Shown here: piece by piece, positions 1-64,000 of the stretch | Position numbering within the stretch: position 1 is the first letter of the stretch | Layout: each line of letters begins with the position of its first letter | NCBI GenBank assembly: GCA_003635265.1 | Contig: PYIZ01000009.1 | Location: 22,270 to 86,269, forward strand | Source of the DNA: Candidatus Poribacteria bacterium | GTDB taxonomy: Bacteria; Poribacteria; WGA-4E; PCPOR2b | Reading direction: 5' to 3' | Length of the DNA stretch: 64,000 nt | Notes under the pieces: model-generated | What the model was told of the DNA's origin: nothing | Databases searched by the model: none | The model's input: the letters and a program-made list of their open reading frames with translations, nothing else | Program-made: the position numbers and the translations under genes

Positions 1-45
1 TGGGTATAGTGCTAACACAAGCTCTTACGGAATAGGAGGTAACAT

Positions 46-402
46 TTGGCAGTACGAATTAGACTTCAGCGGCATGGAAAAAAAAGGCGTCCTTTTTATC
101 GATTGGTGGCCGCTGACTCTCGAAGCCAAAGAGATGGACGTTTTATCGAACGGATTGGGCATTATGATCCGATGACCGATCCGGCAAACATTGTAATTGA
201 CGCGGAAAAGGCATTAAAATGGTTGAGGACTGGTGCACAACCTTCTGACACAGCCAAAGATCTCATGTCAAAAGCTGGCGTTTGGGAACAATTCATAAAC
301 GAAAAAGAGGGACGGCCTACTCCAACGCCAGAAACAGAGTCAACACCTGCTTCAGAAGAAGGTTCCGCTTCTGCCGAAGAATCAGCAGAAGAAGCTAATT
401 AG
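46..402 (+). CDS. rpsP: 30S ribosomal protein S16 (TTG start), with an acidic low-complexity C-terminal extension
   Basis: N-terminus [26 protein letters not shown]...GHYDP is the S16 signature. RBS GGAGG lies about 8 nt upstream. The tail [28 protein letters not shown] is extra. Confidence 0.9.
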
Positions 403-404
403 TG

Positions 405-500
405 TCCCGCCTACAGACTTACGCATTTCAGCGCAGTTGGTGCGGAGCAAGTCCGGGGGGAACCTTCCGCAAGCGGAATCCCGATGAATCGGGACGTGAC
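405..500. repeat. Divergent or rearranged member of the composite repeat / REP family between rpsP and the KH gene
   Basis: Contains CCCGCCTACAGACTTACGCA, the palindrome CCCGATGAATCGGGAC (478-493), and GATGCCCCGCTATAG, all modules seen in copies B-D. Confidence 0.5.
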
Positions 501-569
501 CAGGGATGCCCCGCTATAGTTGGCTGCGTAAGTGCTATTGATGTAAAACCGCGTATTTAGGGGGATCCC

Positions 570-821
570 ATGCTCAAGGATTTGATTGAATATCTTGCAA
601 AATCCCTCGTTGATTATCCAGATCAGGTCAGTGTCAACGAAGTCGAGGGTAACACTGTGACTATTCTTGAACTGAGCGTTGTCCCTGAAGATCTAGGAAA
701 AGTCATTGGGAAACAGGGGCGCACAGCCAAGGCAATGCGATCTCTGCTACTTGCTGCGGGAGTCAAAGCACGTAAAAAGGCAATACTTGAAATTGTCGAA
801 CACCGTCAAGCGGTAGAGTAA
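570..821 (+). CDS. KH-domain RNA-binding protein (YlqC/UPF0109 family)
   Basis: 83 aa. The VIGKQGRTAKAMRSLL motif (GxxG KH loop) is present. It sits in the conserved position after rpsP. Confidence 0.75.
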   Translation: MLKDLIEYLAKSLVDYPDQVSVNEVEGNTVTILELSVVPEDLGKVIGKQGRTAKAMRSLLLAAGVKARKKAILEIVEHRQAVE

Positions 822-853
822 GCATTTGCAATCCTACCGACTCACTATGACGA

Positions 854-1276
854 ATGAGTGGGAGAGATATGGCTGTTATTGTCAAAAGACCTGTTATTCT
901 GAAAAATATTGTGACCCCCGCTTTTAAGGAGCAACTCACGAAGGAGTTAGAGCACACGATTCGCCAGATTGAAACATGGCTGCAGCAAGAGGAATTCCAA
1001 AGTCGACGTTTGATTGCGGAAGCTCAAAAGCGAGATCCACGTCGTGTTAATCAGTTGCGCGAAGAGGTTCACCAAGAGCGCGAAAAACAGGAGCAGGTGA
1101 AAAGCAATCTCAGCCAGAAGTTAGCGCAAGTTAAGGAACTTGAGATTGACACCCTTTTTACCAGCGGAACGTATGATGCGCCTGTCAAAATTGAGGTAGG
1201 GGATGACATCCGCGCCAAACTGTCTCAGGCAGAGATTATCGTCAAAGATGGAGTTGTCGTCCAAGTGATTGAATGA
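854..1276 (+). CDS. YlqD-like coiled-coil protein (hypothetical) occupying the slot where rimM usually sits
   Basis: 140 aa, charged coiled-coil middle, no PRC-barrel motifs of RimM. Its 3' end overlaps the trmD start by 4 bp. Confidence 0.45.
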
Positions 1277-2016
1277 GAATTGACATCATTACCATTTTTC
1301 CAGAGGTCATCCTGCCGGTGTTGCAAGCTGGTATCTTGAGGCGTGCACAAGCCAGAGACATATTGGCAGTCAACGTTCACAACCTGCGCGATTTTACGAC
1401 AGACCGCCATCAAACAGTTGATGACTATCCTTACGGGGGCGGTGCAGGCATGATTTTGAAACCGGAGCCGCTTTTCGCCGCGATCCGGACGCTACAACCG
1501 GAGTCAACTGCGCGTATTATTTACCTGACCCCACAAGGAACTCCCTTTAACCAAGCATGTGCTGAAGCTCTGTCTCTTGAATCGCACCTCATCTTGATCT
1601 GCGGACGCTACAAAGGTATTGACGAGCGAGTACGTATTAAACTGGTTACAGATGAGATTTCGATAGGCGATTATGTCCTCAGCGGTGGAGAAATTCCGGC
1701 GCTGGTCTTGGTTGATGCGATTGGTCGAGTTTTGCCGCGTGCGTTGGGAAATTACGAATCAGCACAGGAGGATTCATTTAGTCAGGGCTTGCTAGATTGT
1801 CCTCATTACACGCGACCCGTTGAGTATGAGGGGATGAAGGTCCCTGATATCCTGTTGAGTGGGCACCATGAAAACATTACGCATTGGCAACGCGAACAGT
1901 CTCTCAAGCGGACTGCTGAACGCCGTCCCGATTTACTCAAGAACGTTGAACTTTCGACTGAAGACGTTGCCTACTTGGGTTCCCTGAAGGAATCAGATGT
2001 AACGAGTCATGCATAA
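1273..2016 (+). CDS. trmD: tRNA (guanine37-N1)-methyltransferase
   Basis: [11 protein letters not shown]... N-terminus and the [13 protein letters not shown] and [11 protein letters not shown] motifs are typical of TrmD. Length 247 aa. Confidence 0.9.
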
Positions 2017-2186
2017 GATGTAAGAAGAAACTTTTGTCTCGATTTTTCCCGGGATCTGTCCTACTGGAAGTAAAGGCAGAATAGAGGGATAGGTTGTTTT
2101 TCCGCGCTATTTCTCTCCTGTTTCTCGCGGGCATAACGGCAAATTTTGAGGTTGTAAGCAGCTAAGATGAAAGGAGGAACCAAACG

Positions 2187-2546
2187 ATGAATCTTATTGA
2201 GTCTGTTGAGAGCGAACATATAAAAGCCGATATTCCTGATTTTGGACCCGGAGATCTCGTAAGGGTCAACACCCGTATCCGAGAGGGTTCAAAAGAACGT
2301 ATCCAAGCCTATGAAGGAACGGTCATTCGGCGATCAAATGGTGGGTTGGGTGAAACATTTACCGTCCGACGCGTTGCTTATGGCGAAGGGAGTGAAAGGA
2401 CCTTTCCCGCACATTCCCCAAACATTGAAAGCGTTCAGGTTATTCGATACGGCGCTATCCGCCGAGCAAAACTGTACTATCTGCGAGACCGAACCGGAAA
2501 AGGTATCCGAATCCGTGAAAGGCGGCAAACTACCGATAACGCATAG
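2187..2546 (+). CDS. rplS: 50S ribosomal protein L19
   Basis: 119 aa. The tract ...[24 protein letters not shown]...TFTVRRV... is the L19 signature. Synteny trmD-rplS. Confidence 0.9.
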
Positions 2547-3156
2547 AGAGAACTATCCAGCGGAGGTACAACAGTTTGAACAAACCCTACGACAGCAGGG
2601 CTATCAGCGTATCGCAGGAATTGACGAGGCTGGGCGAGGAGCATTAGCCGGTCCTGTTGTCGCAGCAGCTGTTATTCTTCCTATCAACTGTCAGATTTCA
2701 GGTATGACAGATTCAAAACAGCTGACCCCCAAACGGCGGGTTGAATTGTTCGACGAGATCCATCACACAGCCGTAGGGGTTGGTGTGGGTCGTGTTGGGA
2801 ATGAGGAGATTGATCGGATTAATATCCTTCAAGCTACAATGGCTGCAATGGCTCAGGCTATTGCAGAGATCACGCCTGCCCCGGATTATGCGCTTATAGA
2901 TGGCACACATCTGCCTGAAATCTCTCTACCTGCCGAAGCGATTCCAAAGGGAGATACTCTTATCCAGTCTATTGCTGCTGCTTCAATTATCGCGAAAGTC
3001 ACGCGAGATCACCTGATGATTGAACTCGATGAAACCTATCCGGGCTACAGTTTCCAAGTCCACAAAGGATACGGCACACTTGTGCATCGTCAAGCAATTG
3101 CCCAACTCGGTCCCTGCCCTATCCACCGACGTAGTTTTAAGCTTCAGTCAAAATGA
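2380..3156 (+). CDS. rnhB: Ribonuclease HII (start codon uncertain)
   Basis: [21 protein letters not shown] and [10 protein letters not shown] motifs. The annotated ORF begins at 2311 inside rplS. The catalytic domain begins about 2590. There is no canonical start between 2547 and 2590, so the start may overlap rplS (ATG 2380) or use an atypical codon. Confidence 0.8.
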
Positions 3157-3533
3157 GCGACTCCAGAATTAAGGTAGGAAAGATCGGTGAAACCCTTGCC
3201 ATTGAGCATTTCAAAGCGCAAGGATATGAAATTCGCGCACGGAACTACCGCACGCGTTCAGGTGAGATTGATCTCATTGTTCAGCGTGGAAAACGGGTTG
3301 TGTTTGTTGAAGTCAAGACGCGTCGGAGCAGCAAATTTGGCCTACCACAAGCGGCTGTTACTCCTGCCAAACAGAGGCAAGTATCCAAGATTGCGCTGAG
3401 TTATCTGCAAAGGCACAACCTCCTAGATGTTCCCTGCCAATTCGACGTTGTTGCAATTGTCCTGTCTTGGAAATTTGAGCTAATCAAACTTCAGCACATT
3501 GAAAATGCGTTTGAATTCTACGCCAACGGTTGA
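3153..3533 (+). CDS. YraN-family (UPF0102) endonuclease-like protein
   Basis: 126 aa. GETLAIEHFKAQGYEI...GEIDLIV...VVFVEVKTRR is the YraN pattern. Conserved neighbour of rnhB. Confidence 0.8.
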   Translation: MSDSRIKVGKIGETLAIEHFKAQGYEIRARNYRTRSGEIDLIVQRGKRVVFVEVKTRRSSKFGLPQAAVTPAKQRQVSKIALSYLQRHNLLDVPCQFDVVAIVLSWKFELIKLQHIENAFEFYANG

Positions 3534-3604
3534 TAAACATCCACGCAATTGCATCAATTTTTACTGGATTCTGTATCGTATTTTATAATAGCAGTTTGGG
3601 AAAG

Positions 3605-4501
3605 TTACTTCGCATCTAAACTGGATAGCATATTCCGAAGATAAACAGCATCCTCTTTTGCCCACTGCTCCAGATTCGGCGGTGTGGTCTCGGCATACCC
3701 CACCTGACGAATAATTGATTCATCGAAGCGGTACTCCGTATGCACCGTTAGGGGTCCATCAAAACCGCTTTCGCACAGAAGTCCCAAATAACGCCTCCAA
3801 TCAACACCCCCATCACCCAGCTTTACAAAACAGGGAACATAAGGGGGAGTATGATCGGGCTGCGAGAGGTAGAGGGAATCTTTGATTCCAATAACGGACA
3901 GATAATCTCCGATCATCGCTAGCCCCATCGCCCAATCCTCGCCATCAAGCAGGAGATGTCCGGGATCGGGGTAGGCGCCGATGTGCTGTGGATCGAAACC
4001 TCTAATAAGATGCATCAGTCCTGCACAGTTTGATCCGATACAGGCACCGCTGTGGATCTGGTAACAGGTTTGTATCCCATATTTCTCACTAAATGCACTA
4101 AACCCCTCAAGCTCCCGGCGTGCAGCATCAATCACTTGCCAATAATCGTCTCCTTCGTTAAACCGCCAGAATCCGATTTTGAGGCGCGGGATGCCTGCTT
4201 CTGCACACGCTGCATATAATCCTTCTACCTCCGGCGCATTCGGATTTGTTATATCTGTCGCCGCTGTTGCCAACGGACAGGTGAGGTTCTGTCTCGCCCA
4301 AACTTTCATCGCTTTGGGGAGTGCCTCGACAACGTTATCGACGTGGATAGGGTGTCCGGGACGGACGCAGATATCTACCCCATCGTAGCCGAGTTCGATA
4401 GCTTTCTCGCCAAGTTGTTCGACAGATAGCTCCGTAAAGAACTTAGAATTTAGTACGATTTCCATGTAGAGTTCCTCCAATAGTTTATGGTATAAGGCCA
4501 T
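3605..4501 (-). CDS. Sugar phosphate isomerase/epimerase (xylose-isomerase-like TIM barrel)
   Basis: 298 aa. ELGYDGVD...FWRFNEGDDYW...HTEY are TIM-barrel AP-endonuclease-2 / xylose-isomerase-like motifs. Confidence 0.7.
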   Translation of the reverse strand: MALYHKLLEELYMEIVLNSKFFTELSVEQLGEKAIELGYDGVDICVRPGHPIHVDNVVEALPKAMKVWARQNLTCPLATAATDITNPNAPEVEGLYAACAEAGIPRLKIGFWRFNEGDDYWQVIDAARRELEGFSAFSEKYGIQTCYQIHSGACIGSNCAGLMHLIRGFDPQHIGAYPDPGHLLLDGEDWAMGLAMIGDYLSVIGIKDSLYLSQPDHTPPYVPCFVKLGDGGVDWRRYLGLLCESGFDGPLTVHTEYRFDESIIRQVGYAETTPPNLEQWAKEDAVYLRNMLSSLDAK

Positions 4502-6076
4502 CTAGTCGCGATTGAAATGCTTGCCGGGCAGATACTTGATCTCCAACTCGACATCGCGGACGTAACACTGAGGGGTTACATCAGGATCGCGCAGCAGCAG
4601 TGTGACTTCGAAGACGTTCTCACCTGTTTGGGGCCAGTGGCTAGGGTCAAGACGGTAAACGAACCAATAGCCTGAACCGGTGCGGTAACGTGGTGCACGC
4701 ATACGGTACATCTCGTTGATTTTTCGCAGTAGATGTGCCGGTAACTCTACGCCGTTGAGTTGAAAACGCAGTTGGTCGTTTTCGGTGGTGTTCATGATTC
4801 GGACCCGTAAGAGAACCTCGTGCACCCTGCCCACGTGCGCCCACCGGGGAAGGTCGTCGCTAATCGTTAGCGCTAACTGAACAGGTACGTGCACAGCCAA
4901 GTCAGCGGGCAGTTGCGATGTGAGTTCCGGACTCGAAAAGCGACCGGCTACTGTGGGGATATGATAGAATTTATCCTTGGGTGCCATAATGTCGGGATGG
5001 GGCAACTCTCGGAGTTTTTCATAGAATGAGGCATCATAGGGCCAGTTCGTGAACCACTGACTGATATAAAGTCCGTCAATGCCTTGTGCCCAGTAGTTGC
5101 AAGCCGCAGCACGAATCATTTCAATCGACGCTTCGCCCAAGCGGTCAGAGTCTACATTGCTGTCGATAGCGGCGTGAATGCGGCACTTTGTCCCTTTGGC
5201 AGACTCTACCAAGGAACAGAGATCGTCAAGGAGGGGTGCTTCATAGGTCAAGGAAGTACCGTTTGGATCCCGCAACTCAGGTCTTGCGAGTGCTTGAGCG
5301 ATGAGAACATCCACGATGCCTTGCCGCATCCATTCCTGTGGATCCAAACCACGGGACAGACAAGTCTCGACATTCGACGGGATGCTAATTGCCAATTCTC
5401 GCTCGGAGCCACTTCGTTTTACCGCCTCATAGACCTGTTCAACCCACTCGGTCATGATTTGACGCCCCTTGTCCACTTCATCTGGGTGGAAGTAGTGGGG
5501 CCAGAAATTGAACTGGAGCTCGAATCCATCGACCTCATAATTGGTGAGCACCTCTGAGATGAGTGCGAATCGTTCATCACGGACGGCTTGGTGCATGAAA
5601 TCAGCGCAGTGGATACCCGGGAAACTAGGGTCTAAGTTACCCTTTGCGCCGATCTCTAGATGCTTGTTATCCAATCGAAAATCCGAGCTGCGAATATCGT
5701 ATCCGCCTCCCCCTCGCTCGCCGCTCTCCAGCTGCATCAGCAGTGTAGGGTAGAACAGTAACCCCACATCATGGGCGCGATCACAGATTATCCGCAAGGG
5801 ATCGTTGCCCTCTTGGATCAGATGCAGCGCATTTTGGTATGTCCGACGAAAGATAAGATGGTTCCATTTTTGGACATTATGCCCCCACAGCTCGCCAACC
5901 TCTGTATCGTGTAGGACGGTCCGCCCATCTCCCAAGCAAAACATCAGTGCCTCGACAGGAGTACCAGCTAGCTCATCAACTGCTGCCTCGCACTCCTCCT
6001 TCTGCATCGCGGGTTCGTACATGTAGAGAAGCGGATGGCGTCCATCGTGGTAGAACATGATACGTGGCTTTCGCAT
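4502..6076 (-). CDS. Hypothetical 524-aa cytoplasmic protein, possibly a glycoside-hydrolase-like TIM barrel; co-transcribed with the isomerase (0-bp gap)
   Basis: Long ORF with uniform coding texture, no signal peptide, no recognisable catalytic motif. Functional call is inference from context. Confidence 0.35.
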   Translation of the reverse strand: MRKPRIMFYHDGRHPLLYMYEPAMQKEECEAAVDELAGTPVEALMFCLGDGRTVLHDTEVGELWGHNVQKWNHLIFRRTYQNALHLIQEGNDPLRIICDRAHDVGLLFYPTLLMQLESGERGGGGYDIRSSDFRLDNKHLEIGAKGNLDPSFPGIHCADFMHQAVRDERFALISEVLTNYEVDGFELQFNFWPHYFHPDEVDKGRQIMTEWVEQVYEAVKRSGSERELAISIPSNVETCLSRGLDPQEWMRQGIVDVLIAQALARPELRDPNGTSLTYEAPLLDDLCSLVESAKGTKCRIHAAIDSNVDSDRLGEASIEMIRAAACNYWAQGIDGLYISQWFTNWPYDASFYEKLRELPHPDIMAPKDKFYHIPTVAGRFSSPELTSQLPADLAVHVPVQLALTISDDLPRWAHVGRVHEVLLRVRIMNTTENDQLRFQLNGVELPAHLLRKINEMYRMRAPRYRTGSGYWFVYRLDPSHWPQTGENVFEVTLLLRDPDVTPQCYVRDVELEIKYLPGKHFNRD

Positions 6077-6408
6077 GGCAGATCCCTTCGTTTGAGATGA
6101 CCGATTTTGGGGTCAGGATTGGTAAACTCCTATTTTGCCATGACGGGCTTCCGAAAGTCAAGGGGATAGCTGTATTGAATTAGGGTTATTTAATGAGATG
6201 TCGGGATTCGGATATCCCTCTTACAGGATGCCCCTATGTATCGGTTGCAAGTGGAAGTGGTGAATTATTCTCTTTTTTGGCTCTCTTTTTTGAGTAATTC
6301 TTGCTATAATGTATATTACAGCGATCGAAGGCAAGGTAGCATCAAATCTAAAAAAATACAACGCTATTGATGAGACTATCAAACTGTGTAGGCGAAAGGA
6401 TCGTTATT

Positions 6409-7815
6409 ATGATCGATCAGCAGTATCTTCTCAATGACGAAGAGGTGCAGAACTTCATCAAAAATGGGTATATCACAGTCCACCCCGATTTACCCGACCT
6501 CCACGAAGAAATCTACCGGGAGACTGCAGCGATATTTGAGAAAGAGGGGGATCCGCGGAATCATATCCTTCAAAAAGTTCCTGCGCTGCGTCAGGTGTTT
6601 GCCCATCCGACTGTCCGCGGTGTCTTGACCAGTCTTTTGGGACCAAATTACATGATGCACCCGCATCGCCATGCACACATGAAGCAGCCGGGACAGAAAG
6701 GTGGTGCTTGGCATCAGGATGGCAGATCGAAACATTTCACAACGAAAGACCACGGGTGGCTTTTTGAATGGAGACGACACCATCGGTTTCGGTCTGTTTG
6801 GGCGTGGTATTATCCGCAGGAGGTCACCGAAGATATGGGGCCGACAGCGGTGATACCGGGGGTACAGTACTACGATTTGGAAAGTATGCGGCACTACAAC
6901 AATGCCTACGCTGATCCGAAGATTGGCGCGCTGCTTTGTGGAAAGGCGGGCACGATAACGATCGGTCATTACCATCAGTGGCACAGCAGTTGGGGGACAA
7001 ATCACAGCAACAAGAATCGTTACATGATCAAGTTTCTCCTCACCCGCACAGAAGAGCCGCAACAGCCCTCTTGGAACGCCAACGGCATGATCTCAACAGA
7101 TACTAACGACGCACCGACACCCGGTCAAGGAGCGGTCTGGAACCATGTGTGGGGTTGGCTAAAGGGAGATAATGCGGCGATGGAAAAAAATAGGGGTAGA
7201 AATGGAAACCACGTTTCTGAGTTGATTGCCGCATTGCGTGATACCTCCGCGCCGGCTCGTCTGAATGCTGTCTATGCCCTCGGAGCAATTGGTGAGTCTG
7301 CTGTGGATCCACTGATAGAGGTGCTGCGTCAGACTGCTGAACCTGTTGAGACTACGGAGGAGCCTATCTTAACCCATGCGGCGTATGCCTTGAGTGCGAT
7401 TGGGGCAGCCGCTGTTCCTGCATTAACTTCCGTACTGAACGACGATGCGGCGTGGTGGATGCGTGCGACTGCAGCGGATACCTTGGGAGATATCGGTGAA
7501 CCCACTGCAGAAGCGGTTCCCACGTTGATTCAGGCTCTGGATGATTCGTCTGAGTGGGTCCGTCGTAATGCCGTGAATGCGTTAGGAACTATTGGCGAAG
7601 GGACGGAGGCATTGAAAACGGCTTTGAAGGACGACCATCCGTTGGTTCGCTGCAATGCGGTGAATGCACTAGCAAGAGCGTGCAAAGGAGTTGATACAGA
7701 AATTGATGCTGCTAGCCGTGCACTATCAACGGTGATGTATGACGACGAATACGCTATCATCCGTGAATACGCCATTGCTGCGCTAGAAGAGATAGATATA
7801 GACGCTAGCAATTAA
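6409..7815 (+). CDS. Phytanoyl-CoA dioxygenase (PhyH)-like Fe(II)/2OG oxygenase domain fused to five C-terminal PBS-lyase HEAT-like repeats
   Basis: N-terminal domain has the WHQDG (HxD) motif. The C-terminus has repeated ...NAVxALGxIG units (LNAVYALGAIG, THAAYALSAIG, RRNAVNALGTIG, VRCNAVNALA). The ORF opens at 6367, but the RBS favours ATG 6409 (MIDQQY). Confidence 0.7.
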   Translation: MIDQQYLLNDEEVQNFIKNGYITVHPDLPDLHEEIYRETAAIFEKEGDPRNHILQKVPALRQVFAHPTVRGVLTSLLGPNYMMHPHRHAHMKQPGQKGGAWHQDGRSKHFTTKDHGWLFEWRRHHRFRSVWAWYYPQEVTEDMGPTAVIPGVQYYDLESMRHYNNAYADPKIGALLCGKAGTITIGHYHQWHSSWGTNHSNKNRYMIKFLLTRTEEPQQPSWNANGMISTDTNDAPTPGQGAVWNHVWGWLKGDNAAMEKNRGRNGNHVSELIAALRDTSAPARLNAVYALGAIGESAVDPLIEVLRQTAEPVETTEEPILTHAAYALSAIGAAAVPALTSVLNDDAAWWMRATAADTLGDIGEPTAEAVPTLIQALDDSSEWVRRNAVNALGTIGEGTEALKTALKDDHPLVRCNAVNALARACKGVDTEIDAASRALSTVMYDDEYAIIREYAIAALEEIDIDASN

Positions 7816-8396
7816 TCATGTTCTAAAAGGCCACCGGCGTCTAACACACGCCAAAAGGTGTAATCCGCGTGATGGACGATTGTGTTTTCTAAGCTGCGCA
7901 CAACTAACTCACCCTCACCCGAATGTGCACCCGCCGTATGTGCGACCGCTTCTGGCAGCCCGACGGTCAGGCAGACGTGGACGCCGTAGCCCGGATGCCG
8001 AATTGATGGAAACCCAGCGGCGCTCGGCGATTCTCGCCAGCGGGCTTGGTTCTCCGGATCGAATTCCCACGGCTTGCCTACGTCGTGGCACAACGCGCAA
8101 GCAATTAGAAGATCGCGGTCTAGCTCAAGTTCGGGAAACATCGCCGTCAATTCATCGCCGGTTCGCATAGCAAGCAGCGTGACCCCACGAATATGGTGGG
8201 TCTGTGTCCCCCGTTTGAGCGGCGGCGTGTCCGGATTGCCCGACGCACGAATTTCGTCAATGGATTTGAATGAGCTCTTCCCAAGAGAATAAGCCCACGC
8301 ATCAATAACCTGATTCCGCAATGTTTTGTCGCCAATCTCGTTCACTTCCGGTAACGAGCGAATCACCGATTGTCGTAACTCTTCAGAAATTTGCAT
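7812..8396 (-). CDS. HD-domain phosphohydrolase
   Basis: 194 aa. H...HD motif (LCHDVGK) plus a downstream HHADY. Confidence 0.65.
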   Translation of the reverse strand: MQISEELRQSVIRSLPEVNEIGDKTLRNQVIDAWAYSLGKSSFKSIDEIRASGNPDTPPLKRGTQTHHIRGVTLLAMRTGDELTAMFPELELDRDLLIACALCHDVGKPWEFDPENQARWRESPSAAGFPSIRHPGYGVHVCLTVGLPEAVAHTAGAHSGEGELVVRSLENTIVHHADYTFWRVLDAGGLLEHD

Positions 8397-8411
8397 AATC
8401 TCCTCCTAATG

Positions 8412-10046
8412 CTAAAACATGGAAAAGTCGATTTCCTTTGCTGTGATGAATTCCAACAAGGTTGGAACACCTTCTTCTGTTTTCTGAATCCCACGTTTGA
8501 TAGCAGGGATAATCTGGTCCGGGGTTTCTATCCGCTCACCGTAGCCGCCGAATGCCTTTGCCATGTCCGCATAGTTTCCAGATATATCTGTGCTGCGATA
8601 TTTCTCGGTGGAGAGCTGCATAATCGGCAATTCAATCGCCATGGAGAAGTTGTTGAACAGGACTGACATGATGGGGATACCCGCTCTGACGGCAGTCTCG
8701 AAATCCATACCTGTGAACCCGATGGCAGCATCACCCCAGATGTTGATACATAGCTTGCTTGGCTCTGCGAGTTTCGCGCCCATCATCAATCCAAGTCCAT
8801 ATCCCAATTGTGTGGTTTTGCCCCAGCCGATATAGGACAACGGCGTAACTGATTCCCAGAAGGGTGAAAGCTGATCGCGCGGACTTCCGGCGTCGTGAGT
8901 GATGATCGTGTTTGCCACATCTACCGTGTTCATCAGATCCCGAATCACCCGGTAAGGTGAGAGGGGAACCTCGTCGGAATTCAGTTTGGAACTCCACTGT
9001 GTTAACCATTCCCGATTGACCGTTTGAATCTCCTGCGTTACGCTTTCACGGCGACCTCGTGGGGTGCCGTTCAGACGCGCACGCACTTCATCCACCAACG
9101 CCTCCAGAGTCAAGCGAGCGTCTCCCACTAGAGCGTGTTCCACCGCTACATCTTTGTTGAGGTCCGCTGCATCCAACGTGGCATGAATAATTGTTTTGCC
9201 TTTCGGCATGGTCGGTGCGTAGTTGGTGATATTGAAACTGCACCCGATCCCGAAAATGACATCGGCATTTTCCAGAAAGTGGTGCACCGGTTTCGGCATA
9301 GAGCGACCACCGGAACCGAGAGATAGGGGATGGTTTTCAGGAAAGGCACTCTTGCCACCGAGACTAGTGGTTACGGGTGCCTCCAGAAGTTCGGCGAGTT
9401 CTCTTAAAGCGTCCCACCCTTTGGCGTAGTGGACACCTTGGCCTGCGTAAAGTACAGGTCGTTCTGCCTCTAGCAAGACATCGGCGATTTTTGGAATCGC
9501 GTTGGGATCTGGCGCGGGGCGCGTGACCGGTGCGGGTTGGTAATTCAAGGGTTCAGAGAGTTCCTCCGGTAACACATCGTTGGGAAATTCCACCAATGCC
9601 GGACGGGGCCTGCCGTTCTTTACCTGAGTGAAGGCACGTCTCAGGGCATCTGGTGCTGCTTCGGGTAGAATGACCTGTTCGCAGGACTTGGTAACATTCT
9701 GGAAGTTGAGGAAGGAATTGAAGTTAGGTGGAACATTGGTCAGGGAACGCGAGTAGCCCATTGGCAGCACCACGATTGGCACTGAGTCGCCGTAAGCTTG
9801 TGCGACCCCACCGAAGGCGTTTTCCGAACCGGGACCGCTCTGCATACAGAACACCCCGATACGTTCGCCGGACGACACACGACTAAACGCATCTGCCATG
9901 TGAAGACCGATGCGCTCTTGGCGAACGATGATTGGACGGATTCCTACAGCGGCGGCGGCATCGATGATAGGATTGACTGGATAGGCAAACAGGTATTCGA
10001 CACCCTCTGCCTTCAAAATGTGAGCAACAGCATCAGCAACTTTCAT
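8412..10046 (-). CDS. Thiamine-pyrophosphate-dependent enzyme (acetolactate-synthase/Xsc-like family)
   Basis: 544 aa. N-terminal Pyr domain (GVEYLFAYPVNPI...CMQSGPGSENAFGG). C-terminal PP domain GDAAIGFTGMDFETAVRAGIPIMSVLFNN (GDG-x24-NN-like). Confidence 0.8.
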   Translation of the reverse strand: MKVADAVAHILKAEGVEYLFAYPVNPIIDAAAAVGIRPIIVRQERIGLHMADAFSRVSSGERIGVFCMQSGPGSENAFGGVAQAYGDSVPIVVLPMGYSRSLTNVPPNFNSFLNFQNVTKSCEQVILPEAAPDALRRAFTQVKNGRPRPALVEFPNDVLPEELSEPLNYQPAPVTRPAPDPNAIPKIADVLLEAERPVLYAGQGVHYAKGWDALRELAELLEAPVTTSLGGKSAFPENHPLSLGSGGRSMPKPVHHFLENADVIFGIGCSFNITNYAPTMPKGKTIIHATLDAADLNKDVAVEHALVGDARLTLEALVDEVRARLNGTPRGRRESVTQEIQTVNREWLTQWSSKLNSDEVPLSPYRVIRDLMNTVDVANTIITHDAGSPRDQLSPFWESVTPLSYIGWGKTTQLGYGLGLMMGAKLAEPSKLCINIWGDAAIGFTGMDFETAVRAGIPIMSVLFNNFSMAIELPIMQLSTEKYRSTDISGNYADMAKAFGGYGERIETPDQIIPAIKRGIQKTEEGVPTLLEFITAKEIDFSMF

Positions 10047-10111
10047 AGAATCTCCTTATTTTTTTAAATGAGTGGCTCGTGTAAAAATAGAGTGCAACTA
10101 CGGTGAAGGGG

Positions 10112-11005
10112 TTGAGAGCCTGTTTTAAAAGTCATTTGATACGGTTTTGCATCAAGTAAATGGAAGCAATGTACACCATCGCTTCAGCGGTTTCGGCAGA
10201 GCGTTCATAGTCCAAAGTCAATCGGCGAAACCGACCGAACCAAGAAAAGGTGCGTTCCACAATCCAACGTAATGGAACGACCACAAATCCCGATTGCCTA
10301 AGAGATGGGGCAATGTCCAATTGACACTGATGCGCCATATATAACCAGTCGCCTAATTTTCCACGATAGCCAGCATCGGCGCAGACTAACTGAATCGTTA
10401 TGTGCCACCTAAAGATTTCTGTTAATAACTCTATTGCGACTTGGTTATCACTGATATTTGCATCAGTGACCTTCACCCGCAATGGAATGCCAATTGTATC
10501 GGTGACTATGTGGCGTTTACGACCTTTGACTTTCTTATGTGCATCAAAGCCGCGAGTATCTGCCAGTTCGGTCGTTTTAACGGATTGGCTGTCAATGATA
10601 GCTACTGTCGGTGAAGGTGCTTTGCCAATATCACAACGGATTTGCTCGTGAAGTGCTTGATGAATCATAAGCCATGTGCCATCAGTTTTCCATTTTCTGA
10701 AATGGAAGTAGACCGTTTGCCATGGCGGCATCTGATGCGGGAGCATTCGCCATTGACACCCTGATTTGACTATATAAAAGATAGCGTTGATAATTGCACG
10801 CATCTTCCACTTGAGAGGTCTACCTACCGGCGAAGGTTTTGGCAGATAAGGTAACAGTCGGCACCATTGGGCATCCGTCAAATCCGTGGGATAGTTTGTT
10901 TGGGTCATGTTTATGCCTTTCATTGGAGTTGGATTCACTGCTCCAATGATTGAACGTAAACATTAACTCTTGAGTAGAAGTTTTCTTTTTAAAACAGGTT
11001 CTGAG
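10112..11005 (-). mobile_element. IS5-family insertion sequence (about 0.9 kb, single transposase ORF), apparently intact
   Basis: Imperfect terminal inverted repeats GAGAGCCTGTTTTAAAAG (10114-10131) and CTTTTTAAAACAGGTTCTGAG (10986-11005). They flank a 268-aa DDE transposase. Confidence 0.8.
10132..10938 (-). CDS. IS5/IS1031-group DDE transposase
   Basis: LTDAQWCRLLPYLP...GRPLKW...RAIINAIFYIVKSGCQWRMLP is the hallmark N-terminus of IS5-family transposases. DDE region ...ADAGY.... Confidence 0.85.
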   Translation of the reverse strand: MNPTPMKGINMTQTNYPTDLTDAQWCRLLPYLPKPSPVGRPLKWKMRAIINAIFYIVKSGCQWRMLPHQMPPWQTVYFHFRKWKTDGTWLMIHQALHEQIRCDIGKAPSPTVAIIDSQSVKTTELADTRGFDAHKKVKGRKRHIVTDTIGIPLRVKVTDANISDNQVAIELLTEIFRWHITIQLVCADAGYRGKLGDWLYMAHQCQLDIAPSLRQSGFVVVPLRWIVERTFSWFGRFRRLTLDYERSAETAEAMVYIASIYLMQNRIK

Positions 11006-11135
11006 GGCGGGGCAAGATGCCCCGCCTACGATGGGTTTGGAGTCTGAACATGTCCCTCGACGCCCGATGAATCCCCGACTTATCGGGACGGGCGGGCAAC
11101 TACAAACTGAACTGCGTAACTCCTATACTATTAGG
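11004..11135. repeat. Composite intergenic repeat, copy B (3' portion), abutting the IS right end and carrying an inserted REP unit
   Basis: GCGGGGCAAGATGCCCCGCCTACGATGG...CTGAACATGTCCCTCGAC...CGATGAATCCCCGACTTATCGGGACGGGCGGGCAA...CTACAAACTGAACTGCGTAACTCCTAT. A weaker 5' remnant (GCAACTACGGTGAAGGGG) is at 10085-10111 on the other side of the IS. Confidence 0.7.
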
Positions 11136-12402
11136 ATTTTCTGAGTTTTCCGTTCGCGTCGGGCAAGGGAGACTGTGGATGCATCGCTCGTGCTCTTGCC
11201 CGGAAGTCTAGCCCTTTTTCACCGAGTGCTTGCAACTCCTCTGGGCTGCCGTCAAACCATTCCTTCAGTCGTCGGCGGGCGATGTGGACGTGCAACACCT
11301 CGTCTGCCCAGTCGAAATCCTGAAGGGTTGTCATCAGGGGATGGCGAGCGGTATCGCGACAAAACTCGAATTCCTCACGCTTGCCGGGTGGGTATTTCAT
11401 GAGGCCTGCTTCGACACCGAAAAGCATGGCGTATAACTCCAAGGGATCCATCTTAAAGAGATAGGCAGACTCCCAATCGCGTATTGGCATCGCGGAACGT
11501 TCATCGAAGATATCCTCTGCCGCTGCCTCGCCAAAGACAGAATGGCGCATCTCGTCCCAGAGGTGACGGGAAATATCGGCATAGAACTCCCACGGCTGGT
11601 CTTTCATTTCGTACAGCACAAATCCCAACGCTTCGGCAATTGTGGTTTCTCCGAGACGGGTTGCAATCATCTGCATCAATCGCTCCTCCACCCGCTCGTT
11701 ATCAACGTGGATAATATCCCACACACGCGGAAAGGTATCATCACGGGTAAGTTGTTTTGGAATCAGATATGGGGTTGTTGATCGAACGGGGTGGAGTGTA
11801 TCAAGATTCACTTCGCCTGTACCATCAATGCCTCCGGCAGCCTCAAGCAAGTTGTGGAGCGTCGCACTCCAAGCCTTTGCTTCCGATTCTTTTTCCGGCG
11901 TATCGACAACGTCGTCATAAGCGGTTTCTAGTAGGCGCAGCCCTTCCTCTACTTCGGCGATGACGGTTTTCAGGACGCGCACGGTGGGATAGTCCGCCAA
12001 ACCGTTGGTTGTATTGACATACCTTTGATATGCTTCCAAAAGCGCAGGTTTGAATACCTTTGTCAATCCCGCTAGCAGTTCGGCGGTATTCGCCGCGTGC
12101 ATCGCTTCATCGAAAACGATTTGCAAGAAAGCATCAGGAGCTTGATACGCTTTTGTCTTGGAAACGCGCAGCTCGGGCAATCGGACTTTGAATTGAGACG
12201 CATATTGTGAGTCTTCGTATTGTAGTCTCGCTAGCAATACTTTGACATCTCGCTCCGGTGTGCTGATGATATGGGCAGCTTGCAGAAACATTAATCGTTC
12301 TGCTGCGTAGGCGAATCGATGGATTCGGGCGGCGCATTGATCAACGCTGAATCCCTGCCGTGTTGCATTCTGCAAGCCTGCGTATTGATAGGTTCGATTC
12401 AT
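11131..12402 (-). CDS. Hypothetical protein with ferritin-like diiron signatures (putative oxygenase)
   Basis: 423 aa with three ExxH motifs (EAMH, DEMRH, DEVLH). No other recognisable family motif. The diiron assignment is inference. Confidence 0.35.
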   Translation of the reverse strand: MNRTYQYAGLQNATRQGFSVDQCAARIHRFAYAAERLMFLQAAHIISTPERDVKVLLARLQYEDSQYASQFKVRLPELRVSKTKAYQAPDAFLQIVFDEAMHAANTAELLAGLTKVFKPALLEAYQRYVNTTNGLADYPTVRVLKTVIAEVEEGLRLLETAYDDVVDTPEKESEAKAWSATLHNLLEAAGGIDGTGEVNLDTLHPVRSTTPYLIPKQLTRDDTFPRVWDIIHVDNERVEERLMQMIATRLGETTIAEALGFVLYEMKDQPWEFYADISRHLWDEMRHSVFGEAAAEDIFDERSAMPIRDWESAYLFKMDPLELYAMLFGVEAGLMKYPPGKREEFEFCRDTARHPLMTTLQDFDWADEVLHVHIARRRLKEWFDGSPEELQALGEKGLDFRARARAMHPQSPLPDANGKLRKS

Positions 12403-13337
12403 CCTGTTTTCTCCTCACTTTGATTTTCCAAAAACGCATCCACTTCCTGACGGGTGGGCATGATGGGTAGCGTTCCCAAGCGGGTGACAGCTAGCGCACC
12501 GGCGGCGTTGGCACGACGGATAGCGTCCACAAGCGGCAGCCCCTCTGCTACGGCGACGGATAGTGCCCCGGAGAAAGCGTCTCCTGCTCCCGTCGTGTCC
12601 ACCACCTCCACTGAAAAACTCGGAATGTAAATGGTATCGTCTGGCGTTACGAGAAGGGCACCACGCGCTCCTCGATGTAGTACCACGGTCCTTGGTCCCA
12701 TTCCGAGGAGTTCACGCGCAGCACGTTCTGCTGTCCCATCATCTGAGACCGGATAGCCCACTAGGGTTTCTGTCTCCTGTTCGTTAGGTGTCAGGATTGT
12801 GCAGTCCCGCCAAGTTTCGGGCGTGTAGGGACGGGCGGGTCCGGCATCTACGATCACCGGAACGCCATAATCCACTCCCAGCTGTACAGCAGCTGCTACA
12901 GCGGGTTCGGGAACTTCAAAGTTGACCAAGATGCCGTCCAGTGTCTCTCGATGCAACGCCAGAGCTCGCGTTACATCATCGGGACTGAAGTAATCGTTCG
13001 CTCCTAAGACTCCTAAGATGGTGTTTTCACCGTCAGCGTCAATCATTGCGATGCCCACACCCGTTGAGGCTTCTGGGTGGATTGCGACCGCATCCACATC
13101 AACACCCTCTGCTTGCAGGGCAGCCATCTCCATACGCCCAAATTCGTCGTCCCCTATACAGCCGAGCAGTACCGCTGCCCCTCCTGTCCTTTGTACAGCG
13201 ACCGCGGCGTTAGCCCCTTTACCGCCGGGACCAATTTTAAGGTTGTCCCCCAGCAGCGTTTCTCCCCTAGTGGGCAGGCGTGGCGTCTGCACTGCCAGAT
13301 CTATGACAACGCTACCGATGACAGCAATCTGTTTCAT
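12399..13337 (-). CDS. rbsK: Ribokinase / PfkB-family sugar kinase
   Basis: N-terminal GSVVIDL...GGKGANAAVAVQR and C-terminal TGAGDAFSGAL anion-hole motif. 312 aa. Confidence 0.8.
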   Translation of the reverse strand: MKQIAVIGSVVIDLAVQTPRLPTRGETLLGDNLKIGPGGKGANAAVAVQRTGGAAVLLGCIGDDEFGRMEMAALQAEGVDVDAVAIHPEASTGVGIAMIDADGENTILGVLGANDYFSPDDVTRALALHRETLDGILVNFEVPEPAVAAAVQLGVDYGVPVIVDAGPARPYTPETWRDCTILTPNEQETETLVGYPVSDDGTAERAARELLGMGPRTVVLHRGARGALLVTPDDTIYIPSFSVEVVDTTGAGDAFSGALSVAVAEGLPLVDAIRRANAAGALAVTRLGTLPIMPTRQEVDAFLENQSEEKTG

Positions 13338-13351
13338 CTGCTTATCTCCCG

Positions 13352-14371
13352 TTAGATCGCCTTTAGAACCTGTGCAACCACCTGATTGGGATCAATTTCT
13401 GTCATACACAGATGTGGTTGATCCTTCCGCATACAACTCCGCTTGTAGCAGGGACGACATTCCACCGGTTTCTCAATAACTTTGTGGTTCTCGCCATACG
13501 GACCGTGACGCATTGGGCTTGTCGGTCCAAAAAGGGCAATCGTCGGTGTCCCCACAGCTGCTGCGATGTGCATCGGACCGCTGTCACAGGTTAGGTAAAG
13601 GTCGCAACTTTCGATCAAGGCACCGAGTTGCATCAGTGTTGTTTTCCCGATCAGGTTAATCGTTTCCACCTTTGCGATCTGCGCTAATGCTTCACCCAAC
13701 GGACTTTCGGCGGTTGAGCCTGTTAGTAGTATCCGCGCCTCGAAACGTTTTTGTATCTGTGTTATCACTGCCGCGAAGTTCTCCAAAGACCAACGTTTTG
13801 TACGCCATGTCGTGCCGAGGTTGACCCCGATTAGGTATTCTTTAGGGGAGATGCCGTGCATCGTAAGTATCTGACGCACTGTATGACGGTCTGCGTCTGT
13901 ATGCCAAAACTCCAGTTTTGCGTTTGGTTCGTGGATATCGATTAACTCTAGCACGCGGAGGTAACGGTGGATTTCGTGGAGATCCGTCCGATCCGCGCAA
14001 GTCTGCGTCAGCAACATGCCTCGTCCACTTACATTCGAGCCGATCCGTTCAGGAATACCCGCTAGAAATGGGATCAATGCGTTACGAAAGGAGGTTGGAT
14101 GAAGGACAACCGCAAGATCGAAGTCTGACCGTCGAATCTCGCTCACTGATTTCCAGAACAATGGCAAACGACTGAGTCCCCTTGCCTTGCTGTCGACTAT
14201 GACTTCGTCGATATAGGGGTGGGTCGCCATCAAGTCCGCCACGAGTGGTCGAATGAGTAGTGCCAAGTGGGATTGGGGATAAACGGTTTTCAGTGCTCTT
14301 AATGCAGGTGTGAGCAGTATCATGTCCCCGATCCAGCCGCCGGTTTGGGTGACAAGAATTCGATTTCTCAA
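13352..14371 (-). CDS. Glycosyltransferase family 9 (LPS heptosyltransferase-like)
   Basis: 339 aa. The ILVTQTGGWIGDMILLTPALRALK N-terminus and CDSGPMHIAAAVGTPTIALFG C-terminal motif are typical of RfaF/WaaC/WaaQ. Confidence 0.8.
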   Translation of the reverse strand: MRNRILVTQTGGWIGDMILLTPALRALKTVYPQSHLALLIRPLVADLMATHPYIDEVIVDSKARGLSRLPLFWKSVSEIRRSDFDLAVVLHPTSFRNALIPFLAGIPERIGSNVSGRGMLLTQTCADRTDLHEIHRYLRVLELIDIHEPNAKLEFWHTDADRHTVRQILTMHGISPKEYLIGVNLGTTWRTKRWSLENFAAVITQIQKRFEARILLTGSTAESPLGEALAQIAKVETINLIGKTTLMQLGALIESCDLYLTCDSGPMHIAAAVGTPTIALFGPTSPMRHGPYGENHKVIEKPVECRPCYKRSCMRKDQPHLCMTEIDPNQVVAQVLKAI

Positions 14372-14461
14372 CGAATTGCCCTTTGCCGCGTTGATGGTTT
14401 GATTATGATCTCGCTTTGGCTACAGGAACTTGGCACAGGTAGCCGTGGGATCTCGGTGGAC

Positions 14462-15490
14462 TCATTGGATTGGTACAGATCGACCGATTCGGGCGGATTC
14501 ATAGAGGGCATCGAAGATTTTTGCAACAAGTAGCACCTCTTCTGCGGGCACGAGTGATGGCAACCCTTCACGGATCGCTCTGTGGAAGGACTCAAATTCC
14601 CCCAGTAAGCCGGTAAGGAGTTCCGGTTCATAGTCGATCATTTCGTCCTCTTTATCCATATAGATGCGTGTGGGACCGTATGTCGCCCCCGCTCTGTCGC
14701 CCATGAAGAAGGTCTGTCCGGTATTTTCAATATGAGATGCCCACGCGGTTTCCAACGTCACAGTTAAGCCACCTTCAAAACGGATAGCCCCCATCGCAAA
14801 ATCTTCGACATCGAATTGAGCAGGGATCCATGTCCCCCAATCGTTAATCACATTGGCTCGATTTCCAAATTTCTGCGCGACTGATCCAAATGCCTCAATC
14901 GGTTTCGGAGCGCCAATCATCCACAACAATACATCAAGGATATGCACTCCGATGTCAATGAGGGGGCCGCCTCCCGCTATTGATTTTGTAATGAATGATG
15001 GAGAAGCAGGCACTCCCCGGCGTCGCATCGCCATTGCGCGAGCGTAGTATATATCGCCGAAGAATCCATTTTCATATAGCTGGCGCAAGGTTCGCGCTTC
15101 TGGATTAAATCGTGATTGTAACCCAATCTGAAGTACTTTTCCCGACGCCTTCTGGGCATCAACCATCGCCTGACCGTCGATTGCGTTTCCGGCGATTGGC
15201 TTTTCGCAGATCACATGCTTTCCCGCTTCAAGTGCTGCGATTGATGGCGGTGCATGAAAATTATTCGGCGTACAAACACTGACAGCATCCAGTTCAGGCA
15301 TTGCGACGAGTTCGTTGTAGTCGGTGAAAATATGTTTGATGTCGTGTTGTGTCGCAAAGTTTTCCGCACGCTCCCGGTCAATGTCGCAGACAGCGATTAT
15401 TGAGACGCCTTCGACATTTCGGTGTCCCGGCAGATGTTTGCCACCAGCAATGCCGCCCGCGCCGATAATACCAACCTTAATCTCTTGCAT
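14462..15490 (-). CDS. Gfo/Idh/MocA-family NAD(P)-dependent oxidoreductase
   Basis: Rossmann N-terminus KVGIIGAGGIAGGKHLPG and an EKP motif (ICEKPIA). Confidence 0.85.
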   Translation of the reverse strand: MQEIKVGIIGAGGIAGGKHLPGHRNVEGVSIIAVCDIDRERAENFATQHDIKHIFTDYNELVAMPELDAVSVCTPNNFHAPPSIAALEAGKHVICEKPIAGNAIDGQAMVDAQKASGKVLQIGLQSRFNPEARTLRQLYENGFFGDIYYARAMAMRRRGVPASPSFITKSIAGGGPLIDIGVHILDVLLWMIGAPKPIEAFGSVAQKFGNRANVINDWGTWIPAQFDVEDFAMGAIRFEGGLTVTLETAWASHIENTGQTFFMGDRAGATYGPTRIYMDKEDEMIDYEPELLTGLLGEFESFHRAIREGLPSLVPAEEVLLVAKIFDALYESARIGRSVPIQ

Positions 15491-15542
15491 TATGGTTTCC
15501 CTCTTTGGTAGTTCACACTTTATTCAGAAATCGTATGCAATT

Positions 15543-16427
15543 TCAATCCGCTCTGTGCATTACTACGCCCTTGGGATTCTCAAAGGCATCAATCCAGAGA
15601 CGGCACCACTCCTCGTGATCGTGCATCACACTGTCCGGATCGCGTTGGCTGCGCACGACAAAATCCGGATGTCCTGTACGACCCGTGTGTTGACCGATTG
15701 GATGGTAGCGCAGATCCATTGACCAACGGCACTTATCTGAGCGGTTGGGCATCCCACGATGTGGTGTGAAGCGGCTCATCAGTACCAGATCCCCTCTGTA
15801 GCAGACCATCGGCACAGGTTCAATCTCCGGTATGTCTTCAGGATAGATGGTGGTTCCGCCTTCGGGTCTATGCCGCAGATATCCTTCTTTGACCACGCCG
15901 GGCAAAATCTCCAGACACCCCATCTCGGCGGTAGCATCCCCCAATGGCAGCCAGCAGGTAATGATGTCTGAGCCTTCCGCCTCTGGCATGATAACCCCGG
16001 CGTCTTGATGCAGGGGACCAACATGCGAAGCGGGGTTGCTGTCCTCATAGTAGCGGATTGGGGGCGTGGGTCGCAGGTGTTGGATTGGATTGCAGATGAT
16101 TTCCGGTCCAAGGAGTGATTCGATGACATCGAGCAGGTTCTTATTGTACAGAAATTCAAAAACCGCTTTACCGCGATAGTTCATGATGTCAAGGCCGTTG
16201 CCAATCTCTCTGGATTGCGCGAAAAGTCGTCCGTATCGGGTTTCAAACGGCTGATCTTCACACAGGTCTTCGATCTTCCCCTCTGCCTTCAGTTCGTGTG
16301 CCCGGCGATCGATGAAGTCGCATATCTCATCAATTACCGGCTGCAAATCCTCATCATTAAGAGCATTTTTGGCGATGAGGACACCCCGTGTGTGAAATTC
16401 TTCAACCTGTTCAGTTGTTAACTGCAT
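15543..16427 (-). CDS. Phytanoyl-CoA dioxygenase (PhyH)-family Fe(II)/2OG oxygenase
   Basis: 294 aa. GPLHQDAG (HxD) and a distal H within a double-stranded beta-helix pattern. Confidence 0.75.
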   Translation of the reverse strand: MQLTTEQVEEFHTRGVLIAKNALNDEDLQPVIDEICDFIDRRAHELKAEGKIEDLCEDQPFETRYGRLFAQSREIGNGLDIMNYRGKAVFEFLYNKNLLDVIESLLGPEIICNPIQHLRPTPPIRYYEDSNPASHVGPLHQDAGVIMPEAEGSDIITCWLPLGDATAEMGCLEILPGVVKEGYLRHRPEGGTTIYPEDIPEIEPVPMVCYRGDLVLMSRFTPHRGMPNRSDKCRWSMDLRYHPIGQHTGRTGHPDFVVRSQRDPDSVMHDHEEWCRLWIDAFENPKGVVMHRAD

Positions 16428-16478
16428 AGCGTTCCTCCGGATTTAGATGATAATTCTAAATGCGATTCACATTCTTCT

Positions 16479-17423
16479 CTAATGCGCCTTGACCAATTTG
16501 CGAAAGCTGCGGACTTCTCTAGGCGGGGAAAGTTTTCCACCGTAGGCAGCCCAAGAAACCTCGCCCACGTAAATATCTCCATGCGAATCAATTGCGATAC
16601 CGTGAGGTGAGATAAATTGTCCCGGTCCCTCTCCACGCCATACATCGCCCAATCGAGCCAGACGGTGGCCGTTGAGGTCGTGAATAGTAACGCATCCCCC
16701 AATGTTGGGATAGTCAGCGTTTACCTCAAGTTGGGTTGGAACTTGACCGATATAGACCAAGTCATCTTCGATGTGCAGTCCACAGGGACGGTGCAGATTG
16801 TTCCATTGGTCTAGATAGCGACCGCCCTCATCGAATATCTGTACACGGTGACTCTCCCGGTCAGCGATATATACTTTACCATCGCTGTCGGTGCAGACGC
16901 TGTGCACTAAGTTGAACTGCCCCGGATCGGTTCCGTACTCTCCCCAAGAGAAGATATGTTCCCCATTGGGAGAATACTTGTGCACTCTGGCATTGCCGTA
17001 TCCATCCGATATGTAGAGTTCATCAGTTTTAGGGTCAAAGGCTACCTTGGTTGGACGGTTAAAAGGTTGCCCACTATGAGCTGGTGCAGGTTCGTCGGGT
17101 GTGCCGATAGTCATCAAGACCTCGCCGTCAGGGGTACATTTCCGGATTGAATGATCACCGTCGTCCACGCAATAGAGCATTCCATCGGGGCCCACAGTAA
17201 CGCCGTGGGCACGGCTAAACAGATTCTCTCCCCATGAGGCGACAAAGCTGCCATCCGGCTCAAAGATTATCATGGGATGCTCGCCCCGATTGAAGACATA
17301 GACGCGGTCTTGCGAATCCACCACGACATCGGCAACCTCTTTAAAACTCCAGCCTTCGGGCAACTTTGCCCAATCTGCTAATTCCTCGTAGATGTAATCT
17401 TCAGCACCAAGTCTTGTTGCCAT
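16479..17423 (-). CDS. NHL-repeat six-bladed beta-propeller protein
   Basis: 314 aa. Repeated hydrophobic-Y/F-V-D/S-D-x-x-N units (LYCVDDGDHSI, LYISDGYGNARV, VYIADRESHRV, IYVGEVS). Confidence 0.6.
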   Translation of the reverse strand: MATRLGAEDYIYEELADWAKLPEGWSFKEVADVVVDSQDRVYVFNRGEHPMIIFEPDGSFVASWGENLFSRAHGVTVGPDGMLYCVDDGDHSIRKCTPDGEVLMTIGTPDEPAPAHSGQPFNRPTKVAFDPKTDELYISDGYGNARVHKYSPNGEHIFSWGEYGTDPGQFNLVHSVCTDSDGKVYIADRESHRVQIFDEGGRYLDQWNNLHRPCGLHIEDDLVYIGQVPTQLEVNADYPNIGGCVTIHDLNGHRLARLGDVWRGEGPGQFISPHGIAIDSHGDIYVGEVSWAAYGGKLSPPREVRSFRKLVKAH

Positions 17424-17467
17424 GTTTCGCCTCCCTTACATATGCGTCGTTTTAATCTTGTGAGGTT

Positions 17468-18661
17468 TCAAAAATCCTCCAAACCGAACCGATACCCGCG
17501 AATCTGTGCCATCGGTGCATCGTCGTTGATATAGTTGACGGCTAAGAATTTTCCCTGTTCGTATTCAACCCAAGCGGCATAACCGCTATCGGCACCGAGA
17601 TTATTGGCGTCGAGGTCTAGCGGGAGCAGCAAACCTTTTTGGGTTGCTTTATCTGGATTGAGCGCGCTTTCCAACGGTTCCAGAAATGCGAAGGTGTGCA
17701 CCGATGAGCCACCTGCCGCGACAATCACCTCATCATCTGTTTTCAGTTCACTGGGGCCCGGTTGTCTACGAGCGATGAATGCCTCGTTAGCGGGGACTCT
17801 TGGGATAACAATGGTTCGTCGTGCCAACCGTTTTTGCCAAGCTTCGTCGGACATATCAACGCGCCAACAAGATTGCAACCCAAAACGCCCGACGATTAAC
17901 ATAAACCCGTCTTGCGTGAGACCTGCAACCGGCATCCCATGAGCGGCTGGGTTTAATGTGTCGTAGGGACCGTCCCACCGGTAGCCACCATCCTTAGAAA
18001 TCATCTTTTGTAATGGCTGTCCAAAATCCTCTCGCAGGTAGACGACCAATTCTCCATCGGGACAAGGCACGATGGTGGCTTCGCCGAGCCCGTAATCGGG
18101 ACTGTCGAAGATGGTCAGTGGAGCATCCCATGTCTGTCCCTCATCGCGACTTGTTGTGATATTTTGGATGCTCTGTCCAGTTTTTGGATTGGTGACGTTA
18201 CTTGGAAGCAGCCACCGACCATCATCCATCTCTGTAACTATGTCCGGGCAGATGCCTTTGACCGGGGTTGGGATCGGATCTGACCAACTTTCCCCGTCGT
18301 CATCGCTGAACCAAAGCACAATGTGGCAGTTCGCTTCTCCTTCGCCCCACTCGCCCGGTGGAAAGAGGTAGGTATCACAGAGCAACAGAATCCGTCCGTC
18401 TTTGAGCTGCTGTATTTTAGGACAGTTCCATGTCGTCAAGACACCGGTTGATTTATCTTCATCACGAATCACCCGCGCCTCTGACCATGTGTGTCCCGCA
18501 TCGTCGCTGACTCGGACGATTAAGCGACAAAACTCGCTGGCGACGTGACCGTTACTTTCGCGATAGGTAAGAATAATTCTACCGGTTCGAGAACGGCAGA
18601 TGTAGGGGAAGCATTCGTAAATATCATCGTTCCGTGCAATGGTAAACTTCTCGATTGACAT
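17468..18661 (-). CDS. BNR/Asp-box repeat glycoside hydrolase (exo-alpha-sialidase-like)
   Basis: Four Asp-box motifs SxDxGxTW (SDDAGHTW, SDDDGESW, SRDEGQTW, SKDGGYRW). No signal peptide, so probably cytoplasmic. Confidence 0.7.
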   Translation of the reverse strand: MSIEKFTIARNDDIYECFPYICRSRTGRIILTYRESNGHVASEFCRLIVRVSDDAGHTWSEARVIRDEDKSTGVLTTWNCPKIQQLKDGRILLLCDTYLFPPGEWGEGEANCHIVLWFSDDDGESWSDPIPTPVKGICPDIVTEMDDGRWLLPSNVTNPKTGQSIQNITTSRDEGQTWDAPLTIFDSPDYGLGEATIVPCPDGELVVYLREDFGQPLQKMISKDGGYRWDGPYDTLNPAAHGMPVAGLTQDGFMLIVGRFGLQSCWRVDMSDEAWQKRLARRTIVIPRVPANEAFIARRQPGPSELKTDDEVIVAAGGSSVHTFAFLEPLESALNPDKATQKGLLLPLDLDANNLGADSGYAAWVEYEQGKFLAVNYINDDAPMAQIRGYRFGLEDF

Positions 18662-18703
18662 GGTTGCTATCTCCGTCCAACAAATAGTGAGGGACTTAGA
18701 ACT

Positions 18704-19645
18704 TTACGAAGAATCATGTGACTTTAGACGTAGTATCTCTAGCAACTTCTCATCACGTTCTGCGATAAGCGCGTTTGCCTTTCCCGGTGGGTAGTCGTAA
18801 AAGCCGGAACCGGTCTTTGCACCCAATTTTCCCGCTGCAACTAGATCCTGAAGCACCTTCGGGGAATCGGTTGCATTGCTCATAGATTTGGCGACGTAGC
18901 TTCCAACTGTGTTGAAAATATCAAGCCCGCCGAGATCCGCAATCTCTAAGGGACCAAGCAATGCCCAACGCAACCCCAATCCATGCTTCATCACTGCATC
19001 AATGTCAGCAGGTGATGCGATTCCTTCCTCGACGAGATGTAACGCTTCGCGCACTACAGCAAACTGGAGTCGACTAGCGACAAATCCGGGGACATCTTTC
19101 TGCACTAGGATTGGCTGCTTTTTCATAAGTTTCAGCAGATCTATTAAGACTTCACAAGTTGCATCGGAGGTTTCTGCCCCCTTGATAACTTCCACCGCCG
19201 GAACGATTTCGGGTGGGTTGAAGAAGTGCACTCCTGCAAATCGTTCGGGGTGGGAAACGGCTGCAGCAATCTGCGAGATGCTTAATCCCGAAGTATTTGT
19301 TGTGAAGAGTGTGTTTGCGTCGCAGATTTCATCTAGTTTCCGAAAAATATCCTGTTTTACTTCCAGATTTTCAGCGATTGATTCCGAAATAAGATCAACT
19401 TCGGCGAGTGCTGTCAAATCATGGGTGGTGTAGATTGTCCCACTTGCAGTATTTGTCTCTGTCTCGGTAGGGATAGGGGTTACAGTGATATGAGATTGGA
19501 GGCGCTCCACGGCACGCTGCATCCCCGCCGTACTCCTGTTGTATAGAATGACGGTGTAGCCAAATTCCGCGCAGATTTGTGCAACACCCGCTCCCATTGT
19601 GCCCGCGCCAACGATACCAACCTTTTTAATACCTTCAATATTCAT
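18704..19645 (-). CDS. hbd: 3-hydroxyacyl-CoA (3-hydroxybutyryl-CoA) dehydrogenase
   Basis: KKVGIVGAGTMGAGVAQ Rossmann N-terminus, NTSGLSISQIA motif, and C-terminal dimerisation domain. Confidence 0.85.
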   Translation of the reverse strand: MNIEGIKKVGIVGAGTMGAGVAQICAEFGYTVILYNRSTAGMQRAVERLQSHITVTPIPTETETNTASGTIYTTHDLTALAEVDLISESIAENLEVKQDIFRKLDEICDANTLFTTNTSGLSISQIAAAVSHPERFAGVHFFNPPEIVPAVEVIKGAETSDATCEVLIDLLKLMKKQPILVQKDVPGFVASRLQFAVVREALHLVEEGIASPADIDAVMKHGLGLRWALLGPLEIADLGGLDIFNTVGSYVAKSMSNATDSPKVLQDLVAAGKLGAKTGSGFYDYPPGKANALIAERDEKLLEILRLKSHDSS

Positions 19646-19648
19646 ACT

Positions 19649-20548
19649 TTATTCCTCCGCCAGCACCGCTTCGATTGCCTGCAATTCTGCATCTGTCAAT
19701 TGCCAACCCTGTCCTCCGACATGCTCGGCAATCTGTTCGGGGGTTTTTGCACCGACAAGGACACAGGTGATTCCCGAAAACCGCAACTGCCAACCGATTG
19801 CGAGTTGAATGAGTGTGAGGTTCCGTTCTTGAGCGATGGCTTGCAGTTTTGCTGCTTTCGTCAGGTTTTGCCGAAATTCCTCTCCTTGAAATCGGGACAT
19901 CCCTGAACGTTCATCGTCTGCCGGAAATTGGTGGTCTGGCGTGTATTTGCCGGTCAGTAATCCTTTAGCTAATGGACTGTGTGGGAGGAGGCCGATGCCA
20001 TTAGCCTCACAGTGAGGCAGTATTTCCGCTTCAATCTCACGGTCAAGCAGGTTATAACGCGGTTGAAGTGAGTGAAAAGGCGCGGTTTGGGCGGCGAGTT
20101 CCATCTGTTCAACGTTATAATTGGAGACACCGATGTAGCGCGCTTTGCCCTCTTGACGCAACTGTTCCATCATATCCATGCTATCATCAACCGGGTACTG
20201 TGGGTTCCAGCCATGGATCTGATAGAGATCTACGTGGTCTGTTTGTAAAGCACGCAGGCTATTCTCCATTGCACGCCGGATGCCATCCGGTGAGTAATCT
20301 CGACTGACCTTTGTGGCGAGAAAAACCTGATTCCGCCGACCATCCTTCAACGCTTTGCCGATGATCGCTTCTGATGTGCGGTATGATTGTGCTGTGTCGA
20401 TGAGCGTAATGCCGTGGTCGAGCACCGCGTGCACTGTTGAAATTGCTGCTCCTTCATCGACTGCACCCATTGCTCCACCAATGGGCCAAGCCCCAAAACC
20501 GATTACAGATACATGATCCCCATCTTTTCCCAATTGTCGTTTTTCCAT
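19649..20548 (-). CDS. Aldo/keto reductase
   Basis: 299 aa. MEKRQLGKDGDHVSVIGFGAW...DLYQIHGWN...IGVSNY are AKR signature motifs. Confidence 0.85.
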   Translation of the reverse strand: MEKRQLGKDGDHVSVIGFGAWPIGGAMGAVDEGAAISTVHAVLDHGITLIDTAQSYRTSEAIIGKALKDGRRNQVFLATKVSRDYSPDGIRRAMENSLRALQTDHVDLYQIHGWNPQYPVDDSMDMMEQLRQEGKARYIGVSNYNVEQMELAAQTAPFHSLQPRYNLLDREIEAEILPHCEANGIGLLPHSPLAKGLLTGKYTPDHQFPADDERSGMSRFQGEEFRQNLTKAAKLQAIAQERNLTLIQLAIGWQLRFSGITCVLVGAKTPEQIAEHVGGQGWQLTDAELQAIEAVLAEE

Positions 20549-20859
20549 CTGTTGGTCTCCTGCTTTTTTGGTTCAAGCATTTTAGCATACCATCGATTTT
20601 TATGCGAAAGAAAATCCATGCTGCTTACCCTCTGAATCAGGATTTTTCATCATCTGCCCCGTAGTTGATTCCATTCCTGTTTTTATCTTATCATAGCCAA
20701 TAGGAAAAGTCACATCATTCCATATCACGATATACTTGCAGGTTGGTGGATTTCTTTTGTATTCACATCTCCGTTGGGGTATAATAATTAGACAGTTTTG
20801 AGTAGACGTTTCTGATTCCATTTTGCGTTTTAGACATTACGAGTTTCGTTGGAGAAGCG

Positions 20860-21114
20860 ATGAAAGTTAAAGTTAAATATTTTGCAGTATTACATGAAGA
20901 GTTAGATAGAGATGAAGAAGATATGGACCTGCCAGAGGGAGCAACCGTGAGGGTTATTCTGGACCGCCTTGAGGCGGAGTGGCCCGAAATCGCAGAATAC
21001 TATGATGTGATGCAAACGTCTGTGAATTGGGAGTATGCCACGCCAGATAGCGAACTTTCAGACGGCGATGAGGTCGCCTTCATTCCACCTGTGACTGGAG
21101 GTCAGGATGTTTAA
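20860..21114 (+). CDS. moaD: MoaD/ThiS-type sulfur-carrier protein
   Basis: 84 aa ending in GG (…PPVTGGQDV has GG near the C-terminus). It overlaps moaE by 8 bp, the classic moaDE arrangement. Confidence 0.65.
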   Translation: MKVKVKYFAVLHEELDRDEEDMDLPEGATVRVILDRLEAEWPEIAEYYDVMQTSVNWEYATPDSELSDGDEVAFIPPVTGGQDV

Positions 21115-21541
21115 GATTACCAGTGAAGAGATTGAATTGGGAGATGTGATTCGTGCGGTTGAAGCGGGAGATGCCGGGGCGATTGTCCATTTCTTAGGCG
21201 TTGTTCGCAACAACACTGAAGGTCGGGAGGTTTCCTATCTCGAATACGAAGCCTATCCACCGATGGCAGAAAAGAAGATGGCGGAAATTGCAGAGGAGAT
21301 CCACGAAAAGTGGGGGTTAGACCGCGTCGCTATGATTCATCGCGTGGGACGATTAGAGATTGGTGAAGTCAGCGTTGCAGTGGCTGTCGCCTCCCCGCAT
21401 CGTAAAGAGGCGTTTGAAGCGTGCCATTATGCGATGAATCGGCTCAAGCAAATTGTGCCGATCTGGAAACGCGAGGTCTGGGCGGATGGCGAGGAGGAGT
21501 GGGTCAAGCCTGATCCTGTTTTCTTTCAGTCGAAAGCCTAA
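21107..21541 (+). CDS. moaE: Molybdopterin synthase catalytic subunit
   Basis: 144 aa. ...GAIVHFLGVVRN...VSYLEYEAYPPMAEK...HRVGRLEIGEVSVAVAV is the MoaE pattern. Confidence 0.85.
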   Translation: MFKITSEEIELGDVIRAVEAGDAGAIVHFLGVVRNNTEGREVSYLEYEAYPPMAEKKMAEIAEEIHEKWGLDRVAMIHRVGRLEIGEVSVAVAVASPHRKEAFEACHYAMNRLKQIVPIWKREVWADGEEEWVKPDPVFFQSKA

Positions 21542-21564
21542 AACTTGCATCTAATCAAACTTCC

Positions 21565-24500
21565 CTACAATTCTGCCACGATTTCCATCCCTACCCGGTG
21601 CTCCGGTTTGTTCTGTTTCGTTGAAAGTAGACGATAATTGAATCGTAGTAGTAGATCCGTCACCTTCCTAACTTTATAGTCCGCAGTGGTGCGGACTTCA
21701 TGGCTCACCCCTTCGTAGAAGTTGTATCGCGTAAAGGGAAAGCCTCCTTTACTATTTCCGTGACTGAGTCGATAGGTAAAGTCAAACCGTCCTTTGTTGA
21801 TAAAGGAATAGGTCAGCCGATTTTCTAATGAGAAAGTTCGGGTTCGAGCTTCCGGCGTGTCATCAAGATGTTCACGATCGGCAGTAGATTCGTGGATGCC
21901 GGCAACGCCAAGTTGTAAAACACGGCTGAGTTCATAGTTGAATTCAAGCGTGTTTGTACGTTCGAACTGTGTCAAATCAGAAATCGCTTCTGATGCGTTC
22001 CCCTCAGGATCGAGCTCAGTAAACTGTTCCTCTTCCCACCGCTGTTCCCATCTTGCCTTGAATGAGAGTTTCGATGTCGGGTTCAGTGTGAAATCCACCT
22101 CCCAATCGCGGCTGTGTCGTCGTCGTTCCCTGTTATTAATCCGCTTGTTAAGGAGACGGTTGGTATCATATTTGAGGTCCAGACTCAATAGCGGCGACGG
22201 GGAAAAGTCGAGCCGATACCGCTGGTTGATTCGCCCAAAAATTGTGCGTTCGTTTCGCAGATTGTGCAGCAGATAGAGGCTTGACGGATCTGGATCCTCC
22301 TGCTCCTCCGTTATATTGACGACAGCCTGCCCGCGAACGGCGTTTGCTAACCGTACTAAGTTGCTTTGAGTTTCGGTCTGCTTGGTCCCAGAGGTTATGC
22401 CACCCCTCCGACGCGACATGAAGCGGCGGGGTTGGAAACGCAGCCTCACCTTCATATCAATGGCAGAAACCGGTTTGTCCTCGACATTCTGGATGAATTT
22501 GATATAGTCTCCCTCCTCAAAATCTTCGCGGTAGTGCAGATCGTCAATTTTGACATAATGCCCCTCACCCGGCTTAATCTCCCGCCCTGTGAATGGGTTG
22601 ACGTTTGTGAAAATCTCGCGTCGTTCTGTCGCCAATTTTTTGTCGAGTTCATAGGTGAGCTGTCCGTCCAACGCTCGGTTGAATGGCGTGAGGCGCATTT
22701 CGATATCCGCCAACTGCGTCCTTGAGTCGGAGTTTGGTCCTCGCTCCGCTTTGAATACCCGACGGGAGATATTGGTTGAGACGTTTGCCCACTTACGTGG
22801 TTGAGAAAAGAGCCCCACGGTCCATGTCCTTGCGTTCGTCGCCTGCTGCCAATCCGAGAAGCCTAATGCCTTTCCGTCAACGGTGAGCAGGGGTTCTTTG
22901 TTGAAAGCCCTTTCAATTGCGTATTTTGTGTTAACTGACACCCATCGAAAATCGACCAGATCGAGCCGCCCCGTTGAAATGTTCCGTTTTCGGTTGAGGT
23001 TCACGTTATCATCGAAATCGAGGTCAATCGCCTCCAACTGTTCGATGGAGGCGTTCAGATTGAACAGGCGAATGCGCTGAGAGAGTTGTCCGTGCCTCCG
23101 TGCTTTGCGAAATTGGTCCTGTCCCCTGACTTTCGACGTGCTGCCTCGATAATCGCCTCTGAGACGGGGAAAGTATGTGCGTTTCGTCAACCCTTCCCGT
23201 GGATTGAAATCGAACCCGCCGTTAAGGTTGTTGCGCAGGGTAAAATCGGTGAGTGGAGTTGCTGTATCGGAACCGTTGAGACCTTGCTGATCTGCTGATT
23301 TCTTGAAATGTTCCTCTGTGCGTCCTAAACCGTAATCGAGTCTAAGCCAATTGACCGGCTTTACCTGTAGGTCAAGATCTACGGACTTCTCATCGGGGGT
23401 TTGGGATGGACCTACATCACCCAATAGATACAGGTCGTCAAACTGTTCATCGGTGTACTGTTCTTCGTATCGAAACCGTGTACGGTTGGCACTTGATGCA
23501 CCGACAGGTACAAAGTCCGCGTCGAGGGATCGGAGTTCTATATTCAATAGCAACTTTTCCGTTGATGAATTGGCGAGGAATTTCCAAGCTCGACTCAATG
23601 TTTTGCGATCTTGGTTGGAGAAGGTGTTCTGATCCAATGCACCGAAGGCGATCTGTCCTTCGAGCGTCGGGGCATGTTGTAAGAAACCTTGACTTTCGGT
23701 GAAATCGAGGCGTCCGTTGATGTCCCATACGGTGCGTCGTTGTGGCGCGATGAGAAGGTTTCCATCCCCGTCTGCGTCCAGTTCGTTTCTCTGTAGTTCC
23801 TCTAACTCTTCTTCATTTATAATGATGAACGCATTTTCAGGATCATTTAGATCCGATTCAACAGCATAGCCGAATCCAACCGTGACACGCTCGCCGGGCA
23901 GATTCAGCGAACCACTGACACCTTGCAGATTTCGCTGGTACGCCAAGTCTTCGGGGATATATTCAAAATCGACACGAATCACATCATTGCTCGTGATTAA
24001 GTGTTTGCTTGTGAATTCAATAATCGGGTCGCCGTAGTCACGGATCACGTAGTCATTGTTTTCTCCACGCCGCATCCGTTGACCGTTCAGCCAAACAATT
24101 TCAGTTCCCGCTTTCACGATAACAAACTCACCTTCGACATCAATGCGATATTCGCTACGCCCCTCCTCACCCCGAATTGTCTTACTGGCAGACTGTCCCT
24201 TGGGGATAGCACTCGGTATGAGATGAAATTTTCCCCACTTGAAATCGCCTGTGACCTGCACCCCTTCTAGCGCGCGGTTAAAGAATATATCCGTATCGCC
24301 TAGCGATCCCTCAAAATCGCCCAACAATCCTGTAACGTTTGGGCTTGTGATGCGGATAAGTTTCTGATCAATATCTTGGATATCTTCGGTTGTGCCTTCA
24401 GGTTGGATGGGCAGGTCTTGATCTGAAAGGAGTGCTGTGACGCTGATGTTCTCTGAGACTTTGCCATCAACGCTAATTCGCAAAGCGTGCTCCGGGGACA

Positions 24501-25017
24501 GCGATCTCTGGCTGCCTGCCGAGATGCCGAATGTCTGCGTTCCTGTGACATGCACCGGCGGCAGTGCTGATTCCGGTAGACGTTGTTGGATCAAATCTGC
24601 GCGGGGTTCAAGTTTGACTTGGCTGGACGGTTGGTCCAACGACTGATCTTGTCGGAAGAGATCTCGTTTATACCCCTTTTTAATTGCAAAGGGCAAGACT
24701 CGATAGCTAATTTGTGCAGAGGTTTCCGGTGGGTAGTCTTTCAGGAACGTGACCGTTCCTGCACCGTAATCGATAAGGTAGTCCAAGTTTTTGGTGAGTT
24801 TCACACCGTTAATTGTTATATGTTCACTATCATGGATGGGGGGCCAATGCTTGAGAATAAAAGGGTCAGGAATATCTTTGAATCGGATAGATTCGGTTTT
24901 CTGCAAAAGGGAGAGGGGTGGTAATTGGAGCGGGTCGCGCTCGGATTCTGCGGCGTGGGAGACGGAGATGAGAATGCCAATAAGTAAGAAATGCGATGTT
25001 GCGAGAAGTTTCCCCAT
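21565..25017 (-). CDS. Large (1150 aa) secreted, probable outer-membrane protein of unknown function
   Basis: N-terminal signal peptide (LLIGILISVSHAAE). Composition rich in N/D/R/Y/F amphipathic beta-strand pattern. No enzymatic motifs. An outer-membrane barrel (LptD/SprA-like) is inference only. Confidence 0.4.
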   Translation of the reverse strand: MGKLLATSHFLLIGILISVSHAAESERDPLQLPPLSLLQKTESIRFKDIPDPFILKHWPPIHDSEHITINGVKLTKNLDYLIDYGAGTVTFLKDYPPETSAQISYRVLPFAIKKGYKRDLFRQDQSLDQPSSQVKLEPRADLIQQRLPESALPPVHVTGTQTFGISAGSQRSLSPEHALRISVDGKVSENISVTALLSDQDLPIQPEGTTEDIQDIDQKLIRITSPNVTGLLGDFEGSLGDTDIFFNRALEGVQVTGDFKWGKFHLIPSAIPKGQSASKTIRGEEGRSEYRIDVEGEFVIVKAGTEIVWLNGQRMRRGENNDYVIRDYGDPIIEFTSKHLITSNDVIRVDFEYIPEDLAYQRNLQGVSGSLNLPGERVTVGFGYAVESDLNDPENAFIIINEEELEELQRNELDADGDGNLLIAPQRRTVWDINGRLDFTESQGFLQHAPTLEGQIAFGALDQNTFSNQDRKTLSRAWKFLANSSTEKLLLNIELRSLDADFVPVGASSANRTRFRYEEQYTDEQFDDLYLLGDVGPSQTPDEKSVDLDLQVKPVNWLRLDYGLGRTEEHFKKSADQQGLNGSDTATPLTDFTLRNNLNGGFDFNPREGLTKRTYFPRLRGDYRGSTSKVRGQDQFRKARRHGQLSQRIRLFNLNASIEQLEAIDLDFDDNVNLNRKRNISTGRLDLVDFRWVSVNTKYAIERAFNKEPLLTVDGKALGFSDWQQATNARTWTVGLFSQPRKWANVSTNISRRVFKAERGPNSDSRTQLADIEMRLTPFNRALDGQLTYELDKKLATERREIFTNVNPFTGREIKPGEGHYVKIDDLHYREDFEEGDYIKFIQNVEDKPVSAIDMKVRLRFQPRRFMSRRRGGITSGTKQTETQSNLVRLANAVRGQAVVNITEEQEDPDPSSLYLLHNLRNERTIFGRINQRYRLDFSPSPLLSLDLKYDTNRLLNKRINNRERRRHSRDWEVDFTLNPTSKLSFKARWEQRWEEEQFTELDPEGNASEAISDLTQFERTNTLEFNYELSRVLQLGVAGIHESTADREHLDDTPEARTRTFSLENRLTYSFINKGRFDFTYRLSHGNSKGGFPFTRYNFYEGVSHEVRTTADYKVRKVTDLLLRFNYRLLSTKQNKPEHRVGMEIVAEL

Positions 25018-25355
25018 GAAAAGATACCGGGAGCCAAAAGAGGTGTGATAGCGGAGAAGTAGTCAGAGTCTTTGGATTAAGAGTGACGTTGATGTTTTTC
25101 GAGTCTAACTTGCTTTGTTATCTCTTTGTTTACAGGATACTTTTCTTTCTTCATGTTTTCAGTTTTTGCTATGTTGCAGGGAATTTCCGATAGCAGAGCA
25201 CATCGGTCTACCTATACATTGAAGAAATAATAGATACACGGCATAAGATATGATATAATAACGCGCTGCAAAATTCAGCAATAACTTTGAGCGGAAATAA
25301 CATTTGTGCCAATATCATATCACTGGATGGGGAGGATTCACGATTGTCAGTTGCT

Positions 25356-26207
25356 TTGGATCCCGATGAAATCGGGGCGAAAATTATTGATGGGAAAGAG
25401 CTAGCTAGATCTGTTCGGCGCAAGATTCGGCGCCAAGTGAAGAAACTCAAATTTACCCCCGGACTTGCGGTGGTCCAAGTTGGAGATGATCCCGCTTCGA
25501 CCGTCTATGTCAGCAACAAGGAGAAGGATTGTCAGTATGTCGGCTTTCATTCGGAGGTACATCGAATGCCGGCGGAAACGCCGCAAGCAGCGGTCATAGA
25601 ACAAATTCACACGCTGAACAGTCGTGAGGATATACACGGAATTATTGCTCAAATGCCGGTGCCTGATTCTATTGATGGGGATACTATTATCAACGCGATC
25701 ATGCCTGAAAAGGACGCCGACGGTCTGACGCTTGTGAACTTAGGTAACCTCCTGATTAACCGTGAACAGACTGTTCCGTGCACGCCAGCAGGAATTATCC
25801 GTCTCATTGAATCGACTGGCGTAGGGATTGAAGGGAGCCGCGTCGTTTGTGTGGGTCGCAGCAGTCTGGTTGGCAAACCTGTTGGGTTGATGCTGCTCAA
25901 CCGCAATGCGACGGTCACCTACTGCCACACGAGGACTCGTGAACTTTTCTCGGAAACGCAACAAGCGGACATTCTGATTGCAGCAGTTGGCAGACCTCGG
26001 TTAATTACGGCAGGCATGGTAAAACCGGGGGCGGTCGTGATTGATGTGGGAATTACTATTACTGAAGATGGCTTTGTTGGTGATGTTGATTATGAGAGTG
26101 TCGAGGAGGTCGCCGGTTTTATCACACCTGTTCCCGGCGGTGTTGGACCGATGACACGTGCAATGTTGTTAGAAAACACATTAGAATTAGCTTTGGCTCG
26201 AAAATAG
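25356..26207 (+). CDS. folD: Bifunctional methylenetetrahydrofolate dehydrogenase / methenyl-THF cyclohydrolase
   Basis: KIIDGKELA...GLAVVQVGDDPASTVYV...PGGVGPMT are FolD signatures. The ORF opens at 25287, but homology begins at about 25380. A TTG at 25356 is the plausible start. Confidence 0.85.
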   Translation: MDPDEIGAKIIDGKELARSVRRKIRRQVKKLKFTPGLAVVQVGDDPASTVYVSNKEKDCQYVGFHSEVHRMPAETPQAAVIEQIHTLNSREDIHGIIAQMPVPDSIDGDTIINAIMPEKDADGLTLVNLGNLLINREQTVPCTPAGIIRLIESTGVGIEGSRVVCVGRSSLVGKPVGLMLLNRNATVTYCHTRTRELFSETQQADILIAAVGRPRLITAGMVKPGAVVIDVGITITEDGFVGDVDYESVEEVAGFITPVPGGVGPMTRAMLLENTLELALARK

Positions 26208-26260
26208 CGATAGATTTATAAACTTGCGTATTACGCATCATACAAAGATGGAGGTTTATT

Positions 26261-27025
26261 ATGGGGTTTCCCGGATTTGATCTTAACGGTAAGGTGATGT
26301 TAGTTACAGGTGCAGGTAAAGGCATCGGCCGAGGTCTCGCGATCGCTGCGGCACAGATGGGTGCCGATGTCATTCTGAATAGCCGGACGCTCTCCGATCT
26401 CGAAGAGGTTGCGGAAGATATACGGGCAGCGGGCGGTAAGGCTGAACCGGTCGTTTTCGATGCGAGCAAGATGGATGAAATCGCTCGGGGTGCACAAGAC
26501 GCAATCGATGTTTGGGGACGGGTTGATGTCCTTGTTAATAACGCTGGTACGAACCGTCCAAAGCCTGCGCTCGAAGTAACAGAGGACGATTGGGACACTG
26601 TTTACGATTTGAATCTCAAGGGATTATTTTTTTTGACGCAGACGCTGGTGAAGCCGATGATTGAACGGGAAAGCGGAAAAATCATCAACATCACTTCGAC
26701 AATGGCGCTGGTAGGGGGTCCCTTGCGGACAATTTATTCCGGCAGCAAAGGTGGGGTTGTGGCGTTGACAAAAGGACTCGCAGTCGAGTGGGCACCTCAC
26801 AACGTAACGGTGAACACTGTTGCGCCTGCGTTTACACGAACACCGCTTGCGAATGAGCTCCTAAAGCGCAAGGAGTTCTATGATGATGTCGTGCGTCGCA
26901 TTCCGATGGGGCGAGTCGGTGAGGTTGAGGAAGTTGTCGGGGCAGTACTGTACCTCGCTTCGGACGCTGCGAATTGGGTGACGGGACAAACCATCGCTGT
27001 TGACGGCGGTTGGGTTGCTTGGTAG
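26261..27025 (+). CDS. SDR-family oxidoreductase
   Basis: TGAGKGIGRG glycine motif, NNAG, and S...Y..xK catalytic triad (YSGSK). Confidence 0.85.
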   Translation: MGFPGFDLNGKVMLVTGAGKGIGRGLAIAAAQMGADVILNSRTLSDLEEVAEDIRAAGGKAEPVVFDASKMDEIARGAQDAIDVWGRVDVLVNNAGTNRPKPALEVTEDDWDTVYDLNLKGLFFLTQTLVKPMIERESGKIINITSTMALVGGPLRTIYSGSKGGVVALTKGLAVEWAPHNVTVNTVAPAFTRTPLANELLKRKEFYDDVVRRIPMGRVGEVEEVVGAVLYLASDAANWVTGQTIAVDGGWVAW

Positions 27026-27143
27026 ATGATTCAATGATGTGGTCTGAAGAGGTGCACAAGTATCGGTTATTTCTGGGATTTCCTTGTGGCTTCCGCCTAA
27101 TCAAGTACGAATTCGGAATACGTTTTCCAATAAGGAGTAGAGG

Positions 27144-29192
27144 ATGACGACAAGCATTTCTACAAATGGAGCTTCCATGCCTGAAATGGTTTCCATCAAG
27201 GCGACTGACATCTCTGCGCCGCCCGGATGGGCGCTGATGGAGCGTAACCTGATCGACCTCATGGAGGAAGCGGCACCCATAATGGTCAAGAAGTACACAG
27301 AACCGGGGGGCGCCCTTTACTTTGCAGAGGACTTCGACGATCTGTACGAGCAGTTCTACAACTGGTGCTTGTTTTACGCCATCGGTGCCGATGAGAGTTT
27401 GCTTGACCTTGCGTTACAGGGGTGGAACGCGTCGACCCGAATTAGTGACGACAGCTTCAATCATCGCCTTCGACACAATAATTTTACAAAAGTGTTCAGA
27501 CCGTCGATGCACAACGAATTCTGGAATCTGGCGCAATCTACGGAGTGGCATCATCTTGGCGAAGGCAACATGGCGTTCTACGATTTCGGTGTTGCTTGTC
27601 CCACCGTCTCGGAGAACGTCCGTCGAGCGCGGAGATTTGCTGCGATGTTCATCGGCGAGGATCCGGAAGCCCCCAATTATGACCCTGAGTATAAAATCCT
27701 CCGATCCCCGTTTCACTCCAGTCAGGGACCGAGATTACATGCAGATGCGAATTTCGTGAACACCATGCTGCTCGCCGGAAGATATCTAGGTGGCGAGGTC
27801 AACTATTACGGTGTACGTGCGAGTCTTTATCCAATCGTCGAAGATCTCGAACTGAATTGGTATGAAGACCCAAAACGCAGGGAAGAGATTGTGGAATTGT
27901 TTGAGAAGATGGTCTTACATGCCGACACCCCCAATAGTTTAGGTGCTACTGCGCTCGTCACGAATGCTTACCTGTATACAGGCGATGAGAAGTACAAGCG
28001 GTGGGTATTGGAATACACGGAAGCATGGTTGGATCGGATGCGTCGTAATAATGGGATTATGCCCGATAATGTGGGACATACGGGAAAGATTGGGGAGCAC
28101 CGCAATGGCGTGTGGTGGGGTGGACAGTATGGCTGGAATCACTATCAGGGCTATAATATTATGTTTCACTCGCTCACCATCGCCGCTGAATGTGCCTTGC
28201 TACTTACTGGCGACTTCGGCTATCTTGAACTTCTCCGCTCACAGATTCAGCTGCTGTTGGAAAATTCGATAACACGGGAAGATGGGCAACTTATCATGCC
28301 GACGCGCTATGGTCCCGATGGCTGGTGTTATGACCCGCCTGTGGGTCCTTCCAACGATGATATTCTACCCAAGAGAGGTGTCTACACAGGACCGATTCCG
28401 TGGCGAATGCAGGAACTTGCCCACCTGTATCATGCGTCGATGTCCCCTGAGGATTATGAGCTAATCACACGGATACGAGATGGCGAGGTCGAGCGCGATT
28501 GGAATGAAATTGGGGACAGGGGTGGCGAGAAGAACGGGGGCGAAACAGAATTCGCCCGTTTTCAATACTACGATGGGTTGAATCCCGATTGGCCCGAGAA
28601 GATACTGAGTGCGGAATACCGATGGGCGTTGGAGGCATTCGACAAGATGCGTCTCGACGATCGTGCTGTTGAAGAAATTGTTACAACGAACTTCTTTCCG
28701 CCGAATCCTGTTTTCACGAAGGGTTTGACGCAGGTCACGATGGGTGCGCCGCAATCGGTTTACAATGGCGGACTGCTCCGAGCGACTGTACGCTATTATG
28801 ATCGGGACAACGCTCGCCCCGGCTTACCGGGCGATGTTGCTGCCCTCGTCGATAAATTGGCGTCAGATGGTGTCGGAATCCAACTGGTGAACCTCAGCAC
28901 GACTGAAACGCGAAACGCCATCGTGCAGGCGGGTGCTTTCGGAGAACATCAGTTTACTGGACTCAAATACCGAGAGATGAATCAAGAGGAATTACGTCAA
29001 AATCCGTATGGATGGCTCCGGTCGGAACGAGAATACGCTGACAAAGAAGTTCCGGTCAATGGGAAGTATTTTGCAGTCGAACTTCCGCCTTCGACATCTG
29101 TCCGGCTGGAGGTTGGCATGCGTCGTTTTGTGAATGATCCGAGCTACGCCTTCCCGTGGCATGGGGAGACGATTCCAGTGCCGTTTCAATAA
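27144..29192 (+). CDS. Hypothetical 682-aa cytoplasmic protein, possibly an (alpha/alpha)6-barrel glycan-active enzyme
   Basis: Clean long ORF, W/Y-rich (WWGGQYGWNHYQGYN), no signal peptide. Function not recognisable from sequence. Confidence 0.3.
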   Translation: MTTSISTNGASMPEMVSIKATDISAPPGWALMERNLIDLMEEAAPIMVKKYTEPGGALYFAEDFDDLYEQFYNWCLFYAIGADESLLDLALQGWNASTRISDDSFNHRLRHNNFTKVFRPSMHNEFWNLAQSTEWHHLGEGNMAFYDFGVACPTVSENVRRARRFAAMFIGEDPEAPNYDPEYKILRSPFHSSQGPRLHADANFVNTMLLAGRYLGGEVNYYGVRASLYPIVEDLELNWYEDPKRREEIVELFEKMVLHADTPNSLGATALVTNAYLYTGDEKYKRWVLEYTEAWLDRMRRNNGIMPDNVGHTGKIGEHRNGVWWGGQYGWNHYQGYNIMFHSLTIAAECALLLTGDFGYLELLRSQIQLLLENSITREDGQLIMPTRYGPDGWCYDPPVGPSNDDILPKRGVYTGPIPWRMQELAHLYHASMSPEDYELITRIRDGEVERDWNEIGDRGGEKNGGETEFARFQYYDGLNPDWPEKILSAEYRWALEAFDKMRLDDRAVEEIVTTNFFPPNPVFTKGLTQVTMGAPQSVYNGGLLRATVRYYDRDNARPGLPGDVAALVDKLASDGVGIQLVNLSTTETRNAIVQAGAFGEHQFTGLKYREMNQEELRQNPYGWLRSEREYADKEVPVNGKYFAVELPPSTSVRLEVGMRRFVNDPSYAFPWHGETIPVPFQ

Positions 29193-29206
29193 TGCGAAGG
29201 GTGGAA

Positions 29207-30205
29207 TTACCGAGGTAAAGTGAGCAATGGTAGGCTGCGATTAGAGTAGTTGGATTTGATCCCGCCCCAGAGGATCGGAACTAGCCCTTGTGGTGAAACT
29301 GTTAGAAGTGGATGCCATTCATTAGGAGCGCCGTCACTATCGGGATGATCCGTCAATCGTATCAGTTGGCGATTATCAAGCCGGTAACGATAAATATTTT
29401 CATTACCATGGTTTCTGCCTAGAAAGAGTATGGATTTTCCATCAGCACCCCAAGCAGGACTACCGTCAATGCTTCGGGGTGGACGCACCCGCTGCCACCC
29501 AACTGCCTTTCCGCTCCCGTCTCGCGAAAGCGTGACGATAACTAAAATGGCATCGTCGCCTGCATCATCAAACGCTGCGAAATACATAATCCTCCTCCCA
29601 TCCGGCGACCATCCCGCTACAGACATCGGTCTAGGGATAGGCACTGAGATGACGCGCAGTTGATTTGCATCTGGATTGACTATCTGAATCACATCTGACT
29701 CTTCTGCCACTCCTTCAAAGGCAATCCATTTGCCGTCAGGGGACCATTTAGGACCCGATGCACGCAGCAAGCCTGGGATTTCCTCAACGTTTCCACCGGC
29801 CGTATCCATCACATAGATCCTACTAGAAGCGCCTCGACCGCTAAAAAAAATGATTCGTGTGCCGTTGGGGTGCCAGTGCGGGGCCGTATCCATTGCAGGG
29901 TGGTTCGTCAAGTTCCGTTGGTTACTTCCGTCAGCATCCATCAGGTAAATCTCCCCTTTCCCCTCATCCCTTTCAAATACAATCTGTCTCCCATTGGGGG
30001 ACCAAACCGGAGCGGTATCAGCCACTTTGTTGTGCGTCAGTCGCGTCTGATTGCCTCCATCCGAGTCCATTTTGTAGATTTCCCAATTCCCATCTCGGAA
30101 GGATGTAAAGACAATTTTGGCATGAAGGGGACCTGTGGCTGCCCAGAAGCAAAACACGAGCGTGTAAATCCGCATGGTGACTCCTCCGTTCAATAGCAGT
30201 AACAT
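29207..30205 (-). CDS. TolB-like WD40/PD40 beta-propeller protein (secreted)
   Basis: Signal peptide followed by repeated PD40 units (...P.WSPDG..I.F.S.RDG..EIY.MD.DG.N...T). Confidence 0.7.
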   Translation of the reverse strand: MLLLLNGGVTMRIYTLVFCFWAATGPLHAKIVFTSFRDGNWEIYKMDSDGGNQTRLTHNKVADTAPVWSPNGRQIVFERDEGKGEIYLMDADGSNQRNLTNHPAMDTAPHWHPNGTRIIFFSGRGASSRIYVMDTAGGNVEEIPGLLRASGPKWSPDGKWIAFEGVAEESDVIQIVNPDANQLRVISVPIPRPMSVAGWSPDGRRIMYFAAFDDAGDDAILVIVTLSRDGSGKAVGWQRVRPPRSIDGSPAWGADGKSILFLGRNHGNENIYRYRLDNRQLIRLTDHPDSDGAPNEWHPLLTVSPQGLVPILWGGIKSNYSNRSLPLLTLPR

Positions 30206-30555
30206 AAATTGCTAGACAACCTATAGGTCGAGTTTTCATACCCGACATTCATTTTAGAAACAACCAAATTTACGATACGCCTGTCGCCTCTCAGGGGCTT
30301 TATAGATCGGGCAAGTCTGAGAGAATCCCGTGATCGGGGCTGCCCGACCTACAAAGAGAGGATATTGTTGGGTTTCACGGTTCTCCGTTCAACCCAACCT
30401 ACGTGCCTGTGTCGTAGTTTGCATAAGGGTTACGGCATACGGAGTATGCCTACTACTAGGAACTCGCGTTAGTAATGGTATCAGATTTTGCGGTTACAAA
30501 ATATGTTTGTTCAGCATTTGTATACTTCTGCGTTGATTCGATCGTCACAGAAGCT

Positions 30556-31731
30556 CTAATCCGGTAACGGCTCTAGTGATGCACCGATAGGACGCGGTCC
30601 CGTTGGACGCCAAGGAATCGAATCGTAGGAGCGGTATGCAATATCAAGATGCGGTGTTTCGAGACGGATATAGCCTTGATGGCGTGAATCCAAAGCGGCT
30701 TCCAACACACCCGACGTAAGCAGTGTCCGCTCGACTGGATAGGTTGGCACTCCGGTGACGAACATCTCTTCGATGTTCAAACTGAGATAGCTGAAGTGGG
30801 GATGTGGATCTCCGTGTAGATAGAATTCTGAGCCGTAGATCTCACCATCAACCCTTGCTGCGTAAGCCAAGTCCGTTACATAGCCATTTAGCATTAGGGC
30901 GGCGCCGCGAAATCCGTCCCGATATTCTAGAAGGAAAAGCGCGGGATTTTCGCAGTGATCCTCCATGGCTCCAGAAGGTTTATTCTCAATTGGCGCACAA
31001 GCAGCTTCCGCGAGCTCTCGCCACCATGCTCCCGCTTTCCCTGCTTCCCATACCGCATCACCTTCCAAGCAGGTCACGGCTGCGACACCGGTTTCTCCAC
31101 CAACGCGCCGTTCGATCATACACTGAAGCGTTTCCAGCGTATGAAAACCGTAAATGTCCAGTCCCGAATAGCCGATTGAGACAGCCTCTGTGATTGGCGC
31201 GTCTAACGGGTGCTCCAACCACGGGTTTCGATAACCGAAAGGCAGCGATGAGCCCGCCATAAACGGGGCACCGAGCTGCGCCGCACGGTCAAACATCCAT
31301 TTGGCATCGCGCCAATTATAGGACAGGTGTTTGTCATTAAAGACGGGGACACCTCTACCACTTGTGGAAAAAACGCCGCAGATCTGCTCCATGAAGTATT
31401 TGCGCGGATAGAGTTGCTGATCTTTTTCGTTCCAAGCGTAGTCGCCGTGTTCTCCGATCAGGAGGACACCATCGACAGCAAGTTCGCTTCCACCGAGCGT
31501 CAACGCCTTGACGATACTCGGATAGATCGGCACGTTATGTGCTGCGGCGAACCCACGACTCAGATCGTTTTCGGGGAACTGATCGACGTACATCGACGCA
31601 ATTTCAATACGTGGTTGAATCAGCCCATCGTCTGTGGGAATCCCTTTCAGGAACTTGGTGACAATTACATCGGCGTGCGACCCCGGACGGTACTCGGTGA
31701 TGATTGCTGCAATCTTTTTGCGCTCAGACAT
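30556..31731 (-). CDS. Hypothetical 391-aa protein
   Basis: Uninterrupted ORF with an RBS-like upstream sequence and no recognised motif. Separated by 14 bp from the downstream Zn-ADH gene, so probably one operon. Confidence 0.3.
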   Translation of the reverse strand: MSERKKIAAIITEYRPGSHADVIVTKFLKGIPTDDGLIQPRIEIASMYVDQFPENDLSRGFAAAHNVPIYPSIVKALTLGGSELAVDGVLLIGEHGDYAWNEKDQQLYPRKYFMEQICGVFSTSGRGVPVFNDKHLSYNWRDAKWMFDRAAQLGAPFMAGSSLPFGYRNPWLEHPLDAPITEAVSIGYSGLDIYGFHTLETLQCMIERRVGGETGVAAVTCLEGDAVWEAGKAGAWWRELAEAACAPIENKPSGAMEDHCENPALFLLEYRDGFRGAALMLNGYVTDLAYAARVDGEIYGSEFYLHGDPHPHFSYLSLNIEEMFVTGVPTYPVERTLLTSGVLEAALDSRHQGYIRLETPHLDIAYRSYDSIPWRPTGPRPIGASLEPLPD

Positions 31732-31745
31732 TTTGCTACCTCCTT

Positions 31746-32843
31746 TTACGTCTCATAAACCACACCTAGCTTAATGCTCTTCTCCGGTGCTTCATCGATG
31801 TCACGATAGGCTTCTGCCGACTCATCAAACGGGACAATTGGGTGAACCAAGCCTTCGACCGAAAGACGCCCCTCCTGCAACAGTGCGAATACCTCTGTAT
31901 GCAGCCGCGGGGTGTCCCACAAAGGGTGACCGGGGACGGGTTGGCTCACATCACGGGTCGAAATCATCGTCAACCGATTTCGATGCCATTCCCCTTCAAG
32001 ACTTAATGCGCGGGCATCTCCTGTGTAATACGCCGAGGACACGATGGTGCCCATGTAACCTGTCGCTCGCAGCGCATCGTTCAATGCACCATAAATGCCA
32101 CTTGTTTCTAGGGAGACATCAACGCCAACTTTGTCTGTTAGGTCTTTGATAACCAGTCCAGCGTCATCGGCAATTGGATCGATGACTACATCTGCTCCGT
32201 GCTGCTTAGCGAGCTCACGGCGGACCGGAATCGGGTCGGTTGCAGCAACCCACCGTGCCCCTTGAAGCCGTGCAATCTGCACTGCCATCTGTCCAATTGC
32301 GCCAAGCCCAAACACCGCCACACGATCGCCGAGACCGATTTTGGCATCCCGCACCGGACTGAGTGCGACACCTGCGGGATCTGAATACACGATAGCTTCG
32401 GCTGACATCTTATCCGGGGCTTCGTCTAAACGTTCTTCGTGGACGGTGTGTGTTTCGCGGATAGGCAGATGTCCGAAAACACGATCCCCTATCTGGAAAC
32501 GTGTGACGCCTTCGCCGACTTCAATCACTTCGCCGACCGTCATGTTACCTAGCCGTGACGGGAATTTCGGGGGACCCCCTTCTCCGCCCCCGATTTCATC
32601 GGGATTGAGAGCAACATGCATCCGTCGTTCCCACTCAAAAGGGGAGGTGTGATCCTTCGTTTCAGCGCGATAGCCGCGAAGCTCCGATCCGTGCTTGGGA
32701 GCGGAAAAGATACTTCGTAGCCGCACTTCTCCGGGGTTAAGCGACGGCTCCTCGTATTCACGAAGCACAGGTGTCCGTGGTGCAACAGCAATGAGTTCTC
32801 TGGGCATTTTTGAATCCTTTTGAATTGTGTCAAAGCACGCCAC
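31746..32843 (-). CDS. Zinc-dependent medium-chain alcohol dehydrogenase / MDR-family oxidoreductase
   Basis: GHE-like zinc region (VFGHLP) and Rossmann VFGLGAIGQMAVQIARLQGA. About 350 aa. Confidence 0.75.
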   Translation of the reverse strand: MACFDTIQKDSKMPRELIAVAPRTPVLREYEEPSLNPGEVRLRSIFSAPKHGSELRGYRAETKDHTSPFEWERRMHVALNPDEIGGGEGGPPKFPSRLGNMTVGEVIEVGEGVTRFQIGDRVFGHLPIRETHTVHEERLDEAPDKMSAEAIVYSDPAGVALSPVRDAKIGLGDRVAVFGLGAIGQMAVQIARLQGARWVAATDPIPVRRELAKQHGADVVIDPIADDAGLVIKDLTDKVGVDVSLETSGIYGALNDALRATGYMGTIVSSAYYTGDARALSLEGEWHRNRLTMISTRDVSQPVPGHPLWDTPRLHTEVFALLQEGRLSVEGLVHPIVPFDESAEAYRDIDEAPEKSIKLGVVYET

Positions 32844-33092
32844 ATCCCTCTCTGCATCAATTTTCTGTATGGGTCTGGCAACGTGCGCTGTCCAAGGATA
32901 GAAACCGATTGAGATAAGTGGATATGAATCCCGATTTATTGGGACAAATCCCGCTCTTTCGATGAGAGCAAGAGTCTGATTTTGGGGCTATAAGTAAACG
33001 ATCTTCATTATAGTTATTACGTGGCTGGTTGTCAACGGAATTGGCTCTATTCGACCAGAAATCTACGTAGAATTTGTAATGCCACTTTGGAA

Positions 33093-33126
33093 TTGACCCT
33101 ATATTTGGGACGTGGTAAGATATAAT
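33093..33126 (+). promoter_or_regulatory. Sigma70-type promoter for the MFS transporter gene
   Basis: TTGACC, 17-bp spacer, TAAGAT immediately followed by TATAAT. About 60 bp upstream of the start. Confidence 0.5.
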
Positions 33127-33186
33127 TTGAAGTTGCGAATAAAGGTGATTGTCAGCAACTGAAGTTTAAGTACATAATGCCAAAAT

Positions 33187-34497
33187 GTGGCACGGTTTGA
33201 ATTGCCCCGAGTCCAGTTCTTAACGAAAGGGTCTATGTCTATATCAACAATTCCTCGTTCGGTGCAGCAGCGCATAACGGCAACATTGTTCATTTCGCAG
33301 AGTTTATTCAGTGCATCAATGATTTTGTCGTTTACACTTTTGCCGATTATTTCTGCACACCTAGGTGGGACAGATCGTGCTGCAGGGTTACCACCCACAA
33401 TGATGATGTTGGGACGGGCCGTCGCTGCCTACCCTGTGGGCTGGCTTATGGACCACATAGGGCGGCGGTTGGGTCTAGCACTGGGGTATTTATTTACTGC
33501 AGCCGGATCAGTGCTTTGCGTGCTATCAATAAGCATGTGGGAGTCGTTACCATGGCTCTGTGCCGGTGTGTTGTTAATGGGTATGGGACGCGGGGTAAGT
33601 GAACAAGCGCGTTTTATTGCGGCTGAAGTCTATCACCCGATCAAACGCGCGGGAGTGATTGGTCTTATTGTTTTCGCAGGGACTATAGGTGCCGTGGGTG
33701 GTCCGCTGCTGGTAGCTCCTTCGACTTGGCTGGCGACCTCCTTTGGCTTGCATGCCCACGCTGGTCCTTATATGGTATCGGTAGTACTAGCTACCCTTGC
33801 GCTAATGCTGACCGCTCTCTTATTATACCCAGATCCCATGAAAATAGGAAGGACGTTATCGGGAGCCCTGAGCGGGGTAGACGAGAAGAACACTGGGCGC
33901 AAGTTGTGGCGAATTTTTATTGACAGAACAGTGAGACTTGGTGTGGCAGCGATGATAATTGGTCAGTTCGTTATGACGCTAATTATGGTGATTACACCGC
34001 TGCATATGAATCATCATGCTCATGGAGAACAGGCGATTTCGTGGGTGATAATGGCGCATACTTTGGGGATGTACGGACTTTCGAGTTTGACGAGCCGTCT
34101 GACAGACCGTTTAGGTCCGGTCCTAATAATAGTCGTCGGTGCATTGATACTGGGTGCTTCCGCCGTGCTAACACCGATTTCCAATTTAGACGCTTTACAA
34201 CTGACAAGACTCGAACAAGTTTCTATGCTTGCTTTTAGTCTATTTCTTCTGGGGCTGGGTTGGAATTTCTGTTTTATCGCGGGATCTGCACTGTTTTTCA
34301 GCGGTCTATTGCCTGTCGAACGCGGTCGGGCACAGGGTGCTAGTGAGATGATGGTGGCTTTGGCGGCGGGAGCAGGTAGTTTGGGAACAGGTGCAGTGTT
34401 TGCGGAAGCAGGAATTGTAGCGGTGAGCGCAATGGGACTTGCCTTTTCACTGGTGCTAATTGTAGCATCGGTTTGGCGGTTGTTCACAATGAGATGA
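33187..34497 (+). CDS. MFS transporter (12 TM)
   Basis: 436 aa with alternating hydrophobic helices and the MFS loop motif GRxxDRxGRR-like (MDHIGRRLG). Confidence 0.85.
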   Translation: MARFELPRVQFLTKGSMSISTIPRSVQQRITATLFISQSLFSASMILSFTLLPIISAHLGGTDRAAGLPPTMMMLGRAVAAYPVGWLMDHIGRRLGLALGYLFTAAGSVLCVLSISMWESLPWLCAGVLLMGMGRGVSEQARFIAAEVYHPIKRAGVIGLIVFAGTIGAVGGPLLVAPSTWLATSFGLHAHAGPYMVSVVLATLALMLTALLLYPDPMKIGRTLSGALSGVDEKNTGRKLWRIFIDRTVRLGVAAMIIGQFVMTLIMVITPLHMNHHAHGEQAISWVIMAHTLGMYGLSSLTSRLTDRLGPVLIIVVGALILGASAVLTPISNLDALQLTRLEQVSMLAFSLFLLGLGWNFCFIAGSALFFSGLLPVERGRAQGASEMMVALAAGAGSLGTGAVFAEAGIVAVSAMGLAFSLVLIVASVWRLFTMR

Positions 34498-34499
34498 TA

Positions 34500-34795
34500 A
34501 GAGCGTGAAACGTGATGCCCCGATAAATCCCCGATAAATCGGGACAGGCGGGACAGGCTGTAAAATCCCGTTCCGAGGATCTCCCGATTTCATCGAGGAT
34601 TCTCGGCAAAGCCGGAACCGATCCATCGGGACGTGACAACATTGGTTTATTGAGGCAGCGGCAAGGAACAACGATCCTCCGGTCTGTGACCGAGAGTCCG
34701 ATCCCGATTTTTCCCGATTCTCGGGATCCTCGATGAAATCGGGACAAGGACTCCGATGAATCGGAGGAGTTGTTCCCTACGGTTTTTTAACATGA
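34500..34795. repeat. Cluster of REP-like palindromes (CCCGAT-NN-ATCGGGAC units) arranged as a MITE-like 200-bp imperfect palindrome
   Basis: Tandem CCCGATAAAT CCCCGATAAATCGGGAC at 34515-34550. Perfect 19-bp inverted repeat TCCCGATTTCATCGAGGAT (34582-34600) / ATCCTCGATGAAATCGGGA (34726-34744). Outer GGAACAAC / GTTGTTCC arms. Confidence 0.7.
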
Positions 34796-34818
34796 GTCAA
34801 AATATAATGGAGGAAACG

Positions 34819-35118
34819 ATGATTGGCGTATTAACTCACCATTGGGCAAATGAGGAACAATTTGATGAGGCTCGCGAACTCTTAGACCGCAATGGGCTAG
34901 CACAGAGCAAAGCCCCCGGATTCATTAGTCGGATAACACTTGTATCCACCACCGATCCAACAAAAATAACCTCGTTGGTGACTTGGGAGAGCAATGAGAT
35001 CTACGACGCTTGGCGCGCCTCTCCGGAGCGGGCAGCCATCATGGGTGGCGCATCGGTATTGTGGTCGCAGCCCACGGAGTCAGAACGGTTTGAAGTTGTA
35101 GGTACGTTAGAGAAGTGA
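34819..35118 (+). CDS. Antibiotic-biosynthesis-monooxygenase (ABM/Dabb) domain protein
   Basis: About 100 aa ferredoxin-like domain (MIGVLTHHW...FISRITLVSTTD...VTWESNEIYDAW...). The ORF opens at 34756 inside the repeat; ATG 34819 is preferred. Confidence 0.55.
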   Translation: MIGVLTHHWANEEQFDEARELLDRNGLAQSKAPGFISRITLVSTTDPTKITSLVTWESNEIYDAWRASPERAAIMGGASVLWSQPTESERFEVVGTLEK

Positions 35119-35152
35119 TTCTCAGATGAGGAAGCGATAAGTAGATTTTAGT

Positions 35153-35310
35153 TAGAACTTACGCAGCTGAACGGTGAGATGTCGTAATTCAATGTTTCAT
35201 CGCCAATGCGGGGCAAGATGCCCCGCCTACGATGGTTGTGGATTCTGAACATACCCTTCGACACCCAATGAATTGCGCTACTACAAACTCAAGTGCGTAA
35301 GTCCTATTAG
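35153..35310. repeat. Composite intergenic repeat, copy C (full length)
   Basis: AGAACTTACGCAGCTGAACGGTGAG...CATCGCCAATGCGGGGCAAGATGCCCCGCCTACGATGG...CTGAACAT...CTACAAACTCAAGTGCGTAAGTCCTAT. Contains the hairpin GCGGGGCAAGATGCCCCGC. Confidence 0.8.
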
Positions 35311-35392
35311 TGATATTTATGTCTTTCGACAAAGAAATTGTGGATACCTATAGTGGTTCTGGAGATCGAGGCTGCCACAGGAATCCTTGGAA

Positions 35393-36607
35393 CTACTCGA
35401 CAAACGAGCCTTCCTGCTGCACTCTGTCATAGATTCGGGCAAATTCCTCAGAGCCATTGTCGTCCCAAAGTTCCTGCCTCAGACCCCGGATAGTACCTTC
35501 CTCTCGCCCTGTGAGTCGGCTCACCGAAGCGAAAGACGGGGTATAAATCTTATGCCCGCCGGGCATGTGCAGTATACCAACATGCTTAGGGATCTCCGTC
35601 GGCTGGTTTGCTGCTACCCGCGCTAGAGCATCTTCGTCCACCTCAATCCCCAGTCCGGGACCTTCAGGGACGGGAGAAAATCCTTCGATTATCGGAATCC
35701 GTTCTGTGACGATGTCTTCCTCATATTGGTCATCGAGATTTACCGTGTGACCTGTCATTGTGGGCAGAACAGCACCCATGTGCAGTGCTAACGCCTTGGT
35801 AAGCGTGCCACCTGTCAACTGTATAATCACCTGAAGGTTTGCCTTCCCACACGCAAAACCCCGAATCAGGCTATCGCCGATGCCACTCTCGCCAACCATA
35901 TAGGCATCTGCAAGTCCGTGGATAATTTCCTGTACACCGCCGAGTTGTGGGGCGTGCATGACAATTGGGAGACGGCTCTGTTCCCGTAACCGCCGCCAAC
36001 TGTCTATATCGTTCCGTACAATTGGATCCTCAATGAAACCGACGATGGGGTGGTTCTCCAATTCTCGCACGATAGGTAGCACTGCTGCCAAGCTGCGATT
36101 GCTGTTGAAGTCGTAGTGAATCTTAAATCCTTCCGGTGCCACCTCCTCTGCTAATCGTGTTTGTTCCATCACGTCATAGTATTCGCAGGTGTGCATCTTA
36201 AAGGTCATATACCCTTGGTCTACTGCCCGCTGGATTTCGTCACGGAATACTTCTGGTGCTGCGGGTCTCGTCCATGCGGCGACGGAAATCGCGTCGCGCA
36301 CTTTCTGTCCCATCAGCTTGTAGGCAGGGATCTCTAAGTGTTTTCCCATCACATCGTAGAGGGCACCGCACAACCCTATATTCAAATTGTTGTTGATGAA
36401 GTCGAAAGGGTTACGGTCGATGAGCGGTTCGACGCTTGATTGATCAGGTGCTGAACAGCGATAGTCGCCATAGCCGACCAATCCGTTGTCTGTGTGCACT
36501 TTGAAAATCGTGCGGTGGTTAATAGCCGAAAATCGTGCTTGATGATCTGTATTGCGTGCGGGGATACGTGGATAAATCGGGATAATCTCAATGTCTGTGA
36601 TTTTCAT
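35393..36607 (-). CDS. Enolase-superfamily enzyme (mandelate racemase / muconate-lactonizing family)
   Basis: MKITDIEIIPI...VHTDNGLVGYG N-terminal capping domain. Metal-ligand acid residues in the barrel (KMH..DFN.., EDP). An extended C-terminal tail. Confidence 0.7.
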   Translation of the reverse strand: MKITDIEIIPIYPRIPARNTDHQARFSAINHRTIFKVHTDNGLVGYGDYRCSAPDQSSVEPLIDRNPFDFINNNLNIGLCGALYDVMGKHLEIPAYKLMGQKVRDAISVAAWTRPAAPEVFRDEIQRAVDQGYMTFKMHTCEYYDVMEQTRLAEEVAPEGFKIHYDFNSNRSLAAVLPIVRELENHPIVGFIEDPIVRNDIDSWRRLREQSRLPIVMHAPQLGGVQEIIHGLADAYMVGESGIGDSLIRGFACGKANLQVIIQLTGGTLTKALALHMGAVLPTMTGHTVNLDDQYEEDIVTERIPIIEGFSPVPEGPGLGIEVDEDALARVAANQPTEIPKHVGILHMPGGHKIYTPSFASVSRLTGREEGTIRGLRQELWDDNGSEEFARIYDRVQQEGSFVE

Positions 36608-36798
36608 AATCTGAACTCCAATCGTGTTGGACAAATCGGTGCGCGGCGTTGCGTCCGAGTTAGATGAATTCTTTAATCTGTTGCATATCCACAGGGGGTT
36701 GTGCAACAGCTACCGATGAAACCCTCATCAGCTTTCAGCTATGACAATTCTGTGATAATTATTGCACTCAAAGCTGGTAAAGTCAAGTGCCTTTTCGC

Positions 36799-36827
36799 TT
36801 GAGAGTTCTCCGTTGCTTTGCTATAAT
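36799..36827 (+). promoter_or_regulatory. Near-consensus sigma70 promoter for the PaaK-like ligase gene
   Basis: TTGAGA, 17 bp, TATAAT. About 100 bp upstream of ATG 36930. Confidence 0.55.
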
Positions 36828-36929
36828 CAAAGGTTTAGAATCACAACCCAAATCCTTCGCAGTTGAGGTTACAGGTTTTGACCTTGAAAAGGGTGTAAAT
36901 CCTTACAACGATTTGAAGATAGACGTGTC

Positions 36930-38294
36930 ATGGAGGAGAAGATGAGACGCGATCCCCCGATTTTTTATGATCATAAAATCGAAACCATGTCGAGAAACGA
37001 CTTGGATGCGTTACAACTTACAAGACTCAAATGGCAGGTCGATCGATGCTATCGCCGGAGTGATTTTTACCGAGAACGTTTCGATGCAGCGGGTGTATCG
37101 GCTACAGATATCAAAACCGTAGATGATATCCGCAAGTTCCCTTTTGTCCAAAAGGAGGAGTTACGCGAGGAGCAGGCACAGCATCCGTTTTTGGGGAGGT
37201 TTACCGTTGCACCGGAGGCAGCGTTCCGAGAGGTGCACCCAAGCACCGGAACCACAGGTACGCCTGTCAACACAATTTGGGGTGCGACAGATGTGCAATA
37301 CATCACAGAAGTGACAGCCAGAACACTATGGAGTATCGGTGTCCGTCCGGGGGATGTTTTGCAAAATGCTTTTGCGTATGGGCTTTGGGTGGCGGGGTTA
37401 GCCGTGCACTATGCCGGGGCAAAAATCGGCTGCCTAGTAATTCCAATCGGCGCAGCGTTGACCGAAAGACAAATTGATTACATGGTGCGTCTCAAGAGCA
37501 CTGTTCTCGTTGCCACTCCTTCTTATGCCATCTATCTTGCTGAACAACTGAAAGCGCATAATTATAGTATCTCGGATATCAATCTCCGAATTGGCTGCTT
37601 TGGTGGGGAGCCGGGCACAGAGGTGCCAGCGACGCGTCGAACCATCGAGAGCGGACTCGGCATTGACGCCTACGACTACTACGGACTCGCCGAAATTGGT
37701 CCTACGTTTGCCAGTGAATGCACTTACAAAGCGGGGTTACATTGGAGTGAGGACCTACATTTGATCGAAGTAATTGATCCCGAAACGCAAGAACCCGTCC
37801 CGGAGGGAGAAGTAGGGGTTCTCGTTATCACACACCTTGAGCGGCGTGCCACGCCAATGATTCGGTACTGGACAAATGACCTCGTGCGGCTTGACCGATC
37901 CCCGTGTCCGTGTGGACGCACCCATGCCCGGTCTCCTGAAGGCATCTTGGGTAGGGCGGACGATATGATTGTCTTCATGGGTGTCAACTTTTATCCGATA
38001 CAGGTGGAGCAGGTGGTGCGTTCCTTTGAAGAACTGAGTCCCGAATACCGTATTCGGTTGACGCATGACACCTCAACACATCGGGATATCTGTACTATTT
38101 CGGTCGAGTTGGAACAGAAGAAAATGCTTCAGGAACAGGTGTCAATCCTTCAGGTAAGAACTGCAAACGCGCTTCGGGAGGCGTTGGGTTTTCGACCTGT
38201 GGTAGAATTTGTTGATCAAGGAAGCCTAGAACGCACGGAATTTAAGGCGAAGCGGGTGATAGAAGAGAGACCCGCATTTGCCAAGAAGTTGTAA
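36930..38294 (+). CDS. Phenylacetate-CoA ligase-like adenylate-forming enzyme (PaaK / F390-synthetase family)
   Basis: 454 aa. SSGTTG-equivalent PSTGTTGTPV P-loop, YGLAE...GEPG, and a C-terminal ACT-like tail typical of PaaK-type ligases. Confidence 0.8.
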   Translation: MEEKMRRDPPIFYDHKIETMSRNDLDALQLTRLKWQVDRCYRRSDFYRERFDAAGVSATDIKTVDDIRKFPFVQKEELREEQAQHPFLGRFTVAPEAAFREVHPSTGTTGTPVNTIWGATDVQYITEVTARTLWSIGVRPGDVLQNAFAYGLWVAGLAVHYAGAKIGCLVIPIGAALTERQIDYMVRLKSTVLVATPSYAIYLAEQLKAHNYSISDINLRIGCFGGEPGTEVPATRRTIESGLGIDAYDYYGLAEIGPTFASECTYKAGLHWSEDLHLIEVIDPETQEPVPEGEVGVLVITHLERRATPMIRYWTNDLVRLDRSPCPCGRTHARSPEGILGRADDMIVFMGVNFYPIQVEQVVRSFEELSPEYRIRLTHDTSTHRDICTISVELEQKKMLQEQVSILQVRTANALREALGFRPVVEFVDQGSLERTEFKAKRVIEERPAFAKKL

Positions 38295-38321
38295 CACTTT
38301 TCGGTTAGGTTCATATAAAAA

Positions 38322-38385
38322 GAAAGTGCAAAACGATAAGACCGTGAAACGTGAAAACTATTGGTTCATTAGTTCATTTACAGGA
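38322..38385 (+). repeat. Conserved 60-bp leader motif, copy 1 (AAAGAAAGTGCAAAACGA...CGTGAAACGTGAAAAC...TTGGTTCATTAGTT)
   Basis: Near-identical to 41467-41525. Related cores at 57135-57180, 62171-62230 and 34503-34517. Immediately upstream of the cupin gene RBS. Confidence 0.7.
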
Positions 38386-38400
38386 GGTTTGAGAACAATA

Positions 38401-38751
38401 ATGAAAATAACCCGTCTCTATACTGGCTCCGATGGCGAGTCCCATTTTGAGGATATGGAGATTCCTCTTGAAGATAGCGGTGACATTGGCAAAATGTCAC
38501 AACTTCAAGATGCGAGAGGGATCATTTTTCGGGAAACTGGTCCCAACTATGACTATGATTGGCATACCGTTCCACAAAGACAATACGTCATAACGTTAAG
38601 TGGTGCGGTTGACATTGAGGTGGGTGATGGGACGACAAGGCGCTTTGGTCCTGGGGATATCCTCTTGGCGGAGGACACTACCGGCAAAGGGCATCGGAGC
38701 CGGGCAGTCAACGCCCAACCAAGGAAGAGTATTTTTGTGACGCTAGATTGA
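38401..38751 (+). CDS. Small cupin-domain protein
   Basis: 116 aa. Conserved cupin beta-barrel pattern (ITLSGAVDIEVGDG...FGPGDILL). The ORF opens at 38278, but a strong RBS AGGAGG precedes ATG 38401. Confidence 0.55.
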   Translation: MKITRLYTGSDGESHFEDMEIPLEDSGDIGKMSQLQDARGIIFRETGPNYDYDWHTVPQRQYVITLSGAVDIEVGDGTTRRFGPGDILLAEDTTGKGHRSRAVNAQPRKSIFVTLD

Positions 38752-38997
38752 GATATTGGTGAATTAAAAAAAGGAACCAAATCGGCAATACCCACGTTGT
38801 ATATTAGGCTATGCTCTATTCAAATTGCAACCTTTCACTTGCTTTGTTCGTTTTTATTTGCGAATTATCCGAAGCCTTATCCGGCTATTGTTGAAAGCCG
38901 AAAAGGGAAACAGGTTTCTGAATTAAGGATTGTACTTGCCCGTCGATGGAGAAGATTAAGCCTAAACTAGTACTTAATACTTAGGAGTCGAAGGAAA

Positions 38998-40347
38998 ATG
39001 AAATCGCTCAGAGACAAAAGCATGGGAAAACAGAGATTGCTTAACACTCAGAAGAAAAATTACCTCTATCATGTATGGCTGTGCCTTCTACCGATGCTCC
39101 TCATTGCCTGCAGCGGTTCTCTTGGGAAGATTCAATTGGAAAACGTCAATACTGTTATCGCACAATCTGAAGTAGCGATTGAACAGGCACACCTTGCCAA
39201 CGCTCAATACCTTGCGTCAGACACTTTGCAGCAGGCGGTAGATGCCCTTGCAAGTGCGAAGGAAGCTGTGGATGCTAAGGATGGTCTCGGAGCGATGCAG
39301 CTAGCCTATAACGCCTTGACTCAAGCACAGATTGCTGAACAAGAGGCGATGTATAAATCGCAGGGGAATGGGCTAAATGCTATCATTGAACACAAGAAAT
39401 TGCAGATTGTTGCGCTTGAAGCAGATCTAGTAACAGCAGATGAGGCACTCGAAAAATCTCGAACGGTTGTCGAGCGATTGGGGATGCAAAAGGATCAGTT
39501 GCAAGCTGACATGGACCAAAAACTTCAAGAGACTGAACAAGCACACCGAGAGATATTGCAGGATTATAATAAAGCCAAAACCGATCATGGAAACCTTCAG
39601 TTAAAATTGGATACGACCCAAACACAACTTCTCCAAGCTCAGGGTCGAGTAGAAGAGCATGAGCGTCAGATTGATCAGTTGCGTCGTGAACTGGCAGATG
39701 CTCAATTGTCGGCAGAGAAAGCCCACAAGGCGGAGGCGGATGCACGAACACAGGCAGCGGCGCAGGTACAGCGCTATTCAAATCACATTGAACAACTGGA
39801 TCAGTCTAATGTGTTAAAACGGCGAGAAGATATGCTATCCCAAAAAAAAGAGGAAGCAAAGGCTTATGTTCAGCAGCAGCGCAGAAAACAAACAGTTCGG
39901 ACCAACAGTACTTCATTGACCAATATGCAAATTGCGAGCGGTAGAGCAGTTATTAACGATTGGGCACTTGCGTGGTCGGCGAAAGATATAACCCAGCACT
40001 TGAGCAAGTACACCCAGGATGCGACGCTGGATCAGACCGTTATTCGCTCTAGCAACGAGGAACAAATCCATCTCAACCGTACACAGATGGTCGCTGCTTT
40101 GAAAAAGATGGTAGATGCCGAGTGGCAAGAAACGGATTCCAAGTTCGATGCAGACGGCGAGAGTGTTATTGCTGTCTATAGCTTTAGTCGTCTTTCACGA
40201 GATGTAGCGAGTGGAGGGGTTCCCGCTCTGCACGATTTGTGGACGCGGGAAGTGTGGGTGCGTCAAGTTAGGGCTGAGTGGAAAATTTTCCGTGAAAGTT
40301 GGCGGATTTACGAGGCGGTGCCACGGTATGGCGCTGCTGTTAATTAG
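38998..40347 (+). CDS. Lipoprotein with a long coiled-coil region and a C-terminal NTF2/SnoaL-like domain
   Basis: Lipobox LLIACSG, then about 250 aa of Q/E/A/L heptad-rich sequence. C-terminal about 120 aa has W..AW..KD....L..Y..DA...W(K/R)I..ESWR.Y. Paralogous to the C-terminus of the next ORF. Confidence 0.5.
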   Translation: MKSLRDKSMGKQRLLNTQKKNYLYHVWLCLLPMLLIACSGSLGKIQLENVNTVIAQSEVAIEQAHLANAQYLASDTLQQAVDALASAKEAVDAKDGLGAMQLAYNALTQAQIAEQEAMYKSQGNGLNAIIEHKKLQIVALEADLVTADEALEKSRTVVERLGMQKDQLQADMDQKLQETEQAHREILQDYNKAKTDHGNLQLKLDTTQTQLLQAQGRVEEHERQIDQLRRELADAQLSAEKAHKAEADARTQAAAQVQRYSNHIEQLDQSNVLKRREDMLSQKKEEAKAYVQQQRRKQTVRTNSTSLTNMQIASGRAVINDWALAWSAKDITQHLSKYTQDATLDQTVIRSSNEEQIHLNRTQMVAALKKMVDAEWQETDSKFDADGESVIAVYSFSRLSRDVASGGVPALHDLWTREVWVRQVRAEWKIFRESWRIYEAVPRYGAAVN

Positions 40348-40359
40348 GAGGGTAGATCG

Positions 40360-41454
40360 ATGCGATCCAGCGACTCTAAAATTTCCACCACATTTCAGAA
40401 TCCCAACACCCGTTTCGGCGTGATCGGTATTATCGGAGCAGCCATCATCCTCCTAGCGATGGTACTTGGGCTACAGGTTATTGAAGAGACTGGGGTGATT
40501 GATCCCTTCCTCCAACAGTGGAAACAAGCTGTCGAATCCAAGCAACCGAGATTATATCAACAGTTATGGGATTCGACCGCACGAACCAAAAACCGGAATC
40601 AGTATGAACGCGCATTGAAACTCTTCAGCAGAGAAAAGGTTGAAGCGGATATAACTGGACATCTTGCTCAGAAAGATCTCGGGAACACGAATCGACAACA
40701 GATTGAACGCATCCCTGTCACGCTCTACCAAGATGGTAAGGTTTTAGTGGTAATCTATCGGGACATAACTGTTGAAAAGAGGGGACTTTTACAACGCTGG
40801 AAACTGATAGACGATAAAATTCACGATGAGTTAGGATATCCCGAAACCACCGAGGAGTATATCGTTCAAGATCAAGAGATGGTCGCTCAATCTGCCAATC
40901 CAACGCCCGAAAGTCGTTCGTTGCAGCCCGTTGATGCTCCAATGCCTTCCAATAACGTTGTTACATCGCCTCAAGCCGCTGCGCCCAAAAGTTCCTCGCC
41001 GATTGTCGGTGAGGCACCGCTTGATACCCAGCTTAAATTGAGCCAAGTTTTGGGGGAATGGCAGCAGGCTTGGCAGGGAAAGAATCTTACAATCTATATG
41101 TCGAAGTATGCCGAAGACGCAGTGATTACAAGGGTCGCTATTAACAGGGGACGAGAATATCCGACTCGGTTGGATAAAAAACAGTTGCGCGAGAAAATGA
41201 AAGCTCTTAATGAAAGGTATAGCAAAATTAAAGTGAATATTTTTCAGTTGCAAATCCACGGAGATAGTGCGGTAGCTGATGTCAATTTCTTACAAGAATT
41301 TGTTGGTACTCGCGCCTCTGGAAGTCAACCTGTTTACTCAGATTTCGGCAAGAAAGAATTGGTTTTTATGGTGGATCCTGCCGATGGCGTCTGGAAGATC
41401 TATGCTGAGAGTTGGAGACATTATAAAAACGTCCCCAAGTATCCGAAACTTTAA
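40360..41454 (+). CDS. Membrane-anchored paralog, with a C-terminal NTF2/SnoaL-like domain
   Basis: One N-terminal TM helix (FGVIGIIGAAIILLAMVLGL) and a Pro/Ser-rich linker. C-terminal domain LGEWQQAWQGKNLTIYMSKYAED...WKIYAESWRHYKNVPKYP matches the WKIFRESWRIYEAVPRYG of the upstream protein. Confidence 0.5.
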   Translation: MRSSDSKISTTFQNPNTRFGVIGIIGAAIILLAMVLGLQVIEETGVIDPFLQQWKQAVESKQPRLYQQLWDSTARTKNRNQYERALKLFSREKVEADITGHLAQKDLGNTNRQQIERIPVTLYQDGKVLVVIYRDITVEKRGLLQRWKLIDDKIHDELGYPETTEEYIVQDQEMVAQSANPTPESRSLQPVDAPMPSNNVVTSPQAAAPKSSSPIVGEAPLDTQLKLSQVLGEWQQAWQGKNLTIYMSKYAEDAVITRVAINRGREYPTRLDKKQLREKMKALNERYSKIKVNIFQLQIHGDSAVADVNFLQEFVGTRASGSQPVYSDFGKKELVFMVDPADGVWKIYAESWRHYKNVPKYPKL

Positions 41455-41466
41455 GGTTCATGTCAA

Positions 41467-41525
41467 AAGAAAGTGTAAAATGCAAAGCGCGTGAAACGTG
41501 AAAAGCATTTGTTCATTAGTTTGTT
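41467..41525 (+). repeat. Conserved 60-bp leader motif, copy 2
   Basis: AAAGAAAGTGTAAAATGCAAAGCGCGTGAAACGTGAAAAGCATTTGTTCATTAGTT. Directly after the stop of the paralog gene and upstream of the lipoprotein gene. Confidence 0.7.
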
Positions 41526-41734
41526 GGCAGTAAGAAGCAATGATCGTTGTTCACTACCGTTTCTGTTGTATAATTTTTTAACTTGAGCCAACTTAAATCA
41601 TCATTTTGGATTAAATTACTATCACCGATTGACTGAAACCGCGCATTCATCTATGCGTTTTTGTTATTGGATAAATCTTGGCAGCCCATTTTGGCTGAAT
41701 ACACCCAAAATTTCAACCTACAAGGACAAGAACG

Positions 41735-42220
41735 ATGATTAAAATCTTACGTATAACACCAGTTCTAGCACACATGGTTTTACTCACTATTGCCCTGTGC
41801 TTGCTCAGTTGTGGCGGGAGTTCTGTTGAGAACCCGCTTGGAGAGTCGGAAGAAACCTATAATACAGTTACACAGGTAGATATGGAGAATCAATCGCTTA
41901 ACGTCAAGGTCGAGGTAAGCAAAGATACCGTCCAAGCTGGTGAGACAGTGAACATGACAGCAACTGTTGACGAACTTCGAGGCAGCAACATCATCTTTAA
42001 TTGGATCAACACAACCGATTACGGCACATTGACCGCCACAGATGAAAATAAGGCGATTTGGTCTGCTCCAGAAAAGTCGGATGGCGTAGTTAAAGTTGAA
42101 GTGCTTCAGCTTGTTGTTACAGCAATTAGCCAAATCGTCTCGGTACAATCGTCAGGAGTCGATACCGATACTGAAGTCTTGACATCAACCAAGACTATAT
42201 TACTCACTGTTACAAATTGA
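41735..42220 (+). CDS. Small secreted lipoprotein (161 aa)
   Basis: Signal peptide plus lipobox LLSCGG. Beta-rich T/V/N composition. Its 3' end overlaps the next gene by 4 bp. Confidence 0.5.
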   Translation: MIKILRITPVLAHMVLLTIALCLLSCGGSSVENPLGESEETYNTVTQVDMENQSLNVKVEVSKDTVQAGETVNMTATVDELRGSNIIFNWINTTDYGTLTATDENKAIWSAPEKSDGVVKVEVLQLVVTAISQIVSVQSSGVDTDTEVLTSTKTILLTVTN

Positions 42221-43956
42221 CAACTGGTGCTCCTGCCTTGTCACGGTCAAATTTTTATTTTGATTCAGAATTGATTAACCGATTGAGTGCTCGATCAGTT
42301 TTTTGGGAAGGAATGGTAATGCAACAGGTCCTCACCTGTGTTTTGCAATTAAATAAAAAGAAAAAAGCGCTCAGTCTGCCGACCACATACGAACACCGTA
42401 ACCATTGGCGTCTGTTCTGGGTCGGAAGCGTGGTGTTGTGGTTGTTGTGCATTTCGGTAGCCTCGGCTTCCCTTCGACCGGTGGTTGGTGCGAGGGCGCT
42501 TGGTATGGGTGGAGCATTTATCAGCAATGCTAGTGATTCAACTGGGGCGCTCTGGAATCCCGCGGGCCTTGCGAGCCTTGAGCATGGCAGTTTGGTATAC
42601 GATCTTTCTCAAGGCGCAGTTTCCTTCGGGTATCCAATCCACTCCGTAGGAACACTCGGCTTCAGCGTTTTAGATTTGAACGGCGAAGATCGCTTCTTCC
42701 ACGACCATCCGAACAACCCGGTCGGAACATTCGAGAGAGGTTATAATCAAGTTCTCCTGTCTTATGCCCGATCAATTGGCAGCCGATTCCAGCTTGGTGG
42801 GAATCTTGGATACAATCGTGCGCCGAACCCTGACAGCCAATGGGAGCCAAGTTACGACCTTGGTGCTATTGTCAAGCTGCCGCGCCATATTATCCTAGGG
42901 GCAAGGTTGATAGATATTTCTGGAGTGACCATTCCGGACCGGGAAGGAAGACTTCTGAGGCAATTCGATCAGACATTTGCCGTTGGGGCCGCATGGAAAC
43001 CGGTTCAACTGCTTCAGTTGAACAGTGTGTTGGATACAGCGCTGTGGCAGCTCAGAGTGGGCGGTGAAATCGGCGCGTATGGACTTGCGCTCCGGTTAGG
43101 TACAGCAATTGACCTGATAGGACTCCAACCAGAACCTGACTGGAGTATGGGATTTTCTGTTAATGTCCACGGCAAGCATCTCCATTACGCCTACTTGAGC
43201 CAGTCAGACGTGGCATATAAACATCTTCTTGCCGTTGGTTTGACATTTGATTTATCCGATCAAACAGTCTCGGCTTCCGTGAGCAAACAGGGGACTTCCG
43301 CAACGAGAATGAAGACTTCCGTGGTGAGAATGAAGACTTCTGTCAAGGGAAGAACGACTTCCACGGCGAGTAAAAGGGAAACCTCTGTGAAGAGAAGCGA
43401 GAAAACTCAAACAGAAAGACCTCCCAAACGTACGCCCGATAATACGAAGCGGATTGCTACTGATACAGAAGCTGCTAAAAATGCAAAATCTCCAACTGAG
43501 CAGATTGCAAAGCAGTACGAAGTCGAGGTTGATCTCATCCTTGCCTTGGTTAAAGTGGAGTCAACCTTTAATCCCAAAGCAATCTCTCCCACCGGTGCCG
43601 TTGGGTTGATGCAACTGATGCCGCCGGCGGCACAAGACCTTGGCCTCAAGATGCCATCCTATCAGAACATAAGAAAGCCGACACCACATCCCAGCGTTGA
43701 CGAACGCTTCAATCCGCTTAAAAACCTAGAAGCGGGAGTCAGATATCTGCACGAAATGCTTAAAAAGTATGATGGAGACTACGGCCTCTCACTCGCCGCT
43801 TATCATGCGGGATCAGGAAACGTGCGGAAAAACGGGAAACTCAGCCCTCAAACGGAGCGGCATGTTGGCAAAGTTCTCAAAAGCTACTATCAATACAAGA
43901 GAGATGCCACGCTAAAAAATACCGATCTTCGCAGATTGGATGCTATTCTCAGGTAG
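42217..43956 (+). CDS. Fusion protein: FadL/PorV-like outer-membrane beta-barrel N-terminal region, 7-aa tandem repeat linker, and a C-terminal lytic transglycosylase (SLT) domain
   Basis: N-terminal region has GARALGMGGAFISNASDSTGALWNPAGLA (recalled as the FadL/PorV-type barrel hallmark). C-terminus has ...LVKVESTFNPKAISPTGAVGLMQLMP...AGVRYL...AAYHAGSGNV (SLT catalytic E in the ES motif). The true start is probably internal, at the signal-like MVMQQ or later. Confidence 0.7.
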   Translation: MTTGAPALSRSNFYFDSELINRLSARSVFWEGMVMQQVLTCVLQLNKKKKALSLPTTYEHRNHWRLFWVGSVVLWLLCISVASASLRPVVGARALGMGGAFISNASDSTGALWNPAGLASLEHGSLVYDLSQGAVSFGYPIHSVGTLGFSVLDLNGEDRFFHDHPNNPVGTFERGYNQVLLSYARSIGSRFQLGGNLGYNRAPNPDSQWEPSYDLGAIVKLPRHIILGARLIDISGVTIPDREGRLLRQFDQTFAVGAAWKPVQLLQLNSVLDTALWQLRVGGEIGAYGLALRLGTAIDLIGLQPEPDWSMGFSVNVHGKHLHYAYLSQSDVAYKHLLAVGLTFDLSDQTVSASVSKQGTSATRMKTSVVRMKTSVKGRTTSTASKRETSVKRSEKTQTERPPKRTPDNTKRIATDTEAAKNAKSPTEQIAKQYEVEVDLILALVKVESTFNPKAISPTGAVGLMQLMPPAAQDLGLKMPSYQNIRKPTPHPSVDERFNPLKNLEAGVRYLHEMLKKYDGDYGLSLAAYHAGSGNVRKNGKLSPQTERHVGKVLKSYYQYKRDATLKNTDLRRLDAILR

Positions 43957-44005
43957 TAGGGGCGGGGTAGATCTGCGTTTCCTACATCAATAAATTCAAG
44001 GTTGC

Positions 44006-45208
44006 TTAAAGCCCCCAATGCTGATCAATCTCTTGCTGGTATCCACTGACCTTTCCCTCAAGTACATCAGCGATAGTCACCACTTCTCCAGAATGTCCTG
44101 ACTCATAGATTGCGATTGATATGGCTTTGGCTTGCAAACCTGTCCAACCGTCCACTTCTGGGGAGCGTCGATTCCTGATTGCGTCGATAAAATCGTAAAT
44201 CTCCAGTGCGAAGCCGTCTTCAATCCCATGCGGGAAAAGTCGGGCTTTCTCCTCATCAGTTAACGTCTCAAGGTACATCTCGCGAAGTTCCTGCATGCTG
44301 TATCGTGTCCCATCAAGTCTCTCCGCCTCCCCTCGATCCTTCGCCGTAAACGGATGAAAGACATCGCCGCTGTCGCGAATGACACCTTCGGCACCGTAGA
44401 AAGCGACATTCAGATGATTAGCACACGGTGCTGCAACCGTCCAACTCCACGTTCCAACGACACCACTCTTGAAGGTGATGATTGCTACCCAGGTATCTTC
44501 ATGGCAAGAGGGCACCTTCCCTTGTTCGGCGTGATTGGCGAATCGTCCATCAATCTGACGGACCTCGGCGTAAACCTTTTCGACTTCACCGAAGAAGTAG
44601 CGAATCGTGTCCATCATATGCGCGCCGCTGTCCATTACCATCCCGCCGCCGCTGAACTCTTTGCCCAACCGCCAATGCCAATCCCCGATATTCGCTGGAT
44701 CGTTCCAAGCTGCGGATTGTGCGAAGAATATTCGAGGTGTCCCGACAATGTTTCCTTCGTTAAGTGCCCATCTGACAGTTCGTTGTCCGGGCGTCCTGCG
44801 ACAATTCTCTGCCGTAGCGGTAAGGCGTCCATGTTTCTCCGCTACTTCAATCATCTTCTGGCTTGCTTTGATTGTTACCCCAAACGGCTTCTCCGTCATA
44901 ATATCAACGCCCGATTCAAGACATGGGATAGCGGAGATGTGGTGATAGGCATGCGACGTACAGATATCCGCCCCATTCAAATCCTCTACTTTTAGCATTT
45001 CTTCAACGTCATCGTAAACGCGGGGCATATCCCCTTGCAATTCTGCAACCTGTTCCGCATAGTTTTGCGCCGCTTCCCTACGCACATCACACGTTGCCTC
45101 AATTGAAAAGGTGTTAACCCCTTGTTCCACGAGTGCTTGATATCCTCGCAGATGTGCATTTGCGATTCCGCCACAACCAATGACCGCTAAACGAACCTTA
45201 TCTGACAC
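44006..45208 (-). CDS. Gfo/Idh/MocA-family oxidoreductase
   Basis: RLAVIGCGGIANAH N-terminus and TEKPFG EKP motif. 400 aa. Confidence 0.85.
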   Translation of the reverse strand: MSDKVRLAVIGCGGIANAHLRGYQALVEQGVNTFSIEATCDVRREAAQNYAEQVAELQGDMPRVYDDVEEMLKVEDLNGADICTSHAYHHISAIPCLESGVDIMTEKPFGVTIKASQKMIEVAEKHGRLTATAENCRRTPGQRTVRWALNEGNIVGTPRIFFAQSAAWNDPANIGDWHWRLGKEFSGGGMVMDSGAHMMDTIRYFFGEVEKVYAEVRQIDGRFANHAEQGKVPSCHEDTWVAIITFKSGVVGTWSWTVAAPCANHLNVAFYGAEGVIRDSGDVFHPFTAKDRGEAERLDGTRYSMQELREMYLETLTDEEKARLFPHGIEDGFALEIYDFIDAIRNRRSPEVDGWTGLQAKAISIAIYESGHSGEVVTIADVLEGKVSGYQQEIDQHWGL

Positions 45209-45251
45209 AGCGTTCCCCCTATAATTGATGAGACAGACTTGGAATAAAATC

Positions 45252-45280
45252 TTGACTTTTTGATAGCTTCAGTTTACTAT
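45252..45280 (+). promoter_or_regulatory. Sigma70-type promoter driving the EutN-like gene (and probably the kinase/regulator operon)
   Basis: TTGACT, 17 bp, TACTAT. About 100 bp upstream of ATG 45382. Confidence 0.5.
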
Positions 45281-45381
45281 ACCTGTGTCCATATAATTTT
45301 GTCAATAATGTTTTCATGATGCATTATGTTTTACCGAATTTGCACTTTTCGGGTAAAAAAATCAACAGGGAAAGAGTTCGT

Positions 45382-45669
45382 ATGACGGTTGGAAAAGTTG
45401 TGGGAACTGTCGTTGCCACGCGAAAAGATGAAAAACTCGTCGGTAGTAAGTTGCTGATTGTGCAGGATACCGAGCTAGATGGAACGCTCCTCAGTCGATA
45501 TACGGTCGCTGTTGATGCTGTTGGTGCGGGTGTCGGCGAGTTGGTGCTCACCGCAGCAGGAAGTTCAGCACGTCAAACTGACGTCACCAAGAACAAACCT
45601 ATTGATGCGGTGATCATGGCAATTGTCGATTCGATTGAGGTGCATGGGGAAATCCAGTTTCAGAAATAG
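45382..45669 (+). CDS. Bacterial microcompartment vertex protein (BMC-P; EutN/CcmL/PduN family), an orphan copy
   Basis: MTVGKVVGTVVATRKDEKLVGSKLLIVQ...YTVAVDAVGAGVGELVLTAAGSSARQ...PIDAVIMAIVDSIEV follows the EutN/CcmL pattern closely. No BMC-H/T shell genes are in the window. The ORF opens at 45316, but the RBS favours 45382. Confidence 0.8.
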   Translation: MTVGKVVGTVVATRKDEKLVGSKLLIVQDTELDGTLLSRYTVAVDAVGAGVGELVLTAAGSSARQTDVTKNKPIDAVIMAIVDSIEVHGEIQFQK

Positions 45670-45713
45670 CCGTTGAAACACTTCTTTGGGGGACATCGGT
45701 TGTCCATATCAAC

Positions 45714-47456
45714 ATGGTTGCAAATTCAACAGATTTACCTCTTAAAATTGAACTCATCAAGCGAATCCGTTGGCTTGTTAAGCTCCGTTGGATTGCTATA
45801 ACGGGTGTCTTGCTGACTGTCAGCATTGCAAGTTGGGGACTCCACATCATTGACAATCCAACGCCGTTGTACATCATTGCGGCGTTGATGACGCTTTACA
45901 ACTTTGAGCCGCAAATCTATCCCAAACATCTTACGGAAAAGCCGCTCGTATCAATTCAGCGACATGCGGGTAGACATATTATCCTAGATTTGTTCTCTTT
46001 GACGGCGCTCATCCACTTTAGCGGTGGCGTTGAGAACCCGTTTATTTTTTATTTTATCTTTCATCTTGTTATTGCGAGCATACTCCTCTCTAAAAAAGTT
46101 AGTTACATCCTTGCCACACTGAACACAATTCTTTTAAGTGCCCTTATTTTTTTCGAGTATTACCACGTCCTGCCCCATTACCATCTACAGAATTTTCTGC
46201 CTGCAACGCTCTGGCAAGATCCGATTTACATTTCAAGTGTGCTGTTTGTGTTTACCAGCACCCTGTTTTTCTCCGTCTATCTTGCAACATCCATTATGGA
46301 CACCGCGAGGGCGCGTGAGGCAGAAACCCGCGAATTGAAAGACAATCTTGAGGAAAAAGTCGTTGAATTAGAAGAGACAAGAGGAGCAGTGCTTTTCGAG
46401 CGAAATAAACTCACGTCAATTATTGAGTGTATGCAGGAGGGGGTTATCTTTGTTGACGACAAGAACCATGTGTCACTCTTTAACAAGGCGGGACAGCAGA
46501 TCCAAAAAGAGCAATTCGGACTTGATACAGAAGCCATCCAATCCCCAGAGGCTGACGGGGTACTCCTGCAGATCGCAGAGGATTTATCGAAGGGACACGC
46601 GGTGATTGAACAGCAGAGTCTACAGATTAAGGATAAATTCTTTGAAAACACTTATGCCGCCGTGCGCGACAGGGATGAAAACTATTTAGGCACGGTTTTG
46701 GTTTGCCGCGACGTGACCGATCGGAAACGGATGGAACAGCAGATGGTTCAATCAGAAAAGATGGCAGCAATAGGTGAATTGGCATCAGGGGTTGCACATG
46801 AGATCAATAATCCTCTTGACGGGCTACTCAACTGTATCCTTCGGATAAAGCGCGATCCGCAGAACGAGCGACAGACCAAAGAATACTTGGGGCTCATGGA
46901 GGAAGCTCTCAGGCGGATTGAATCGACCGTTGGGCAGCTTCTTAATTTCTCACGTCAACGTGATTTGGAACTCACGTTAGTTTCTCTCAATGAGGTTGTC
47001 GATGAAGTTGTTAGTCTGATTGTGTATAGTGCTGACGAGAAAGGTATTCAGATTGAGAAGCATTTCCAAGAAGAACTAGACCTAATCCGTGGGGACAAAC
47101 ACCTATTAGAGCAGGTTGTCCTGAACCTTGCCCTCAATGCGATTGCGGCTATGCCCGATGGTGGTGTATTGACCTTCAAAACTGGGGAGATTGAATTTGA
47201 TGCGTTATTTGGTAAGGCAACGGTTTTCGTTCAAGTAACGGATACAGGAATCGGTATCCCCATGTCCGTCCAAGATCGGATTTTTGACCCGTTCTATACC
47301 ACAAAGATTACTGAGAAAGGCACGGGGCTTGGACTCTCGGTATCCAACCGAATAATCGGACAACATGAAGGTGTCATCGAATTCGATAGTAAAATTAAGC
47401 AGGGTTCCGCGTTCACCGTTAAATTACCGATTAGGAGAGGGGTGGAAAAGGATTGA
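45714..47456 (+). CDS. Membrane-bound PAS-domain sensor histidine kinase
   Basis: About 190-aa N-terminal polytopic membrane region, then PAS (FERNKLTSIIECMQEGVIFVD), HisKA H-box (HEINNPL) and HATPase (GTGLGLS). Confidence 0.85.
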   Translation: MVANSTDLPLKIELIKRIRWLVKLRWIAITGVLLTVSIASWGLHIIDNPTPLYIIAALMTLYNFEPQIYPKHLTEKPLVSIQRHAGRHIILDLFSLTALIHFSGGVENPFIFYFIFHLVIASILLSKKVSYILATLNTILLSALIFFEYYHVLPHYHLQNFLPATLWQDPIYISSVLFVFTSTLFFSVYLATSIMDTARAREAETRELKDNLEEKVVELEETRGAVLFERNKLTSIIECMQEGVIFVDDKNHVSLFNKAGQQIQKEQFGLDTEAIQSPEADGVLLQIAEDLSKGHAVIEQQSLQIKDKFFENTYAAVRDRDENYLGTVLVCRDVTDRKRMEQQMVQSEKMAAIGELASGVAHEINNPLDGLLNCILRIKRDPQNERQTKEYLGLMEEALRRIESTVGQLLNFSRQRDLELTLVSLNEVVDEVVSLIVYSADEKGIQIEKHFQEELDLIRGDKHLLEQVVLNLALNAIAAMPDGGVLTFKTGEIEFDALFGKATVFVQVTDTGIGIPMSVQDRIFDPFYTTKITEKGTGLGLSVSNRIIGQHEGVIEFDSKIKQGSAFTVKLPIRRGVEKD

Positions 47457-48772
47457 AAGTACTGGTTGTTGATGATGAAAAAATCAAACTAATTACACTA
47501 CGCGATGATTTGCGCGAGGCGAACTACGATACTATTGCGGTTGAATCTCCAGCGATTGGACTACAACTTGTGCAGAACGAACATTTTGATGTTCTGGTTA
47601 CCGATTTGCGCCTGCCGAAGATGCACGGAATTGAATTTCTCAAGCGCGTCCAGAAGGAGCAGCCCCATATTATTGTGATTGTCATGACCGCCTATGCGAG
47701 TGTCGAAACCGCTGTGGAAGCGATGAAATTTGGGGCGTATAACTATATCAAGAAACCGTTTTCCAGCGAAGAACTGATTCAGATGTTGGATAAACTGAAA
47801 ATGCTCCACGGTAGAGATAAACAGCGTTCACAACTAAAAATTCCGATGAAAGGACGCTCTCCATACCATCATATTATTGGGAAAAGTCAAGCGATACAAG
47901 ACCTCTTTGACCTGCTTGAAAATATCTCCGACACCCAGAGTACTGTGCTAATCTACGGTGAACATGGTACAGGAAAGACGCTCGTTGCAAAATCAATTCA
48001 TTTTAACAGCACGCGTAGGCTCCATCCCTGTAGAATCGTAAACTGCTCAGGAATACATGCCGACACGTTGGATCGAGAACTATTTAGAGACAAGCAAACG
48101 GCAGGCGAGTTTGGGCGTAAAGGGACCCTTTTTCTTAAAGATATTGATGCACTTCCTGTTGCACTACAGATTAAATTCCTACAGGTACTGGAGAGGCAGC
48201 AGCTAAACCTAAGCAGAAGCGCACAAAGGGAGGATGTGCGGATTATTGCTGCGACAACCAAAAACTTGCGTACAAAGGTTCATAATGGGGAATTTCGAGA
48301 CGATCTCTTCTACCGTCTAAACGTTGTCCCGATTTTTCTGCCACCGTTACGTGAACGGGTCGAGGATATTCCTCTCTTAATTAATCACTTTTTAGATTTA
48401 TTCTCACCCAATACCCCTATTCACATTGCTCCCGAAGTTGTCGAGGTGCTCACAGCATATCCATGGCCCGGCAATGTCCGCGAATTAGAAAATGTGATCG
48501 AACGGCTTGTAACGATTGGAGACAAGACAGATATTACCACGGACGATATTCCGCTTGAGTTGAAACTACCAGCGCAGGTCAGTTTAGATGAGACGTTGAG
48601 TGAGATCTCCTTCCAAGAGATTATCCAGTCGACAGAGCGCGAACTCATCGGTTGGGCGATGAAAAAAGCAAAGGGGAACAAAACACAAGCCGCAAAACTG
48701 CTCAAAATGAAGCCCTCAACCTTCCGTGATACCCTTGCCAAGTATATTAACCAGATCGAATGGCAGACGTGA
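47453..48772 (+). CDS. NtrC-family sigma54-dependent response regulator (REC-AAA+-Fis HTH)
   Basis: REC domain (VVDDE...D at LVTDLRLP). AAA+ Walker A GEHGTGKT. C-terminal HTH (KTQAAKLLKMKPSTFRD). The GAFTGA loop is degenerate (QTAGEF). Overlaps the kinase gene by 4 bp. Confidence 0.8.
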   Translation: MKVLVVDDEKIKLITLRDDLREANYDTIAVESPAIGLQLVQNEHFDVLVTDLRLPKMHGIEFLKRVQKEQPHIIVIVMTAYASVETAVEAMKFGAYNYIKKPFSSEELIQMLDKLKMLHGRDKQRSQLKIPMKGRSPYHHIIGKSQAIQDLFDLLENISDTQSTVLIYGEHGTGKTLVAKSIHFNSTRRLHPCRIVNCSGIHADTLDRELFRDKQTAGEFGRKGTLFLKDIDALPVALQIKFLQVLERQQLNLSRSAQREDVRIIAATTKNLRTKVHNGEFRDDLFYRLNVVPIFLPPLRERVEDIPLLINHFLDLFSPNTPIHIAPEVVEVLTAYPWPGNVRELENVIERLVTIGDKTDITTDDIPLELKLPAQVSLDETLSEISFQEIIQSTERELIGWAMKKAKGNKTQAAKLLKMKPSTFRDTLAKYINQIEWQT

Positions 48773-49359
48773 AGGCGAGGGAGGCAAACCAAATGAATCA
48801 GAAGCAGGAACGCGAGCGGCTTCGGGGGGAAGTCCTCCGCAAGAGGGACAGCATCCCGCTAAGTGTGAGAACCGAACTGAGCCGACGGATTGTCCACCAT
48901 GCAATCAACTGGATTGAGGTGAACCGAGCCGATGCCGTGCTAATCTACCTTAGTATGCGAAGTGAGGTGGAGACCGGTGACTTGCTTAATTACCTGTTGG
49001 CTCAGAATAAGATTGCGCTTGCCCCTGTGATGCGTATGAAGCAGCGAGACCTGACACCATATCGTATCATGGATGCAAAAGAAGATCTTGTTCTCCATCC
49101 ATACGGCATGTACCAGCCGAATAATGAAACCTGTCCCTCTTTCCCTTTGAACCAGATTGATTTAATCTTTGTTCCCGGTGTTGCTTTTGACCTCCGGGGC
49201 TACCGCATTGGATACGGTGCGGGCTTCTATGATCGATTCCTGCCACAATGTCCGCAGGCAGTTTGGATTGGTTTAGCTTACGAAGCACAAATTGTGACAA
49301 ATACCTTTCCGCAGCCTTGGGACGTTCCCCTCCATCAGATCCTCACAGAGGCTGCGTGA
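48760..49359 (+). CDS. 5-formyltetrahydrofolate cyclo-ligase
   Basis: 199 aa. ...LIYLSMRSEVET...PGVAFD..GYRIGYGAGFYDRFL is the MTHFS signature. Confidence 0.8.
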   Translation: MADVKAREANQMNQKQERERLRGEVLRKRDSIPLSVRTELSRRIVHHAINWIEVNRADAVLIYLSMRSEVETGDLLNYLLAQNKIALAPVMRMKQRDLTPYRIMDAKEDLVLHPYGMYQPNNETCPSFPLNQIDLIFVPGVAFDLRGYRIGYGAGFYDRFLPQCPQAVWIGLAYEAQIVTNTFPQPWDVPLHQILTEAA

Positions 49360-49448
49360 TATTTGTTGAAGATTTCTAAGCCGTGGTGGACTGCTCGAAC
49401 GCGTCTGCCTATGTTTTTGTGCATTGTATTCGATGCCCAATTTTGCGC

Positions 49449-49476
49449 TTGACATGGGAGGCGCCTATGGTATAAT
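49449..49476 (+). promoter_or_regulatory. Consensus sigma70 promoter of the dcw cluster (no mraZ present)
   Basis: TTGACA, 16 bp, TATAAT. Followed by a 7-bp hairpin CCCTTCC...GGAAGGG (49517-49545) that abuts the GGAGG RBS of rsmH. Confidence 0.65.
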
Positions 49477-49592
49477 CCTTTTGTTTGAGGTAAAGCGGTC
49501 TAGGTCTTTTAGCAAGCCCCCTTCCAGATCAGCGTAGGAAGGGAGGTCATGCATGATTGTGCAGGACAAAAACTGGGGGCACTCAGAAAGAG

Positions 49593-50573
49593 ATGGGTCA
49601 GGGCCACATACCTGTTCTAGTTGATGAAGTGATTCAGTTTTTACAGCCGAAAAATCACGGTTTTTATGTGGATGGCACGGTTGGATTAGGTGGGCATGCC
49701 GCTGTCATTTTGCAAAAATCTGCGCCGGAAGGATTCCTACTTGGTATTGATTTGGACGTGGAGGCGTTGGCTATTGCCGAGGAAAGACTGCATAAATATA
49801 AGGAGCGGGTAACATTTGTCGGTGACAATTTCGCTCACTTAGATCAGCTGCCTCAACTACATCGCAGTAGAGATTCGCAGGAAACCACGGTTCGGCAAGT
49901 TGATGGCATTTTACTAGACCTAGGGGTATCGTCTTTGCAACTTGATACGCCGACAAGAGGGTTTAGTTTCAATCACTCTGGTCCTTTAGATATGCGGATG
50001 GATGCTTCCCAGGCTCTATCAGCGGCGCACGTTGTGAACCGCCATCCCGAAGACGCACTCGCAACGATTTTTACGCAGCTGGGTCAAGAACGCTGGTCTA
50101 AAAAGATTGCACGCCAAATTGTTCACGCTCGAAGACGTAAGCCAATCTCAACAACAGGTCAACTGGCTGAAATCGTTCTGGAGGCGATTCCCCCTAAATC
50201 AACGGGTTGGCGCATCCATCCCGCGACAAGAGTTTTTCAGGCGTTGCGAATCTATATTAACGATGAACTTAAAAACCTCCATTCCGGGATACATTGTGCT
50301 GCTTCCGCTTTGAAGCCCGGTGGACGCTTATGCATCATCTCTTTCCATTCTCTTGAAGATCGAATTGTTAAAGAACAGTTCCGCGCCCTCTCACGTGCTT
50401 GCATTTGCCCACCGAAGGCTCCTATCTGTATGTGTCAGCATACACCTACTCTTGAAATACTGACCAAGCGTCCAATAATTCCAACCCCCGATGAAATTCG
50501 ACGTAATCCTCGGTCCCGAAGTGCGAAATTACGAGTTGCGATGAAGATCCACGAATCTAAAACGCCAGATTGA
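49593..50573 (+). CDS. rsmH: 16S rRNA (cytosine1402-N4)-methyltransferase RsmH (MraW)
   Basis: HIPVLVDEV...DGTVGLGGH...LLDLGVSSLQLD... motifs. The ORF opens at 49557; the start is probably the MGQGH codon. Confidence 0.9.
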   Translation: MGQGHIPVLVDEVIQFLQPKNHGFYVDGTVGLGGHAAVILQKSAPEGFLLGIDLDVEALAIAEERLHKYKERVTFVGDNFAHLDQLPQLHRSRDSQETTVRQVDGILLDLGVSSLQLDTPTRGFSFNHSGPLDMRMDASQALSAAHVVNRHPEDALATIFTQLGQERWSKKIARQIVHARRRKPISTTGQLAEIVLEAIPPKSTGWRIHPATRVFQALRIYINDELKNLHSGIHCAASALKPGGRLCIISFHSLEDRIVKEQFRALSRACICPPKAPICMCQHTPTLEILTKRPIIPTPDEIRRNPRSRSAKLRVAMKIHESKTPD

Positions 50574-50633
50574 ACGTTTCTTAAAAACCAGACGAGATGG
50601 TTTGCAAAGGAACAATTAGAGACTATTTTAACC

Positions 50634-50927
50634 ATGAAATACCAAAAACCAGCTCCATCGTCAAAATTTCATCCCTTTGCATACTTCGCGCTTGCCATTT
50701 ACATCGGTATCTTTTTTCTCAGTGCATGGTTTGCGTCAAATCAACACAAGGTTGCGTTGCAAATGCGTGAGGAATTTGAGCAGCGAAGAAATCAATTCCA
50801 CAACGAAATCAATAGGCTGAAGATAGAGGAAACAAGGCTCACCTCGATTGAACGGATTCACGAAATCGCGAAAGATCTTCAGATGGTTCAACCCTCTGAG
50901 TCAACCCGTGAGCTGCGCGCTGATTAG
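50634..50927 (+). CDS. ftsL: FtsL-like cell-division protein
   Basis: 97 aa, single TM then coiled coil, positioned between rsmH and ftsI. Assignment by position and architecture. Confidence 0.5.
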   Translation: MKYQKPAPSSKFHPFAYFALAIYIGIFFLSAWFASNQHKVALQMREEFEQRRNQFHNEINRLKIEETRLTSIERIHEIAKDLQMVQPSESTRELRAD

Positions 50928-51038
50928 GATCTGTGAATCGAGCGTTTAATTGTGCAATCGCTTAACTTTGGAGCATTCTGGAAATGTTCATCCCCTTGAA
51001 GAATATCCTCCACAATGCGGTTGTGAACTTGAAATGTA

Positions 51039-52904
51039 ATGGGTGATATGCCTCATATTTCGGGTAAGCCATTCAATCCTTGTGAGGTTCCTCACCAACG
51101 GTGCACACTGTTACACTTCTGCATTAATTGCCCTATGAACAACATACCTTTTTCCCGGATTACAATTGTATGGGTTGGTTTGGAACTATGTTTAGGATTA
51201 TTGATAGGACGTTTGTTTCTAATCCAGTATGTACACGGTCGGGAGCTGCGTGAACGCTCTGAAAATCAGCGTAACACGGAAGTAGGCTCTCAGACAAAGC
51301 GCGCTACGATTTTGGATCGGCACGGCAGCGTCTTTGCAATCAATCAGGACTTAGTCTCGGTCTATGCAGATCCAAAGGTGCTGAAAGATGAGCCTGATGA
51401 TATTGCTCGTAAACTTGCGCCGTTGCTCAACGTTTCGGAAGATAGACTATTGTCGATACTGCAGCAAAAGAAAAGGCGTTTTGTTTGGCTGAAGCGGAAC
51501 TTAGATTATGAACGCCTTAATGACATCCGCCAAGTCACTAAAGGCATTTATGGGATCGGATATCGGACCCATGGAAAACGGTCTTACCCAAAAGACGAAC
51601 TAGCGTCCCATATTATTGGATATACCAATTTTGAAAATAGAGGCATTGACGGAATTGAGCATCAATACGATACATATCTAAGTACAGATAACAGAAATGA
51701 CCTCCCGGAATCACAGCCAAAAAGTAATCGAATCACCGCCGATGGAAAGAGACGCCCGATTCGTCCGCCACAACTTTATCAACAAGGGAGGCGATACGGT
51801 CGTAGCATTGTCCTTACGCTTGACGAATACATCCAACATATCACAGAAAGGGAACTGATTGCCGGTTGCGAGGAGTGGCAAGCAAGAGCGGGTAGTGCGA
51901 TCGTTATGCACTCCAAAAGTGGCGAGATTTTAGCATTAGCAAATTATCCGAATTACAATCTCAATGACTACTCAAGGAGTGAAGAGTCAGCCAAACGAAA
52001 TCGTGCCATCTGGATGCAATACGAACCCGGTTCCGTATTTAAGATCGTCACTGCTGCTGCCCTCCTCAACGAGAAACTGATGTCTCCGGACTCACGTGAA
52101 TATTGCGAGATGGGGGAATATCATTTGTCCAATGGGCATGTCGTTCACGATGTTAAGCCCAATGCGTGGTTAACGCTCAACGAAATTATCGCAAAATCCA
52201 GTAATATTGGCATCCTCAAGGCTGCGAGGTATCTTGATAAAGAGCAGTTGGAGACCTATACGCGCCGGTTTGGTTTTGGTGAAAAAACGGGTATAGATCT
52301 GCCTTACGAACGTGCCGGCAGCTTGAGAGGTATCGAAAAATGGGATGACTACACGATTGCCTCTGTTCCGTTTGGGCAGGGGATTTCTGTGACTCCCATA
52401 CAGATGTTGAATGCCATCAACGTAATTGCTACCAAAGGTGTGCTGCTACAGCCGTATATCACTCGACAAATTATTGATAAGGAAGGAAGTCTGCTGGAAC
52501 AATCAGTCCCCCAGCCAATTCATCGCGTTATTTCTGCAGAAACCGCACAGGCGATAACACAAATGCTTGTTGGGGTGACGGAAGCGGGTGGTGGGCAGAG
52601 GGCGCGCGTCGAAGGATATACAGTGGCTGGCAAGACCGGCACAGCACAGAAAGCGGAACGAGGAAAAGGGTACGTCGAAGGCAAAGTGGTTACCACTTTC
52701 GCAGGATTTCTTCCAGCGGAGGATGCCTTATTCTCAATTATTGTTGTTGTTGACGAGCCGGCGGCGGCTCCATTGAGCAGCCATGTTACCGCACCGATGT
52801 TCCAGAGGATTGCGAGTGAAGCGATGTGGTATTTGAGTCAAAAGGACCTCTTTGTTCAGAAATCAACCTCAAGCTATGCGGGAAACCAATCAGCACTTCA
52901 GTAA
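51039..52904 (+). CDS. ftsI: Peptidoglycan D,D-transpeptidase FtsI (class B PBP)
   Basis: TM anchor, then the active-site motifs SVFK, SSN-like (SSNIG) and KTGT (KTGTA). The start is probably an internal ATG (MNNIPFS). Confidence 0.85.
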   Translation: MGDMPHISGKPFNPCEVPHQRCTLLHFCINCPMNNIPFSRITIVWVGLELCLGLLIGRLFLIQYVHGRELRERSENQRNTEVGSQTKRATILDRHGSVFAINQDLVSVYADPKVLKDEPDDIARKLAPLLNVSEDRLLSILQQKKRRFVWLKRNLDYERLNDIRQVTKGIYGIGYRTHGKRSYPKDELASHIIGYTNFENRGIDGIEHQYDTYLSTDNRNDLPESQPKSNRITADGKRRPIRPPQLYQQGRRYGRSIVLTLDEYIQHITERELIAGCEEWQARAGSAIVMHSKSGEILALANYPNYNLNDYSRSEESAKRNRAIWMQYEPGSVFKIVTAAALLNEKLMSPDSREYCEMGEYHLSNGHVVHDVKPNAWLTLNEIIAKSSNIGILKAARYLDKEQLETYTRRFGFGEKTGIDLPYERAGSLRGIEKWDDYTIASVPFGQGISVTPIQMLNAINVIATKGVLLQPYITRQIIDKEGSLLEQSVPQPIHRVISAETAQAITQMLVGVTEAGGGQRARVEGYTVAGKTGTAQKAERGKGYVEGKVVTTFAGFLPAEDALFSIIVVVDEPAAAPLSSHVTAPMFQRIASEAMWYLSQKDLFVQKSTSSYAGNQSALQ

Positions 52905-52959
52905 TTGGGGTTACTTGGTTCATATCGTCTAGGTTGCGATATCCCCGGAAGATAAGCGG

Positions 52960-53790
52960 ATGAAAAGCGTAAATGTAAAGTGCCTACTTTGCATTACAAT
53001 ATTGGCACTGGTCGTTGTCAACCAAGCTGAAAGTGACATTCGAGTTGCCCCAGATGTGGTTGGTTTAGCCGTTGGGGGAGAGTTAGTTATTGTGGGGAAG
53101 TTGTTAGCAGCAGAGGAGAAGGTGGACACGCAAATTCAGGTGCAGTATACGGATGTCGTCGTAGAGGTTGTCCAAGTCATTCGGAATATAACAGAACAGG
53201 AGATAAAGGTCGGTGCCACTATCAATTTTCGCCTCCCTGACGTGCCAATCGGTTATGGCAGATTTGAAGCGGAGTTTAGCAAAGAGGAAATAGGTGATTT
53301 ACTTCTGTTACCGCTAAAACGACCTCACCCCCGAACAACAGTGGGTCGCAGAAAAGGGTTTGACACCATTTTTGACGTTTATGGGGGAGACCATGGGAAA
53401 CACACCGTTAGAATTAAAAATGACCTTCCTATGGTGTATCTGTTTGGGCTGAAGCGAAGGGTCGAAGACCCACAATTTCGACGTTCACGTAATCGACGGT
53501 TACATAACGACCATTATCGAGAGTTGGAGATTGGATTGCCTCTTGACTGGGTTCTAGAGGTAATGAATATAGCGATTATTGTCAATGCTAGGAATCCGGT
53601 GAAAAACCCGAAAGATCCCGGAGACATACCCGCAGAAATCAGGCTTCAGTATGAACGGCTTAGAAGTTTAGAAAAATCGGTTCGCAAATTAGCACGGGAT
53701 GGCAGATCAGAAGCCTCTATTATCAAAACTGCTCGTAAAGAACTCGATCAATTTAAAGAGGAATTAGACCTAGAAAAAGGGAACGAATAA
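52960..53790 (+). CDS. Hypothetical secreted protein (276 aa) inserted between ftsI and murE
   Basis: Signal peptide (LLCITILALVVVNQAES), a charged C-terminal coiled-coil tail. No known motif. Confidence 0.4.
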   Translation: MKSVNVKCLLCITILALVVVNQAESDIRVAPDVVGLAVGGELVIVGKLLAAEEKVDTQIQVQYTDVVVEVVQVIRNITEQEIKVGATINFRLPDVPIGYGRFEAEFSKEEIGDLLLLPLKRPHPRTTVGRRKGFDTIFDVYGGDHGKHTVRIKNDLPMVYLFGLKRRVEDPQFRRSRNRRLHNDHYRELEIGLPLDWVLEVMNIAIIVNARNPVKNPKDPGDIPAEIRLQYERLRSLEKSVRKLARDGRSEASIIKTARKELDQFKEELDLEKGNE

Positions 53791-53879
53791 GACAAAAACA
53801 GGGTTTTCTTTTACACAGTGATTGTATTTTTTTTGGCTTTGTTCGTTATAGAATTTTCTGAAGGTCGGAGGTGGACTAG

Positions 53880-55337
53880 GTGGTGAACTTACATCGCTTA
53901 CTCAAAGGAGTAAATATCCTCTCATCAATTGGGGAACTCGATAAAGATATTACTGGCATTGCGAGCGATAGTCGAGCCGTGGAGCCGGGGTGCGCCTTCG
54001 TCTGCTACGAAGGTGTCAACGTCGATGGCCACACCTTTATTCCACAAGCCATCCAAAACGGCGCAACGACGATTGTTGGGGAGAAACCAGAATCGGTGCC
54101 GTCGGGTGTTACCTATATCCAAACGCCAAACGGACGCATCGCGTTCTCGCTCATCGCAGCAAATTGGTACGGGAATCCGGCGGATCGACTGAAACTGATT
54201 GGCATCACTGGTACAAATGGCAAAACCTCAACAGCGCATTTAGCGCATTCAATCTTCAAAGCTGCTGGGTTGAAATCGGGGCTCATGGGCACAGTTGGAA
54301 CCCGTTACGCAGATGTCTTTGTGGAGCCAACGATTACGACACTTGAGCCTTTGACGCTTCACGAACTGTTCCGAGACATTGCCGATGCTGGCGTAGATTA
54401 TGTCATCATGGAAACCTCATCGCAAGGGCTTGCACAACACCGATTGGCTGGACTCACTTTTGAAACGGCGGTTTTCACCAATCTGACACAGGACCATCTT
54501 GACTACCATGAGACGATGGAGGAATACCTGAATGCCAAGATGATGCTGTTTCAGCAACTCAATCCTGACAACGGTCTGGCAATCCTGAACGCCGACGATT
54601 CCGCCTCCGATTCAATCCGTCATCAAATCAACCCCCCAAGTCTCACCTTTGGGGTTGAGCAACCGGCGGATTTGTTGGTCTGTAATGTAGAGTCAACCCT
54701 CAAACGCCTCTCATTCGTCGCCGACACACCGAAGGGAAATATTTCAGCCAATCTGCGTCTGTTGGGCGATTACAACCTATATAACGCTCTCGCTGCGATT
54801 GGGATAGGGGTGCACCACGACTGCTCGCTTGAGGCGATCCAAGTGGGACTGGAATCCACAATTGTACCGGGACGATTTGAGTTGGTTGACCGAGGACAGC
54901 CTTTTGCCGTTGTCGTGGACTATGCGCATACGCCCGACGGTTTGGAAAATCTGTTGATCGCTGCACGAAAGATTACGCAGGGCAATTTAATCTCCGTCTT
55001 TGGCTGTGGCGGCGATCGGGACCGTGGCAAGCGTCCGAAGATGGGCAATATCTCCGCAACCATCGCCGATCACAGCGTTGTCACCTCCGACAACCCACGC
55101 ACCGAAGAGCCAGACGCTATCCTCGCCGATATTGTGGAAGGCTTGCCCGATGGTGCAAGTTACGATCTAATTCAGGACCGCCGGACTGCCATCGGTCATG
55201 CAATTGAGTTGGCAAAGGCGGGTGATCTTGTTGCCATCGCAGGCAAGGGGCATGAGCCGTATCAAGAGATTAATGGCGTCCGATTTGATTTCGATGACAG
55301 GGAAATTGCAGGGGAGTTTCTTGATCAGTTGAAGTAG
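53880..55337 (+). CDS. murE: UDP-MurNAc-L-Ala-D-Glu:meso-DAP ligase
   Basis: GITGTNGKTST P-loop, the DNPR motif of the DAP-adding enzyme (TSDNPR), and a Mur ligase C-terminal domain. Confidence 0.9.
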   Translation: MVNLHRLLKGVNILSSIGELDKDITGIASDSRAVEPGCAFVCYEGVNVDGHTFIPQAIQNGATTIVGEKPESVPSGVTYIQTPNGRIAFSLIAANWYGNPADRLKLIGITGTNGKTSTAHLAHSIFKAAGLKSGLMGTVGTRYADVFVEPTITTLEPLTLHELFRDIADAGVDYVIMETSSQGLAQHRLAGLTFETAVFTNLTQDHLDYHETMEEYLNAKMMLFQQLNPDNGLAILNADDSASDSIRHQINPPSLTFGVEQPADLLVCNVESTLKRLSFVADTPKGNISANLRLLGDYNLYNALAAIGIGVHHDCSLEAIQVGLESTIVPGRFELVDRGQPFAVVVDYAHTPDGLENLLIAARKITQGNLISVFGCGGDRDRGKRPKMGNISATIADHSVVTSDNPRTEEPDAILADIVEGLPDGASYDLIQDRRTAIGHAIELAKAGDLVAIAGKGHEPYQEINGVRFDFDDREIAGEFLDQLK

Positions 55338-55387
55338 CACTAATGAAATAATTTTATTCAACTACGGCATCAGGAGGTGAGTTTAAC

Positions 55388-55609
55388 ATGGATATGGGCG
55401 CAACAGCCGACCTCGCATTTTTGGGGCTAGTAATCTCATTAGTCTTTTATATTGTTCTTTTTTGGGTGCTTATACGATTCATTCGCGCAGTGGAAAAGAT
55501 CGCAGACAACTTCTGGTCAATTGCGAGGGCACATACACGTTCTGTTGACGCGATCGAAAAAGTTGCAAACAGGATTGAGAGAATCGCAGACAACGAGAAC
55601 ACCAGATAA
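55388..55609 (+). CDS. Small membrane protein (73 aa) between murE and murF
   Basis: One TM helix (LAFLGLVISLVFYIVLFWVLI) followed by a charged helix with internal repeat IEKVANRIERIADNE / VEKIADNF. RBS GGAGG upstream. Confidence 0.35.
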   Translation: MDMGATADLAFLGLVISLVFYIVLFWVLIRFIRAVEKIADNFWSIARAHTRSVDAIEKVANRIERIADNENTR

Positions 55610-55704
55610 TAGAGGCAAATTGACCTGTTCAACCGCACCTACTATTATTATCCATTCCAGTAGGCTGGGCACAGGAAACAATTGCTCATACCCCACCCAT
55701 CATT

Positions 55705-57072
55705 ATGAACCTCACAATTGCTGAAATCCTACAGACAACGCAGGGTAACCTGATCCAAGGCAATCCCAACACCGTAATAACGCAGGTCTCGACAGACTCA
55801 CGGACACTCAAAAAGGGTGACCTCTTTGTCGCACTGGTCGGTGAAAAATTCGATGGACATAATTTCCTAGAGGGCGTGTGTCAGCAAGGTGCAATCGGGG
55901 CGGTTGTCTCGAAACCAGCAGCCGATGCCTCTCAACTTGTACCGCCGATTATTGTGCAAGTGAACGATACGCTCGCTGCGCTGGGGGATATTGCCAACCG
56001 TCATCGCAGCAAGTTCGATCTGCCGATAATCGCTATCACGGGCAGCAACGGCAAGACCACTACAAAGGACATAACAACTTCTGTGTTGGCACAGCGGTTT
56101 TCCGTTTTCAAATCTGAGAAAAGTTACAACAATCAGATTGGTATCCCCTCACGATTGATGCAACTCAGCAACGCTGATGAGATTGCCGTATTAGAGATTG
56201 GCACTAGTTGGCCCGGAGAGATTGAGCGGTTGTCGCAGATAACAGCGCCGACCGTCGGAGTGATTACCAATATTGGACCGGCACACTTGGAATTGTTAGG
56301 TTCACTTGAAGGGGTTACCGAGGAGAAAGGGGCGTTGCTAACGCATGTCGAACATGCCCTCCTTAACGCTGATGATCCGATGACGCCGAGGCTTGCTGGC
56401 CGTGTATGTGGTCAAATCACCACATTTGGTTGGCATAATGATGCGGATATTGCTGCAGGCGAAATTGAGATTGACAGTTTCGGCAAGCCTACGTTCACGT
56501 TGATAATCGATGGGGATGACATTGACAGGGTGCATTTACCTTGTCTGGGAAAACATAATATCTACAATGCTCTCGCTGCCGCTGGGGTAGGTATCTGGGC
56601 GGGCTTAATGCCTGCAGAAATTTGTGCTGGGCTAGAAGGTTTTCAGCCGGCGGACATGCGGATGCAGCCGACTGTGCACAACGACCTACGCATCATCAAC
56701 GACGCCTATAACTCAAACCCAGAGTCACTCAAGTCTGCTTTGGCATTTCTTAGCGATATCGAAATAGCTGGCAAGCGAATTGCAATCCTTGGTGATATGC
56801 TTGAACTTGGCGAACATTCTCACACACTCCACCTGAAAACAGGAGTGGCTATCCCAACCAACATCAACCTATTGATTACCGTTGGTCCCCATAGCCGCGC
56901 AATCGCTGAGGGAGCGGAAGGCATCGTTGAATCTATCATCTCCTGTGATACGCCAAAGCAAGCGGCACAAGAACTGATCCAATATGTTCAACCCGGTGAT
57001 GCGGTGCTTATCAAGGGGTCACGCGGGATAAAATTGGAGCAGGTTTTGGAAGAACTGATGCGTGAAACCTAG
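55705..57072 (+). CDS. murF: UDP-MurNAc-tripeptide:D-Ala-D-Ala ligase
   Basis: ITGSNGKTTTK P-loop and Mur ligase middle and C-terminal domains. 455 aa. Confidence 0.9.
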   Translation: MNLTIAEILQTTQGNLIQGNPNTVITQVSTDSRTLKKGDLFVALVGEKFDGHNFLEGVCQQGAIGAVVSKPAADASQLVPPIIVQVNDTLAALGDIANRHRSKFDLPIIAITGSNGKTTTKDITTSVLAQRFSVFKSEKSYNNQIGIPSRLMQLSNADEIAVLEIGTSWPGEIERLSQITAPTVGVITNIGPAHLELLGSLEGVTEEKGALLTHVEHALLNADDPMTPRLAGRVCGQITTFGWHNDADIAAGEIEIDSFGKPTFTLIIDGDDIDRVHLPCLGKHNIYNALAAAGVGIWAGLMPAEICAGLEGFQPADMRMQPTVHNDLRIINDAYNSNPESLKSALAFLSDIEIAGKRIAILGDMLELGEHSHTLHLKTGVAIPTNINLLITVGPHSRAIAEGAEGIVESIISCDTPKQAAQELIQYVQPGDAVLIKGSRGIKLEQVLEELMRET

Positions 57073-57134
57073 AGTTTGGCACCTAATCACCAATGGTGCT
57101 AGTTTACAACTGTTGATATGCTTGCCGGTCAAAG

Positions 57135-57180
57135 ACCGAAGGTGAAACGTAAAATGTGAAAATCGTTTGTTCATCAATTT
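57135..57180 (+). repeat. Leader motif family, copy 3 (GGTGAAACGTAAAATGTGAAAATCGTTTGTTCATCAATT)
   Basis: Shares the GTGAAAC-GT(G/A)AAAA core and the TTTGTTCAT box with the copies at 38322 and 41467. Lies in the unusual 340-bp murF-mraY gap. Confidence 0.6.
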
Positions 57181-57410
57181 ATGAATGAGCCAATGAATTG
57201 ACGAACTCTCCTAGTAATCAGGATTTTACTCCGCTCAACTTGAACGATATGGAAACAAGATCCCCACCAAATAGCACCAAAGGCTAATAGTTTGGGTAGG
57301 ATCAGGCTTGAAATTGTCGGTTAAGCGGAAGGAAGCAGTTGCTGTCTTTCCTTCCTCATTTCTCATTGCTTCCAATTTCCAAAGGATAAACCTTAAATCA
57401 AAAGTTACCC

Positions 57411-58514
57411 ATGCTCTACTATCTATTTTTTGAACAACTGACAGAGTTTTTTTCGCCGTTGAATGTTTTTCGTTATATTAGCTTTCGGTCCATCTATGCA
57501 ACAATAACCGCGCTACTTATAGCCCTCATCTTAGGCCCTTTCGTTATTCAACATCTGAGACGATTGAAAATCGGTCAGCATGTCCGCGATGATGGTCCCG
57601 AAACCCATTTCAGCAAAGAGGGTACGCCGACAATGGGTGGCGTACTGATTATCACGTCCGTGCTGATTTCAATTTTGTTGTGGGCGCGATTGGATCAGCC
57701 TTATATTTTTATCCTCACCTTTAGTATTCTGTGGTTTGGCGGACTCGGCTTTCTGGACGATTACCGGAAGATTACCAAACAACAATCACTTGGATTGAAG
57801 GGTTGGCATAAGCTCTTTTTACAAGCAGTCGGTGCACTTGCCATTGCCTACTTCCTCTACCAATGGGGACCCGTTCCCAAAGACAGCTTGACCGAGAGAA
57901 CATCAATTATCATTCCTTTCTTTAAGCAACTTCGCCCAGACCTCGGCGTATTCTTTATTCCATTTGCAGCGTTCGTCATTGTCAGTGCGTCCAACGCTGT
58001 TAATCTTACGGACGGGCTTGATGGTCTAGCAATCGGCTGTACGCTGTTTGTCGCAGCCACATTTGGTATATTAGGCTACCTTACAAGCCACCAACAGTTA
58101 GCAAATTACCTCGACATCGCCCACATTCCAGTTGGTGGAGAGGCTGCGACTATCTTCTGTGCTGCATTAATTGGAGCCGGTGTGGGTTTTCTATGGTATA
58201 ATTGTCACCCAGCACAGGTTTTCATGGGAGATACAGGTTCGTTAGCCCTTGGTGCAGTACTTGGAACAATTTCTATCTTAATCAAGGAAGAGATTCTACT
58301 TGTGATTGTTGGTGGAATTTTTGTGGCAGAAGTGCTCTCCGTTATCATCCAAGTTGTATCTTATAAAACACGAAAAAAACGGGTGTTCAGGATGTCACCA
58401 CTACATCACCATTTTGAACAGCTCGGTTGGCCCGAGCCGAAAGTTGTGCTGCGTTTCTGGATTATTGGATTGATTTTGATGCTCGTCGCACTGAGCACCC
58501 TCAAATTGCGATAA
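57411..58514 (+). CDS. mraY: Phospho-N-acetylmuramoyl-pentapeptide transferase
   Basis: 10 TM helices, with the DD (NLTDGLDGLA) and HHH (SPLHHHFE) motifs of MraY. Confidence 0.9.
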   Translation: MLYYLFFEQLTEFFSPLNVFRYISFRSIYATITALLIALILGPFVIQHLRRLKIGQHVRDDGPETHFSKEGTPTMGGVLIITSVLISILLWARLDQPYIFILTFSILWFGGLGFLDDYRKITKQQSLGLKGWHKLFLQAVGALAIAYFLYQWGPVPKDSLTERTSIIIPFFKQLRPDLGVFFIPFAAFVIVSASNAVNLTDGLDGLAIGCTLFVAATFGILGYLTSHQQLANYLDIAHIPVGGEAATIFCAALIGAGVGFLWYNCHPAQVFMGDTGSLALGAVLGTISILIKEEILLVIVGGIFVAEVLSVIIQVVSYKTRKKRVFRMSPLHHHFEQLGWPEPKVVLRFWIIGLILMLVALSTLKLR

Positions 58515-58589
58515 TGGGAAAAGGGGCAGGCAGAAAACGGCGAAGGTTCAATAATTAAAAATAGTTCAAATCTGTGTAAGGGGAAGACC

Positions 58590-59336
58590 ATGCGACTACA
58601 GAATAAGATTGCCCTCGTCACTGGTGGGGCAACCGGCATCGGTGCTGCTACAGCTATGATGTATGCAAGAGAGGGAGCAAAAGTCATCATTGCTGATCTG
58701 AATGAGGCAGATGGTAAGGCAACTGCACAATCTATTGAAGCAGAAGGCGGCACCGCCCAGTTTATACGGATCGATGTGTCTCAAGAGGCGGAGGTTGCTG
58801 CAATGGTGGAATCCGTCGAGCAGAAGTTTGGGAGGCTTGATGTGTTGGTGACCTGTGCTGGCATCCTGCTGGGTGCAGCGGTACGGATTGATCAATTTGA
58901 CGCAGAAGCGTGGGATGCCGTCATCAGGGTCAACTTGCGGGGGACCTTCCTGTGCACTAAACATGCTGTTCCACTGATGGAAAAGAGCGGCGGTGGGGTC
59001 ATTGTGCTGATAGCGTCGGGAGCAGGGGTGACGGGGCCCAGTGCCTCCGTCGCCTACGGTGCTAGCAAAGGCGGTGTGCGTGGGTTAGGATTTACGTTGA
59101 AGAATCAGGTTGAACCGTTAGGTATCCGCGTGCATGTCGTTTGTCCCGGTAACCTCAATACACCCCTGAAGCTCAGGGCGATCGCCGAAATTGCAGAGCG
59201 GGGTGGAGAATCACCGGAGGCGGCTGTTGCTGCCGCACAATCCACCCTGTTTAAGCCGGAGGAGGTCGCCAAGGTGCTGACAGATCTCGCTTCTGACGCG
59301 GGGGTAAATGCCGACGAACTGGTATTTACAAAGTGA
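58590..59336 (+). CDS. SDR-family oxidoreductase
   Basis: TGGATGIG and NAG-equivalent motifs, and a Y..xK triad (YGASK). Confidence 0.85.
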   Translation: MRLQNKIALVTGGATGIGAATAMMYAREGAKVIIADLNEADGKATAQSIEAEGGTAQFIRIDVSQEAEVAAMVESVEQKFGRLDVLVTCAGILLGAAVRIDQFDAEAWDAVIRVNLRGTFLCTKHAVPLMEKSGGGVIVLIASGAGVTGPSASVAYGASKGGVRGLGFTLKNQVEPLGIRVHVVCPGNLNTPLKLRAIAEIAERGGESPEAAVAAAQSTLFKPEEVAKVLTDLASDAGVNADELVFTK

Positions 59337-59364
59337 CCTGAACTGCTGTCTGTTTTCTATTCAT

Positions 59365-59525
59365 TAGAACTTACGCAGTTGAACGATGAGGTGTTGTAGT
59401 TCGATCCTTCATCGCCAATGCGGGGCAGGCTCCCCCGTCGACGATGGGTGTGGTGTCTGAAAATGTCTTTTGACGCGCAATGAATTGCGCGACTACAAAC
59501 TCAAGTGTGTAACTCCTAATTGGCT
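59365..59525. repeat. Composite intergenic repeat, copy D (full length)
   Basis: AGAACTTACGCAGTTGAACGATGAG...CATCGCCAATGCGGGGCAGGCTCCCCCGTCGACGATGG...CTGAAAAT...CTACAAACTCAAGTGTGTAACTCCTAAT. Co-linear with copy C, about 85% identity by eye. Confidence 0.8.
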
Positions 59526-59674
59526 TTCGTTGGCAGTAGCAACTCTCTATTCACTTTTCGTAAATTTTTGCTGCGAGGAAATAACTCTTTACATTTTCAG
59601 TAATTTTAGTATATAATGAGTGACACACTGCTGCGAGATAGAGCAGATGCAGCAGTAACGAAAAGAGAAGGCGG

Positions 59675-60250
59675 ATGGTTTTATCAGATCGGGATATTGT
59701 TCGTTATCAGGAAATGGGGAAAATCAAAATCACTCCTCCCCCGGATCTTACTAAACAACTCGGTTCCTGTTCCATCGATTTCCGGCTAGGGAATACCTTT
59801 CGGTTGTTTGAGCACAGTAAGTATCCCTATATCGATCTGCGCGAAGATATTGATCCTAACGAACTGATGCACAAGATGGAAGTCCCCGACGGTGAAGCGT
59901 TCACCATGCAGCCGGGAGAATTTGTGCTTGCGGCAACCCTCGAAACCCTCGAACTCGCCGACGATGTGATGGCACGGCTCGAAGGTCGTAGTAGCCTTGG
60001 CAGGCTTGGCATTATTGTCCACAGCACGGCGGGGCTTTTTGATCCGGGTTGGGTTGGGACTGCGACATTAGAACTAGGAAACTTGGGACGTATGCCAGTT
60101 AAACTCTACCCCGGTATGCGGATCTGTGCATTTACATTTGAAGAGTTATCCTCTCCTGCAAAAGTACCCTATCGTCGAAAACCGGGTAACAAATATGCAG
60201 GACAAGTTGAACCGGAAGCCAGTCGTTTTGTGCGGGATTTGAATCAATAA
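59675..60250 (+). CDS. dcd: dCTP deaminase
   Basis: MVLSDRDI...ITPPPD..QLGSCSIDFRLG...VHSTAGLFDPGWVG are dCTP deaminase/dUTPase-fold motifs. Confidence 0.85.
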   Translation: MVLSDRDIVRYQEMGKIKITPPPDLTKQLGSCSIDFRLGNTFRLFEHSKYPYIDLREDIDPNELMHKMEVPDGEAFTMQPGEFVLAATLETLELADDVMARLEGRSSLGRLGIIVHSTAGLFDPGWVGTATLELGNLGRMPVKLYPGMRICAFTFEELSSPAKVPYRRKPGNKYAGQVEPEASRFVRDLNQ

Positions 60251-60474
60251 ATAGTTGTATTGCTAAAAACTTTAGCAGTAATCTGCCCAATAATTCAGCA
60301 TCTATGGATTAAGGCATTTATATTGCACCACTAATTGTATACTAGAAGGATACCTCGCATAGTGAGATAATCAGGGGCAAACCGCCTATCAGAGCCAAGT
60401 CTCTGCTACAAATAAGAAAAAGACAAGATAGAGAAAAATTAGTGTAAGTTCTCATTTTGAAAGCGATTTGATTA

Positions 60475-60491
60475 TTGGCATATCGCTTGCT
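60475..60491 (+). promoter_or_regulatory. Candidate sigma54 (-24/-12) promoter upstream of glnA
   Basis: TGGCAT-ATCGC-TTGCT matches TGGCAC-N5-TTGC, with GG and GC spaced exactly 10 nt. About 200 bp upstream of the glnA ATG. Confidence 0.5.
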
Positions 60492-60688
60492 CTATATCTT
60501 TGAGGTGTTCCGTTTTCAAATTCCATAGTTTCCAATAATTTGTTGAGTAGGGTGTATGAAAAGTGGTACAAATGTCTTCTGTTGGGAGGCTGCTCATAGG
60601 CGTTCCTGATGAGCCCGCTAGGTAATGCCAACCCTACTTCGTTTAACCGTCATTGCTTGGCTCAATATTTTAATTAAGGAGATTTTAG

Positions 60689-62131
60689 ATGACACCAAGT
60701 GAAGTCGTTGCGCTTGCAAAAGAAAAAGAGGTCAAAATTGTTGACTTTAAATTCACGGATCTGCCTGGCATGTGGCACCACTTTTCGATTCCCGCAACAG
60801 AGTTAGAGGAAGACCTGTTTGAAGATGGACTCGGTTTTGATGGTTCAAGTATTCGTGGTTTCCAAGCGATTAACGAAAGCGACATGCTCCTTTTCCCGGA
60901 TCCGGATACAACCATTGTGGATCCGGTTTGCAAAATTCCGACCCTCAGTCTTATTTGCAACATTAAGGATCCAATTACCCTAGAAAGCTATAGTCGAGAT
61001 GTGCGGCATATCGCTCAAAAGGCGGAAGCGTATCTCAAGAGCACTGGAATTGCGGATACGAGCTATTGGGGACCTGAAGCTGAATTTTTTATTTTCAACG
61101 ATGTTCGTTATTACCAAAATCAGCATTCGGCCTTTTATTCCGTTGATTCTGTTGAAGGCAGCTGGAATACAGGTAAAGGGAGTTGGAATCCAAACACAGG
61201 CGACTATGACGCGCCGAACCTCGGATACAAACCGCGTTACAAGGAAGGGTATTTCCCCGTACCGCCATCGGATACACTGCAAGATATTCGATCTGAAATG
61301 ATTCTCAAGATGATCGATTGCGGGGTTGATGTAGAGGTTCACCACCATGAGGTCGGCACCGGTGGTCAGGGTGAGATCGATCTCCGGTTTGATACCATGA
61401 CCACGATAGGCGATAAGCTGGCGCTGTACAAGTACATCATCAAGAATACAGCCCGTGCCCACAACATGACGGCGACCTTTATGCCAAAGCCACTTTTTGA
61501 AGACAACGGCTCAGGCATGCACTGTCATCAAAGTTTATGGAAGGATGGGAAAAACATCTTCTACGATCCGCAGGGATATGCCGGGTTAAGCGAAACCGCG
61601 TTGTATTACGCCGGTGGTCTCCTTAAACATCTACCGTCGCTGTGCGCTATCATTGCACCGACAACCAATTCTTACAAGCGGTTGGTCCCGGGCTATGAGG
61701 CACCGGTGAATCTTGCATATTCGCAACGAAACCGGAGCGCATGTGTCCGTATTCCTGTATACTCTCAGAGTGAGAGAGCGAAACGACTGGAACTCCGTAC
61801 ACCAGATCCTTCCTGTAACGCATATCTCGCCTTTAGCGCAATGCTGATGGCGGGTCTTGACGGTATCCGGAATCAGATTCACCCCGGTGAACCGCTTGAT
61901 AAAGACCTGTACGATCTGGAGCCAGAGGAACTGGCAGAAATTGAATCAACGCCGGGCTCCTTAGCTGAGGCACTTGATGCCTTAGAGGACGACCATGACT
62001 ACCTGCTCGAAGGCGATGTGATCACGCAGGACGTGATTGATACATGGATAGAGTATAAACGTGAAAACGAAGTCGATGCAGTCAACCTCCGTCCGCATCC
62101 ACACGAATTTCATCTCTACTATGATATTTAA
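60689..62131 (+). CDS. glnA: Glutamine synthetase type I
   Basis: 480 aa, with the GSI beta-grasp and catalytic motifs ([25 protein letters not shown] adenylylation-region residues). Confidence 0.9.
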
Positions 62132-62170
62132 TTGGTTGAATTTCATTTTCAGTTGTAGATAACAATGAGA

Positions 62171-62230
62171 GTAAAGCGTAAAACGTAAACTGTTAAGTAG
62201 GTTTCCTACGTTTCTACGCTTTACTAAAAT
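62171..62230 (+). repeat. Leader motif family, copy 4, with an internal palindrome GTAAAGCGTA...TACGCTTTAC
   Basis: GAGTAAAGCGTAAAACGTAAACTGTTAAGTAGGTTTCCTACGTTTCTACGCTTTACTAAAATC, directly upstream of glnB. Confidence 0.6.
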
Positions 62231-62280
62231 CACAGGGTTGAGGGGTTGTGAGCATCACTGTTTCAATAAAGGAGAAATAA

Positions 62281-62622
<342 letters not shown>

Positions 62623-62679
62623 ACGCAAACCTCAATTCAAATAACAATGCAATTGTAGGGGGCAACTTCTTGATCAGAG

Positions 62680-62699
62680 AGGGGTCGTCCCCTATATTT
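62680..62699 (+). terminator. Weak hairpin after glnB (AGGGG-TCGT-CCCCT then ATATTTG)
   Basis: 5-bp GC stem with a 4-nt loop and an AT-rich tail. Marginal as an intrinsic terminator. Confidence 0.3.
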
Positions 62700-63058
62700 G
62701 TGCCCATCGCGGCAATTCATTACTGGACCATCACTTTTATTTCCTTTCCGAAATTACAGAACATCTCCTTCTCCACCTCCGCAGATCCTACCTCATTTCA
62801 AGTTGCTGAGATCCGTAATCATAGAGGCGGTTGGGAAACCCAACCGCCTAGGAAGGATCGTGCTTCTGTGCACACCCCTTGATTATCTGGTTGTGATGAA
62901 ATATCAATAGAACCTCGCCACTGAAAATCCATCGGATTATTGGTAAAGTTGATTTCAACCTTTTGCTCCAAAGGAGCGTTATGTATATAGAAACAGAATA
63001 CGACATACAACTGCGCTCCAGAGGAGCGCAATATGTATAGCAAATACCCAATTTTTGC

Positions 63059-63088
63059 TTGACGCTTTTTCGATTAAAATGCTATTAT
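63059..63088 (+). promoter_or_regulatory. Sigma70-type promoter for the ABC transporter gene
   Basis: TTGACG, 18 bp, TATTAT. Preceded by two 25-bp direct repeats (62966-62990 and 63016-63040). Confidence 0.5.
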
Positions 63089-63150
63089 TTCTCCTTGTTT
63101 TGCCATTAATCAATCCTAGCCACTCAAAGGAATAGAGGTGATTGTTGAAC

Positions 63151-64000
63151 ATGATCGAAGTGATAAATTTGACGAAGCGGTATGGTCCAACCGTTGCGGT
63201 AGATAATGTCTCCTTCGATGCGAAAGCAGGAGAGGTCCTAGGCTTTCTGGGTCCAAACGGGGCAGGCAAAACCACAACGATGCGTATTTTAACCTGCTAC
63301 CTCTCAGCAGATGAAGGAACAGCGAAAGTCGCTGGGTATGATGTTTTTGAGGAGTCCTTTGAAGTCCGTAAACAGATTGGCTACCTGCCCGAAAGTGCGC
63401 CTCTCTATACAGATATGGGGGTTATCGACTATCTTAAATTTATCGCCCAAGTCCGGGATATTCCGAAGAGTCAACGCTCCCAGCGTATTAAAGATGTCGT
63501 CGACATCTGTGGGCTTGAGAAGATGATCCAAAAGGATGTCGGTGAACTCTCGAAGGGCTACCGCCAACGCCTAGGCTTGGCGCAAAGCCTGATTCATGAC
63601 CCACCAATCCTTGTGCTTGATGAGCCAACCTCCGGGCTTGACCCCAACCAAATTATCGAAATTCGGAATCTGATCAGAGAGATCGGCAAGGAGAAGATGA
63701 TCATCTTCAGTACACATATCCTGCCTGAAGTCTCGGCGACGTGTAGCCGAATTTTGATTATTAACGATGGACAGATCGTTGCAAATGGGACACCGGACGA
63801 GTTAGCTGGACGGGCGCGAGGGGAAGAGGTCGTCCACATCTCCATCCGCGGTCCCCGCGAAGAGATTGAAGCAAAACTGGAAGAACTAAGTATAGTTTCG
63901 GACTTCAAACGGGTCAAATCTGATGATGATGTGTGCAGCTATCAGATTGTATCCCAAAACGGGAAGAACACGGCAGAGGAACTCTTCCACTTTGTGGTAC
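63151..64000 (+). CDS. ABC transporter ATP-binding protein (ABC-2 / GldA-like), 5' partial in the window
   Basis: MIEVINLTKRYG...GFLGPNGAGKTTT Walker A, LSKGYRQRLGLA signature, and ILDEPTSGLD Walker B. Runs off the window end, so it is absent from the ORF track. Confidence 0.85.
   Translation, partial: MIEVINLTKRYGPTVAVDNVSFDAKAGEVLGFLGPNGAGKTTTMRILTCYLSADEGTAKVAGYDVFEESFEVRKQIGYLPESAPLYTDMGVIDYLKFIAQVRDIPKSQRSQRIKDVVDICGLEKMIQKDVGELSKGYRQRLGLAQSLIHDPPILVLDEPTSGLDPNQIIEIRNLIREIGKEKMIIFSTHILPEVSATCSRILIINDGQIVANGTPDELAGRARGEEVVHISIRGPREEIEAKLEELSIVSDFKRVKSDDDVCSYQIVSQNGKNTAEELFHFVV

Follow-up and report, generated by a model that had tools for sequence, protein, structure and literature searches.

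Why a gene for a microcompartment vertex protein (BMC-P) should stand by itself beside a two-component regulatory system is the question raised by a 64,000-nucleotide stretch of a Candidatus Poribacteria genome (contig PYIZ01000009.1), here called the window. Poribacteria are dominant uncultivated sponge symbionts. The reading that we favor, at a probability of about 0.75, is that the gene encodes a detached but functional BMC-P within a scattered Poribacteria shell-gene set, and that it heads a compact block with a kinase and a sigma-54-independent regulator. The gene arrangement itself is already described (as group C, in 2014), and the scattering of the shell genes is already catalogued. 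Added here are the phylum-wide conservation of the detached vertex gene together with its block of four genes, amid changing flanks, a clean presence/absence polymorphism of the kinase-regulator pair, and a detail of the regulator that is new, if modest.

Identity of the vertex protein

The vertex gene (EutN/CcmL family, 95 aa) lies at 45382..45669 on the forward strand. An in-frame ORF that begins further upstream, at 45316, was set aside, since almost every homolog has a length of 95 aa. A Pfam search matched PF03319 (EutN_CcmL) across the entire profile (1–83 of 83) with 101.6 bits and an E value of 3.5e-29, against a cut-off of 25 bits, which bears out the EutN/CcmL pattern recognized in the original prediction. 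The closest solved structure was the Haliangium shell BMC-P 5V74 (E 1.3e-29, residues 1–95), with 58% identity to the vertex pentamer over the full 95 residues. An AlphaFold model (pLDDT 86.4) aligned with both CcmL (2QW7) and the 5V74 BMC-P at TM 0.92 and rmsd 1.3–1.5 Å. The small single-domain beta-barrel of solved pentamers, for which the original prediction had proposed a check, was thereby matched by the predicted model.

Both interface motifs, GAGVGE and IVD, are kept in the protein and are nearly invariant in the family alignment. Sutter and colleagues reportedly assigned GAGxGE to BMC-P in 2017 and described IVD (general form I-V/I-D) as a pentamer-hexamer interface motif. GAGxGE is also named in PMC13370225, where it is ascribed to "BMC-H", apparently a slip. 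The Haliangium ochraceum shell BMC-P (PDB 5V74, 6MZX) is alike both in fold and in its GAGxGE and IVD motifs. The 95-aa gene is a genuine BMC-P vertex-protein gene, and its product is predicted to be incorporated into a shell as a pentamer that caps BMC-H assemblies. Selection on this product appears to have been very strong: one identical protein is encoded by nine DNA alleles whose 44 variable sites all fall at third codon positions, in a set chosen by protein identity and biased in that respect.

A pentamer acting outside a closed shell, as a stand-alone oligomer or as a partner of membrane-associated BMC-H sheets, is improbable in our estimate. The intact interface motifs and the 58% identity to a pentamer in place in a solved shell argue against it, as do the apparent selection (with the same sampling caveat) and the ordinary BMC-H/BMC-P loci in which orthologs are found elsewhere. 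It draws some support from published work on Poribacteria. PF03319 genes outnumber PF00936 genes (three against one or two in the single-cell genomes, or SAGs, 3G and 4E), and the genomes have no recognizable main locus (PMC3909097). A BMC-H immunolabel was ring-shaped and lay near the cell membrane; no icosahedral microcompartment was seen and polyhedral bodies were not reported (PMC5087111), which also counts against the reading that we favor. The idea of a solitary pentamer working outside shells, one of two options in the original prediction, gains no support here: the motifs for shell contact are preserved, the nearest relatives from other phyla lie directly behind BMC-H in main loci, and Poribacteria SAGs carry BMC-H, PduL and a tandem BMC-P pair (PMC3909097).

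Isolation from other shell genes

No BMC-H and no second BMC-P were found in the window by tblastn with PduA, CcmK2, EutM, HO BMC-H and EutN queries. Pfam scans covered 46 ORFs of the window, leaving aside a few short ones, and detected neither an aldehyde dehydrogenase nor PduL nor a class II aldolase. The absence of hexameric shell genes and signature enzymes from the 64 kb, as first claimed, was thus borne out. An identical scaffold reaching to about window position 68,000 was again free of shell genes. From 45 kb upstream of the BMC-P gene to about 22 kb downstream of it (18 kb of the latter inside the window), there is thus no other shell gene and no signature enzyme. Likewise, no other shell gene was present within 10 kb on either side of any Poribacteria locus fetched. 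The BMC-P gene stands physically apart from hexamer genes.

These searches, with the extension beyond the window end, led us to reject the reading of the gene as the mere edge of a complete microcompartment locus just outside the window, an outcome that the original prediction had itself named as fatal to the idea of an orphan. Nothing was found in its favor, the dcw cluster lies downstream, and the 20-kb rule of Axen 2014 already refutes it; we regard it as extremely unlikely.

The locus holds a single shell class with no further shell gene inside 20 kb, the mark of satellite and FRAG loci. Axen 2014 (PLoS Comput Biol 10:e1003898) lists every Poribacteria locus as satellite-like. The FRAG type was defined by Sutter et al. 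2021 (Nat Commun 12:3809, PMC8217296), a catalog from whose main text Poribacteria are absent. Loci of these kinds have shell genes scattered over several sites far from known enzymes, include a BMC-P triplet, and occur in candidate phyla. The Poribacteria layout fits the FRAG type, with the BMC-P triplet and BMC-H known from other Poribacteria genomes. In published Poribacteria single-cell genomes, BMC-H with PduL, and likewise two tandem BMC-P genes, are found at other sites (PMC3909097). By analogy with these other Poribacteria, the window lineage probably likewise has its hexamer gene with PduL, its tandem BMC-P pair and its single BMC-P at separate chromosomal places, with the single BMC-P as a functional vertex pentamer and one piece of the scattered set.

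BMC-P relatives outside Poribacteria were 47–62% identical. At about 65 of the 75 non-Poribacteria loci the gene lies directly downstream of a BMC-H (57–95% identical to HO BMC-H), and in many cases two tandem BMC-P genes follow after about 2 kb; the Kofleriaceae orthologs (L026, L060) directly follow BMC-H. Haliangium relatives keep BMC-P inside the main locus beside BMC-H, whereas in the Poribacteria window it stands detached, at the head of a regulatory block. On the favored reading, the Poribacteria gene is the ortholog of the BMC-P directly behind BMC-H in the main loci of other phyla, and in Poribacteria it has come to lead a compact four-gene block.

A conserved four-gene block

The original prediction placed the BMC-P gene in one orientation and in close packing with a PAS kinase and an NtrC-family regulator, and this was confirmed. 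The membrane sensor histidine kinase (45714..47456, forward strand, 580 aa; 6TM_PilS, PAS_10, HisKA and HATPase_c in Pfam) has the H-box GVAHEINNP and starts 44 nt past the BMC-P stop. The regulator gene (47453..48772, forward strand) begins before the kinase gene ends, and the two share 4 nt. Last in the conserved block is a 5-formyltetrahydrofolate cyclo-ligase gene (48760..49359, forward strand; PF01812 at 139.6 bits), which starts either at 48760 or, as called on related contigs, at 48793, giving an overlap with the regulator gene or a 20-nt gap. Such tight spacing suggests co-transcription of the block as one unit. In E. coli, ygfA is linked to ssrS (6S RNA). A 6S RNA or other RNA gene near the cyclo-ligase was considered here and rejected, as no Rfam match was obtained anywhere in the window.

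The block was seen on 10 close contigs, in four of five GTDB Poribacteria species and in a sponge lineage, so that the trio of BMC-P, kinase and regulator proved syntenic in related genomes. The window BMC-P was 71–74% identical to those of the species representatives fetched. The kinase was 67–69% identical in distant Poribacteria (L011, L012, L013 and L015), each time directly after BMC-P. The genes on either side of the block are not the same in the window lineage as in other Poribacteria lineages. The sole exception among the lineages examined was L014, in which BMC-P is followed directly by the ligase; its flanks are both common to L012 and L015, and exactly the kinase-regulator pair is absent. 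At every Poribacteria locus seen, the ligase follows the regulator or, in L014, BMC-P directly.

The same arrangement was published as "BMC group C" of Poribacteria SAG 4E (or0690–or0693) by Kamke et al. 2014 (PLoS One 9:e87353, PMC3909097). Its Text S1 and table give the order as PF03319, a PAS_10/HisKA/HATPase_c kinase, a REC/Sigma54_activat/HTH_8 regulator and 5-formyl-THF cyclo-ligase. Phylum, genes and order are all as in the window, which represents a different Poribacteria lineage with other flanks, its downstream neighbor being the dcw cell-division cluster. The supplementary material also describes the SAG 3G variant, with EutN directly before the ligase and no two-component system, which matches L014. 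In the sponge, transcription of the SAG 3G group C ortholog reaches 0.38 times the mean of housekeeping genes (PMC5087111 supplement).

From L014 and SAG 3G, it follows that the kinase-regulator pair is dispensable at the BMC-P site and that its coupling to BMC-P is not obligatory. As the pair is missing at exactly this site, its tie to BMC-P may be positional only. The two-component system might then be a passenger that controls, for example, an envelope or cell-surface response, and the relevant ancestral unit would be BMC-P with the ligase, or BMC-P alone; we place this at somewhat less than even odds. Besides the clean absence of the pair from L014 and SAG 3G (the latter from PMC3909097), it is favored by the TTGAAA-17-TATAAT that L014 still has before BMC-P and by the PilS-like membrane domain of the sensor, which suggests that the signal is membrane-borne. 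At none of the 75 non-Poribacteria loci is the BMC-P ortholog immediately flanked by a kinase or regulator homolog; about 11 of these loci have weak matches (26–38% identity), 1–10 kb away. However, the pair has stayed between the same two genes although kinase and regulator orthologs are only 57–69% identical and the flanks have been reshuffled, and the spacing indicates a single transcription unit. NtrC-type regulators also adjoin other Poribacteria shell-gene sites in the account of Kamke et al. (PMC3909097).

Loss of sigma-54 features in the regulator

The regulator (439 aa, TTG start; REC, Sigma54_activat, AAA_lid_14 and HTH_8 in Pfam) has NtrC architecture with intact receiver and Fis-type HTH domains. 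The PF00158 match of its degenerate AAA+ domain scored 127.1 bits, with 154 residues spanning 167 profile positions. Compared with Aquifex NtrC1, an 11-residue deletion in the L1 loop takes out GAFTGA. The motif had been described as degenerate (QTAGEF); it is instead deleted, and QTAGEF is a remnant of the sequence that flanked it. Walker B reads TLFLKD in place of TLFLDE (Asp-Glu to Lys-Asp) and Sensor-I is ATT instead of ATN. Among the best 120 ortholog matches listed, all from Poribacteria and at least 60% identical, none had GAFTGA. Walker B occurred in 21 variants, the eight commonest of which carry KD, QD, DD, TD, AN or AD and none DE, and the receiver Asp motif was intact in 118. An L015 paralog keeps GAFSGA together with Asp-Glu.

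No -24/-12 match was present upstream of BMC-P, and window-wide such matches were not above chance (38 found, 32.5 ± 5.5 expected). The one good intergenic match lies upstream of glnA. A working sigma-54 system was rejected given the lost GAFTGA loop and Walker B Asp-Glu and the lack of a -24/-12 element upstream of BMC-P; the label of sigma54 activator in the original prediction fails on these motifs in the orthologs examined. Judged by its sequence, the regulator cannot act as a sigma-54 activator. The search for regulator-controlled -24/-12 promoters at microcompartment loci that had been proposed is therefore misdirected, and targets are to be sought at sigma-70 promoters. The passages of Kamke et al. 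2014 on group C do not remark on the missing GAFTGA and Walker B residues. Caution is warranted against automatic "sigma-54-dependent" annotation of such regulators.

Atypical enhancer-binding proteins that act at sigma-70 promoters are known (PMC6158489, PMC10274813). VpsR of V. cholerae, NtrX of Brucella, NtrC of R. capsulatus and Caulobacter, and TyrR of E. coli are likewise NtrC-family proteins without GAFTGA, and VpsR also has non-canonical Walker B residues. By this likeness, the Poribacteria regulator is most likely of the atypical VpsR/NtrX/R. capsulatus NtrC kind and works with sigma-70. It would belong to the NtrC family by descent, with the sigma-54-contacting loop and ATP-hydrolysis residues lost, and would most likely bind DNA under the control of phosphorylation and so activate or repress sigma-70 promoters. 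It differs from the proteins above in its deletion (9–11 residues) and in having a PilS-like membrane protein as cognate kinase.

The original proposal of a regulatory module for a microcompartment elsewhere fits our data insofar as the gene is a satellite of a gene set at other sites, and fails insofar as it invoked sigma54. The two-component system may control microcompartment genes. In the eut loci of Enterococcus and Clostridium, EutV/EutW places the microcompartment operon under two-component control. There, as in the Poribacteria block, a kinase-regulator pair lies among shell genes and possibly tunes their expression; EutV, however, is an ANTAR RNA-binding antiterminator in a complete locus, whereas the Poribacteria regulator is an NtrC-family protein beside a single detached vertex gene. 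That the degenerate pair is a dedicated switch for a fragmented microcompartment, with a membrane signal setting the main vertex protein and perhaps also the distant BMC-H/PduL and tandem BMC-P, is a speculative extension to which we give little weight. If true, shell closure or number would be regulated by a protein that descends from an enhancer-binding protein but no longer depends on sigma-54, and the constant presence of 5-formyl-THF cyclo-ligase in the block would link the organelle to folate or one-carbon metabolism.

Candidate promoter

A candidate sigma-70-type promoter, TTGACT-17-TACTAT, lies at 45252..45280 on the forward strand, about 100 nt upstream of the BMC-P start codon. The element is present as first noted, but the description "near-consensus" is too generous at 9/12. 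Promoter-like sites in the region (6 found) were not enriched over shuffled sequence (7.0 ± 2.3 expected). The candidate is conserved in close relatives without an insertion, and TTGAnn-17-TATAAT occupies the aligned position in three distant Poribacteria (L012, L013 and L014). The block headed by BMC-P is probably read from a sigma-70-type promoter of its own. A search for a regulator binding site in the BMC-P region yielded only two short palindromes, and in the alignment of distant Poribacteria the promoter-like site and the ribosome-binding site were the only upstream motifs shared. In three close relatives (L001, L009 and L010), the -10 hexamer is interrupted after TTAC by an insertion of the IS200/IS605 type, with the gene left intact; together with the weak match of 9/12, this counts against the promoter. 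A better promoter match (11/12) occurs on the opposite strand, directed toward a divergent oxidoreductase gene.

A detached BMC-P gene at the head of a four-gene block

The 95-residue product of the ORF at 45382–45669 (+) matched the EutN_CcmL profile (PF03319) over its whole length (101.6 bits against a Pfam cut-off of 25). The original prediction was correct in this respect: the vertex gene is real and encodes a BMC-P, a microcompartment vertex pentamer. Its top solved match (E 1.3e-29, residues 1–95, 58% identity) was 5V74, the pentameric component of an intact shell from Haliangium ochraceum. The predicted fold agreed, with an AlphaFold model (pLDDT 86.4) superposing on CcmL (2QW7) and 5V74 at TM 0.92 and 1.3–1.5 Å, and the GAGVGE and IVD motifs, almost invariant across the family, were kept. 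Nine DNA alleles from related contigs encoded the identical protein, all 44 variable sites falling at third codon positions, in a sample biased by the choice of contigs on protein identity. The neighbouring kinase and regulator, which were not selected for, were only 90–98% identical on these contigs, which points to clearly strong constraint on BMC-P at the sequence level.

Four closely packed genes in one orientation make up the region. The vertex gene is followed by a membrane histidine kinase (45714–47456, +) with PilS-like six-helix, PAS, HisKA and HATPase_c domains, a regulator (47453–48772, +) with receiver, Sigma54_activat AAA+, AAA lid and Fis-type HTH domains, and, as last gene, a 5-formyltetrahydrofolate cyclo-ligase (48760/48793–49359, +). 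The gap between EutN and kinase is 44 nt, the kinase stop overlaps the regulator by 4 nt, and no convincing terminator was found between the four genes. Pfam domains and tight spacing thus agree with the co-oriented kinase–regulator neighbours originally described. A GFO/IDH/MocA oxidoreductase gene is transcribed divergently upstream, and the dcw cell-division cluster (rsmH, ftsL, ftsI, murE, murF, mraY) lies downstream. The gap between cyclo-ligase and rsmH contains a perfect 12/12 sigma-70 consensus (49449–49476, +; TTGACA-16-TATAAT with TG), presumably the dcw promoter and the block's downstream end.

EutN was the sole match in the 64 kb to tblastn queries with PduA, CcmK2, EutM, Haliangium BMC-H and E. 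coli EutN. When 46 ORFs of the window, nearly the full set apart from a few short ones, were compared with Pfam, none matched PduL, an aldehyde dehydrogenase or a class II aldolase, in line with the reported lack of hexameric shell genes and signature enzymes. The gene might instead mark the edge of a complete shell locus just outside the window. No shell gene was found beyond the window end up to ~68,000 (window numbering) on an identical Tara scaffold, and both flanks free of other shell genes exceed the 20-kb limit that delimits one locus (Axen et al. 2014); the locus-edge explanation is therefore excluded.

Published and comparative context

All named homologs were from Candidatus Poribacteria, and the layout was published as early as 2014. 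Kamke et al. 2014 (PMC3909097) distinguished four poribacterial shell-gene regions: BMC-H then PduL (group A), a tandem PF03319 pair adjoining another NtrC-type two-component system (group B), one PF03319 gene alone (group C), and one more region (group D). The group C gene of the single-cell genome SAG 4E precedes a PAS_10/HisKA/HATPase_c kinase, a REC/Sigma54_activat/HTH_8 regulator and a 5-formyltetrahydrofolate cyclo-ligase, the arrangement seen in the window; that of SAG 3G is followed directly by the cyclo-ligase (PMC3909097). The layout fits a catalogued class: all Poribacteria loci were termed satellite-like by Axen et al. 2014, and the FRAG type, found in many candidate phyla, has its shell genes spread over as many as six sites and includes a BMC-P triplet (Sutter et al. 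2021, PMC8217296). In sponges, the SAG 3G group C gene was transcribed at 0.38x and BMC-H at 1.34x the housekeeping mean (Jahn et al. 2016, PMC5087111). By analogy with the published single-cell genomes, BMC-H, PduL and a tandem BMC-P pair would be expected elsewhere in the window's own genome.

Three points are new here: the block is conserved across the phylum, the kinase–regulator pair shows presence/absence polymorphism, and the regulator is atypical. At least 22 contigs encode the identical EutN protein; block and neighbourhood were the same as in the window in the ten inspected (up to 1.1 Mb, the length of ERZ24894577:ctg522247l). Two complete Poribacteria chromosomes, OX638351.1 and OY763324.1, have the block, and CBDHGE010000001.1 is without the pair. 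The predicted trio was also syntenic, within a complete block, in four of five other Poribacteria species of the genome collection (L011, L012, L013 and L015; identity to the window 71–74% for EutN, 67–69% for kinase, 57–60% for regulator, 44–50% for cyclo-ligase) and in one more sponge lineage. The window lineage has nothing but the block in common with these species here; the flanking genes differ. In the fifth species (L014), the cyclo-ligase (L014:10317–10901) follows EutN after 29 nt. Both flanking genes of L014 are common to L012 and L015, so the pair represents a clean insertion or deletion. Its absence from L014 and SAG 3G shows that it is dispensable at the block.

The nearest BMC-P proteins outside Poribacteria were 47–62% identical. 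In ~65 of 75 such loci, BMC-P lies directly downstream of a BMC-H 57–95% identical to that of H. ochraceum, often with a tandem BMC-P pair ~2 kb beyond. Judged from this placement, the window gene is orthologous to the pentamer gene of main loci and in Poribacteria has become separated from its hexamer partner. The cyclo-ligase follows BMC-P in all Poribacteria loci seen, with or without the pair, and in none of the 75 others.

In sponge-associated Poribacteria, the opposite strand 0.5–3 kb downstream of the block encodes a cobalamin adenosyltransferase of the PduO type (PF01923) and an aldolase of the HpcH/HpaI family (L091–L093:14449–17168; L011:6785–7327; L012:14478–15020; L015:14472–15014). 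PF01923 is a family with frequent microcompartment links; the window lineage has no member close to its block. Scattered vertex genes occur in other organisms too, BMC-P being detached or tandem-only at L016, L022, L044, L045, L066, L067 and L094. An unrelated organism (L094:6585–10306, L095:5258–8979) has a lone 101-aa BMC-P, 66% identical, with no BMC-H within 10 kb; it adjoins an FtsH with an intein bearing a LAGLIDADG domain.

An atypical regulator and a candidate promoter

The regulator had been described as a sigma54 activator with a degenerate GAFTGA loop, QTAGEF. Alignment to Aquifex NtrC1 (1NY5) showed QTAGEF to be a flank remnant: 11 residues across the loop are missing, and Walker B reads TLFLKD, versus the TLFLDE motif. 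None of the top 120 database orthologs had a GAFTGA-like motif. Their Walker B pair took 21 variants, and DE is not among the eight commonest (KD, QD, DD, TD, AN or AD). Sensor-I was ATT for ATN in most, and the receiver Asp motif was retained in 118. Enhancer-binding proteins that have lost GAFTGA, whether or not Walker B is also altered, form an atypical class acting at sigma-70 promoters (VpsR, NtrX, TyrR, HupR, and the NtrC proteins of R. capsulatus and Caulobacter; PMC6158489, PMC10274813), to which the regulator can be likened by sequence. With GAFTGA gone and the Walker B Asp-Glu replaced, the "sigma-54" label is functionally wrong. L015 has a paralog, at a distance of 5 kb, that retains GAFSGA and Asp-Glu, and a -24/-12-type element (TGGCATATCGCTTGCT, 60476–60491, +; GG-N10-GC, one consensus mismatch) lies ~200 nt upstream of glnA (glutamine synthetase; 60689–62131, +), which is followed by glnB (P-II; 62284–62622, +). 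Use of sigma-54 at other genes is therefore probable in the phylum, and the glnA element hints that the window organism does so with a conventional activator.

No -24/-12 element was found upstream of EutN. The "near-consensus" promoter previously noted there (TTGACT-17-TACTAT, 45252–45280) exists, at a 9/12 consensus match, but promoter-like sites were no more numerous than in shuffled sequence, and an 11/12 site on the opposite strand points at the oxidoreductase gene. The candidate is favoured by TTGAnn-17-TATAAT at the aligned position in L012, L013 and L014. Against it, an IS200/IS605-type element (at the equivalent of window ~45277; L001:9039–10000, L009:8383–10000, L010:8687–10000) splits the -10 hexamer after TTAC in three close-relative contigs, yet EutN is intact in each. 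In L009 and L010 the element bears a TnpB/Cas12f-like ORF. A second insert (~100–330 bp) lies between candidate promoter and ribosome-binding site in L001, L003 and L009; the stretch between the two genes is a hot spot for insertions, and EutN is identical nonetheless.

We propose, as the most likely mechanism, that BMC-P would cap the vertices of a shell made from BMC-H encoded at another site, its gene heading a sigma-70-driven transcription unit that would also yield the membrane sensor kinase, the regulator and, as last product, the folate-salvage cyclo-ligase. The regulator would be a phosphorylation-switched DNA binder requiring neither sigma-54 nor ATP hydrolysis. Adjacency, the one pointer to its control of shell genes, gives that role about even odds at best.

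Other window features

Five long ORFs had no Pfam match (E <= 1e-4): 1150 aa (21565–25017, -), 682 aa (27144–29192, +), 524 aa (4502–6076, -), 423 aa (11131–12402, -) and 391 aa (30556–31731, -). Two PhyH-domain proteins, one with fused HEAT repeats, and an IS4/IS5-family transposase together occupy 6367–7815 (+), 15543–16427 (-) and 10132–10938 (-). Kamke et al. reportedly found PhyH to be the most abundant family in Poribacteria.

Follow-up and report, generated by a model that had tools for sequence, protein, structure and literature searches.

A rearranged, probably split dcw cluster without mraZ and with lineage-specific inserted genes in Candidatus Poribacteria

The canonical dcw cluster of E. 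coli runs mraZ-rsmH-ftsL-ftsI-murE-murF-mraY-murD-ftsW-murG-murC-ddlB-ftsQ-ftsA-ftsZ, and MraZ is a repressor that acts at the Pmra promoter in front of it. A survey of dcw clusters described a history of loss and delocalisation with "likely no gene gain", and fragmented clusters kept as sub-clusters were reported, for example, in the ancestors of Planctomycetes and Chloroflexi (Leonard et al., 2022, PMC8871954).

Here, we describe a dcw locus from a sponge-associated Candidatus Poribacteria bacterium, encoded in a 64-kb window (the whole stretch of DNA that was analyzed). Pfam and NCBIfam assignments give rsmH-ftsL-ftsI-[276 aa]-murE-[73 aa]-murF-mraY on one strand, which is the canonical gene order from rsmH to mraY interrupted by two inserted genes. 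The profile assignments agree with the gene calls and coordinates of a first-pass annotation of the same DNA. The features of the locus are:

48760..49359, + strand, 5-formyltetrahydrofolate cyclo-ligase gene (Pfam PF01812, E 1.4e-40), occupying the would-be mraZ position
49449..49476, + strand, sigma-70 promoter TTGACA(49449)-16 nt-TATAAT(49476) with a TG extended -10, matching at 12/12 positions; putative dcw (mra) operon promoter
49519..49543, + strand, hairpin CCCTTCC(49519-49525)-N11-GGAAGGG(49537-49543) in the rsmH leader, present in the MFE fold, with its 3' arm overlapping GGAGG
49557..50573, + strand, rsmH (mraW) (Pfam PF01795, E 4.6e-120; NCBIfam TIGR00006, 379 bits against a cut-off of 154)
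50634..50927, + strand, ftsL (Pfam PF04999, 28.3 bits against a cut-off of 22.9)
51039..52904, + strand, ftsI, class B penicillin-binding protein with PBP_dimer and Transpeptidase domains
52960..53790, + strand, first inserted gene, 276-aa secreted protein (signal peptide, OB/TIMP-like beta-barrel, helical domain at the C-terminus)
53880..55337, + strand, murE, three Mur ligase domains (Pfam)
55388..55609, + strand, second inserted gene, 73-aa protein that spans the membrane once; a single long helix is predicted, and E[KR][IV]A[DN][NR] motifs recur in the sequence
55705..57072, + strand, murF, Mur ligase domains (Pfam)
57411..58514, + strand, mraY, the final dcw gene of the locus (PF00953 and MraY_sig1)
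58590..59336, + strand, SDR oxidoreductase gene (PF00106, E 1e-55), marking the rearrangement junction downstream of mraY

For rsmH, the ATG at 49593 (MGQGHIPVL...) is a more likely start, judging from the sequence, than the TTG of the longest reading frame at 49557. The ftsL product scores under the cut-off of the NCBIfam ftsL_broad profile (E 4.6e-9), and its identity is supported by the Pfam score above the gathering threshold and by its placement between rsmH and ftsI. Downstream, the order mraY-SDR-dcd-glnA-PII is kept within the clade. We have good confidence in reading the locus as an ordinary rearranged dcw cluster that is split, has its own conserved promoter, has no mraZ, carries lineage-specific inserts and has undergone repeat-driven changes in its spacers.

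Only 0.01 perfect promoter sites are expected by chance in the window, and two were found. The hexamers and spacing of the site upstream of rsmH are invariant in seven clade genomes and in L012 and L013 (nine poribacterial genomes), and the perfect promoter of the first-pass annotation is thereby corroborated. Its further claim that mraZ is missing also holds: the 5-formyltetrahydrofolate cyclo-ligase gene is found upstream instead, as it is in six clade genomes too, and mraZ is absent from every poribacterial locus examined. There was no MraZ Pfam match upstream of the dcw genes in L012 or L014, and tblastn of the window with approximate E. coli and Bacillus subtilis MraZ queries returned nothing at E below 0.6. 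The dcw operon would be transcribed from the promoter at 49449 free of MraZ repression, and a perfect promoter with no mraZ suggests either that initiation is strong and constitutive or that another factor controls it.

The hairpin reported in the rsmH leader exists, but it does not behave as a conserved element: we detected no covariation or compensatory changes among the clade sequences compared, and one relative (L007) has lost the 5' arm. Across relatives, 76% of cells are paired and 24% unpaired, and the folding z-score of the leader is -0.73. No Rfam match was obtained at E up to 1. Lacking covariation and an Rfam match, the hairpin was rejected as an intrinsic terminator or riboswitch-like leader, and it is weakly supported as a functional element.

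Homologues of murD, ftsW, murG, murC, ftsQ, ftsA and ftsZ were found nowhere in the 64-kb window. The cluster does stop after mraY, as stated previously, but it is split rather than truncated. One closed genome from the window's clade has a separate and intact murD-ftsW-murG-murC-ftsQ-ftsA-ftsZ block (L090) at 2.41 Mb, on the same 6,345,663-bp contig that encodes the proximal half (L005) at 6.25 Mb; the halves are ~2.5 Mb apart. The distal half thus seems to have been relocated rather than lost. Its presence and place in the source genome are extrapolated from this relative, whose orthologues in the region are ~75-97% identical. Given that the distal half is intact elsewhere in a same-clade genome, nothing suggests an incomplete pathway.

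The dcw genes also end after mraY in L012 and L013 (MraY 80% identical), while two more distant relatives retain the mraY-murD adjacency. One of these, L014 (MraY 75% identical), has a compact 13-gene cluster from rsmH to ftsZ, and in the other, L091, mraY and murD are contiguous. The identity pattern makes the window clade and L012/L013 sisters (in a crude identity-based tree). The history under a single break is complicated by L091, which has hydrolase and ddl insertions in common with L012/L013. The sister lineages gained different genes, a hydrolase and ddl versus the 276-aa gene and the small membrane-helix gene.

The spacers of the locus have also been modified. The earlier description of a 340-bp gap between murF and mraY carrying a GTGAAAC leader is right about the long gap (338 bp) and not about the leader motif, given that GTGAAAC occurs 12 times in the window against 10 expected and is therefore at chance level as a bare motif; the gap length is due to an insertion of ~205 bp. 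The elements concerned are:

57080..57290, + strand, window-specific insertion that lengthens the murF-mraY spacer by ~205 bp; it is a degenerate dispersed repeat and includes GTGAAACGTAAAATGTGAAAA
57327..57355, + strand, conserved hairpin GGAAGGAAG-loop-UUUCCUUCC in the mraY leader, its nine-pair stem kept in 6/7 clade genomes
59364..59518, + strand, REP-like dispersed repeat downstream of the SDR gene, whose core is the hairpin GCGGGGC-AAGAT-GCCCCGC; other copies at 35152-35306 and 11007-11072

The insertion is absent from L005, L006, L007, L010 and L011, whose murF-mraY spacers are about 125-150 bp long, and L009 has a different insertion in this spacer. It is weakly similar to a repeat at 38307/41454 and to intergenic DNA of L009 and L010. 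The SDR gene and then a repeat were previously placed downstream of mraY, and we recovered both; the repeat is 83% identical to the copy at 35152-35306 and has three copies in the window. Further copies occur in other poribacterial loci, and in L001-L003 arrays of the repeat flank a Y1 transposase gene (Y1_Tnp). A TnpB/OrfB gene is located between ftsL and ftsI in L007-L009. REP-like repeats and IS elements are spread throughout the genome, and their insertion into dcw spacers accounts for the length of the murF-mraY gap and for how plastic the locus is in general.

The two inserted ORFs are, on comparative sequence evidence, real conserved lineage-specific genes under purifying selection. Omega is 0.17-0.31 for the 276-aa gene and 0.37-0.42 for the 73-aa gene (0.17-0.42 overall), compared with 0.07-0.10 for murE and 0.17-0.23 for ftsL. 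Neither protein has a match in Pfam, NCBIfam, PDB sequences, PHROG or PADLOC. The 276-aa protein has 63 homologues at 49-100% identity, and those with names are annotated as hypothetical proteins of Candidatus Poribacteria, apart from one labelled "bacterium"; the protein is 100% identical to the Candidatus Poribacteria hypothetical protein C6502_01805. The 276-aa gene reported between ftsI and murE is confirmed. The 73-aa protein is 100% identical to the Candidatus Poribacteria hypothetical protein C6502_01815 and has 17 homologues. Its description as a single-TM protein with a repeated charged helix is borne out by one strongly hydrophobic segment (residues ~9-29; maximum KD19 2.86 at residues 11-29), by three E[KR][IV]A[DN][NR] motifs (residues 36, 57, and 64) and by an AF2 model with a single helix over residues 3-72 (pLDDT 82). 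An RFIR sequence that follows the TM segment, together with an acidic N-terminus, indicates that the charged C-terminal helix is probably cytoplasmic. DUF8066 (PF26262) was rejected as an identity for the 73-aa protein, since it was not among the hmmscan hits even with the E limit raised to 10. A weak or faint precomputed match to the same Pfam family is recorded on some of the homologues.

Both inserted genes were put forward in the first-pass annotation as candidate accessory factors of the divisome or elongasome. In such a scenario, the 276-aa protein would act with periplasmic FtsI, and the small helix would hold MurE, MurF, or MraY at the membrane or regulate them there. We consider this unlikely for the pair, although part of the underlying claim, that the genes are conserved, stands. 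Besides being under purifying selection, both genes lie inside the operon, flanked by short spacers of 50-95 bp in which no terminators were called, and from this spacing they may well be co-transcribed with the dcw genes. Homologues of the small gene (48-73 aa, one or two copies) occur between murE and murF in 7/7 clade genomes, and the order of genes around murE-murF has been argued to mirror assembly of a Mur complex (PMC10214165). The 276-aa homologue of a second genus also neighbors envelope genes (Omp85/POTRA, FlgD_ig, and heptosyltransferase). However, linkage of the 276-aa gene to dcw does not extend across the phylum: homologues at 66% and 59% identity adjoin an Omp85/POTRA gene or recJ, the gene is missing between ftsI and murE in the sister genome L011, and its homologues in L001-L004 are outside the dcw cluster. 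These observations argue against a core divisome role and make the gene look like a recent arrival at this site. Neither gene is found in the intact L014 cluster or in L012, L013, and L091. Neither the length nor the copy number of the small gene is constant (L005 and L006 have tandem pairs); it is frameshifted in L010 and has a relatively high omega of ~0.4. Moreover, the same or neighboring spacers of relatives hold other non-dcw genes (an alpha/beta hydrolase, TnpB, and a DUF6290 ORF in the distal half), so insertion there carries little functional information.

Under our preferred reading of a rearranged cluster, the 276-aa protein would be a Poribacteria-restricted secreted envelope protein whose gene landed between ftsI and murE in this clade only and is dispensable there, and the small protein would be a single-pass membrane helix whose gene has a fixed place, between murE and murF, throughout the clade. 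Of the two inserted genes, the one for this helix is the better accessory-factor candidate. Quite doubtfully, the small protein, which has tandem EK(I/V)A(D/N) repeats and is encoded in one or two copies, could be a lineage-specific organizer of the cytoplasmic peptidoglycan steps. Its charged helix would recruit MurE and MurF to the membrane beside MraY, partly making up for the distance between the two parts of the cluster and for the lost control by MraZ.

A host-directed role for the 276-aa protein, in which it would inhibit sponge metalloproteinases in the manner of TIMP/NTR proteins while its gene was simply lodged among the dcw genes, is very improbable. The idea draws on the signal peptide, on a family found only in Poribacteria, a phylum first found in marine sponges, and on the AF2 model (pLDDT 73.5, pTM 0.72), whose N-terminal barrel superposes best on OB-like barrels of the TIMP/NTR (netrin-module) type. 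The best Foldseek structures are TIMP-1/2, PCOLCE NTR, agrin NtA, and complement C345C domains (E 8e-3 to 0.1; probability 0.9-0.99). However, these scores are weak, with E 8e-3 at best and none at or below 1e-3, and TM values of 0.2-0.46, and the matches cover a generic OB-like barrel; a viral structure library returned SSB-type OB folds. TIMP/NTR modules rely on an N-terminal cysteine and disulfides, whereas the predicted mature protein has neither a cysteine nor a disulfide framework, shows no sequence similarity to them, and has a C-terminal helical domain foreign to the TIMP fold. That the inserted ORFs are spurious, non-coding spacer is extremely improbable: the missing database matches and the small ORF not being called in some relatives would fit, but 63 and 17 homologues respectively, conserved columns, dN/dS well under 1 and confident predicted folds speak against it.

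The normally rigid dcw cluster is thus seen, in a repeat-rich and uncultured symbiont phylum, with a clean break between mraY and murD, no mraZ at the loci examined and a conserved promoter. The locus offers a useful case to those who study how dcw clusters evolve or who annotate Poribacteria, and it draws attention to one small-protein family and one secreted-protein family. It reveals no new mechanism or missing pathway; the main practical value is in correcting the reading of the locus from truncated, with new divisome factors, to split, with hitchhiking lineage-specific genes.

The short GC-rich intergenic hairpin repeats, which in relatives form arrays to the left and right of a Y1 (IS200-like) transposase gene, resemble REP/RAYT (REPIN-type) systems, although the 155-nt unit in the window is longer than classic REPs. 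As at the MraZ-regulated Pmra, a promoter directly precedes the first dcw gene, but the poribacterial loci examined have no repressor gene and their promoter matches the consensus perfectly, extended -10 included. The locus is like the canonical dcw/mra cluster in having identical genes in identical order from rsmH to mraY, on one strand and with a strong promoter in front. It differs in lacking mraZ, in carrying two extra genes and in ending after mraY, with murD-ftsZ forming a separate sub-cluster in a clade relative. In contrast to the survey of Leonard et al. (2022, PMC8871954), lineage-specific genes have been gained inside the proximal sub-cluster of Poribacteria.

The ORF listing and the Pfam and NCBIfam scans of the window bear out the gene map of the first-pass annotation on the forward strand, where two ORFs without any family are inserted among the proximal dcw genes.

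Features of the proximal dcw locus (window coordinates)
48760-49359, forward strand, 5-formyl-THF cyclo-ligase gene
49557-50573, forward strand, rsmH (likely true start at ATG 49593)
50634-50927, forward strand, ftsL
51039-52904, forward strand, ftsI
52960-53790, forward strand, first inserted gene, 276-aa ORF
53880-55337, forward strand, murE
55388-55609, forward strand, second inserted gene, 73-aa ORF
55705-57072, forward strand, murF
57073-57410, murF-mraY spacer, 338 bp
57411-58514, forward strand, mraY
58590-59336, forward strand, SDR gene

The two inserted proteins match C6502_01805 (276 aa) and C6502_01815 (73 aa) of a Candidatus Poribacteria MAG, both annotated as hypothetical, at 100% identity, which places the window in this phylum, discovered initially in marine sponges. 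An exact-sequence look-up with the 276-aa protein gave no record, and its relatives served in its place. Neither yielded anything meaningful in Pfam (E up to 10), NCBIfam, PHROGs, PADLOC or a PDB sequence-profile search, and an earlier description of the present locus was not found in the literature on the poribacterial dcw cluster and FtsZ. The reading of the two genes as spurious ORFs is rejected by dN/dS. For comparison, the locus was followed in six other clade genomes (L005-L007 and L009-L011), a further close relative (L008), a sister clade (L012 and L013) and more distant Poribacteria (L014 and L091).

The 276-aa protein has 63 homologues (49-100% identity), of which those with names are Candidatus Poribacteria hypotheticals and one 'bacterium', the remainder being unnamed metagenome proteins. 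Because the family alignment has 52 invariant columns and omega against orthologues is 0.17-0.31, comparable to ftsL, the ORF is a real gene. When 1.84 billion representative proteins were searched with a profile, the family stood essentially alone, with one full-length representative plus fragments; five weak matches (E 1e-5 to 8e-4; four of 164-190 aa, one of 486 aa) contained no Pfam family. AlphaFold predicts (pLDDT 73.5, pTM 0.72) a hydrophobic, signal-like helix at the N-terminus, then a beta-barrel (residues 42-190, approximately) and three helices towards the C-terminus. The best PDB structural matches, the OB-like barrels of TIMP, NTR, C345C and agrin-NtA, are weak (E at least 8e-3, TM at most 0.46), and Foldseek against BFVD returned generic OB-fold noise alone. 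The predicted mature protein has zero cysteines, which rules out membership of the TIMP family.

The insertion between ftsI and murE holds in the window and five relatives (L005, L006, L007, L009 and L010), but the gene is cleanly missing from this position in L011 and its homologues outside the clade lie in other contexts. A 66% homologue is downstream of an Omp85/POTRA gene and is followed by a FlgD_ig gene and then a heptosyltransferase gene, and a 59% homologue adjoins recJ. The Omp85/POTRA context is that of a second poribacterial genus (L001-L003, 7737-11888, outside the dcw cluster), where a one-base spacer separates the homologue from the FlgD_ig-domain gene; its neighbours there hint at an outer-envelope role. 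The absence from L011 and the Omp85 and recJ contexts elsewhere argue for a mobile, phylum-specific gene for an envelope or secreted protein that probably joined the operon recently.

The 73-aa protein has 17 homologues and an omega of about 0.4, and is predicted by AlphaFold as a single continuous helix (pLDDT 82). Conservation lies in the C-terminal half, with the pattern IRALEKIADNLW...VEAIEKVADRIERIADNEN, and the hydrophobic segment near the N-terminus is variable. The topology may be N-out/C-in, to judge from an acidic N-terminus and the RFIR that follows the TM segment. When conservation at the murE/murF position was checked with an HMM against six-frame translations, a homologous ORF was present in this spacer in 7/7 clade genomes: in a 70-73-aa form in the window, L006, L007 and L009, in a 49-aa form in L011, and as short forms in tandem in L005. 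L006 carries two copies (73 aa and 49 aa), and in L010 (8215-8398) the gene is frameshifted and split across two reading frames, which makes it a pseudogene unless a homopolymer error in a long-read MAG is responsible. The HMM found no copy in other stretches of the fetched poribacterial loci, including L012-L014. The proposal that the two inserted genes encode divisome or elongasome accessory factors is weakened for the mobile 276-aa gene; the small membrane protein, judged by its position, is the stronger candidate of the two for an accessory protein linked to dcw. Each copy of its gene, both tandem copies included, has an invariant CTGTTCAAC motif after the stop codon (window 55610-55660 and equivalents in L005-L011), with a conserved TATTAT at variable distance downstream. 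An internal murF promoter at 55620 (TTGACC-17-TATTAT) is not claimed, because a 14-nt insertion in four relatives breaks the hexamer spacing.

Upstream of rsmH, the perfect promoter that had been reported, TTGACA (49449)-16-TATAAT (49476), scores 12/12 against consensus and has a TG extended -10; the whole window holds 2 perfect sites against 0.01 expected. Its hexamers, 16-nt spacing and TG are unchanged in the six other clade genomes and also in L012/L013, despite a different, divergent upstream neighbour gene, and L014 has a version close to consensus. The reported absence of mraZ from this position likewise stands: none was found upstream of rsmH at the window, clade, L012/L013 or L014 loci, and MraZ queries from E. 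coli and B. subtilis gave no tblastn match in the window or loci. By inference, a strong, conserved promoter drives the operon, with no autoregulation by MraZ. The only other perfect site, TTGACA-N17-TATAAT at 33007-33035 on the reverse strand, lies in a divergent intergenic region between ORFs at 31746-32843 (reverse) and 33187-34497 (forward).

The hairpin CCCTTCC-N11-GGAAGGG (49519-49543) in the rsmH leader folds in the window, but the folding energy of the leader is unremarkable (z = -0.73), the RNAalifold consensus structure does not include it, an explicit pair count gave zero compensatory changes with 24% of cells unpaired, and L007 is without the 5' arm. As a functional element the hairpin is unproven. 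An insertion of about 90 bp lies between promoter and start codon in L011 (about 3160-3260), in this one sister genome, with no match among the other fetched loci. Positions 48000-64000 of the window gave no Rfam match.

The long murF-mraY gap is real, but its extra ~205 bp (57080-57290) are an insert absent from relatives, whose spacers measure about 125-150 bp; the insertion that L009 has at this point is a different one. The window's insert is similar both to intergenic DNA of relatives and to a small repeat (38307-38383 and 41454-41530) in which GTGAAACGTGAAAA lies. GTGAAAC, proposed as a leader motif here, is rejected as such since the bare heptamer occurs at chance frequency; the longer GTGAAACGTGAAAA has exact matches in the two D3 repeat copies only. 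This second small repeat family, with a degenerate copy within 57120-57200, contains GTGAAACGTGAAAA...TTGGTTCATTAGTT and sits immediately 3' of genes, with an SD-like GGAGG after it. Within the part of the spacer that is conserved lies a nine-pair hairpin (57327-57355), a purine/pyrimidine stem GGAAGGAAG...UUUCCUUCC about 55 nt 5' of the mraY start. The hairpin is kept in 6/7 clade genomes, L005 having lost it by deletion, and may serve in processing, attenuation or transcript stability.

The repeat element noted after the SDR gene was recovered at 59364-59518 and belongs to a hairpin-repeat family with other window copies at 35152-35306 and 11007-11072. The core hairpin of this REP-like family is GCGGGGCAAGATGCCCCGC, and L001 has copies at 1929-2131 and 2642-2682. 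In relatives, arrays of the repeat flank a Y1 (IS200/RAYT-like) transposase gene on both sides, an arrangement that may point to a poribacterial REPIN/RAYT system. Other insertions lie within the cluster itself: an IS605-type OrfB/TnpB gene between ftsL and ftsI (L007/L008, 4351-5451; L009, 4535-5524), and, in L012, L013 and L091, an alpha/beta hydrolase gene between murE and murF and ddl between murF and mraY (L012, 6161-6931 and 8750-9955; L091, 1763-2647 and 4491-5840). Together with the spacer insertions, these point to a dcw locus that is generally permissive to insertions.

The cluster had been described as truncated after mraY. No homologues of murD, ftsW, murG, murC, ftsQ, ftsA or ftsZ lie within the 64-kb window, but in the L005 genome the missing block is intact elsewhere, so that the cluster is probably split. 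Scanning the window MraY against species genomes gave five poribacterial-type loci. L014 (MraY 75% identical) has a compact, complete rsmH-ftsL-ftsI-murE-murF-mraY-murD-ftsW-murG-murC-ftsQ-ftsA-ftsZ order. With the L014 MurG as query, MurG was located on the 6,345,663-bp contig that also bears L005, where orthologues of this region's genes are 75-97% identical to the window. The contig carries creatininase-murD-ftsW-murG-murC-(two small ORFs)-ftsQ-ftsA-ftsZ at 2.41 Mb and the proximal half at 6.25 Mb, about 2.5 Mb apart by the short way, assuming a circular contig, to which the suffix of its name points. The murC/ftsQ gap of this distal half (L090, 12795-13101) holds two small ORFs, one of 47 aa and one of 64 aa, the latter weakly matching DUF6290 (antitoxin-like). 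In L012 and L013 (MraY 80%) the cluster likewise ends at mraY, and in the more distant L091 mraY and murD are still contiguous. Since pairwise identities make the window clade and L012/L013 sisters, the simplest reading would be a single break between mraY and murD in their common ancestor. In L091, ftsZ and ftsA are non-adjacent.

The first-pass observations are thus confirmed and their interpretation finds partial support. What the uncultured phylum has here is a split dcw cluster, ordinary though plastic, that contains two real genes of restricted lineage distribution. Sub-clusters that keep internal synteny are a known pattern for dcw genes (PMC8871954), and the present locus resembles such fragmented clusters in being split into sub-clusters with their internal gene order preserved.
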